64,000 nucleotides of DNA from Macrostomum lignano (taxonomy: Eukaryota): positions 1 to 64,000 of the forward strand of contig NIVC01000190.1 of assembly GCA_002269645.1 (NCBI GenBank). The letters run 5' to 3'. Each line of letters starts with the position of its first letter. Within the stretch, counting starts at the first letter, position 1. Of the stretch, positions 1 to 64,000 are shown piece by piece. A program made the translations under genes and the position numbers. The notes below the pieces were generated by a model. That model did no database searches. It was not told where the DNA came from and was given only the letters and a program-made list of their open reading frames with translations.

Positions 1-171
1 TATGGTCTTCGATGGGATCTTTTTTGATGCTGCAATGCACTAGTTCAGCAATTTAATCGAAGCTTAACCACTTTGTAATATGCATTTTTGGCTGTTCTGG
101 AGGGGGTAAATTTTCCTAACTTGTTTTAGTATTATGTTTGTAAATATAATTTTCATAAGTTTTGGAATAGC

Positions 172-276
172 CAGACAGACACAGACAGACAGACAGACAG
201 ACAGACAGGGACAGAGCAGACAGACGACAGACAGACAGACAGACAGACAGAAGACAGACAGACAGACAGACAGAGC

Positions 277-310
<34 letters not shown>
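172..310. repeat. (GACA)n microsatellite
   Basis: Direct reading; complement of the (TCTG)n tracts elsewhere in the window. Confidence 0.95.
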
Positions 311-311
<1 letters not shown>

Positions 312-982
312 GAGGCAGGCATTCAAATCCATCGTGCACGCCCGAGTGCACTCAGCTGCAAATATTTAATTGATTTTGCAGACAATATGCAAATTTCTGC
401 ATGGACCCCATATTAATCTGTGATTGATTTAAACAGAAGCTCTACAGAACTTTGTAGCGAAATTAGAAATCAATTGAATACTTCCTGGTTTGTATAAATG
501 AAGCTTAGTCAACCGGTTCGCACTTATATAAAACAGAATTTTAAACAGCTCAGTACTCGCAGATTAATGATTCCCTGAGCTCCATGCTCGCAAGAGGAAA
601 GGTGGCACCGATCGGTATTTTAATTATTAGACTTTCGGCTTCAAATAAATACCTCGGCGAGTGACGCAAACTTCTGACAGGAAGGGCGGGTCGGGCTGAA
701 AAGTGAAAATTAATTAATCGTCAGCCACTTTGGTAGGGGTGGTGCGCATAGAGGGTTTGGACTGCGGGGCTTTTACTCATGCATCGGCGCTTTTTCTGTC
801 AACAAAATTGCTCCTAGAGGACTTGCCGCCGTCAGTTTTGAAGCAACTCTGCAGCCAACTGTCAATGAGGTTTATAAAATTGATTGTTTGAGGCTCTCCT
901 CTGGAATCACACCCTCTACCTTTGAGTCTCCCCCTCAAAATCTCAACCTACTTTTAAGCCGCTTCCATCAAAAATCTCACTC

Positions 983-1229
983 TACTACCTACATACCTAC
1001 AAACCTATCTACCTACTTACCTACCTACCTACCCACCTATCTACCTACCCACCTATCTACCTACGCACCTACCTACCTACCTACCTACTTACCTACTTAC
1101 TTACTTACCTACCTACGCTGCCTACCTACCTACCTACCTACCTACCTACCTACCTACCTACCTACCTACCTACACCTACCTACCTACCATACCTGCCTAC
1201 CTACCTACCTACCTACCTACCTACCTACC
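983..1229. repeat. (CTAC)n microsatellite
   Basis: Direct reading. Confidence 0.95.
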
Positions 1230-1282
1230 ATCGACTATTGAGTCGGTTCTCAAAATGAGTCTCTCATAGAAACCTTATGGTT

Positions 1283-1386
1283 GAGTCTATTGCTGAGTCT
1301 ATTGTGGAATCTATTGCTGAGTCTATTGCTGAGTCTATTGGCTGGTCTATTGCTGAGTCTACTGCTGAGTCTATTGCTGAGTCTAT
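1283..1386. repeat. 12-bp tandem repeat GAGTCTATTGCT
   Basis: About 8-9 units just upstream of the Msx homeobox exon. Confidence 0.9.
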
Positions 1387-1424
1387 ATGTTCCCCAACAA
1401 AACACTGCCCCCCCCCCTACTCAG

Positions 1425-1573
1425 AGCGCGCGGAATTCTCATCAAGGCTTAGTCTAACTGAGACTCAAGTAAAAATTTGGTTTCAAAATCGCGAGCCAAG
1501 GAGAAACGACTGCAAGAGGCCGAGTTTGAGAAGCTGCGCTTATCGAAACACTTTCTGAGTCAGCAGGATTTCG
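1425..1573 (+). CDS. Msx: Msx/msh homeobox exon (helices 2-3 and C-terminal extension), with a 1-nt deletion at about 1492
   Basis: Reads [23 protein letters not shown]. After a one-base shift it continues [15 protein letters not shown], matching the Msx signature [38 protein letters not shown]. Acceptor tcag at 1421-1424, donor G/gtgagt after 1573. The helix-1 exon is not in the window. Confidence 0.88.
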
Positions 1574-1666
1574 GTGAGTGACATCATGCGTTGCTTTCTA
1601 AAATAGAATGAAGGTTGAGAGATGACAGGTAGGTTGAGAAGAAATGAGACAGCATAGGGGCAGGGA

Positions 1667-2375
1667 GGGGCGCTGTCCCTGGTGGGGGTGCTGTCCCTGG
1701 TGGGGGTGCTGTCCCTGGGTGGGGGTGCTGTCCCTGGGTGGGGGTGCTGTCCCTGGGTGGGGGTGCTGTCCCTGGGTGGGGGTGCTGTCCCTGGGTGGGG
1801 GTGCTGTCCCTGGGTGGGGTGCTGTCCCTGGGTGGGGGTGCTGTCCCTGGGTGGGGGTGCTGTCCCTGGTGGGGGTGCTGTCCCTGGGTGGGGGACACTG
1901 TCCCTGGGTGGGGGTGCTGTCCCTGGGTGGGGGTGCTGTCCCTGGGTGGGGGTGCTGTCCCTGGGTGGGGGTGCTGTCCCTGGGTGGGGGTGCTGTCCCT
2001 GGGTGGGGGTGCTGTCCCTGGGTGGGGGTGCTGTCCCTGGGTGGGGGTGCTGTCCCTGGGTGGGGGTGCTGTCCCTGGGTGGGGGGTGCTGTCCCTGGGT
2101 GGGGGTGCTGTCCCTGAGTGGGGGTGCTGTCCCTGGGTGGGGGGGCGCTGTCCCTGAGTGGGGGACACTGTTCCTGGGTGGGGGTGCTGTCCCTGGGTGG
2201 GGGTGCTGTCCCTGGGTGGGGGGGGGGCGCTGTCCTGAGTGGGGGACACTGTTCCTGGGTGGGGGCACTGTCCCTGGGTGGGGGTGCTGTCCCTGGGTGT
2301 GGGGCGCTGTCCCTGGGTGGGGGCACTGTTCCTGGGTGGGGGGCACTGTTCCTGGTGGGGGGGGCGCTGTCCCTG
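1667..2375. repeat. 19-bp G-rich minisatellite (GGGTGGGGGTGCTGTCCCT) in the Msx intron
   Basis: Period 19 (gtgctgtccc at 1744 and 1763). Confidence 0.95.
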
Positions 2376-2536
2376 GGTGGGGATAGCACTGTCCTTGATG
2401 GAGGGGCGCTAACCCCGGGGGAGGGGCCGCTGTGTCTGGGTGGGAGCGCTGTCTATAGGCTTTAGCCTTCAGAGAAAATAATGAACTCGACTAGAAGTCA
2501 AAGTTCCAATTTTTTCTACTCAACTGCCCTGCTTAG

Positions 2537-2703
2537 AATTCGCGGCTTTGGCAGCAGTGTCCGGCCTCCTGTCCTTCAAAGAGCCGCCTCCGTCATCAGC
2601 AACAGCAGCGACCTCAACTGCTTCTGCGACTTCCGCCGCTAATTCTTCTTCTTCCAGTAGCGGCGGACGACGCCGAAGACTTGAACCGCCGCAAACCTGT
2701 TGA
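2537..2703 (+). CDS. Msx: Probable last coding exon of the Msx gene
   Basis: Acceptor gcttag at 2531-2536, phase 1 compatible with the donor at 1573. Encodes EFAALAAVSGLLSFKEPPPSSATAATS...RRRRLEPPQTC then TGA. AATAAA at 2715-2720. Confidence 0.6.
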
Positions 2704-3734
2704 GAAAATTTTCGAATAAATGACTGCTTATTGAATTTTTAATCCCTAACTAACGTGAAAATTTTAATTAAAAAATATTAAATCCAACCATATTCAATCC
2801 TTGCTCCCACGTATAAACATCTTCAGAAACGTGACGCGATAGAATTTTTAAATAATTTTATTCAAATTTGTACAATTTTTCAGAACACAAGCATGGCAAA
2901 AAACTGTAGTTTATAGTTGTGTTATACAGTTTAAGACAAAAGTTTATGAGCCGCATTTCTCGGTTAAAAGTTTTAATCTGTAAAATGTTTGAAATGTAAC
3001 ATTATTTTTAAATTGATCGATTAAATCAGAAAGATAAATAAAAACTAACAAATAGATTTAATATATTTATATCGTAGCTAAGTATAAGTAAAATCTTCAT
3101 CAATCATCAATATAAGCAAATAGAAGAAATAACTTATTTTTAATTGTTCAGTTTAACAAAACAAAAGAAGAAAATGACAAACAAAAGAGGTTCAGTTTAA
3201 CCAAAATTTAAATTTACAGTTGGTTCCAGCTTTTTAAACCAAAACATATTTCCCATGACTTTTGAAGATTTCTTTAACATTTCGCGTTTTTATTATTTAT
3301 TTTTTTGCATCAACTCAACTAGAAATGAAACCGACATGCTGTCCCCTTGTCCAGTTTGTTCCATTATATTTAATTATCGTGACGATAAATATGCCGTTCC
3401 TTCCAAACTATTTATAAATTTGTTGCATCTGTACGTCTGCTTTCCGTTTTCGATTTGTTGTTTGCCGTTATAATAAATGTTTTGTGTATAAATTTACATT
3501 TGGTAACACGAATATATAAAAATAATAAAATGTTTTAATTTGACTTGAAACTAATTATTGTGTAGAGTGCTTATTTGAACTGTACGTTATGTACATATAG
3601 GGGCATTAAAATTCATTTGCCTGTTTCTGCTGATTCCCCGTATGGTGGACATCAAAACCTGCAGGGCGTAAAATGTCTACTTTTGGCTACTAGAAGAAAT
3701 ATCCGCTTTTTCGCTCAAACTCCACTTTAGCAAC

Positions 3735-4518
3735 CGAAATGTCCACTTTGGCACCGAGATGTCCACTTTGGCTACCGAAATGTCCACTTTGGCTACCGAA
3801 ATGTCCACTTTGGCTACGGAGATGTCCACTTTGGCTACGGAGATGTCCACTTTGGCTACCAAAATGTCCACTTTGGCTACGGAGATGTCCACTTTGGCTA
3901 CGGAGATGTCCACTTTGGCTACCGAAATGTCCACTTTGGCTACCGAAATGTCCACTTTGGCTACCAAAATGTCCACTTTGGCTACGGAGATGTCCACTTT
4001 GGCTACCGAAATGTCCACTTTGGCTACCGAAATGTCCACTTTGGCTACCGAAATGTCCACTTTGGCTACCGAAATTTCCACTTTGGCTACCGAAATGTCC
4101 ACTTTGGCTACCGAAATGTCCACTTTGGCTACCGAAATGTCCACTTTGGCACCGAAATGTCCACTTTGGCACCGAAATGTCCACTTTGACTACCGAAATG
4201 TCCACTTTGGCTACCGAAATGTCCACTTTAGCTGCCGAAATGTCCACTTTGGCTACCGAGATGTCCACTTTGGCTACCGAAATGTCCACTTTAGCTGCCG
4301 AAATGTCCACTTTGGCTACCGAGATGTCCACTTTGGCTACCGAAATGTTCACTTTGGCTGCCGAAATGTCCACTTTAGCTGCCGAAATGTCCACTTTGGC
4401 TACCGAGATGTCCACTTTGGCACCGAGATGTCCACTTTGGCTACGGAGATGTCCATTTTGGCTACCGAAATGTCCACTTTGGCACCCGAATTTCCATTTT
4501 CCGCCTAAAATGTCCACT
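3735..4518. repeat. 21-bp minisatellite (AAATGTCCACTTTGGCTACCG)
   Basis: Tandem units with 18-bp variants. Confidence 0.95.
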
Positions 4519-5044
4519 TAGTATCAGTCGTCTACACCGGCAACAGTAAAAGTCGATGTCGATCAACGAGACCCCACCGATCGGCCACTGGGGAGCACCT
4601 GACTTCTGCTGCGAAACCAATTATTATTTGCCTCAGTGGGTCCCTCCTGTTGATGAAAATCACTCGCCGGATCGCACCTCGTCCACTCCGAGTAAACCCC
4701 CCTTCCCAGCCCCAGGGGAACCGGGGACTCGAACTGCTATAACAGTGTGAGATAAGAAAACTTCTCGCTATAGCAGTCCCAGTGGCCCGTGTTCTCAAAA
4801 GTTAATTACTATACTAACTCTTTAGAGCTATGTTTTATTCGATAACCACTAGGCCGCCGTCTCTGGGGAGACATGGAGCCGTGCAGCACCGTTTTGGGGG
4901 TTTCAGCAGCATGGCCCGATGGGCGAACACTTATTGCCAATGCTAAACAAATTTAACAGAGGCGCGGGGTAACTGTCACTGCGTTCGACAGAATTGAAAC
5001 TGGCGCGGCTCTCCAAGCCTTAAGTCTCCCTGCTACCCCTCTCT

Positions 5045-7470
5045 ATATACCTCTCTCTACCTCTCCTCCCTTTCCTCTACCTCTCTCTGCCTCTCCTCCC
5101 TTCCCTCTACCTCTCTCTGCCTCTCCTCCCTTCCCTCTACCTCTCTCTACCTCTCCTCCCTTCCCTCTACCTCTCTCTGCCTCTCCTCCCTTCCCTCTAC
5201 CTCTCTCTGCCTCTCCTCCCTTCCCTCTACCTCTCTCTACCTCTCCTCCCTTCCCTCTACCTCTATCTACCTCTCCTCCCTTCCCTCTACCTCTCTCTGC
5301 CTCTCCTCCCTTCCCTCTACCTCTCTCTGCCTCTCCTCCCTTCCCTCTACCTCTCTCTACCTCTCCTCCCTTCCCTCTACCTCTCTCTGCCTCTCCTCCC
5401 TTCCCTCTACCTCTCTCTGCCTCTCCTCCCTTCCCTCTACCTCTCTCTGCCTCTCCTCCCTTCCCTCTACCTCTCTCTGCCTCTCCTCCCTTCCCTCTAC
5501 CTCTCTCTACCTCTCCTCCCTTCCCTCTACCTCTCTTTGCCTCTCTCTACCTCTCCTCCCTTCCCTCTACCTCTCTTTGCCTCTCTCTACCTCTCCTCCC
5601 TTCCCTCTACCTCTCTCTGCCTCTCCTCCCTTCCCTCTACCTCTCTCTGCCTCTCCTCCCTTCCCTCTACCTCTCTCTACCTCTCCTCCCTTCCCTCTAC
5701 CTCTCTCTGCCTCTCCTCCCTTCCCTCTACCTCTCTCTACCTCTCCTCCCTTCCCTCTACCTCTCTCTGCCTCTCCTCCCTTCCCTCTACCTCTCTCTAC
5801 CTCTCCTCCCTTCCCTCTACCTCTCTTTGCCTCTCTCTACCTCTCCTCCCTTCCCTCTACCTCTCTCTACCTCTCCTCCCTTCCCTCTACCTCTCTCTGC
5901 CTCTCCTCCCTTCCCTCTACCTCTCTCTACCTCTCCTCCCTTCCCTCTACCTCTCTCTGCCTCTCCTCCCTTCCCTCTACCTCTCTCTACCTCTCCTCCC
6001 TTCCCTCTACCTCTCTCTACCTCTCCTCCCTTCCCTCTACCTCTCTCTGCCTCTCCTCCCTTCCCTCTACCTCTCTCTACCTCTCCTCCCTTCCCTCTAC
6101 CTCTCTTTGCCTCTCTCTACCTCTCCTCCCTTCCCTCTACCTCTCTCTACCTCTCCTCCCTTCCCTCTACCTCTCTCTACCTCTCCTCCCTTCCCTCTAC
6201 CTCTCTCTACCTCTCCTCCCTTCCCTCTACCTCTCTCTACCTCTCCTCCCTTCCCTCTACCTCTCTCTGCCTCTCCTCCCTTCCCTCTACCTCTCTCTAC
6301 CTCTCCTCCCTTCCCTCTACCTCTCTCTGCCTCTCCTCCCTTCCCTCTACCTCTCTCTACCTCTCCTCCCTTCCCTCTACCTCTCTCTGCCTCTCCTCCC
6401 TTCCCTCTACCTCTCTCTACCTCTCCTCCCTTCCCTCTACCTCTCTCTGCCTCTCCTCCCTTCCCTCTACCTCTCTCTGCCTCTCCTCCCTTCCCTCTAC
6501 CTCTCTCTGCCTCTCCTCCCTTCCCTCTACCTCTCTCTACCTCTCCTCCCTTCCCTCTACCTCTCTCTGCCTCTCCTCCCTTCCCTCTACCTCTCTCTGC
6601 CTCTCCTCCCTTCCCTCTACCTCTCTCTACCTCTCCTCCCTTCCCTCTACCTCTCTCTGCCTCTCCTCCCTTCCATCTACCTCTCTTTGCCTCTCTCTAC
6701 CTCTCCTCCCTTCCCTCTACCTCTCTTTGCCTCTCTCTACCTCTCCTCCCTTCCCTCTACCTCTCTCTGCCTCTCCTCCCTTCCCTCTACCTCTCTCTGC
6801 CTCTCCTCCCTTCCCTCTACCTCTCTCTACCTCTCCTCCCTTCCCTCTACCTCTCTCTGCCTCTCCTCCCTTCCCTCTACCTCTCTTTGCCTCTCTATAT
6901 ATCTCTCTCTACCTCTCCTCCCTTCCCTCTACCTCTCTCTGCCTCTCCTCCCTTCCCTCTACCTCTCTCTGCCTCTCCTCCCTTCCCTCTACCTCTCTCT
7001 ACCTCTCCTCCCTTCCCTCTACCTCTCTCTGCCTCTCCTCCCTTCCCTCTACCTCTCTCTACCTCTCCTCCCTTCCCTCTACCTCTCTCTGCCTCTCCTC
7101 CCTTCCCTCTACCTCTCTCTGCCTCTCCTCCCTTCCCTCTACCTCTCTCTACCTCTCCTCCCTTCCCTCTACCTCTCTCTGCCTCTCCTCCCTTCCCTCT
7201 ACCTCTCTTTGCCTCTCTATATATCTCTCTCTACCTCTCCTCCCTTCCCTCTACCTCTCTTTGCCTCTCTATATATCTCTCTCTACCTCTCCTCCCTTCC
7301 CTCTACCTCTCTCTACCTCTCCTCCCTTCCCTCTACCTCTCTTTGCCTCTCTATATACCTCTCCTCCCTTCCCTCTACCTCTCTTTGCCTCTCTATATAC
7401 CTCTCCTCCCTTCCCTCTACCTCTCTTTGCCTCTCTATATACCTCTCCTCCCTTCCCTCTACCTCTCTTT
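5045..7470. repeat. 30-bp pyrimidine-rich minisatellite (CTCTACCTCTCTCTRCCTCTCCTCCCTTCC), about 2.4 kb
   Basis: Two units per 60-nt line, with occasional 40-bp variant units. Confidence 0.97.
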
Positions 7471-7954
7471 GCCTCTCTTTACCTCATCACCTTTCCCTCT
7501 ACCTCTCTTTACCTCTCTCTACCTCTGCGCTTCCCTCCACCTCTCTGTCTACCTCTCACCCTCCATCCCTCTCTGTCTGCTGAAATACATTCTGATGATG
7601 AAGGCCCGACAGGATTTTCCCAGAAATTTCACCCCAGTAGTACCACCCAATTAGGTACTCTACATATTGGTAAATTTCCTTTTCAAGTCAATTTGAGAAT
7701 GCTGTTTGAGAAAAGAATCCTAGCCAATATTCTAACTGTAGCAGTCCATGGCATCGGCCTGACTGGCAGCCAACTAATCAGCGAGTGTTCAAGCGTTTCA
7801 CAGCCCCGGCTTGCTTATCGGGTTGATAAATTTGGCCAATTTTGTTTAATTTCATTTTTCCTGGAGCTCTCGGCCGGTAGAGACGGCCACTTTTTCTAGG
7901 AAAGTTGCGCTGCCACCTCTCTCGTTGAATGAACGAAAACTGGTGCAAAAGGCA

Positions 7955-8790
7955 GAGACATACCCAGAGACATATTAGAGACATTACAGGGACATGCCCA
8001 GAGACACACCCAGAGACATATTAGAGACATTACAGGGACATGCCCAGAGACACACCCAGAGACATATTAGAGACATGCCAGGGACATGCCCAGAGACACA
8101 CCCAGAGACATACTAGAGACATGCCAGGGACATGCCCAGAGACACACCCAGAGACATATTAGAGACATACAGGGACATGCCCAGAGACACACCCAGAGAC
8201 ATATTAGAGACATGCCAGGGACATGCCCAGAGACACACCCAGAGACATATCTAGAGACATTTAGAGACATATCCAGAGACAAATACCCAAAGACATATCT
8301 AGAGACACACCCAGAGACAAATACCCAGAGACATGTCTAGAGACACACCCAGAGACAAATACCCAGAGACATATCTAGAGACACACCCAGAGACAAATAC
8401 CCAGAGACATATCTAGAGACACACCCAGAGACAAATACCCAGAGACATATCTAGAGACACACCCAGAGACAAATACCCAGAGACATATCTAGAGACACAC
8501 CCAGAGACAAATACCCCGAGTCATATCTAGAGACACACCCAGAGACAAATACCCAGAGACATATCTAAAGACACACCCAGAGACAAATACCCCGAGTCAT
8601 ATCTAGAGACACACCCAGAGACAAATACCCCGAGTCATATCTAGAGACCCACCCAGAGACAAATACGTACTCAGAGACATACCAGAGACATACCCAGAGA
8701 CATACCCAGAGACATATTAGAGACAGACCCAGAGACACACATGTATTAGAAACATACCCAGAGATAAACCTAGAGACATACCCAGACACA
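7955..8790. repeat. 38-41-bp CCCAGAGACA-based minisatellite
   Basis: agacacaccc at 8341 and 8379. Confidence 0.9.
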
Positions 8791-9427
8791 TGCACATCTA
8801 TGACAAAGCATGTACAGACTAAAGCATGCATGTCGTACATCGAAACATACTTAGACATGTAGAGATTATGGACATCATTGCTCATGGCTGATCATTTTGC
8901 ATCAAACAATAATTGAAACACATTCATTGGCACAAGCCAATGCTAAGTGATTGGAAGTGAAGGAAGACCACTTACATGTAAGTGAAGGTACCCTGAGCCA
9001 CTTGGGAATATTTCTTAGCATTAGCTGCAGTACAGGAGGCTTTCGTTAAAACAAACAAATTAAATCATTTTTTCAAGACCAATGATTTAGGTTATATTGT
9101 ATAAACAATTTTTAAAACAGCACGTTACATTTTAGCCACGCAACTGGTTCAATAGCGTCCCTTACCCCTATAGGTTTCAATATTTCCCCATCCCCCACTT
9201 TGTCAGGGGAGGGGAGCTGAACAGACAATATGGTAAGCCAACTGCACCCATCGCGGTAGGTCTTGCCGTTAATACCCTCTTCGCATCCTATACCGGCCCA
9301 GCTTCGAACGTTGAAAGCTTTGTGAAAAGGTTTAATATTCAGGCAGACTAACTGGTATGCTGTTCATGGAGTACTAAAGCTCCTATTTATAGAGTTTGGC
9401 AAGGCGGCAATGCCTTATGTCATGAGG

Positions 9428-9828
9428 GAATTGCTGAGATGACTAGGCTTACCGGAGAGAATTGCTGAGATGTCAAGGCTTACTGGGGGGAATTGCTGAG
9501 ATGTCAAGGCTTACTGGGGGGAATTGCTGAGATGTCGAGGCTTACCGGGGGGAATTGCTGAGATGTCGAGGCTTACCGGAGAGAATTGCTGAGATGTCAA
9601 GGCTTACTGGGGGGAATTGCTGAGATGTCAAGGCTTACTGGGGGGAATCGCTGAGATGTAAAGGCTTACCGGAGAGAATTGCTGAGATGTCAAGGCTTAC
9701 CGGGGAGAATCGCTGAGATGTCAAGGCTTACCGGAGAGAATTGCTGAGATGTCAAGGCTTACCGGAGAGAATTGCTGAGATGTCAAGGCTTACGGGGGGA
9801 ATTACTGAGATGTCGAGGCTTACGGGGG
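9428..9828. repeat. 31-bp minisatellite (AATTGCTGAGATGTCAAGGCTTACYGGRGRG)
   Basis: tactgggggg at 9481 and 9512. Confidence 0.93.
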
Positions 9829-10639
9829 ATTGTTTAGATGTTGACGCTGAATGCCATAGTTGAGCAATAAAGCTCCTACAGTGTATATACGGCAAAGTAA
9901 TTTGGTAATTTGGCAAGGCGGAACTGCTGTTCATGGATTACTAAAGCTCCTTGTATATAGAATTTGGTTAGTTATTCGTGATCCAAAAAAATGTTTGCTA
10001 GGCTGAAACAATGCTTGGAAAAATCAATTAAGAGAATATATTATAATATGCATATAAATAGTTTTCAAAATGTCATTATAAAAAGCCTCATACCAGATTT
10101 TGGTATATATATGGTAACATGGTTGCATTAGAGAGAGGATTCTGTGACTGACTGAGAAAAGGTGCCCAAACAGTCATATGGGAGAAGGCTGTGTGGCGCC
10201 TAGCCTTAATGGCTATTTAATTAGACCTATTTGCTTTGAAAGACAGAAAGAGAGAGAGAGAGAGTCGGAGAGTGGGGTCTAAGGGGTAGACAACAAGGGG
10301 AATCCATTTCAAAAAGAGGCTGTGTATGCGGACCACGTGCGGGGGTTGGGGCAATCACGGCCCGCCGATGTGTATGTTGAGCCGGCGGCCCATTCATAAC
10401 AGAGAGCCGCAGAGGATCCACCCGAGCCAAATTGAAAGTGACTGCTGAAAATTGCGCGTCTGGACAGACGGCGGGAGGGACTCCGATGGTTTTGTTAAAG
10501 TGGGGCGGGGACCTCTGACATTGATTATCTGGACTGGATATCTGATTTACACTGTTTCTGGAAATATTCTCTAGCGCATTGATTCTCTAGCTCATTGATT
10601 ACACGATTGTGACTAAATATCCGGACGCAAAGAAAAGGT

Positions 10640-11390
10640 CAAGCTGACCTCCTTGGCCCTAACTGGATCCAGAGGTGGTCAGCTGACTCCCTTGACTCCG
10701 CCTGAATCCAGGGGTGGTCAGCTGACCCCCCTTGACCCTAGCTGGATCCATAAGTAGTCAGCTGACCCCTTGGCCCCAACTGGATCCAGAGGTGGCCATC
10801 TGACTCCCTTGACTCCGCCTGAATCCAGGGGTGGTCAGCTGACCCCCCTTGACCCTAGCTGGATCCATAAGTAGTCAGCTGACCCCCTTGGCCCCAACTG
10901 GATCCAGAGGTGGTCAGCTGACTCCCTTGACTCCGCCTGAATCCAGAGGTGGTCAGCTGACCCCTAGACCCTAACTGGATCCATAAGTGGTCAGCTGACC
11001 CCCTAGACCCTAACTGGATCCATAAGTGGTCAGCTGACCCTCTAGACCCTAACTGGATCCATAAGTGGTCAGCTGACCCCCTGGCCTAACTGGATCCATA
11101 AGTGGTCAGCTGACCCCCTAGACCCTAACTGGATCCATAAGTGGTCAGCTGACCCCCTAGACCCTAACTGGATCCATAAGTGGTCAGCTGACCCTCTAGA
11201 CCCTAACTGGATCCATAAGTGGTCAGCTGACCCTCTAGACCCTAACTGGATCCATAAGTGGTCAGCTGACCCCCTAGACCCTAACTGGATCCATAAGTGG
11301 TCAGCTGACCCCCTAGACCCTAACTGGATCCATAAGTGGTCAGCTGACCCCTTGACTTCGCCTGAATCCAGAGGTGGTCAGCTGACCTAT
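10640..11390. repeat. 39-bp minisatellite containing the palindrome GGTCAGCTGACC
   Basis: ccataagtgg at 10981 and 11020. Confidence 0.93.
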
Positions 11391-11906
11391 TGGCATTGAC
11401 CTACTTGGATACAGAGGTTGCTCAAGTGACCCATTTGACCACAGTATTGGCCACTTGTACAAAAAGGTACCTCGTTAACAAATATGGTGGCAATTTTCGA
11501 TTTTCTTAGCAAATTTATGAAAAATAATAAGCTACTAACTGTTTTTTTGAAACGATTCTAGCGTCTGTAGAGAGTGTGCCAGCTTGGTGTAAACCGTGAG
11601 TTCAGTCTTGATCCCGTGCTGGCACGATGTTTTTGGATGAGGCAGCGGCCGTCCATCCATGCTTTCCAAACCAGCGATGTAGGAGTCCCTGGGTCCGGGG
11701 CTTCGCGGTCAAAGACTAATTGTTGGGACAGTGAAACACAAACACAACCTCGTCGCTTGTGCACGGGACTGCCTCGCTCCCATGCCGTGATTGCCCTGTT
11801 GCTCGTCTGAATTGCCTGCGCCCAGGGCAGGAGAAGCACTTGCTGTAGCTTGCCCGCTGTGTGCCCGCGAGGGCTACGGCTATTTGGTGGAACACAGCGC
11901 GCAGTT

Positions 11907-12497
<591 letters not shown>

Positions 12498-12854
12498 GTG
12501 AGGTGCCGGGCGTGTTTTGATGTACTGCACTGCACCTGACTCACCTGAGTCCAATAATGAGTAACTCTAACTAGCCAGCCAGCCTAACTAACCAAACCGG
12601 CCTACTCCGGTGTACGCTGCTCTGCGTACTTTCTCTCTCTCTCCCTTGGCATGATAATATTCAGTAGTGATAGATTCTGAGTTTTAAGCCCACTTACTAG
12701 TTTGTCTTTTAAGCCTATATATTGGTCTCGCCACCTACCACCTCGTATCTCACTATCATTGCTATATTTCGCTTGTCTCAAATACACAACCTCGTACTTG
12801 ACTCTAACCAAGCCCACGGGCGGCCTTGTCATCGTTTACTGGGCGCGACTTGAC

Positions 12855-13160
<306 letters not shown>

Positions 13161-13857
13161 ATCAGGAAATTTCGCCGACATCTGACAGAATTATTAAAAA
13201 AATCAGTTCTCTTACTAAGAGTAGTGCAGAAATAAAATCTTCCTATCAATTATTCCGAAGGATAGGCTAGCGACTCAGCGGACTATAGTTGTCTTCATGA
13301 GGACTTAAGTCTGTTATCAGCGATACTCTGTTATCCACATCAGTTCAAAATCGGCAATAAATTACGAGTTAGTATGATGATAAGTTTTATAGTCAATAAA
13401 CCGGCCCATTTTATTGGTTCTGTGAGCAAATGACTTCTGCCGGTGTGCGTCTTTGATCCAGAAGCCCTCGGATAAGGACACGAATAGAAGTATAACAACA
13501 ATGCACTCGATAATAAAGTTGACTGTAAACAAACAAAAATAAATAAATAATTGTAATAACGCTCAGACTTTGTATACAGCGACTGAAAAATGACAAGTTG
13601 GTTAGAAAAAATATTGTTTTTCTCCAACAAATTGTCCAAATTGAGTTCCGACAGTTTGTCAGCTTTTAAATTACTAATACGTTAAAGATTTCTACTGTCT
13701 CAAATTGAGTTGCCCCGTCCGCTCTTCTCATTTCAAAATATGCTTCAAAATTCTAAAATGTTTTCGAGGTTTTTTCGAGCATCAACTGACTAAAGTGATA
13801 GGAATGAAAACAAACAAGTTTTATAAGCAACAGTTTTTTAACTGCTGCTTGAATCGT

Positions 13858-14885
13858 CTGCAGCTGGCGTCCCCTCCGTAGCTGGCGTCCCCTCCGTAGC
13901 TGGCGCCCCCTCTGTAGCTGGCGCCCCCTCTGTAGCTGGCGCCCCCTCTGTAGCTGGCGTCCCCTCTGTAGCTGGCGTCCCCTCTGTAGCTGGCGCCCCC
14001 TCCGTAGCTGGCGTCCCCTCTGTAGCTGGCGCCCCCTCTGTAGCTGGCGCCCCCTCTGTAGCTGGCGTCCCCTCTGTAGCTGGCGCCCCCTCTGTAGCTG
14101 GCGTCCCCTCTGTAGCTGGCGCCCCCTCTGTAGCTGGCGTCCCCTCTGCAGCTGGCGCCCCCTCTGTAGCTGGCGCCCTTCTGTAGCTGGCGCCCTTCTG
14201 TAGCTGGCGCCCTTCTGTAGCTGGCGTCCCTTCTGCAGCTGGCGCTCTTCTGCAGCTGGCGCCCCCTCTGTAGCTGGCGCCCCCTCTGTAGCTGGCGTCC
14301 CCTCTGCAGCTGGCGCCCCCTCTGTAGCTGGCGCCCTTCTGTAGCTGGCGCCCTTCTGTAGCTGGCGCCCTTCTGTAGCTGGCGTCCCTTCTGCAGCTGG
14401 CGCCCTTCTGCAGCTGGCGCCCCCTCTGTAGCTGGCGCCCTTCTGTAGCTGGCGTCCCTTCTGCAGCTGGCGCCCTTCTGCAGCTGGCGCCCCCTCTGTA
14501 GCTGGCGTCCCCTCTGTAGCTGGCGCCCCCTCTGTAGCTGGCGCCCCCTCTGCAGCTGGCGCCCCCTCTGTAGCTGGCGCTGACTCTGTAGCTGGCGCCC
14601 CCTCTGTAGCTGGCGCCCACTCTGTAGCTGGAGCCCCCTCTGTAGCTGGCGCCCCCTCTGTAGCTGGCGCCCCCTCTGTAGCTGGCGCCCCCTCTGTAGC
14701 TGGCGCTGACTCTGTAGCTGGAGCCCCCTCTGTAGCTGGCGCCCACTCTGTAGCTGGCGCCCACTCTGTAGCTGGCGCCCTTCTGTAGCTGGCGTCCCTT
14801 CTGCAGCTGGCGCCTTTCTGTAGCTGGCGTCCCTTCTGCAGCTGGCGCCCCTCTGTTGCTGGCGCCTCTCTGTAGCTAGCGCCCT
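13858..14885. repeat. 18-bp minisatellite (TAGCTGGCGCCCCCTCTG)
   Basis: Period 18 with 17-bp variants. Confidence 0.95.
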
Positions 14886-14984
14886 TTTCAGGAGTTTTTC
14901 ATGAAGAGGTTAGTTCGAAATGCGCTTCAGATTAATTAATTAACTGATTACACCTGCCCTAATGGGAGATGTGCAGCCGACAGC

Positions 14985-15215
14985 TCAGCCGCAGCTATTG
15001 CGCGGCGCATCTGAAGGCTGCGTACGGCTGTTCAGTCCAAGGACTGGGGAGGTTGTCACACAAACCCTCAATTACCCCAGCTAATGCCATGGCGCCCATT
15101 TTACAGCTGGGTGAACTGAAGCAATGCAGAGTTAAATGTCTTGCTCAAGGACAATTGTTCCGATTGTGTCGAGAATCGAACCCCCGACCTTTCAGTCGTG
15201 AGTCCGACGTCTTAG
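14985..15215 (-). mobile_element. tRNA-derived SINE with a CORE (MIR-like) central domain, 5'-truncated
   Basis: Plus strand cccattttacagctgggtgaactgaagcaatgcagagttaaatgtcttgctcaaggaca...gagaatcgaaccccc parallels the MIR consensus cccattttacagatgaggaaactgaggc...gttaagtaacttgcccaaggtcaca...ggattcgaaccc (recalled, not searched). B-box GGTTCGATTCTC on the minus strand within 15171-15185. Confidence 0.72.
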
Positions 15216-15620
15216 TGGTTAGAACGTTTCAGAAATACGCCGAAAATTTTTCTGCTTTACAACGCCGAAACCCAGACACTAACGAACTCGCTCGGAGAGC
15301 AGAGGAGAGAGGGAAGAGAGAAGAGAGAAAAGAGCTAAGCAGAGACGCAAACCTTGAGAGAGCCGTATTGCAGATGTGAAGTCTCAAAGGACCCGGGGGC
15401 CGGTTAGAGAGGCTTCGAGGGCGTAACTTGCTAGTAACTAGCAAATAACAACAGCTAAATTAAAGCTTGGCGTGAATTTGCGGACAAAATAAGTGAAAAA
15501 ACAATCTGAAGCCGTTTCAAGCAACCAGGACCTGCATTTCTCTTACGACAAGAGAATGAAACTTGTATTTAGTTTAAGCCCGTGCATTTGGAATTGTTTT
15601 AATTCACACAGCTAGAATTG

Positions 15621-15983
15621 TCAGTATTGGGGGCTTTCAATCTGCCGTTTTCCATAGCGGAACATGTAAGCTCGCTTTCCGAGCAGGGCTCGCTTTCCGA
15701 ACCGGAACATCTGTCGTTTTCCATAGCGGAACATGCCTCGCTTGTCGCCGGGCTCCGTCAGGTCGGAGCTGTCGTTGGCCTCGGCGGCCTCTTCCGCTGC
15801 GACGTCCGCTGCGGCTGCGGCGGCGGCGGCGGCAGCGGCGGCCCAGTCAGCCGGAGCGGCCACGAGCCGTTGGTTCGAGCCTCGACCAGAAGGAGCGGCT
15901 GAGACACTCTCAGCCGAGAGTTGAATAGCCAGAGCTAGAAGTAGCAGCAGGGCCACTGGCACCGTTCCACTTGGTTGAGTCAT
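15621..15983 (-). CDS. Amidated neuropeptide precursor (xMFRY/F-amide; FMRFamide-like/RYamide-type), 120 aa, single exon
   Basis: Hydrophobic signal peptide (VALLLLLALAIQLSA), Ala/acidic spacer, then KR-GMFRYG-KR-QMFRFG-KR-ALLG-KR-AYMFRYG-KR-QIESPQY-stop. The dibasic sites and Gly amide donors are typical of prohormones. Confidence 0.93.
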   Translation of the reverse strand: MTQPSGTVPVALLLLLALAIQLSAESVSAAPSGRGSNQRLVAAPADWAAAAAAAAAAAADVAAEEAAEANDSSDLTEPGDKRGMFRYGKRQMFRFGKRALLGKRAYMFRYGKRQIESPQY

Positions 15984-16036
15984 GATGACGGACTGGCTTG
16001 AGTTGTTTTCTGTCTGATTTTCCTGGCGCGAGATTT

Positions 16037-16085
16037 GAATGAGCAAGAAAAATTCGAGTTTAAATGCTCATTGCGGGCAGCCAAT
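16037..16085 (-). promoter_or_regulatory. Possible core promoter of the neuropeptide gene
   Basis: On the minus strand: ATTTAAA at 16065-16059 and Inr-like TCATTC at 16042-16037; CCAAT at 16081-16085. Spacing is slightly short and the call rests on motifs only. Confidence 0.3.
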
Positions 16086-16332
16086 GAGGGGCCAAGTGGG
16101 TGTTGCGAGGAGATGTCTTCTGGATTGGCGCAAATCGATATCTATGCGAAGGATGCTAGCGAAGCGCTAGAGACACACTTCTCATGCTGTGAGCTGTTTG
16201 TCTGTTTTACGGAGGAGACATGGCTCTTACCTGTTAGACAACTTGGCCGCATGTTAGACAGCTGGGTGTCATCTGTTAGATATGAATTCCACGTGGTAGA
16301 TGGGGGCCAGGTACATGATAGACAGGAGTGCC

Positions 16333-16912
16333 ACCTGTTAGACAGGAGTGTCGCCTGTTAGACAGGAGTGTCCCCTGTTAGACAGGAGTGTCCCCTGTTA
16401 GACAGGAGTGTCCCCTGTTAGACAGGAGTGTCCCCTGTTAGACAGGAGTGTCCCCTGTTAGACAGGAGTGTCACCTGTTAGACAGGAGTGTCACCTGTTA
16501 GACAGGAGTGTCCCCTGTTAGACAGGAGTGTCACCTGTTAGACAGGAGTGTCACCTGTTAGACAAGATAGTTTCACCTGTTAGACAGGAGTGCCCCCTGT
16601 TAGACAGGAGTGTCCCCTGTTAGACAGGAGTGCCACCTGTTAGACAGGAGTGTCCCCTGTTAGACAGGAGTGTCACCTGTTAGACAGGAGTGTCCCCTGT
16701 TAGACAGGAGTGTCCCCTGTTAGAAAGGAGTGTCCCCTGTTAGACAGGAGTGTCCCCTGTTAGACAGGAGTGTCCCCTGTTAGACAGGAGTGTCCCCTGT
16801 TAGACAGGAGTGTCCCCTGTTAGACAGGAGTGTCCCCTGTTAGACAGGAGTGTCCCCTGTTAGACAGGAGTGTCCCCTGTTAGACAGGAGTGTCCCCTGT
16901 TAGACAGGAGTG
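16333..16912. repeat. 20-bp minisatellite (CTGTTAGACAGGAGTGTCCC)
   Basis: Three units per 60-nt line. Confidence 0.97.
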
Positions 16913-17489
16913 CCAGCTTCATGTTGTACATGAGTATCATCAGTTCGGAAAGGATTAATCTCCTGGTTGGATTCTAGATTAAAGAAGAAAACCTAGTTGG
17001 ATTTATTAAAGAAAACGTTTTGAGACACAGTTTTCAGTTCCGGTGACAGATGGCAAGTTTACTTTGCTCTCTAAATTTAGCAAACAATTTTCAATTCAAA
17101 AACATGCATTTCCAGAGCGGAGAAATCTAATATAACATGCGGTCAACAATCCGAACTCAGTCTTGAGAGATTAGCCGAGCAGAATTTGATCGAATAGTTG
17201 AGTAGCGAGGCGACTGAAACCCGAGACGCGAATGCGAACTTAAGGTTTACTCAAGTAAGATGGCCATCTGGTCCGCGGCATCTGTTGCTGGGGGGATGCC
17301 AAATAGATATTCGATATTCGAGACTGACTTCTGCCTTTGGGTTAAGTGGATTCTTAAAAGTGCTTTTGAAGAAAAAATGACGACCGTAAATGCGGGATTA
17401 AAACTTGACGGCTGCAACTAAAATGTTTAAAACATTCACGATTGCTTCTAGGAGGAAGCGGTCAGATGGCCAAGTACTCAGAGATGATG

Positions 17490-18565
17490 ACTCAGATGGC
17501 TGACAAGAACTCAAATGAACAATTGCTCAGATGGCTGACAAGAACTCAAATGAACAATTGCTCAGATGGCTGACAAGAACTCAAATGAACAATTGCTCAG
17601 ATGGCTGACAAGAACTCAAATGAACAATTGCTCAGATGGCTGACAAGAACTCAAATGAACAATTGCTCAGATGGCTGACAAGAACTCAAATGATGAATTG
17701 CTCAGATGGCTGACAAGATCTCAAATGAACAATTGCTCAGATGGCTGACAAGAACTCAAATGAACAATTGCTCAGATGGCTGACAAGAACTCAAATGATG
17801 AATTGCTCAGATGGCTGACAAGATCTCAAATGAAGAATTTCTCAGATGGCTGACAAGAACTCAAATGAACAATTGCTCAGATGGCTGACAAGAACTCAAA
17901 TGATGAATTGCTCAGATGGCTGACAAGATCTCAAATGAACAATTGCTCAGATGGCTGACAAGAACTCAAATGAAGAATTGCTCAGATGGCTGACAAGAAC
18001 TCAAATGAAGAATTTCTCAGATGGCTGACAAGAACTCAAATGAAGAATTGCTCAGATGGCTGACAAGAACTCAAATGAAGAATTTCTCAGATGGCTGAAA
18101 AGAATTCAAATGATGAATTGCTCAGATGACTGACAAGAACTCAAATGATGAATTGCTCAGATGGCTGACAAGATCTCAAATGAAGAATTGCTCAGATGGC
18201 TGACAAGATCTCAAATGAAGAATTTCTCAGATGGCTGACAAGAACTCAAATGAACAATTGCTCAGATGGCTGACAAGAACTCAAATGAAGAATTGCTCAG
18301 ATGGCTGACAAGATCTCAAATAAAGAATTGCTCAGATGGCTGACAAGATCTCAAATAAAGAATTGCTCAGATGGCTGACAAGATCTCAAATAAAGAATTG
18401 CTCAGATGGCTGACAAGATCTCAAATAAAGAATTGCTCAGATGGCTGACAAGAACTCAAATAAAGAATTGCTCAGATGGCTGACAAGATCTCAAATAAAG
18501 AATTGCTCAGATGGCTGACAAGATCTCAAATGATGAATTGCTCAGATGGCTGACAAGAACTCAAA
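17490..18565. repeat. 35-bp minisatellite (CTCAGATGGCTGACAAGAACTCAAATGAACAATTG)
   Basis: aattg at 17521 and 17556. Confidence 0.97.
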
Positions 18566-18959
18566 TTATTCACTATCAACCAATTTAGATTTTCATGGAA
18601 TGAATCACAGACTCGAATTTTACACCACGAATCACTGACCATGAAGTGAAATGCTGCTCAAAGCAACACGCCTGCCATTTGTTCTGCCAAGTGTAAAACG
18701 TCAAAAAGAATCGAAAAAATTATAATCATACGGTTCGACACATTTTCTTCTTTTCAAGATTCTTAGAGGAAATAAGTTTCCAGTTTAACGAGCAGATTGA
18801 TTTCTTAGAGCGCCGAATTTTTCCATGACATTCACAGAATCTCATACCACTTTTTGACATTTTTTGGCGAAAAAACTACAAGGATTGTTCCAGAAGCTTA
18901 ACGAGCGAATGGATTCAAAGAACGTGTGAATACAGGTTAGTTATCCACTAGCTGTAGGG

Positions 18960-19300
18960 GGGACAGAGGGAAGCTAGGGACTGAGGGGAGGGGACAGGAG
19001 AGGACAGAGGGGATGAGACAGGAGGGGAAAGAGGGACAGAGGAGAGGGCACAGAGGGGACAGGGAGGGGGCACAAGAGGATGGAAGGGTACAGGAGACAG
19101 AAGGGGACACAAGAGGACAGAAGGGGACAGAAGGGAACAGAAGGGGACAGAAGGGGACAGAAGAGAACAGAAGGGGACAGAAGGGGACAGAAGGGGACAG
19201 AAGGGGACAGAAGAGAACAGAAGGGGACAGAAGGGGACAGAAGAGAACAGAAGGGGACAGAAGGGGACAGAGGGGGACAGAAGGGAACAGAAGGGGACAG
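18960..19300. repeat. 10-bp purine-rich repeat (AGAAGGGGAC)
   Basis: Direct reading. Confidence 0.9.
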
Positions 19301-21424
19301 CATGTCCGTGCGCTAAGCCACGTATTGTTTATAAGAGTCAATAGGCAGTCAGTGAGTCAGTCAGGCGCCTGATCTAAACTTAGAATTCGCAGTCCCGACT
19401 CTCTGCGTGGCGTGTATTTGCCTGTATATTTACGCTTGCTACTATTGATAAGTAGTAGAGTTAATGAGCATGAAACAACGAACGCCATTCAATGATAAAC
19501 TGTCTGATGATGTGTTGAAGAAAGTTTAATATGAATATGATTCGCAGGAAGTTATCGTATAGTGTGAGCCTAAAATGCCGTTATAACAACTCTTTGCACA
19601 GAACACACTCGTACTTGTCTACTGCTGGCAAGTATTACAATTCGAGCAATTTTTATTGGAAAGAAAATCCGATTAAAGCATTGAAGCGAAGGCAGTGAGC
19701 AGGGATCGCGGTGGCTGGTCCTGCCCTCGAGTCGGTTTGCCTCGAGCTCCAAATCAGACTGTCAAACGCAGCTGAATTTTTGTCCTGAAGAAAAAATGAG
19801 ACGAATAAAGCAGTTCTGTACAAATACAGCAGTGCTTTATGCCGGGTTGGACAGTGAGTGTCATTAAAATAGCTGGAGAACCCCAATACATTGGCATCAT
19901 GGACGTCTGAAGTAGAGATCGGGACTGCGCTTCACTCGCGTATCTCACCAAGGACTACTTAGGTAGATGGACAGGAAACCGAATTTTGTTGGAAATTTTA
20001 GGATGCAGGCTTTACCGAAAGAATATGCATTACAGAAAATGGCGTTTTTAATTTCTCAACTCAAAACAAAAAAGGTATTGCGTTTGGTTCTGCTAAACAT
20101 TTTCTTACACTCCTTCCGGACTTCTAAATTGCAAAAGAAACCTCATTCAGAAAGCAAATCTTTGTACAAAATCCATATTTGATTTTAACAAATGAATACA
20201 ACCATAAACTCTTGCTTGCTTCATTTGCGATTCAAAATTCCGATCTGAAAAGCTATCCATCTCGCCAGTGCAGACCTTCTGTTTCAGTTGACCAAGTTAA
20301 ACGGTGCGCGCAATGTTGCGGAAAACAGAGAACAGTGCAAAATTGCTAACATGGTGTGAGGCGTGTTACTGTATTTATTGTGTGAAATCAGCGGTTAATT
20401 TCATGTCAAAAAGTTTATGTTAATCTACAACGAACAATTTGAGGTCTTGACGGTCGCGTCAAACTTTAACGCCAGCTTGTCAGCTTGAAGCATGTCAGCT
20501 CGGCCCAGGTAAAGTTCCTCGCGGAACTAAAATGGTTAGGAGAAGCGTGAAAAAAGCAGGAGCTGGTTATATGTAAGAGAAAGACGTGATTAAGTGCAGC
20601 GTATATGTGCAGTGTTAGATAAATTGTTTGTTAGTTGCAAATATTTCTATTAAAGCTGAAAATTACTTCCAATCAATGCGACTAGCGAGTGTGCACTTCT
20701 CCCACTGTACATTTAAGCTATCCTGACTAGCGAATGTACATTTAATCTTCATTGCGCCGGAAGAATGGCAGGAGTGTACATTTAAGCTAAACCTGACTAG
20801 CGAATGTACATTTAATCCTTTTTTGTGCCTTGTGCCTGATGTACTCGCACAGAAGTAGGGTACTGACTCAAACAAAAAAGAAGTTAAAAGGAAATCAGAG
20901 AGGAAAAACCAGCAATGAAAATTTGACACTTACCTGCTGTCTTCAAAGATAAACAACACCAAAACCACAACCGAGAATGAATGCGTAAGTAAGAAAAAAG
21001 CGCATTTTGTATCTCTTAATTTAAATTTATCGTACGAATATTGCTTATGTTGGTGAATCAGCACTAATTCTAATTCGGCGTGTCTTTCACCCGTGCAAAT
21101 CAACGTCTATTGAATTAATGCGTTGAGATACAGTTACACAAAACTCTTCTTAATTGTATTGCACATGTTAAACCCTAATTCTGCATGCAGGCTTGTGGAG
21201 CTAAGAGACACAGTGAACCGAATCGCAGGAAATGGTTAAACAGTATTGAAACTACAGTTTTAATACGCATGCGCAGCACCAGTGTTAATAAAGTGTTAGT
21301 ATGCAGATAGACCTTCATAGTTAAAGTTATTGCCAAGTGAGTAAAAAGGAAAGCGTGCACAACCAGAGCCACAGATTAGTGTTAGGAACTCAAACAATGT
21401 TGGTTAGGCACTAAAGGTCAGTTA

Positions 21425-34746
<13,322 letters not shown>

Positions 34747-36709
34747 TATATCAGATTAAGAATTTTTTACCTTTAGAGAATAACTTTTGCTGTTTGTTAA
34801 CCAAACATGCAAAAGCTTTCGCCTAATAAAAATAGGTTTCAGCAGTCCTTCTTTCTCTATTTATCAAAACATAGTTCGAGAAATAGAATGAAATACAACT
34901 AAACCATGCATCTTAAGATCGTTGATCATGCACACGTTGAGAGAAGTACCAAGTTCAGTTCTCAGTTCGAGTCGCTTGAAAGGAATTATTCAATTGATAA
35001 AAGTTAATACTGATTTATTATTATTAGAACTATCACAAACCAAAGCTTTGCAGATAATTTTTTAGTAGTTTTCTTACAGGTTTGTGTGTGACATGAAACA
35101 AGCGTAAGTAAATAAATTAAAAAAAAATTGTTTCTTTATTTATAGTTTGCGCGGTAAAATCTAAAGCTATATATTCTACGAATAAGCTCACTTCTCACTT
35201 TTCCCGCCGCCGGCGTCAGCTGACAGCTTTAGAAGCTACTGGCAAGCTTAAAAGTTCCTTGAAAGGCCAGGCAATATCTTTTTCTTGATTTTAGACTTCA
35301 AGATAGCAAGAATTCAAGTTTTCTTCTAATGAATTGAATTGTAACAAAAACATCATGTGGTCGTGGACTTATCTTTTTAAAAAATATTAATTAGAAGCGT
35401 AAGCTGCTGGGTAGATATAGAATATTAGAAGAATGCAGTATTATATTGGCAATATTTTCCTCATTCGTGTCGCAAAAAGTAAGAAATGTATTTTTTTGTT
35501 CTATATTCAATACATAAAAGTAAGCGAAGTGAGACTTTGACATGCTTAGTCCTATGATGTATTATTAGTAAAAAAGTATAAAAACTACAGAAAATTCAAT
35601 AAGTTTCATATTATTTGCCTTGTATAGGAATAAGATTTTGACAACCTAAAGCACTTTTAGATTTTTTGTTATTAAGTGCCTATTTTTCTTGATTAAATTT
35701 ATAAACATTTAATAATACTATTAGATTAAGTATTGCACCAGATCTTTGATGCTCTGAATCCTGTATTCAATAAATATTTTGATCTCATTGATCTAATCTT
35801 GATTTAAAAATAGTGCCAAGGTAAAAGATATTTATGAGGAGAAAATAAAAGAATATATATTTGTATTAAAATAAATTAATAATAAAGAACTACAAATAGT
35901 TTCTTAAAAAGAAATAAATATATTTAATTATTAACATTATCATGTACTTGTTTTTTTTCAGATTCATAGAATAGCTTGCCAAATTATTATAGGCCTTTTT
36001 TAAGTTTATTTAATAGGCCTAAATATTTTTAGGGTCTATATGTTAAAAGTCAACATATTTTTTAAATATACAATACACTATTAAAAGTTATAAGCAATAT
36101 TATATTATATTGAAATTGAATTGTTTTATATGCAAAACATTAGGTTTCTCATTTGCCCATTTTCTGTATGCTAATTTTTTGCCATTATCATATGATCTCA
36201 AACTTAATTCTTCAAACAAATATCAGTTCTTAAATGTCTTGAAAATTTAACATTTTATAACCTATAAACCCAGGTCTTTGAAAGAATGCTAATTTGAAAA
36301 AAAATTATTGAATTTTTTTATTTAAAATATTACTATATATATATATCTTCTTGCTTATTACACATTAGAATTAAATAATATAATAAATTTGTAAAACAAA
36401 TAATAGGCTTATATAGATTGAGTTTAATCTAAGTATGGATTTTAATAATTTTAAGGTATCAAACTATCTTATATTTTTGACAAAATTTTTATAATAATAT
36501 TTAATATTAGAATCTATATATACAAATATGAAAAAGTAATTGTCATGATACCTCAAACCTTTTTTCAGTCTACTTGGAAAATTTTGTCAGCAATTAATCA
36601 ATATAGATTGTATCTTGCTTGACCTGATTATGGATTCTTAATTGTCTATCCTAAAATTCTTAAGCTATAAAGTATCAGAGCTAAACAAATTGACTACTCA
36701 AGTTCACAA

Positions 36710-36950
36710 ATGATGGATGCAAATGGCAATGGCAACGACATGGCAGATGCTTTAGGTACTCCATCAGCTTCAACATCATCATCAACTCCAATAGCTCAAG
36801 CTCGTACAGGCAAACTTCAAGGCCTGTTGAAGTCGCAGTGTCAAGACCCTGGTAGCGGAGGCAGCAGTGTCTCATCTCCAACGCCAACACAAAAAAAATC
36901 TGTGTCATTTCTTTCATCGTCCTTTGACAAGGGAATTCGCGTTATCGATG
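36710..36950 (+). CDS. PLCL: PLCL exon 1 (N-terminus with RVxF motif)
   Basis: MMDANG...[11 protein letters not shown]...; donor gtgagt. Confidence 0.78.
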
Positions 36951-39900
36951 GTGAGTAGAGCTTCGATATTTGACCAGTGTTCTCTGCTTATTTGAGTAGA
37001 TTATTATCGGGTAGACAGCTACTCTTCTAGATTAGGTCATCTGAGTAGTCTTGCTGGGTAGACAGCTACTCTTCTAGATTAGGTCATCTGAGTAGTCTTG
37101 CTGGGTAGAAAGCTGCTCTTATAGATTAGGTCATCTGAGTAGTCTTGCTGGGTAGACAGCTACTCTTCTAGATTAGGTCATCTGAGTATTCTTGCTGGGT
37201 AGAAAGCTGCTCTTCTAGATTAGGTCATCTGAGTAGTCTTGCTGGGTAGACAGCTACTCTTCTAGATTAGGTCATCTGAGTAGTCTTGCTGGGCAGACAG
37301 CTACTCTTCTAGATTAGGTCATCTGAGTAGTCTTGCTGGGTAGACAGCTACTCTTCTAGATTAGGTCATCTGAGTAGTCTTGCTGGGTAGACAGCTGCTC
37401 TTCTAGATTAGGTCATCTGAGTAGTCTTGCTGGGTAGATAGCTACTCTTCTAAATTAGGTCATCTGAGTAGTCTTGCTGGGTAGACAGCTACTCTTCTAG
37501 ATTAGGTCATCTGAGTAGTCTTGCTGGGTAGACAGCTACTCTTCTAGATTAGGTCATCTGAGTAGTCTTGCTGGGTAGACAGCTACTCTTCTAGATTAGG
37601 CATCTGAGTAGTCTTGCTGGGTAGACAGCTACTCTTCTAGATTAGGCATCTGAGTAGTCTTGCTGGGTAGACAGCTACTCTTCTAGATTAGGTCATCTGA
37701 GTAGTCTTGCTGGGTAGACAGCTGCGAGTATAAGCGATCGTTTTTTGAACTGACAGGGGAGACTCAAATCTAACGGAATTGAGCAAAGTCAATTTTTTGA
37801 AGAAAAAGAGAACTCAAGACTTGAAAGAAAATTTCTGCGGAATGGATGACCCTGAAAAGATATCAGGAAGGATGGCATAGCAACCGTAGATAAGATCAGC
37901 CCGGTCGGGAGAGTCTTTCGTTTTTTTCCTCCCATTTTTAGCCTTCGCCTTTCTTCCCGCGGCGTCCGCACTTTTATATGCGCGCGTTTTATTGACTCAG
38001 CCAACCGGGAAGTTCGTTGGCGCGGAAATCCCCATCTTGGCGAGATGAGGAAGGAGTCTGGGACACGGGGTAGAAGTCGATGAGGGGGTTTTAGGCGTGA
38101 CAGCTTTTTGAAACTCGAATTCGTTTTGGAGCGATTTTCTCAGGCAAATTTTTAAGATAAGATCTCCACCGAGCAAAGTGGGCTCTAAAGTTCAATAAAT
38201 TCCCGTTTTTATCTGTTCGCTGGAGTTCAGCTTTTGGAAACTTTTATGTAATTAACAGCTTACCTTTTACTTGCGCCATTACTCATTTACATATTCTCAC
38301 TCACTCACTGACTCACTCATTCACTTACTCACTCACTCACTGACTCACTCATTCACTCACTCATTCACTCATTCACTTACTCATTTACTCACTCATTCTC
38401 ACATACACATTCACTCACTCATTCATTCACTTACTCACTCACTCATTCATTCACTCACTCACTCACTTACTCATTTACTCATTTATTCACTAACTCACTC
38501 ACTCACTGAAAAAACTTTTTACTCATAAAGATGGTCCTGAGTTAACTTGACATAACGCAGTCGAGTTCGCTCATCCCCACAAAAGTACTTTAAAACATTG
38601 ATGGATAGAAGGGCAGACAGCTAAATAAATAGACTTGGCTGGCCCGGGGACAAAAATGATGATTTTTTAGTGCGGATAGCGGGGGCCGCGTCCGAGACGG
38701 AAGATTTGCAGCTTGAAGGCTCTGCCGCTAATCGATAATGTATTGTGATATTATAATGTAGGCAGTATAGCGATACGGCGGTTGGCTCCCGATGTTAATG
38801 CATACATCGAACGCTAGCCGCCTCCCACTCGCGGATATTGTGACAGCGGCTATCCCGAAAGACTTTGATTATCATTCTTGTCTGACAGGCTGAACCGAGT
38901 TTTTAGTAGTTATATGTGCGGATGTTGTATTGGGGTTTATGTGGGCATTATCGACCAGATATTGCTTCAGCATTAGCGCCGCGCCTTATCCCTTCATCAC
39001 TAATTCTTCATCACAATCCCTTCATCACTCTTCCTTCATCACAATCCCTTCATCACTATCCCCTCAACACTATCCCTTCATCACAATCCCTTTATCATAA
39101 AGTCTTCATCACAATCCCTTCATCACTCTCCCTTCATCACAATCCCTTCATTCATCATTATCCCTTCATCACAATCCCTTCATCACGGTCCCTTCTTCAC
39201 TATCCCTTCATCACTATCCCTTCATCACTATCCCTTCATCACTATCCCTTCATCACTATCCCTTCGTCACTCACTATCCCTTGATCACAATCCCTTGATC
39301 ATGATCCCTTAATCACGATCCTTTTATCACTATCCCTTCATTGTAGTCCTTCGTCCGGGCATGTGACACAGCACCCTGTCTTCGTACATTTATTTTGCTT
39401 TACCTAATTGCTAACAACTGTGTCCAGAATCTTATAAACCATAAACTAGCCGGTATACCGCGGGTCATAAAAGATGCTGTGTGTCGCCTTTTTTGCGAAA
39501 GAATACGAGTATTTTACTGTGCTGCCCCTTTTCCTTAATGCCATTAACCAGCGCCCGATTGCGTCAACTACATGCGCGACGGCACCGAATTGCTGAAGAT
39601 TCGGTCTAGCAGTCGACACTTTAAACGCTTCTTCTTTTTGGACACTGAGACCATGGAAATTCGGTGGCATCCGTCTTCTAAGAAGAGACAGAAAGCGAAA
39701 TGTGAGTTCTTTTAATTAAATCATTTTTGGGTACATTAAATTCAGCATCTGGTATCTCACACCCGCCCCACTCCGCACACCCATCCCACTCTGCACACTC
39801 ACCTTTCTCCGAACACCCACCCCACTCCGCACACCCATCCCACTTTGAGCACCCACACCACTCCGCACACCCACCCCACTCCGAACACCCACCAACTCCG

Positions 39901-42900
39901 CACACTCACCCCTCTCCGAACACCCACCCCACTCCACACACTCACCCCACTCCGCACACTCACCCCTCTCCGGACACCCACCCCACTCCGCACACTCACC
40001 CCTCTCCGAACACCCACCCCACTCCGAACACCCACCCCACTCCGCACACTCACCCCTCTCCGAACACCCACCCCACTCCGAACACCCACCCCACTCCGCA
40101 CACTCACCCCTCTCCGAACACCCACCCCACTCCGAACACCCACCCCACTCCACACATCCACCCCACTCCGCACACCCACTCCTACAAGCGCCTTATAAAA
40201 TATTTGGGCACAGTCCACCAGACAGACGCATGGATGGGCAGCAACACGCTGCAATCAGTCCAGTGCGCCTTCCTGTTATTCTGTGATTGTTAAACGTAGT
40301 TTCCATTCTCTGTCCGTTCTGCATGAACTACAAGGACAAGATAAAATAGATTGAGTGTTTGGCAAGGATTAGATGGGTTGCTGCGATCGAAAAAACCTTT
40401 GCCTATCCATTGATCCTGTCCCCAGCCACTAATCTAGCCCTTTACAGCTGCAATTACTATTCTAGCTCGGGTCACGGCCTCCAGCTGCAGTCTCTGCTAG
40501 CAAGGGACTGTACTTGTTTGCCATTTCGGAAATTAGATTCGCCTTCCTTTGATGAAGCTGGGCCTTGATTTCTGGTGCTACATTTTACGCACGGTAGATC
40601 CTTTATGCTATATACTAAGAATTGTGCAATGCTCCTCCCATCCGTGATAGGCTAGCGGCCGCTAGATTAGCAATCTATTCTGTTCCTTCGCATCCGTGAT
40701 ATGCTAGATTAGCAATCCATTCTATTCCTTCGCATCCGTGATATGCTAGATTAGCAATCCATTCTATTGCCTTCCGTTATATGCTAGATTAGCAATCCAT
40801 TCTATCGCTCTCATCATTGTATTGCTTTGCACTATACCAGCTTCCTACATGAAAAAATTTCTACCTCGGTCGCGCATATGAAAGCAGAGACTCAATGTGT
40901 GCATAGAAATTCAAAGAGAGGCTGAGCTTGATATTGTATCATCAGTTTTGTGTTAACACCGGCACGAAAGGAAGAAGGAAACCGTGAGTATTTATTCAAC
41001 CTTGGCGCTCGCATGAGAATAGCCCGCGCCCCATCGGGCCAAATCTCTTCTTAACTTTGCTTTTGTGTCTCTGGGAGCTCCACAAAGCTCCACAGAGAGC
41101 CTGCTCAAAAGAATTTTTAGTACTTTTAGATTTCATTGTGACTAAAGATGGCCACTTCTTTTGACAGTTTCTATATTCGGGAAATTAAAGTAAAAATGTT
41201 ATAATTTGCTATCGTATAGTATTTGAATTGTCCAGGGAGAGAGCTAGAGGGACATCTAGAAGGACATCTAAAAGGGCATCTAGAGGGGCATCTAGAGGGT
41301 GATCTAAAGGGACGCTAGAGAGACATCAAAAGACATCTAGAGTGTAGTTTAGATGGAGATCTAGGGGCGATCTAGAGGGACATCTAGAAGGACATCTAGA
41401 AGGGCATCTAGAGGGGCATCTAGAGGGTGATCTAGAGGGACATCTAGAGGGTCATCTACTGTAGAGGAAAATCTACAGGGTGATCTAGAGTGACGCTAGA
41501 GAGTCATCTAAAAAACATCTAGAGTGTAGTTTAGATGGAGATCTAGGGGCAATCTAGAGGGACATCTTGAGGGAGATCTAGGGGAAGATCTAGAGGGAAA
41601 TCTTGAGGGATATATGGGAAGATCTAGGGGAAAATCTAGAGGGACATCTAGAGGGAGACTTAGAAGAACATCTGAAGGAGTATTGATAGGGAGGTCTCTA
41701 AGGGATATATAGGGAGAGCATCTAAAGGACATCTAAAGGGACATCCAGAAGTAGATCTATTGATAGATTTAGACTGAGATGTCTGATGTAATAAGAGTGT
41801 GAGAAATGTAAGGGCAATAAATTAGAGCATTGATCCTCCCAAAAGCCTCCCCAGTGAGCAAAGAAACCCTCGAGAGCAAAGTAAGAAAAGTTGTCAACTT
41901 CTGATCCGATAATCTGTCTACTGCTGCGGGATCTACTGACACAAGGAGGATTCTGCACTGCAACTCCCGCGTAACGCCTACGAGTAATTATGGACATCTA
42001 CATCTTCCACAGCGAGAATACATCTGATATCGCTAGTGTGAGAAATCTACTCAGGAAATGGATAATGACACAATGATTTATGAATGCCTGGAGCGGATGC
42101 TGGGCTGGAATTAGAATAAGGCGGGATTGATGAGGCGTAATCAAGTGCCAAATGAATTGCCTCTATTATTATGGGCTGCCACTGCTTCTGCAAGGCTGAA
42201 GGAGTACGGGAGAGGTCGTGGGATCTGGGCTTACAGTATGGGGATCTGAGCTTACAGTATGGGATCTGAGCTTACAGTATGGGGATCTGGGCTTACAGTA
42301 TGGGATCTGAGCTTACAGTATGGGATCTGAGCTTACAGTATGGGGATCTGAGCTTACAGTATAGGGATCTGAGCTTACAGTATGGGGACCTGGGCTTACA
42401 GTATAGGGATCTGGGCTTACAGTATGGGGATCTGGGCTTACAGTATGGGGATTCGGGCTTATAGTATGGGGATTCCGGCTTACAGTATGGGATCTGGGCT
42501 CGCAGTATAGGGATCTGGGCTTACAGTATGGGGATCTGGTCTTATAGTATGGGATCTGGGCTTACAGTATAGGGATCTGGGCTTACAGTATGGGGATCTG
42601 GGCTTACAGTATGATGATCTGGGCTTACAGTATAGGGATCTGAGCTTACAGTATGGGGATCTGAGCTTACAGTATGGGGATCTGGGCTTACAGTATGGGG
42701 AACTGGGCTTACAGTATAAGGATCTGGGCTTACAGTATAGGGATCCGGGCTTACAGTATGGGGATTCGGGCTTATAGTATGGGGATTCAGGCTTACAGTA
42801 TGGGATCTGGGCTTACAGTATGGGGATCTGGTCTTATAGTATGGGATCTGGGCTTACAGTATGGGATCTGGGCTTACAGTATTGGGATCTGGGCTTACAG

Positions 42901-44947
42901 TATGGGGATCTGGGCTTACAGTATGGGGATCCGGGTTTACAGTATGGGGATCTGGGCTTACAGTATGGGATCTGGGCTTACAGTATGGGGATCTGGTCTT
43001 ATAGTACGGGATCTGGGCTTACAGTATGGGATCTGGGCTTACAGTATGGGGATCTGGGCTTACAGTATGGGGATCCGGGTTTACAGTATGGGGATCTGGG
43101 CTTACAGTATGGGGATCTGGGCTTACAGTATGGGGATCTGGGCTTACAGTATCGGGAATGTGGATCTACATTACTCATATTGAGAATTTTGTCTCCCGTC
43201 ACGCAGTGAAGCATGCTGATTGTTCATTTTAAAGTACACAGCGCTCTATCAGTCTGGCCAACTTCAATTTATGTGGGCAGCAGCCATGAGAAATTAATTC
43301 GATACAATGCAAGCCAGTGCTGGCCGCCGGCCCCAAGTATGTAAGCAGAAACTAAAATCAAGTAGCGCTGGAATGCTCTCGCCGACACGAGAGAGCTGAG
43401 AGACAGGCGGGAGAGAGGGTAAGAGGCTCTAAAAGATGTAGGCAATTTGAGCTCACTCACGCGGAAGTGCTCAGCGTGTAGAGAGGCTGAGCTAGCACTG
43501 GCTTGCACTCGGTCAAGGACATCTCTAAAATAAAATCTGGAGTGCAAATTTGCCTTATGTGCATGTGGCATAAACTTGATATAAGTTAAAAATCCTTGGA
43601 TACCGATGGAAGCATTTTATAAGCTCGAAGCTTCACAAGCTCGAATATCCACAAGCTCGAATATCCACAAGCTCGAATATCCACAAGCTCGAATATTCAC
43701 CAGCTCGAGTCTTCACATGCTTTAATATTCACAAGCTCGAATATTCACAAGCTCGAATCTTCACAAGCTCAAATATTCACAAGCTCTAATATTCACAAAC
43801 TCGAATATTCACAAGCTCAAATCTTCACAAGCTCGAATAGTCACAAGCTCGAATCTTCACAAGCTCGAATACTCGTATTCACTAGCTTGAATGTTCACAA
43901 GCTCGAAAATTCACAAGCTCAAATCTTCACAAGCTCGAATCTTCACAAGCTCAAATCTTCACCATCTCGAGTATTCACCAGCTCGAATCTTCACAAGCTC
44001 GAATATTCACCAGCTCGAATCTTCACCAGCTCGAATATTCACCAGCTCGAATCTTTACCATCTCGAATCTTTACCATCTCGAATATTCACCATCTCGAAT
44101 CTTTACCATCTCGAATCTTTACCATCTCGAATCTTTACCATCTCGAATATTCACCAGCTCGAATCTTCACCATCTCGAATATTCACAAGCTCGAATCTTC
44201 ACAAGCTCGAATCTTCACCAGCTCGAATATTCACAAGCTCGAATCTTCACAAGCTCGAATCTTCACCAGCTCGAATATTGACAAGCTCGAATATTCACAA
44301 GCTCGAAACTCGAAGAGGTCATGGGAAACAGTTGGCACTCCCAGACTTTAGTTCAGGGTGTCCTTGACTCCGTCCACTCGCTTCCCAGTTTAATGTTTGT
44401 CTTTCTATGGCCTCCCCTAGCTCACGAGCCCCGCTTAAGTCTCTCACTCCATCTGAAGAAGTCTATAATTCATTTTTACTTTACCCTTGGTGTGTTAGCG
44501 TGTAGAAAGTAATAAATCATTGCTCTTCGCTGATTTTTCGCTAATATTTGCTTATTATTTTATAGATTCATATATCATTGCAAAGAGTAATGAATGGAGT
44601 TAATTAAAACAAAATGTTGGGTGTGTTAGAGGTGTATGAAATGTACTTTTGATTTCTAATATATGAGTATATATAGATCTCACCTTTTGTGCTCTTTCCC
44701 TCCTTTCCAGTGCCAATCGACCAGCTCAAGGAGGTTCGCCGCGGCCGCACGTCGGCCATCCTAAAGGACAGCGAAGTTGCCGCCGCCTACCCTGCAGACT
44801 GCGCTTTCACCGTCATCTACGGCGAGGACTTCCTGTCCATGGACCTTGTCGCCGTGTCCCTTGACGACGCTAACGTGTGGGTCACCGGCCTCACCTGCCT
44901 CATCAATGGCCGGCCTGGGCAGCTGTGTGCGTGACCGCGTTTTACTG

Positions 44948-45030
<83 letters not shown>

Positions 45031-45035
45031 GTGGG

Positions 45036-45066
<31 letters not shown>

Positions 45067-45359
45067 GTGGGTGTCTGTCTGTCTGTGTGGGTGTCTGTCT
45101 GTCTGTCTGTCTGTCTGTGTGGGTGTCTGTCTGTCTGTCTGTCTGTCTGTGTGGGTGTCTGTCTGTCTTAGTGTCTGTCTGTCTGTCTGTCTGTCTGTCT
45201 TAGTGTCTGTGTGGGTGTCTGTCTGTCTGTTTGTCTTAGTGTCTGTGTAGGTGTCTGTCTGTCTGTCTGTCTTAGTGTCTGTGTAGGTGTCTGTCTGTCT
45301 GTTTGTCTTAGTGTCTGTGTAGGTGTCTGTCTGTCTGTCTGTCTTAGTGTCTGTGTGGG

Positions 45360-45426
<67 letters not shown>

Positions 45427-48400
45427 GTGTCTGTCTGTCTGTGTTTTAGTGCCTGTCAGTGTCCATCCTAGTGTCTGTCTGTTTGTCAGTTAGTCATTAA
45501 TAAATTAGAATACGCAGCAAGTCGGTCACTAAAACTTGCTAACCGGTTTATTTGTACTTTTATTTTAGCAAGTGATACAATTGAGAAACGGCAACTCATG
45601 CGCGACAGGTGAGTCAACTTTGTCCGTATTTGCCAAGATGCAGTCCGCACTCATCACTTACCAAATATGGTAGTCATATTGACAGTAGACATTAAAAATT
45701 AGTTTACCAATAACATTGCTAGATGGCTTGAAGAAGTGTTCTCAGCCGCTTCACTGGACGAAGACGGATTTCTCGATGAGCAGGACGTCATCCAGCTGAT
45801 GAAGAAACTCAACAGCGGCGTCAACACCTCTAGGATTAAAAAGAAGTTGAAGGTGAGGGTAACGGTTCTATTCTTTTGCATCATTGCTTCCTTTGCCTTG
45901 GGATTTTTATCTCAATAAGATCCCATTGCATTCATCATATTCCATGGGATTTTTATCCCAATAAGATCCCATTGCATTCATCATATTCCATGGGATTTTT
46001 ATCCCAATAAGATCCCATTGCATTCATCATATTCCATGGGATTTTTATCCCAATAAGATCCCATTGCATTCATCATATTCCATGGGATTTTTATCCCAAT
46101 AAGATCCCATTGCATTATTTTAGTCCCAGGGGAATTTTATCCCAATAAGATCCCATTGCATTCAGCCTAGTTCATGGGGGTTTTTATCCCAATAAGATCC
46201 CAATTGCATTATTCTAGTCCCAGGGGAATTTTATCCCAATAAGATCCCATTGCATTCAGCCTAGTCACTGGTGATTTTTATCCTATTCAGCCCACCATAA
46301 AAATTTCTTCCTATTCGCCACAAATCCAGGAGGTGGACATCGCTAACGCAATCTCTTCCCGCGGTCGTTTGAGTAGCTCAGAGTTTGTTAACCTGTTTAA
46401 GGAGATTTCAACGCGGCCGGAGGTTTACTTCCTGCTTGTCAGGTAAGTCAAATGTCAGGCGTGCCAGATCTCTGGGGCGAAATGGGTCTTGAAGAATTGA
46501 CTTTCGGTTGGCTCGAGTTCCACTTAATTCTTAATTATTTCCGTTCGATTTTCGTACTTTTTGCAAATTTTTAGATAGCCAAAATCAGGACTGGGAAGTC
46601 AGATTGAAGCTAAATCCTGTCTCATCCTGTCTCATCTCCTCTTGTCTAATCTCATCCTGTATTATCCTGTCTTATCTCATCTCATCCTGTCTCACTGTCT
46701 CATCTCATCTTGTCTAATCTCATCCTGTCTCATCTCATCCTATCTAATCTCATCCTGGTTCATTACATCCTGTCTCATCTCATCCTGTTATACTGTCTTA
46801 TCTCATCTTGTCTAATCTCATCCTGTCTCACTGTCTCATCATATCCTGTCTCATCCTGTCTCATCTCATCCTGTCCCACTGTCTTATCTCATCTTGTCTC
46901 ATCTCATCCTGTCTCACTGTCTCATCTCATCCTGTCTCATCCTGTCTCATCTCATCCTGTCCCACTGTCTCATCTCATCCTGTCTTATCTCATCCTGTCT
47001 CATCTCTTCTTTGCTCATCCTGTCTCATCTCATCTAATCTCTCTCCTCTTGTTTCAAATTTACCAATTAGCCTTCATCAATCTCCAGTTAGCGACTACTC
47101 CTTCCCATTTATTCCAAATCAGTCCAGCCCTCAGTGTATGATAACTAATTGCTTTCCTAGAAAAATCCTGAGCCTTAAATTTCTGAAGAAAACGTGGAGC
47201 AGCAGAAAGGAGTGGCGAAGGGAGAGACAGAGGCTCGCGAGCAGCACGCCCTCTCCCCCCAGTCCAAATCAGTCATTTTTCCAGTTCAGCGACACGGTTA
47301 TTGCATGCCTGAGCATGTCCTGCCGTCTTGAAGAAGATTCTCCAGTTTTTTTTTCTTCTTTGGGCTCTCGCCTGCCCGCCTGATTCCCCCCCCCCCCGGC
47401 AGGAACTTGGAGGGAAATGGGCGCTGTCCTGGGGCTTGTACTATTTGTGAGTTTGGAGTGGCCTGTCTAATGGACCTGTTTGGATCTCTGACACCCCCAG
47501 ATCCCTCGGACACCCCAGATCCCTCGGACACCCCAGATCCGTCAGACACCCCAGATCCCTCAGACACCCCAGATCCCTCAGACACCCCAGATCCCTCAGA
47601 CATCCCAGATCCCTCAGACATCCCAGATCCCTCAGACACACAGATCCCTCAGACACACAGATCCCTCAGACACACAGATCCCTCGGACACCCCAGATCCC
47701 TCAGACACACAGATCCCTCGGACACTCAGATCCCTCGGACACCCCAGATCTCCCGGACACCCCAGATCCCTCAGACATCCCAGATCCCTCAGACATCCCA
47801 GATCCCTCGGACACCCCAGATCTCCCGGACACCACAGATCCCTCGGACACCCCAGATCCCTCGGACACCCCAGATCCCTCGGACACCCCAGATCCCTCGG
47901 ACACCCCAGATCCCTCGGACACCCCAGATCCCTCGGACACCCCAGATCCCTCGGACATCCCAGATCCCTCGGACACCCCAGATCCCTCGGACACCCCAGA
48001 TCCCTCAGACATCCCAGATCCCTCAGACACCCCAGATCTCCCGGACACCCCAGATCCCTCGGACACCCCAGATCAGATACTCCAGTAAAGATTGTTCTGA
48101 CCAAAGTTTAATCACCGCATTGATTGCATTGCCTTTTGAGTCGCACCTTAACTTGACTAATTTCACCAATGCGCAGATACTCATCAGATGGAGACTATTT
48201 GTCTACGGAAGATCTGCTCATGTTTCTCGAAGCCGAACAGGGGGTACGGTGCTCATAGCTTTTATTGATCTTTGTATGATCGACAGTTCTTAACTCGAGC
48301 TCGTGTCTTTATTTCAGAATTCGAAAGTTAGCAAAGAGAAGTGCTCGGAAATTATTAACCAGTTCGAGCCGTCTACGGAGGGTCGGGCTAAAGGGCAGCT

Positions 48401-51400
48401 GGGCATTGACGGTGGGTCTGCGTTTAATGGGATTTTGAGTAAACCAGTACATGTAAAAGATCCCTGATGGTTTGTCCTAGCACTTAATCCTGTGCAGTAT
48501 GTGACATTTCTAATACCATGTACGTTAGTGGCGTTGAAAACCTCAAATAATAAGCCCCGAATCCTAAATTCCAAAACCAGGATTCCAAATCCTAAATACC
48601 GAATCCTCAATCCCAAATCCTGAATCTCAAATCCCGAATATCAAATCTCGAATCCCGAATCCCAAATCCCAAATCTCGAATCTCGAATCCCAAATCCCGA
48701 ATCCCAAATCTCGAATCTCGAATCCCAAATCCCAAATCCCAAATCCCGAATCCCAAATCCCAAATCTCAAATCCCAAATCCCGAATCCCAAATCCCGAAT
48801 CCCAAATCCCGAATCCCAAATCCCGAATCCCAAATCATAAATCCCAAATCTCAAATCTCGAATCCCAAATCCTGAATCGCAAATCCCAAATCTCGAATCC
48901 CAAATCCTAAATCTCTAATCCCGAATCTCAAATCTCAAATTCCAAATCCCAAATATTAAATCCCGAATCTCAAATCCCAAATCCCGAATTTCATGAATAC
49001 CATATCCCTTATCCTATATCTTATATCCCGAAATCTATAACACATATCCCGAATCCTATATCCCAAATCCAAAATGGCTCAACATGACAACTATAAATTT
49101 TGATATCCCTCCAAAACCCTGATCCAGGATTCACCGCCTTTCTTCAATCGGAATTCTGCGATATTTTCGACCCTGAGCACCTGGCAGTGTGCCAGGACAT
49201 GGAACAGCCGCTAACGCACTACTTTATTAACTCGTCGCATAACACGTATGTAGAAATCCTGATTGGTTTCACTTTAGTCGGGGGGGCGGGGGGGGAGTTT
49301 TTTGCCCACCAAACGAGATTTTATCCTAACCTTGAAATTCAGCTACCTGCTTGAGGACCAATTAAAAGGGAAGTCCAGCGTTGAAGGCTACGAGAAAGCG
49401 TTGAAGTCGCAAGTTCGTTACATTGAGCGTGAGTTGGTAGATCTTGCTTGTGTTTCTAGTCAGTATATTAAATTTAAAACTTTATTTTGTTAGATTTACA
49501 ATCAGCCTCATTAATGATTTGATTCCAGTCGAAGTGTGGAACGGCCCCAATGATGAGCCGATCATATACCACGGCCACACCCTCACCAGCAAGATTGGCC
49601 TGCGGGATGTCCTGGATACCGTGAGGCAGTTCGCCTTCTACAAGACCGAGTGAGTGCTCTGGGGTATGGGATCAAAATGTGGGATTTTTTGGATGGGATC
49701 AAAGTGTGGGATTTTTTGGATGGGATCAAAGTGTGGGATCTTTTGGATGGAATCAAAGTGTGGGATTTCTATTGGGTATGGGATCGGGTGTGGGATTTCT
49801 ATTGGGTATGGGGTCGGGTGTGGGATTTCTATTGGGTATGGGGTCGGGTGTGGGATTTCTATTGGGTATGGGATCAGAGTGTGGGAATTCTATTGGGTAT
49901 GGGATCAGAGTGTGGGAATTCTATTGGGTATGGGGTCGGGTGTGGGATTTCTTTTGGGTATGGGATCAGAGTGTGGGAATTCTATTGGGTATGGGGTCGG
50001 GTGTGGGATTTCTATTGGGTATGGGATCAGAGTGTGGGATTTCTATTGGGTATGGGGTCGGGTGTGCGATTTCTAATGGAGGTGGGATCGGGGTGTAGGA
50101 TTTCTATTGGAGGTGGGATCGGGTTGTAGGATTTCTATTGGAGGTGGGATCGGGTTGTAGGATTTCTATTGGGTATGGGATCGGGTTGTAGGATTTCTAT
50201 TGGGTATGGGATCGGGTTGTAGGATTTCTATTGGGTATGGGATCGGGTTGTAGGATTTCTATTGGAGGTGGGATCGGGGTGTGGGATTTCTATTGGGTAT
50301 GGGATCGGGTTGTAGGATTTCTATTGGGTATGGGATCGGGTTGTAGGATTTCTATTGGAGGTGGGATCAGAGTGTAGGATTTCTATTGGGTATGGGGTCA
50401 GAGTGTGGGATTTCTATTGGGTATGGGATCGGGGTGTGGGATTTCTATTGGGTATGGGATCGGGGTGTGGGATTTCTATTGGGTATGGTATCAGAGTGTG
50501 GGATTTCTATTGAGATGTGATCAGATATGAGATTTATATTGGGGTGTGGTCAGGGTGTGGGATGTCTCATGGAGTTGATGTCAGGGTGTGGGATGTCTGT
50601 AGGGATGGGACCAGAATTCGGGATTTTAGAAACAGCTAGGAAGTCTCTAGGAACGACTTAAGCTTTTTATCTTCGAAATCGAACAAATTCTGAGAACTGC
50701 AATCAGCACAAATGAAACTGAATACATTTGATGAAGCTAATTAATTATCATTCTTTAAGCCGATTTGATTTCTCAGGATTTTATCCTGAAAAATTATAAT
50801 TATGTTAATTGCACCTGCTGACAGGACACTAACTGGGTCTAATTAATTTAATTGAAGTCCTGTCGTTAAGGTAGATGAAGAGACGAGCTCCTGCATGCGC
50901 TACGGGGTAATTAGCGGCAGGGTGCCTTGAGAGATGCCGAAAAATCTATTGCCAATATTTTAAAATTATTTTTTTATTGCTCTAAAAAGAAGTATTCGTA
51001 AAACACATTGGTAAATCTCTCATGATGAAAAAATATCCCAGAATGGGCAATCCGTCAGGATGCAGAAATTTCTCTTATGATGGGGAAATCCCTCATGTAA
51101 CAATTGTGTAAAATATAAAAGTTCCATAGGAAAACGGAACTCAAAATAGTGCAATCCCTTAGGATGGGCAATCCCTTAAAATATGAAATCCTTAGTTAAA
51201 GAAATCCTCAAAATGGGGAATTCCTGACGATCCTCAAATGGGAAATCATTTACGATGGAAAATCCATCTAGAGTGGAAATCTCTCAAGATGGGAAATCCC
51301 TCAAGATGGGAAATCCCTCAGGATGTGAAATCCCTCAAGATGGGAAATCCCTCAAGATGGGAAATCCCTCAAGATGGGAAATCCCTCAAGATGGGAAATC

Positions 51401-51982
51401 CCTAAAGATTTGAAATCTTTTAAGATGGGAAATCCCCCAGGATGCAAATCCATCTGAATGGGAAATCCTTCACGATGGGAAATCCTTCAAGATCAAGAAT
51501 CTCTATGGAGGGGAAATCCCTCAAGATGGGAATCCCCGAGAAGGGGAATTCCTCAAGATCCTCAAGATGGAACGCGTCTGGCACGCGCCACCTCAAACCT
51601 CCCGCAGCATGCCGCTAATCCTGAGCATCGAGAACCACTGCAGCCTGGCCCAGCAGTGCCGCATGGTGCAGCTCATTCGTTCCACCCTTGGCGACTGGCT
51701 GCTGGACCCCGGCTCTGCCAGCGAGTCGGACGTTCAACTGCTGTCGGATCCTCGGCTGTTGACGCCGTCTCGACTTCGCCGACGCATCCTGGTGAAGTGC
51801 AAGAAGCTGCCGCCTCCGCCAGAAGGTGGCGCTTCGGCTGGCTGCGAACGGCAGGTGGCCACCGTGCAGCAAAGCGCAGTCGCCTTCGGCTACGTCAGCG
51901 AAGAGGACGACAATGTGGATATTCAGCGCGATCGAAGTCCCAAGGCGTTTAAAAAGGCTGGAAATCAGTCCCAGCAGTCCCT

Positions 51983-52018
<36 letters not shown>

Positions 52019-53418
52019 GCCGCCGCCTCAGCAGCAGCAGTGCGGCAGGCGGATCAAGCTGAGCCAGGAGCTGTCAGATCTGGCAGCTCTGGGCTCCGAG
52101 CGGTTCGCGGATTTGGACGACTGCTGCTTCCATTTTTATAGTGAGTTGAAAAGTTCTGAAAAAAGAATTTTTTTCTCAACTAGATCCTGGGAAAAGTCCT
52201 TTTCACTTCCATGGAAGTCTTGAAAAATCCCAAAAGTCATTAATAAATCTTGGAAAATCCTCAGGAAATTCCATAAATTTCTAAGAAATCTCTAAAACCC
52301 CATGGAAATCCACCCCGGGGAAACCCCACGGTAATCCACCCCGGGGACCCCAAGGAAATCCACCTGGGGAAACCCGAAAAAATCCTCCCCGGGGAAACCC
52401 AAGAAAATCCACTCCGGAAGAACCCCAAGGAAACCCACCCCGGGGAAACCCTAAGAAAATCCACGTAGGAAATCTCAATAAAGTCCGCCTACGAAACCCC
52501 AAGGAAATCCACTTCGGGAAACCCCCAAGGAAATCCACCTCGGGAAACCTCAAGGAAATTCACCTCAGGGAACCCCAAAGAAATCCACTTCGGGAGGCCA
52601 AAAGGAAATCCACCTCAGGGAAACCTCAAGGAAATCCAACCCGGGGGAACCCCAAGAAAATCCAAATTGCAGAGCTCGGAAAATCCAACAAAAATTACTC
52701 CTGTCCTCATTCCCAGAATCCGACTCGGCGCAGGCGGCCTCCCGTCATCAGCCTCATCACCAGCAGCAGCACCAGCTGCTCCATCAGCAGGTTTGGTCAA
52801 TCAGCGAGTCGGCCGCATTCCGTCTGGCCCAGTCGGACATGGACGGCCTGGTGGAGTACAGCCGGCGCTGCCTGGTGCAAGTGCAGCCCAACGCCATCCG
52901 GGTGGACTCCAGCAACTACAACCCTCAGGACATGTGGAGCTGCGGCTGTCAGCTGGTCTGCCTCAACCATCAGACTCCCGGCCTCATGACCGATTTAAAC
53001 CGGGGCCAGTTTTCTAAGAACGGCTCCTGCGGCTTCGTGCTGAAGCCGGGCGCTATGCGCCAGACTTTCGCCTTCCTCGCCCAGCGCGGCGGAGGCGGCT
53101 CGGACTTGGCGCCGCACAGCCTCCATATTCGCGTCATCAGCGGCTCGCAGCTGCCAAAGCCGCGCGGCTCCGTTGCTAAGGGAGACGTCACCGACCCCTG
53201 CGTTGTTGTGGAAGTGTTCGGCCTGCCCGCTGACTGTTCTGAAGAGCGGACGAAAACGGTGCATGGCAACGGCTATAATCCGGTATTCGATGAGTGCTTT
53301 GAGTTCCGGGTGAGTCTGCCTGAGCTGGCCCTGCTGCGGCTCGTTGTGCTGGACGATGACGCAATCGGTGACGACTTTATTGGCCAGTTCACGATTCCGT
53401 TCGACTGCATCCAGACTG
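36710..53418 (+). CDS. PLCL: Phospholipase C-like protein (PLCL/PRIP family): PH, EF-hands, X-Y catalytic boxes, C2; 13 exons, 3' end not in window
   Basis: Phase-consistent model: 36710-36950, 39552-39701, 44711-44926, 45569-45608, 45723-45852, 46330-46442, 48177-48243, 48318-48411, 49128-49245, 49343-49428, 49529-49649, 51608-52140, 52717-53418. PRIP-type features: KKSVSF (KTVSF PP1 site), [21 protein letters not shown]...[29 protein letters not shown]2 [15 protein letters not shown]. Confidence 0.9.
37008..37724. repeat. 47-bp intronic minisatellite
   Basis: actcttctag at 37021 and 37068. Confidence 0.96.
38283..38506. repeat. (TCAC/TCAT)n microsatellite
   Basis: Direct reading. Confidence 0.9.
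38990..39340. repeat. 14-bp repeat (TCACTATCCCTTCA)
   Basis: tcactatccc at 39211 and 39225. Confidence 0.88.
39552..39701 (+). CDS. PLCL: PLCL exon 2 (PH domain)
   Basis: [49 protein letters not shown]. Confidence 0.92.
39765..40180. repeat. C-rich 18-20-bp repeat (CACCCCACTCCGMACAC)
   Basis: Direct reading. Confidence 0.9.
40655..40805. repeat. Short array containing TAGATTAGCAATCCATTCT
   Basis: About 4 units; the core is the reverse complement of the repeat at 63750-63995. Confidence 0.8.
41245..41745. repeat. Degenerate TCTAGAGGGACA repeat
   Basis: Many TCTAGA sites at roughly 12-bp spacing. Confidence 0.8.
42220..43152. repeat. 20-21-bp minisatellite (GGGATCTGGGCTTACAGTATG)
   Basis: Direct reading. 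Confidence 0.96.
43625..44308. repeat. 16-bp minisatellite (CTCGAATMTTCACAAG)
   Basis: tcacaagctc at 43745 and 43761. Confidence 0.95.
44711..44926 (+). CDS. PLCL: PLCL exon 3 (PH domain)
   Basis: [14 protein letters not shown]...[36 protein letters not shown]. Confidence 0.92.
44950..45470. repeat. (TCTG)n compound microsatellite
   Basis: Carries GTGGGT and TTAGTG interruptions. Confidence 0.95.
45569..45608 (+). CDS. PLCL: PLCL exon 4
   Basis: [13 protein letters not shown]; ttttag acceptor, gtgagt donor. Confidence 0.8.
45723..45852 (+). CDS. PLCL: PLCL exon 5 (EF-hand)
   Basis: [43 protein letters not shown]. Confidence 0.9.
45905..46260. repeat. 46-bp intronic minisatellite
   Basis: ataag at 45961 and 46007; contains the GGGAT-TTTT-ATCCC inverted repeat. 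Confidence 0.93.
46330..46442 (+). CDS. PLCL: PLCL exon 6 (EF-hand)
   Basis: [38 protein letters not shown]. Confidence 0.9.
46615..47035. repeat. TCTCATCCTG-based 10/15-bp repeat
   Basis: Direct reading. Confidence 0.88.
47490..48072. repeat. 18-bp minisatellite (CCCAGATCCCTCGGACAC)
   Basis: ggacac at 47881 and 47899. Confidence 0.95.
48177..48243 (+). CDS. PLCL: PLCL exon 7
   Basis: [22 protein letters not shown]. Confidence 0.9.
48318..48411 (+). CDS. PLCL: PLCL exon 8
   Basis: [32 protein letters not shown]. Confidence 0.9.
48560..49065. repeat. AATCCC/AATCTC-based repeat
   Basis: Direct reading. Confidence 0.9.
49128..49245 (+). CDS. PLCL: PLCL exon 9 (X box start)
   Basis: [39 protein letters not shown]. 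Confidence 0.93.
49343..49428 (+). CDS. PLCL: PLCL exon 10 (X box)
   Basis: [29 protein letters not shown]. Confidence 0.92.
49529..49649 (+). CDS. PLCL: PLCL exon 11 (X box)
   Basis: [39 protein letters not shown]. Confidence 0.92.
49662..50600. repeat. About 30-bp G/T-rich minisatellite (GGGATTTCTATTGGGTATGGGRTCGGGTGT)
   Basis: attgggtatg at 49801 and 49831. Confidence 0.93.
51275..51570. repeat. 17-bp repeat (GGGAAATCCCTCAAGAT)
   Basis: Direct reading. Confidence 0.88.
51608..52140 (+). CDS. PLCL: PLCL exon 12 (X box end, X-Y linker, Y box start)
   Basis: [12 protein letters not shown]...[12 protein letters not shown]...[11 protein letters not shown]. Confidence 0.92.
52300..52655. repeat. 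About 24-bp repeat (AAGGAAATCCACCTCGGGAAACCC)
   Basis: Degenerate tandem units. Confidence 0.8.
52717..53418 (+). CDS. PLCL: PLCL exon 13 (Y box and C2 domain)
   Basis: VWSISES...[29 protein letters not shown]...[10 protein letters not shown]...[14 protein letters not shown]...[15 protein letters not shown]. Confidence 0.93.
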
Positions 53419-53514
53419 GTGAGTGGGGCGGGCGAAAGTTAAGCAGAGTCAGTTGCGGTTAGTACGCCTGTTTTATCGTCAAGTACCTGGGTTTGATTAC
53501 TGAGAACTAGACAA

Positions 53515-54265
53515 TAGTCTCAGGTGAGATTCTATACCTGTACATGACAGCCTCTGGTGAGATTCTATCCCTGTAGATGGCAGTCTCAGGTGAAATTTTA
53601 TCTCTGTAGATGATAGTCACAGGTGAGATTCTATCCCTGTAGATGGTAGTCTCAGGCGAGATTAAATCCTGTAGATGACTGTCTCATGTGAGATTTTATC
53701 CCTGTAGATAGCAGTCTCAGGTGAGATTCTATCCCTGTAGATGGCAGTCTCAGGTGAGATTCTATCCCTGTAGATGGTAGTCTCAGGCGAGATTAAATCC
53801 TGTAGATGACAGTCTCATGTGAGATTCTATCCCTGTAGATGACAGTCTCAGGTGAGATTCTATCTCTGTAGATGACAGTGTCATGTGAGATTCAATGCCT
53901 GTAGATGGCAGTCTCAGGTGAGATTCTATCCATGTAAATCACAGTCTCAGGTGAGATTAAATCCTGTAGATGACAGTCCTGTAGATGACAGTCCCAAGTG
54001 AGATTCTATCCCTGTAGATAGCAGTCTCATGTGAGATTCAATACCTGTACATGACAGTCTCATGTGAGATTCAATGCCTGTACATGACAGTCTCATGTGA
54101 GATTCAATGCCTGTACATGACAGTCTCATGTGAGATTCTGTCCCTGTAGATGGCAGTCTCATGTGAGATTCTGTCCCTGTAGATGGCAGTCTCATGTGAG
54201 ATTCTGTCCCTGTAGACGACAGTCCCAAGTGAGATTAAATTTTGTAGATGACAGTCTCAGGTTAG
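53515..54265. repeat. 33-bp minisatellite (GTGAGATTCTATCCCTGTAGATGGCAGTCTCAG)
   Basis: cctgtag at 53701 and 53734. Confidence 0.95.
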
Positions 54266-54519
54266 ATTCTACGAATATATGAATGTTTGGGGCGAGTGCA
54301 ATGCATGCGTAGCAAATCTGTGCTGTGGTTTCAACAGCTGATCAATGCATGCAGCACGAGCGCTGCTTGGGTTGGATTGCTGTCTGCCGCAGTCCGTCAC
54401 TCTCTCTCCCTGCTCAGCTTTCAAGTCACGCGCACGCAAGTGTTGGACACAGCTTGGCAAATTGGAACTGGAATTAATGACCTGGATTGAGCTATGCTTG
54501 CTGTGTTGTATCGTATTGC

Positions 54520-54533
54520 TGTCTGTCTGTCTG

Positions 54534-54620
<87 letters not shown>

Positions 54621-54627
54621 ATCTCTG

Positions 54628-54687
<60 letters not shown>

Positions 54688-54691
54688 GTAG

Positions 54692-54728
<37 letters not shown>

Positions 54729-54811
54729 TAGTGTCTGTCTGTCTGTCTGTCTTAGTGTCTGTCTGTCTGTCTGTCTGTCTGTCTTAGTGTCTGTCTGTCT
54801 GTCTGTCTTAG

Positions 54812-54856
<45 letters not shown>

Positions 54857-54859
54857 TAG

Positions 54860-54896
<37 letters not shown>

Positions 54897-54963
54897 TAGT
54901 GTCTGTCTGTCTGTCTGTCTGTCTGTCTTAGTGTCTGTCTGTCTGTCTGTCTGTCTGTCTTAG

Positions 54964-55000
<37 letters not shown>

Positions 55001-55003
55001 TAG

Positions 55004-55064
<61 letters not shown>

Positions 55065-55131
55065 ATCTCTGTGTCTGTCTGTCTGTCTGTCTGTCTTAGT
55101 GTCTGTCTGTCTTAGTGTCTGTCTGTCTTAG

Positions 55132-55168
<37 letters not shown>

Positions 55169-55203
55169 TAGTGTCTGTCTGTCTGTCTGTCTGTCTGTCT
55201 TAG

Positions 55204-55278
<75 letters not shown>

Positions 55279-55281
55279 CTG

Positions 55282-55341
<60 letters not shown>

Positions 55342-55345
55342 GTAG

Positions 55346-55382
<37 letters not shown>

Positions 55383-55475
55383 TAGTGTCTGTCTGTCTTA
55401 GTGTCTGTCTGTCTGTCTGTCTGTCTGTCTTAGTGTCTGTCTGTCTCTGTCTGTCTGTCTGTCTGTCTGTCTTAG

Positions 55476-55512
<37 letters not shown>

Positions 55513-55515
55513 TAG

Positions 55516-55558
<43 letters not shown>
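54520..55558. repeat. (TCTG)n compound microsatellite, left flank of the TIR element
   Basis: Carries TTAGTG interruptions. Confidence 0.96.
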
Positions 55559-55561
55559 TCT

Positions 55562-58500
55562 ACTGTCTGTGTGTTTACGTGGACTTTTTGGAAGTTCAGT
55601 AGCCTCGTTAGCTGGACCACCCGGTGTAGGTAGACCACTTAGGTGGACCACCAAATAATTTTGTCTCTGGTGGGGTTAAGACGTTGATGAGGATCTCACA
55701 TTAATGTCAGGCGGGTCAAGAAAGGCTTAAGCAATTTTGGGATGTCTAGCATGGTTTTTTCCAAAGTTATTTGCATTTCAGTTTAGCTGGACCTCCAGCC
55801 TGGTCTACCTAAACCGAGCGAGTCTGGTCCACGTAAACCGAAAAATTTTAGAAAATTTTTCGAAAATCGTCTGTTTGTGTCTGTTTGTGTCTGTTTGTGT
55901 CTGTTTGTGTATAGCAGTTATTAAGCATAGATTCAATGCAAAACTGATTTTTTTACAGATCATTACCTTACGAACAAAGGGCTATGTTAGCATCATATTA
56001 TGACCGCTACTGGCTTTAAAACAATATGCGTTCAGTTCTTTGACATTCAAGTAGGTACGCAGGTTAATTTAAAATTCTGAAACCTCGTATGCGAAATGAA
56101 TTTGATTAGCTCAGTTCCAGCAATTTCGGTATCGTACTCTGAATCTGAGAAATCCAATTCGCGAACCAGATCAAACGATAAAGACTCCGAGACAAGAAAG
56201 ATATTTAAGTGAAGCCTAAATAGTATTCTTCAATGACTTCTCAAGAACTCCCAGTGGTCCTTGATAGCCACACTGTGTAAATGCGAATTTCTGAGGCTCT
56301 ACCATTACACAAGAAGAAAATAGCAACTTCATGAATTAAGTGCTTGCCAACAATTCTATACTAAACACTATGGGATATCCTGTTCTATCCTCCTCCAATG
56401 TTGGAAGAAGAAGATCCTAAGCTGCAGCCTTTCAAGTGCAAAGTTGAAGATGCAATTTACCTATTTGAAAAGGACAATTCATACATGTACATGCAAAAGA
56501 TTTGATCAAGAGGACGCAATTAAGAAGGGCCTTTTAGCTAGCGATCGGGTCTCTGACTCTCTAGCAAAAGGTCGACTTGATTGTGGTCCCAGTAAAACTA
56601 AGAACGCATTAACAGTCAGCCTAACACTCACTGTCTGTTTGGTCCACGTAAACACATGTGCAGGAGTATAGGGTTGGAACAGACAGACAGACAGACCTCC
56701 TTTTCTATAATTGGCTGGTTAACACTTAGGAGGATAGATCCACCCCAACAATGGGACCGACCGCAGCCAATAGGAAACCCGCAAGCGTTCTGAAGGTAAG
56801 ACAGTGGAGAGAGGGATATATAATGTCTAAGCGGGTGGTCCACGTAAACCATGGCGTAGTTAGACCAGGCACAGACATTTTAAAAGAAAGTACTTTTAAT
56901 CCATACTATACATCTCTAAAGGATTGCAATTGTATAAATTAGAACGGTTTTTTTATACTTATTAGGTCTAATGTTAATCCTTACTCCAAGTTTCATCCAT
57001 ATATAAATTTATTGTGCCAAAAACTGTAATCTACAACCAAGATATGATGACCCGCAAAAAAGGACGCCAAGCCTAAAATAAAACTAAAAAAACACCGTCG
57101 CAAAAAGCCACTGCGAAATCGAAGAAGCCGCATCGCATCGCCTGGTGAAAATCATCAGTCTGCTCGCAAATCCGTCGACACCGAGTCCAGAAAAGTGAGT
57201 TTCGTTTGATGATCTCAAAGTAGCTAGCTGCAGGGCCTGCAACTCAATTGCTGTAGAGAAGCTGGTCCACCTAACCTACAGACACAACTCGAACAGATTT
57301 CTCTGTCTGTTTAGGGCTCTGGCTCTCAGAGCCGCCGAGAAAGTTTAGTACCGAGAATGCTTCAGTTTGTTAGAATGCAATCAGAACATATTCCTAGAAA
57401 GTGAGCTAGTCCAGCATCAAGGCAGAACATCTGGATGCGTAACGAGAGGCTCTCGGAGATTCCTGGCTCAGATTATCGCCTAGAAGTGCTGTGGAGTAGC
57501 TGGTCCACCTAACCTACAGACACAACTCGAACAGATTTCTCTGTCTGTTTAGGGCTCTGGCTCTCAGAGCCGCCGAGAAAGTTTAGTACCGAGAATGCTT
57601 CAGTTTGTTAGAATGCAATCAGAACATATTCCTAGAAAGTGAGCTAGTCCAGCATCAAGGCAGAACATCTGGATGCGTAACGAGAGGCTCTCGGAGATTC
57701 CTGGCTCAGATTATCGCCTAGAAGTGCTGTGGAGTAGCTGGTCCACCTAACCTACAGACACAACTCGAACAGATTTCTCTGTCTGTTTAGGCCCTGGCTC
57801 TCAGAGCCGCCGAGAAAGTTTAGTGCCGAGAATGCTTCAGTTTGTTAGAATGCAATCAGAACAGATTCCTAGAAAGTGAGCTAGTCCAGCATCAAGGCAG
57901 AACATCTGGATGCGTAACGAGAGGCTCTCGGAGATTCCTGGCTCAGATTATCGCCTAGAAGTGCTGTGGAGTAGCTGGTCCACCTAACCTACAGACACAA
58001 CTCGAACAGATTTCTCTGTCTGTTTAGGCCCTGGCTCTCAGAGCCGCCGAGAAAGTTTAGTGCCGAGAATGCTTCAGTTTGTTAGAATGCAATCAGAACA
58101 TATTCCTAGAAAGTGAGCTAGTCCAGCATCAAGGCAGAACATCTGGATGTGTAACGAGAGGCTCTCGGAGATTCCTGGCTCAGATTATCGCCTAGAAGTG
58201 CTGTGGAGTAGCTGGTCCACCTAACCTACAGACACAACTCGAACAGATTTCTCTGTCTGTTTAGGCCCTGGCTCTCAGAGCCGCCGAGAAAGTTTAGTGC
58301 CGAGAATGCTTCAGTTTGTTAGAATGCAATCAGAACAGATTCCTAGAAAGTGAGCTAGTCCAGCATCAAGGCAGAACATCTGGATGTGTAACGAGAGGCT
58401 CTCGGAGACTCCTGGCTCAGATTATCGCCTAGAAGTGCTGTGGAGTAGCTGGTCAACCTAACCTACAGACACAACTCAAACAGATTTCTCTGTCTGTTTA

Positions 58501-61500
58501 GGCCCTGGCTCTCAGAGCCGCCGAGAAAGTTTAGTGCCGAGAATGCTTCAGTTTGTTAGAATGCAATCAGAACAGATTCCTAGAAAGTGAGCTAGTCCAG
58601 CATAAAGGCAGAACATCTCGATGTGTAACGAGAGGCTCTCGGAGATTCCTGGCTCAGATTATCGCCTAGAAGTGCTGTGGAGTAGCTGGTCCACCTAACC
58701 TACAGACACAACTCGAACAGATTTCTCTGTCTGTTTGAGGCTCTGGCTCTCAGGTGGTCCACATAACCTACAAACACAACTGAAGTAGCTCTCTCAGTCT
58801 GTTTGAGGCTTTGGCTCTCAGAAGGTGGTCCACCTAACCTACAGACACAACTCGAACAGATTTCTCTGTCTGTTTAGGGCTCTGGCTCTCAGAGCCGCCG
58901 AGAAAGTTTAGTGCCGAGAATGCTTCAGTTTGTTAGAATGCAATCAGAACATATTCCTAGAAAGTGAGCTAGTCCAGCATCAAGGCAGAACATCTGGATG
59001 CGTAACGAGAGGCTCTCGGAGATTCCTGGCTCAGATTATCGCCTAGAAGTGCTGTGGAGTAGCTGGTCCACCTAACCTACAGACACAACTCGAACAGATT
59101 TCTCTGTCTGTTTAGGCCCTGGCTCTCAGAGCCGCCGAGAAAGTTTAGTGCCGAGAATGCTTCAGTTTGTTAGAATGCAATCAGAACATATTCCTAGAAA
59201 GTGAGCTAGTCCAGCATCAAGGCAGAACATCTGGATGCGTAACGAGAGGCTCTCGGAGATTCCTGGCTCAGATTATCGCCTAGAAGTGCTGTGGAGTAGC
59301 TGGTCCACCTAACCTACAGACACAACTCGAACAGATTTCTCTGTCTGTTTAGGGCTCTGGCTCTCAGAGCCGCCGAGAAAGTTTAGTACCGAGAATGCTT
59401 CAGTTTGTTAGAATGCAATCAGAACATATTCCTAGAAAGTGAGCTAGTCCAGCATCAAGGCAGAACATCTGGATGCGTAACGAGAGGCTCTCGGAGATTC
59501 CTGGCTCAGATTATCGCCTAGAAGTGCTGTGGAGTAGCTGGTCCACCTAACCTACAGACACAACTCGAACAGATTTCTCTGTCTGTTTAGGTCCTGGCTT
59601 TCAGAGCCGCCGAGAAAGTTTAGTGCCGAGAATGCTTCAGTTTGTTAGAATGCAATCAGAACATATTCCTAGAAAGTGAGCTAGTCCAGCATCAAGGCAG
59701 AACATCTGGATGTGTAACGAGAGGCTTTTGGAGATTCCTGGCTCAGATTATCGCCTAGAAGTGCTGTGGAGTAGCTGGTCCACCTAACCTACAGACACAA
59801 CTCAAACAGATTTCTCTGTCTGTTTGAGGCTCTGGCTCTCAGAGCCGCCGAGAAAGTTTAGTGCCGAGAATGCTTCAGTTTGTTAGAATGCAATCAGAAC
59901 AGATTCCTAGAAAGTGAGCTAGTCCAGCATCAAGGCAGAACATCTGGATGTGTAACGAGAGGCTTTTGGAGATTCCTGGCTCAGATTATCGCCTAGAAGT
60001 GCTGTGGAGTAGCTGGTCCACCTAACCTACAGACACAACTCGAACAGATTTCTCTGTCTGTTTGAGGCTCTGGCTCTCAGGTGGTCCACATAACCTACAA
60101 ACACAACTGAAGTAGCTCTCTCAGTCTGTTTGAGGCTTTGGCTCTCAGAAGGTGGTCCACCTAACCTACAGACACAACTCGAACAGATTTCTCTGTCTGT
60201 TTAGGGCTCTGGCTCTCAGAGCCGCCGAGAAAGTTTAGTGCCGAGAATGCTTCAGTTTGTTAGAATGCAATCAGAACAGATTCCTAGAAAGTGAGCTAGT
60301 CCAGCATCAAGGCAGAACATCTGGATGTGTAACGAGAGGCTCTCGGAGATTCCTGGCTCAGATTATCGCCTAGAAGTGCTGTGGAGTAGCTGGTCCACCT
60401 AACCTACAGACACAACTCGAACAGATTTCTCTGTCTGTTTAGGCCCTGGCTCTCAGAGCCGCCGAGAAAGTTTAGTGCCGAGAATGCTTCAGTTTGTTAG
60501 AATGCAATCAGAACAGATTCCTAGAAAGTGAGCTAGTCCAGCATCAAGGCAGAACATCTGGATGTGTAACGAGAGGCTTTTGGAGATTCCTGGCTCAGAT
60601 TATCGCCTAGAAGTGCTGTGGAGTAGCTGGTCCACCTAACCTACAGACACAACTCGAACAGATTTCTCTGTCTGTTTAGGCCCTGGCTCTCAGAGCCGCC
60701 GAGAAAGTTTAGTGCCGAGAATGCTTCAGTTTGTTAGAATGCAATCAGAACATATTCCTAGAAAGTGAGCTAGTCCAGCATCAAGGCAGAACATCTGGAT
60801 GTGTAACGAGAGGCTCTCGGAGATTCCTGGCTCAGATTATCGCCTAGAAGTGCTGTGGAGTAGCTGGTCCACCTAACCTACAGACACAACTCGAACAGAT
60901 TTCTCTGTCTGTTTAGGCTCTGGCTCTCAGAGCCGCCGAGAAAGTTTAGTGCCGAGAATGCTTCAGTTTGTTAGAATGCAATCAGAACAGATTCCTAGAA
61001 AGTGAGCTAGTCCAGCATCAAGGCAGAACATCTGGATGTGTAACGAGAGGCTTTTGGAGATTCCTGGCTCAGATTATCGCCTAGAAGTGCTGTGGAGTAG
61101 CTGGTCCACCTAACCTACAGACACAACTCGAACAGATTTCTCTGTCTGTTTGAGGCTCTGGCTCTCAGGTGGTCCACATAACCTACAAACACAACTGAAG
61201 TAGCTCTCTCAGTCTGTTTGAGGCTTTGGCTCTCAGAAGGTGGTCCACCTAACCTACAGACACAACTCGAACAGATTTCTCTGTCTGTTTAGGGCTCTGG
61301 CTCTCAGAGCCGCCGAGAAAGTTTAGTGCCGAGAATGCTTCAGTTTGTTAGAATGCAATCAGAACAGATTCCTAGAAAGTGAGCTAGTCCAGCATCAAGG
61401 CAGAACATCTGGATGTGTAACGAAAGTCTCTTGGAGACTCCTGGCTCAGATTGTCGCCTAGAAGTGCTGTGGAGTAGCTGGTCCACCTAACCTACAGACA

Positions 61501-62976
61501 CAACTCAAACAGATTTCTCTGTCTGTTTGAGGCTCTGGCTCTCAGAGCCGCTGAGAAAGTTTAGTGCCGAGAATGCTTCAGTTTGTTAGAATGCAATCAG
61601 AACATATTCCTAGAAAGTGAGCTAGTCCAGCATCAAGGCAGAACATCTGGATGTGTAACGAGAGGCTTTTGGAGATTCCTGGCTCAGATTATCGCCTAGA
61701 AGTGCTGTGGAGTAGCTGGTCCACCTAACCTACAGACACAACTCGAACAGATTTCTCTGTCTGTTTGAGGCTCTGGCTCTCAGGTGGTCCACATAACCTA
61801 CAAACACAACTGAAGCAGCTCTCTCAGTCTGTTTGAGGCTTTTGCTCTCCGAAGGTGGTCCGCCTAACCTACAGACACAACTGGAACAGATTTCTGTGTC
61901 TGTTTGATTGTCAGTTAATTTTATTTTCTACCTTTGTAGGAGCCTGTGGTTGATTTTGTTCGCCTGAGCTCGACGAGACTGACTGCGTTTCACCGAGATG
62001 AAGGTTAAAAGGAACTGTAAAAGAAGATTCAAACCACTAATTGACGAGAAATATAGAAAGGTTCATCATAGAGCTGAGCTGACGAAAGCGGATTCGATGG
62101 CCGAGTAGGCTGAAATTCGTGAGAGAGGCAATGACAGATCAATAACAGAAGCGGTCCCGGACCACGGAGGCAGGGAAGGTCCAGGAGAATATTTCGTAGA
62201 AAAAATAAGAAGATTAAGCCATCATATGCGTGAACGAAAATATGAAAGTCGGTAAAATGATTGGCTTATCATATGATTGCTCACCAACTCATTCAGTATA
62301 ATAGGACTGGTATAGTCAAATCATTTTATTTTCAGTTTTAGTAACTTTTGTCGTTTTTAAAAATGCCCTTCAACTTCTTGTAGGCTCGTACTCGGATGAC
62401 CTTTTTTAACTAATGGAATCTTACGTTTGTTAACATGCATTTGAAGCATACAAATTTTGACCTAAATTAGTTTTAATGAGTTTACAGTTAGTATTTGATA
62501 TGATTCGGTATTTATTTTCAAAATGCTTTATTTTCATTCACCTTCTTGTATTCACGCGACGCAACTAACTAATGCGATCGTACATTTGTTTAACCCGATT
62601 AACCCGATTAATAATGCTAAATAAATTGGTTTGAACTTGGGATATTTTCATTAAATGACGTCGTAACCCTTTTATCTGTTCTTTTTGAGAATTTCTGTTT
62701 TAATTAGTTCAAAAGAACAGTTTAAAGCAATAAATTTTCTACAACGAAAGAGGTCTAACTAAACCAACTGTTTTTTGCGGTCCACCTAACCCGGTCCCCA
62801 AAACGTAGTTTGTGAACCACCACAGTTTCCCCGAACTGGCTATTCCGTCAAGTTAACAAAAAGATAACCCTAGCTAGCCTTTCGCGTTGTCAAAACAGAC
62901 TCTATTTTTTAACCGAAATTGCGTGGTCCACGTAACGCATTAACATAACTCAGGTCCCGCTAAACACACAGACAGT
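55562..62976. mobile_element. Probable non-autonomous DNA transposon with terminal inverted repeats, 7.4 kb
   Basis: ACTGTCTGTGTGTTTA at 55562-55577 is the exact reverse complement of TAAACACACAGACAGT at 62961-62976, and imperfect similarity extends about 55 bp inward. A GGTCCAC(G/C)TAA motif recurs subterminally in both orientations. The same (TCTG)n tract lies on both flanks. No target-site duplication or transposase ORF resolved. Confidence 0.62.
57261..61905. repeat. 237-238-bp satellite, about 17 full monomers with recurring ~70-bp variant modules
   Basis: Monomer starts at 57261, 57499, 57737, 57974, 58211, 58448; variant modules at about 58753, 60080, 61168, 61783. Confidence 0.97.
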
Positions 62977-62984
62977 CGTAAGAG

Positions 62985-63024
62985 TGTCTGTCTGTCTGTC
63001 TGTCTTAGTGTCTGTCTGTCTTAG

Positions 63025-63065
<41 letters not shown>

Positions 63066-63068
63066 TAG

Positions 63069-63101
<33 letters not shown>

Positions 63102-63104
63102 TAG

Positions 63105-63145
<41 letters not shown>

Positions 63146-63290
63146 TAGTGTCTATCTGTCTGTCTGTCTTAGTGTCTGTCTGTCTGTCTGTCTTAGTGTC
63201 TGTCTGTCTGTGTCTGTCTGTCCTAGTGTCTGTCTGTCTTAGTGTCTGTCTGTCTCTGTCTGTCTGTCTGTCTGTGTCTGTCTGCCTGTC
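62985..63290. repeat. (TCTG)n compound microsatellite, right flank of the TIR element
   Basis: Carries TTAGTG interruptions. Confidence 0.95.
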
Positions 63291-63749
63291 TGCCTGTTCG
63301 CAACCTCAGCCCTTTCACGCTGATGCTGATAACTAAAGCTATAATTCCCAGGGTTCCTCACCCCGACTCGAAGGTTCCTACTTTCTTCCACTTGTTGGAG
63401 TTGCCGGCCCCAGTGCCAGGCTCTGGCTGTAATTTTTCCCTGCAATTCCCCTCGATTCAGTTGTAATGGTTATAATTAATCAATCTCGTTAGTCAAGTGT
63501 CTTACTATTAATAGGCGGGTCCTGTAAGCCGAGTGGCTGAAGACTGAAGCCAAGTGGGCACTCGACATTGGATTGTTGCAATTACTGAATTAGAAAAGCT
63601 TTAATGGATTTCGCTCTCCTTGCTCAGATCGGCTTTACTTAAAGAAATTGACACTTTCAAAAACTTAATTCAACTGCAGATCTAAGCTTTCAAGCTTCTT
63701 GTTCTAATTTATGAGTAATCAAAAGTTCTCAGTAATATAAATGGATTGT

Positions 63750-63995
63750 TAATCTATCCTTTCAGAATGGATTGCTAGTCTATCCTATCAGAATGGATTG
63801 CTAATCTATCCTTTCAGAATGGATTGCTAGTCTAGTCTATCAGAATGGATTGCTAATCTATCCTATCAGAATGGATTGCTAATCTATCCTTTCAGAATGG
63901 ATTGCTAGTCTAGTCTATCAGAATGGATTGCTAATCTATCCTATCAGAATGGATTGCTAATCTATCCTATCAGAATGGATTGCTAATCTATCCTG
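63750..63995. repeat. 26-bp minisatellite (AATCTATCCTATCAGAATGGATTGCT)
   Basis: Direct reading; runs to the window edge. Confidence 0.93.
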
Positions 63996-64000
63996 CTGAA

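What the first reader, a model, noticed from the sequence alone, without database searches (positions are those of the whole stretch)
49128..52890. PRIP/PLCL ortholog with a reciprocal active-site pattern: both catalytic His kept, inositol-binding Arg and Tyr lost
Seen, with PLC-delta1 numbering by manual alignment: H311/N312 (SSHNTY), E341 (YIEL), H356 (YHGHT, codon 49570-49572), E390 (SIENH), K438/K440 (VKCKK) and S522 (WSISE) are intact. D343 is E (49531-49533), and RIYP has become QVQP, so R549 is Q (52878-52880) and Y551 is Q (52884-52886). Known: vertebrate PRIPs are inactive and lack the H356 equivalent but keep RIYP; R549 confers preference for PIP2/PIP and Y551 stacks on the inositol ring. 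Inference: either an independent route to a pseudo-enzyme, or an enzyme with shifted substrate specificity (for example PI rather than PIP2). Tyr to Gln needs two base changes, so sequencing error is unlikely.
Basis: partly seen in the sequence, partly recalled or inferred. Interest (0 to 1): 0.75.

Follow-up and report, generated by a model that had tools for sequence, protein, structure and literature searches.

The report
Flatworm PLC-like gene with eroded substrate pocket
This is the Macrostomum lignano (flatworm) member of the PLC-like/PRIP family: it keeps both catalytic histidines but has lost two residues that hold the inositol-lipid headgroup, one more case of the active-site decay that recurs across this family, so it is real but fairly ordinary.

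Summary
Window 36710-53418 (+) holds 13 GT-AG exons of a PH-EF-X-Y-C2 protein. The window end cuts off the last two exons. Against rat PLC-delta1 numbering, H311, N312, E341, H356, E390, K438, K440 and S522 are kept. D343 is E, R549 is Q (CAA, 52878-80) and Y551 is Q (CAG, 52884-86).

A second M. lignano copy (P0364, contig NIVC01001816.1) encodes the same QVQP. It uses a synonymous CAG at 549, and dN/dS between the copies is 0.12. So this is neither a sequencing error nor a pseudogene.

PLCL/PRIP membership holds: the PH/EF region is 40-44% identical to PLCL against 23-30% to delta, the KKSVSF motif is present, and the PRIP-type C-terminal extension is present in the sister copy.

The "reciprocal pattern" is less special than claimed. 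Mollusc, annelid, echinoderm, tunicate and cnidarian PLCLs keep both histidines too. Loss of R549/Y551 with both histidines kept recurs in ticks, a mite and amphioxus. Trematodes share D343E, lack R549/Y551, and have also lost N312 and H356.

Most likely this protein no longer cleaves PIP2 and works as a PRIP-type scaffold. A PI-preferring residual enzyme is not excluded.

The parts
36710..36950 (+). Exon 1: start codon, low-complexity N-terminus, and the KKSVSF motif (36893-36910) that aligns with the KKTVSF motif of vertebrate, nematode, tunicate and cnidarian PLCLs
   Evidence: identical exon in L001 10001-10241
39552..39701 (+). Exon 2: N-terminal half of the PH domain. It has the PRIP-type basic residues [15 protein letters not shown] (equivalents of PLC-delta1 K30, K32, R40)
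44711..44926 (+). Exon 3: C-terminal half of the PH domain ([19 protein letters not shown]...ANVWVTGL)
45569..45608 (+). Exon 4: 40-nt mini-exon ([13 protein letters not shown]) in the PH-EF linker. The public model P0364 includes it; model P0001 skips it by using a donor 4 nt downstream in exon 3
45723..45852 (+). Exon 5: EF-hand region
46330..46442 (+). Exon 6: EF-hand region
48177..48243 (+). Exon 7: EF-hand-like region
48318..48411 (+). Exon 8: EF-hand-like region, up to LGID(G)
49128..49245 (+). Exon 9: start of the X box, SSHNT (H311 49238-40, N312 49241-43)
49343..49428 (+). Exon 10: X box, R338 (49416-18) and E341 (49425-27)
49529..49649 (+). Exon 11: X box, D343->E (49531-33) and H356 in IIYHGHT (49570-72)
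51608..52140 (+). Exon 12: end of the X box (E390 51630-32; K438 51795-97; K440 51801-03) and the X-Y linker with an acidic patch and a polyQ/polyP run (51966-52040)
52717..53418 (+). Exon 13: Y box (S522 52797-99; R549->Q 52878-80; Y551->Q 52884-86; W555->I 52896-98) and most of the C2 domain. It ends in phase 1 after ...FDCIQT. The two final exons (last C2 strands plus the PRIP-type C-terminal extension) lie beyond the window end

Best explanation
The locus is an intact, selectively maintained copy of the Macrostomum lignano PLCL/PRIP-family gene (PH-EF-X-Y-C2 plus a C-terminal helical extension). Its TIM-barrel catalytic domain keeps the general acid/base histidines and three of the four Ca2+ ligands. 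It has lost the arginine that binds the 4-phosphate (R549Q) and the tyrosine that stacks on the inositol ring (Y551Q), and one Ca2+ ligand is changed (D343E). The most likely consequence is that it no longer hydrolyses PI(4,5)P2 at a physiologically useful rate. It would then act, like vertebrate PRIP, through its non-catalytic parts: an IP3/PIP2-binding PH domain, the N-terminal KKSVSF phosphatase-docking-type motif, the C2 domain and the C-terminal extension. Unlike vertebrate PRIP, its X-Y barrel probably does not hold PIP2 either. This is one of many independent, lineage-specific erosions of the active site in a family whose conserved role does not depend on catalysis. Shown here: the sequence states, family membership, purifying selection and the recurrence of erosion. 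Inferred: loss of activity and the scaffold function.
For: Residue states were read against the rat PLC-delta1 chain. K438, K440, S522 and R549 bind the 4'/5' phosphates and Y551 packs on the inositol ring (PMC12195575). H311, E341, D343, H356, E390, K440, S522, R549 and Y551 are listed as key catalytic residues (PMC11174929). Family membership rests on Pfam PH_12, EF-hand_like, PI-PLC-X, PI-PLC-Y and C2. The N-terminal 362 aa are 40-44% identical (240-263 bits) to PLCLs against 23-30% (86-133 bits) to PLC-delta. The PH signature and KKSVSF motif are PRIP-type. The 97%-identical copy P0364 carries the PLCL C-terminal extension. The gene is functional: 13 GT-AG exons, an open frame, and dN/dS 0.116 against copy L001 with no amino-acid change in X, Y or C2. 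The AF2 model of P0364 has pLDDT above 90 across the core and TM 0.88-0.91 to rat PLC-delta1. Catalysis is dispensable in this family. Vertebrate PLCL2 has H356T and PLCL1 has H356N+E390G. C. elegans PLL-1 has H311R/N312K/H356N/E390S/K438V. Leech, hookworm, amphioxus, ticks, a mite and insects each have different hits. PLL-1 is presumed inactive in PMC2266627. In the same phylum, all trematode orthologs share D343E, lack R549/Y551, and have gone on to lose N312 and H356. The window protein differs at 23 of 103 delta-invariant X/Y positions. That is above molluscs and annelid (5-11) and echinoderms (15), and at or above known-inactive vertebrate PLCL2 (18-19).
Against: No activity was measured. 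All residues that carry out the chemistry (H311, H356, E341, E390, N312, R338) are intact. The X-box motifs [27 protein letters not shown] and ILSIENHC are identical to those of molluscs with complete active sites, which could reflect continuing selection for catalysis. From memory, not found in the library: Wang et al. 1996 JBC reported that non-basic residues at 549 abolish PIP2 hydrolysis but not PI hydrolysis in PLC-delta1. K438, K440 and S522 remain. Flatworms evolve fast, so 23/103 changes may be background. Known-inactive PLCL2 also keeps well-conserved X-box motifs, so motif conservation argues neither way.
Confidence: 0.6

Rival explanations
1. It is still an enzyme with shifted specificity. 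It would be a Ca2+-dependent PLC that prefers PI (or another inositol lipid lacking the 4-phosphate) over PI(4,5)P2, because only headgroup-recognition residues changed while the catalytic machinery is preserved.
For: H311, N312, R338, E341, H356 and E390 are all intact, and D343E is conservative. X-box motifs are identical to fully intact mollusc PLCLs. There is strong purifying selection with no amino-acid change in X/Y between the two copies. The core fold is confidently predicted. From memory: R549 mutants of PLC-delta1 retain PI hydrolysis (Wang et al. 1996); Ellis et al. 1998 name R549, K438 and S522 as determinants of polyphosphoinositide preference.
Against: Y551, which contacts the inositol ring itself (PMC12195575), is also lost, and that should weaken binding of any inositol lipid, PI included. 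The combination with a changed Ca2+ ligand is untested. Relatives in the same phylum went on to lose H356 and N312. At least eight other lineages of the family lost catalytic residues, so selection for catalysis is weak in this family. Purifying selection on X/Y is equally seen in known-inactive vertebrate PLCL2.
Confidence: 0.25
2. The pattern is an artefact: a sequencing or assembly error, or a decaying pseudogene copy in a duplicated genome.
For: The window contains no stop codon or final exons for this gene. Two UniProt models of the gene (P0001, P0020) are riddled with frameshifts. M. lignano carries near-identical duplicated loci.
Against: The frame is open through 13 canonical exons. 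An independent contig encodes the same residues with a synonymous codon difference at Q549. dN/dS is 0.116, with 21.5 synonymous against 8.5 non-synonymous differences. The missing 3' exons are explained by a 7.4-kb intronic insertion that pushes them about 1.15 kb past the window end. The frameshifts belong to the older models, not to the window.
Confidence: 0.03
3. It is not a PLCL at all but a divergent PLC-delta (or another class) of flatworms, so comparison with PRIP is misplaced.
For: The catalytic core is only slightly more similar to PLCLs (44-47%) than to PLC-delta4 (about 41%). My neighbour-joining trees lack a proper outgroup and place the gene on a long branch next to nematodes.
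Against: The N-terminal PH/EF region is far closer to PLCLs than to delta. The PH signature and KK[ST]VSF motif are PLCL-specific. The sister copy has the PLCL C-terminal extension with the conserved FAWN[IV]RVL.GQADLL motif. All best hits are PLCL-type. All delta sequences fall on the far side of a split from WIN plus vertebrate PLCLs in 200/200 bootstraps.
Confidence: 0.03

Closest known systems
Vertebrate PRIP-1/PLCL1 and PRIP-2/PLCL2 (phospholipase C-related catalytically inactive proteins)
   Same: Same family and architecture: PH-EF-X-Y-C2 plus a C-terminal extension. Shared PRIP-type PH basic residues and the N-terminal KK[TS]VSF motif. Non-canonical active site.
   Different: Vertebrate PRIPs lose the catalytic H356 (T or N; PLCL1 also E390G) but keep R549, Y551, K438, K440 and S522, and their X-Y domain still binds PIP2 (PMC6726632). 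The Macrostomum protein keeps H356 and E390 but loses R549 and Y551 and changes D343 to E.
Trematode PLCL orthologs (Schistosoma, Fasciola, Paragonimus, Opisthorchis and others)
   Same: Same phylum. They share the flatworm motif RYIE(L/I/M/V)E(V/I) with D343E, and R549/Y551 are replaced (Q/K/E and C/L/I/V). Schistosomes also have Q at 549.
   Different: Trematodes have additionally lost N312 (K), H356 (R) and S522, and changed ENH to EC(Y/F). A monogenean ortholog still has RVYP, so the Macrostomum loss of R549/Y551 is probably independent of the trematode loss.
Tick, mite and amphioxus PLCLs
   Same: The same combination: both catalytic histidines kept, R549 and Y551 replaced (H/S in Ornithodoros and Ixodes, Q/I in Oppia, E/H in Branchiostoma).
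   Different: Most of these also carry hits to Ca2+/catalytic ligands (E341K in Ornithodoros and Oppia but not seen in the Ixodes model; N312D, D343V, E390D and K438M in amphioxus). The Macrostomum protein has only the conservative D343E.
Mollusc, annelid, echinoderm, tunicate and cnidarian PLCL-like proteins
   Same: Closest overall sequences (44-51% identity), with the same architecture and C-terminal extension.
   Different: They keep the full PLC-delta1 catalytic set, apart from conservative K438R in Ciona and E341D in the annelid Ridgeia, so they are likely active enzymes even though several (not all) carry the automatic name 'inactive phospholipase C-like protein'.
Rat PLC-delta1 (PDB 1DJX/1QAS)
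   Same: Same fold (TM 0.88-0.91 for the AF2 model of the sister copy). Identical H311, N312, E341, H356, E390, K438, K440 and S522.
   Different: Different PH/EF type, no C-terminal extension. D343, R549 and Y551 are intact in delta1.

Membership tests
PLCL/PRIP (phospholipase C-like) family | Domain order PH - EF-hands - X - Y - C2 | tested here: met
   Pfam PH_12 5.8e-11, EF-hand_like 4e-15, PI-PLC-X 1.4e-52, PI-PLC-Y 5.9e-30, C2 2.8e-15 on the spliced product
PLCL/PRIP (phospholipase C-like) family | PH/EF region of PLCL type rather than PLC-delta type | tested here: met
   Residues 1-362 are 40-44% identical (240-263 bits) to vertebrate and nematode PLCLs against 23-30% (86-133 bits) to delta1/3/4. 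The PH motif K-I-R-x3-R-x3-R-F-F matches PLCLs, not delta's K-V-K-S-x-S-W
PLCL/PRIP (phospholipase C-like) family | N-terminal KK[TS]VSF motif (the PP1-docking region of PRIP-1; its role is from memory of Yoshimura 2001 and Terunuma 2004) | tested here: met
   KKSVSF at 36893-36910 aligns with KKTVSF/RKTVSF/SKSVSF of vertebrate, nematode, tunicate and cnidarian PLCLs. Binding itself is not testable here
PLCL/PRIP (phospholipase C-like) family | Long C-terminal extension after C2 with the conserved FAWN[IV]RVL.GQADLL region | tested here: inconclusive
   Not in the window. It is present in the 97%-identical copy P0364/L001, exons at L001 29564-30211 and 30484-30774. Collinearity places these exons about 1.15 kb beyond the window end
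PLCL/PRIP (phospholipase C-like) family | Groups with PLCLs, not PLC-delta, in a tree | tested here: met
   NJ trees: a split with all delta on one side and WIN plus vertebrate PLCLs on the other in 200/200 bootstraps. Placement within PLCLs is poorly resolved because of a long branch. No ML tree and no outgroup
PLCL/PRIP (phospholipase C-like) family | Replacement of catalytic H356 (the change that defines vertebrate PRIP as inactive) | tested here: not met
   H356 is CAC His (49570-72). This feature defines the vertebrate subfamilies only; most invertebrate PLCLs also keep it
PLCL/PRIP (phospholipase C-like) family | No PLC activity | not testable with these tools
   Needs an enzyme assay
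Active eukaryotic PI(4,5)P2-specific PLC (EC 3.1.4.11) | General acid/base pair H311 and H356 | tested here: met
   Both His
Active eukaryotic PI(4,5)P2-specific PLC (EC 3.1.4.11) | Ca2+ ligands N312, E341, D343, E390 | tested here: inconclusive
   N, E and E are kept; D343 is E (GAA 49531-33). This is conservative but otherwise seen only in flatworm PLCLs and one nematode
Active eukaryotic PI(4,5)P2-specific PLC (EC 3.1.4.11) | 4-/5-phosphate ligands K438, K440, S522, R549 | tested here: not met
   K, K and S are kept; R549 is Q
Active eukaryotic PI(4,5)P2-specific PLC (EC 3.1.4.11) | Aromatic residue stacking on the inositol ring (Y551) | tested here: not met
   Q (CAG 52884-86)
Active eukaryotic PI(4,5)P2-specific PLC (EC 3.1.4.11) | Hydrophobic ridge L320, F360, W555 | tested here: met
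   L, L and I: hydrophobic character kept, as in other PLCLs (L/M at 360, M at 555)

The most novel reading that the evidence does not exclude
The Macrostomum PLCL is a working phospholipase C whose natural R549Q/Y551Q/D343E pocket redirects it from PI(4,5)P2 to PI or another inositol lipid. On this reading, the PLCL family in many invertebrates (molluscs, annelids, echinoderms, cnidarians) is an unrecognised seventh class of active PLCs, from which pseudo-enzymes arose many times by different routes.
Probability: 0.2. Interest if true: 0.6.

Novelty: new member of a known kind. Interest (0 to 1): 0.3.

Why it matters
On its own the locus adds one more lineage-specific variant to a family already known for catalytically dead members. 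The wider picture from the comparison is more useful. PLCL proteins of many invertebrate phyla keep a complete PLC active site. At least nine lineages (vertebrate PLCL1 and PLCL2, amphioxus, nematodes, insects/crustaceans, Acari, leech, trematodes, Macrostomum) have damaged it at different residues. That makes PLCL a natural series for studying how an enzyme turns into a scaffold. It also warns that the automatic name 'inactive phospholipase C-like protein' is probably wrong for many invertebrates. Macrostomum is the mildest case, with only headgroup contacts lost, and M. lignano is a transgenic laboratory model (PMC5730564), so it is a convenient place to test whether R549/Y551 alone decide activity or specificity.

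Tried and rejected
1. I searched the window downstream of 53418 for the last C2 strands and the C-terminal extension, using a family HMM on six-frame fragments, a regex and a listing of open frames. Nothing was found. This was later explained by a 7.4-kb insertion in the intron and the window end.

2. My first exon model used a donor 4 nt too far downstream in exon 3 and missed a 40-nt mini-exon. I corrected it after comparison with P0364.

3. I tried to estimate selection from in-frame versus out-of-frame identity to the frameshifted UniProt models. It was too noisy and I replaced it with a direct codon comparison to L001.

I therefore searched with the exon-13 translation and modelled the structure on the public copy P0364 rather than the window protein.

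5. The second homolog search, with the N-terminal 363 aa, returned only 12 hits and no new flatworms.

6. Literature searches for the PLC-delta1 R549/Y551 mutagenesis papers (Wang 1996, Ellis 1998) found nothing in the library. What I say about them is from memory and marked as such.

7. A search for papers on PLCL pseudo-enzyme evolution found none.

8. Flatworm monophyly of the PLCLs was not recovered by NJ (10% bootstrap). The shared RYIELEV motif is the only evidence for a common flatworm state.

9. The AF2 model gives fold confidence only. No coordinates were available for docking.
Full report
WHAT IS THERE

The window is eukaryotic DNA with short GC-rich exons (56% GC, GC3 69%) and long introns (45% GC) full of tandem arrays. 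On the + strand I reconstructed 13 exons with canonical GT-AG borders and one open frame of 870 codons. The exons are 36710-36950, 39552-39701, 44711-44926, 45569-45608, 45723-45852, 46330-46442, 48177-48243, 48318-48411, 49128-49245, 49343-49428, 49529-49649, 51608-52140 and 52717-53418. Pfam reads the product as PH_12, EF-hand_like, PI-PLC-X (1.4e-52), PI-PLC-Y (5.9e-30) and C2.

OBSERVATION CHECK

A phmmer alignment to the rat PLC-delta1 chain of PDB 1DJG/1DJX (chain index + 132 = residue number; the index places H311 in SSHNTY) fixes the numbering.

- Kept: H311 (CAT 49238-40), N312, R338, E341 (GAG 49425-27), H356 (CAC 49570-72), E390 (51630-32), K438 and K440 (51795-97, 51801-03), S522 (52797-99).
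- Changed: D343 to E (GAA 49531-33), R549 to Q (CAA 52878-80), Y551 to Q (CAG 52884-86). The ridge residue W555 is I and F360 is L.

Every statement of fact in the finding is therefore correct.

ORGANISM, AND WHY THIS IS NEITHER AN ERROR NOR A PSEUDOGENE

The best protein hits are Macrostomum lignano models. Two UniProt models (P0001, P0020) are frameshifted versions of the same gene. NCBI BOX15_Mlig023826g1 (P0364, 1179 aa) is a clean full-length model 97% identical to the window product. Its contig (GCA_002269645.1 NIVC01001816.1, locus L001) is collinear with the window.

Codon-by-codon comparison of the two copies gives 21.5 synonymous and 8.5 non-synonymous differences, with dS 0.037, dN 0.0043 and dN/dS 0.116. 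All amino-acid changes lie in the disordered N-terminus, the PH domain (one change) or the X-Y linker. None lies in the X box, the Y box or C2. The codon for Q549 itself differs synonymously, CAA in the window and CAG in L001. Both copies and P0001 encode [16 protein letters not shown].

The gene lacks its end in the window because intron 13 carries a 7.4-kb insertion (55581-62985, including a 237-bp satellite) that is absent from L001. Collinearity resumes at 62985-63994 = L001 27402-28418. That puts the next exon (L001 29564) about 1.15 kb beyond the window end.

FAMILY

The catalytic core alone is only a little closer to PLCLs (44-47%) than to PLC-delta4 (about 41%), but the rest is decisive.

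- The N-terminal 362 residues are 40-44% identical (240-263 bits) to vertebrate and nematode PLCLs and 23-30% (86-133 bits) to delta1/3/4.
- The PH domain has the PLCL pattern [13 protein letters not shown] rather than delta's K-V-K-S-x-S-W.
- Exon 1 carries KKSVSF, aligned with the KKTVSF of PRIPs and present even in a cnidarian PLCL.
- The sister copy has the family's C-terminal extension with FAWNVRVLRGQADLL.
- In NJ trees all delta sequences fall on the other side of a split from this protein plus the vertebrate PLCLs in 200/200 bootstraps. The position inside PLCLs is unresolved because the branch is long.
- An AF2 model of P0364 (mean pLDDT 78, above 90 over PH, EF, X, Y and C2) matches rat PLC-delta1 with target-normalised TM 0.88-0.91, and its PH domain matches the delta1 PH-IP3 complex.

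HOW UNUSUAL IS THE PATTERN?

I read the same columns in 120 close hits, in 145 representatives of 50%-identity clusters found with the exon-13 translation (named), and in flatworm and other PLCLs found with a Paragonimus query. I checked them in a multiple alignment.

(a) Vertebrate PLCL2 has H356T. PLCL1 has H356N plus E390G.

(b) Mollusc, echinoderm and cnidarian PLCLs keep all eleven residues. The annelid Ridgeia (E341D) and the tunicate Ciona (K438R) differ only by a conservative change. Keeping both histidines is therefore the common invertebrate state.

(c) Other lineages are damaged, each in its own way:
- Insects, crustacean and millipede: E341K, with or without Y551F.
- Ticks: R549H/Y551S; Ornithodoros also E341K and K438Q.
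- The mite Oppia: E341K/S522Q/R549Q/Y551I.
- Amphioxus: N312D/D343V/E390D/K438M/R549E/Y551H.
- The leech Helobdella: E341K/H356R/E390V/K438L/K440Q/R549L/Y551F.
- C. elegans PLL-1: H311R/N312K/H356N/E390S/K438V/Y551F.
- Hookworms: many changes.

So 'both His kept, R549 and Y551 gone' occurs at least four times.

(d) All trematode orthologs read SSHKT (N312K), RYIE.E. (D343E, the same motif as Macrostomum's RYIELEV) and VVRR (H356R), with Q/K/E at 549 and C/L/I/V at 551. A monogenean ortholog groups with the trematodes in 100% of bootstraps and still has RVYP and S522. D343E thus looks like an old flatworm change. R549/Y551 were probably lost separately in Macrostomum and in trematodes.

(e) Outside the PLCL family R549 and Y551 are almost invariant.

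MECHANISM

K438, K440, S522 and R549 bind the 4'/5' phosphates of the headgroup, and Y551 packs against the inositol ring (PMC12195575). D343 is among the residues listed as key for catalysis (PMC11174929). From memory, it is a Ca2+ ligand. Also from memory: alanine replacement of most of these residues lowers activity by three or more orders of magnitude (Ellis et al. 1998), and a non-basic residue at 549 abolishes PIP2 hydrolysis but not PI hydrolysis (Wang et al. 1996).

A pocket with Q549, Q551 and E343 should therefore bind PI(4,5)P2 poorly. The family tolerates loss of catalysis again and again, and the nearest flatworm relatives went on to lose H356 and N312. I therefore think the most likely state is a protein that no longer works as a PIP2 phospholipase (confidence about 0.6). 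It would be kept, as dN/dS 0.12 shows, for PRIP-type roles of its PH domain, KKSVSF motif, C2 and C-terminal helices.

In vertebrate PRIP the X-Y domain still binds PIP2 (PMC6726632). Here that property is probably lost as well, and this is the one respect in which 'reciprocal' is a fair word.

The count of changes at 103 delta-invariant X/Y positions is 23 in Macrostomum. It is 5-11 in molluscs and the annelid, 15 in echinoderms, 18-19 in PLCL2 and 30 in PLCL1. This agrees with relaxed constraint but is confounded by fast flatworm evolution.

The main rival, at about 0.25, is a still-active enzyme with shifted preference, for example for PI. It is supported by the untouched catalytic residues and by X-box motifs identical to those of intact mollusc PLCLs. 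Artefact or pseudogene, and mis-assignment to the family, are each about 0.03.

NOVELTY AND SCORE

The protein is in public databases as an uncharacterised model. Its family and the existence of inactive members are well known (PMC2266627, PMC6726632). I found no paper on active-site erosion across invertebrate PLCLs. I file the locus as a new member of a known kind, with interest 0.3.

The comparative picture is the more interesting by-product: intact active sites in many phyla, and at least nine independent erosions by different routes. So is the likely mislabelling of intact invertebrate proteins as 'inactive'.

Noticed in passing
window 37009-55574 (introns of the PLCL gene): Almost every intron carries its own tandem array: 47-bp x15 at 37009-37723, 21-bp x45 at 42220-43157, 16-bp at 43621-44307, (TGTC)n at 44948-45442, 18-bp at 47486-48074, 31-bp x31 at 49662-50614, 17-bp at 51232-51559, 26-bp at 52295-52664, 33-bp at 53516-54271, and (CTGT)n x266 at 54519-55574.
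   Followed up: partly
window 55581-62985: A 7.4-kb stretch in the last visible intron has no counterpart in the paralogous or allelic contig L001. It contains a 237/238-bp satellite (about 19 copies, 96-98% identical, 57249-61907) interrupted by 68-71-bp sub-repeats. No terminal inverted repeats were found.
   Followed up: partly
window 21425-28641, minus strand: Open frames of another gene on the opposite strand. One (21425-22171) has a LIM zinc-finger domain (Pfam E 6.3e-07). The others are polyQ-rich with no family match.
   Followed up: partly
window 44923-44930 and 45569-45608: A 40-nt mini-exon in the PH-EF linker is included in public model P0364. Model P0001 skips it by using a donor 4 nt further downstream in exon 3, which also keeps the frame. 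This may be alternative splicing.
   Followed up: partly
window 26969-30182 vs L001 24-3238; window 38296-55154 vs L001 11566-27714: Identity between the window and the second M. lignano contig is uneven: 99.3% upstream of the gene but 88-95% in the gene's introns and 98.9% in its exons. This could reflect gene conversion, a mosaic assembly, or alleles versus duplicated chromosome copies.
   Followed up: no
window 11791-13235: Very long trinucleotide runs give poly-Ser/Val/Leu/Tyr open frames of more than 200 codons on both strands.
   Followed up: no
proteins P0003-P0010, P0014, P0019, P0297, P0300, P0388 (related sequences): Mollusc, echinoderm and cnidarian proteins keep every PLC-delta1 catalytic and substrate-binding residue, although several (Mytilus, the sea urchins, Asterias, Anneissia, Acropora) are named 'inactive phospholipase C-like protein' by automatic annotation. 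The name is probably wrong for them.
   Followed up: partly
proteins P0001 and P0020 (UniProt A0A1I8F7Y7 and a second M. lignano entry): These public models of the same gene contain many stretches translated out of frame relative to the window, presumably from indel errors in an older assembly. They would mislead any residue-level analysis.
   Followed up: yes
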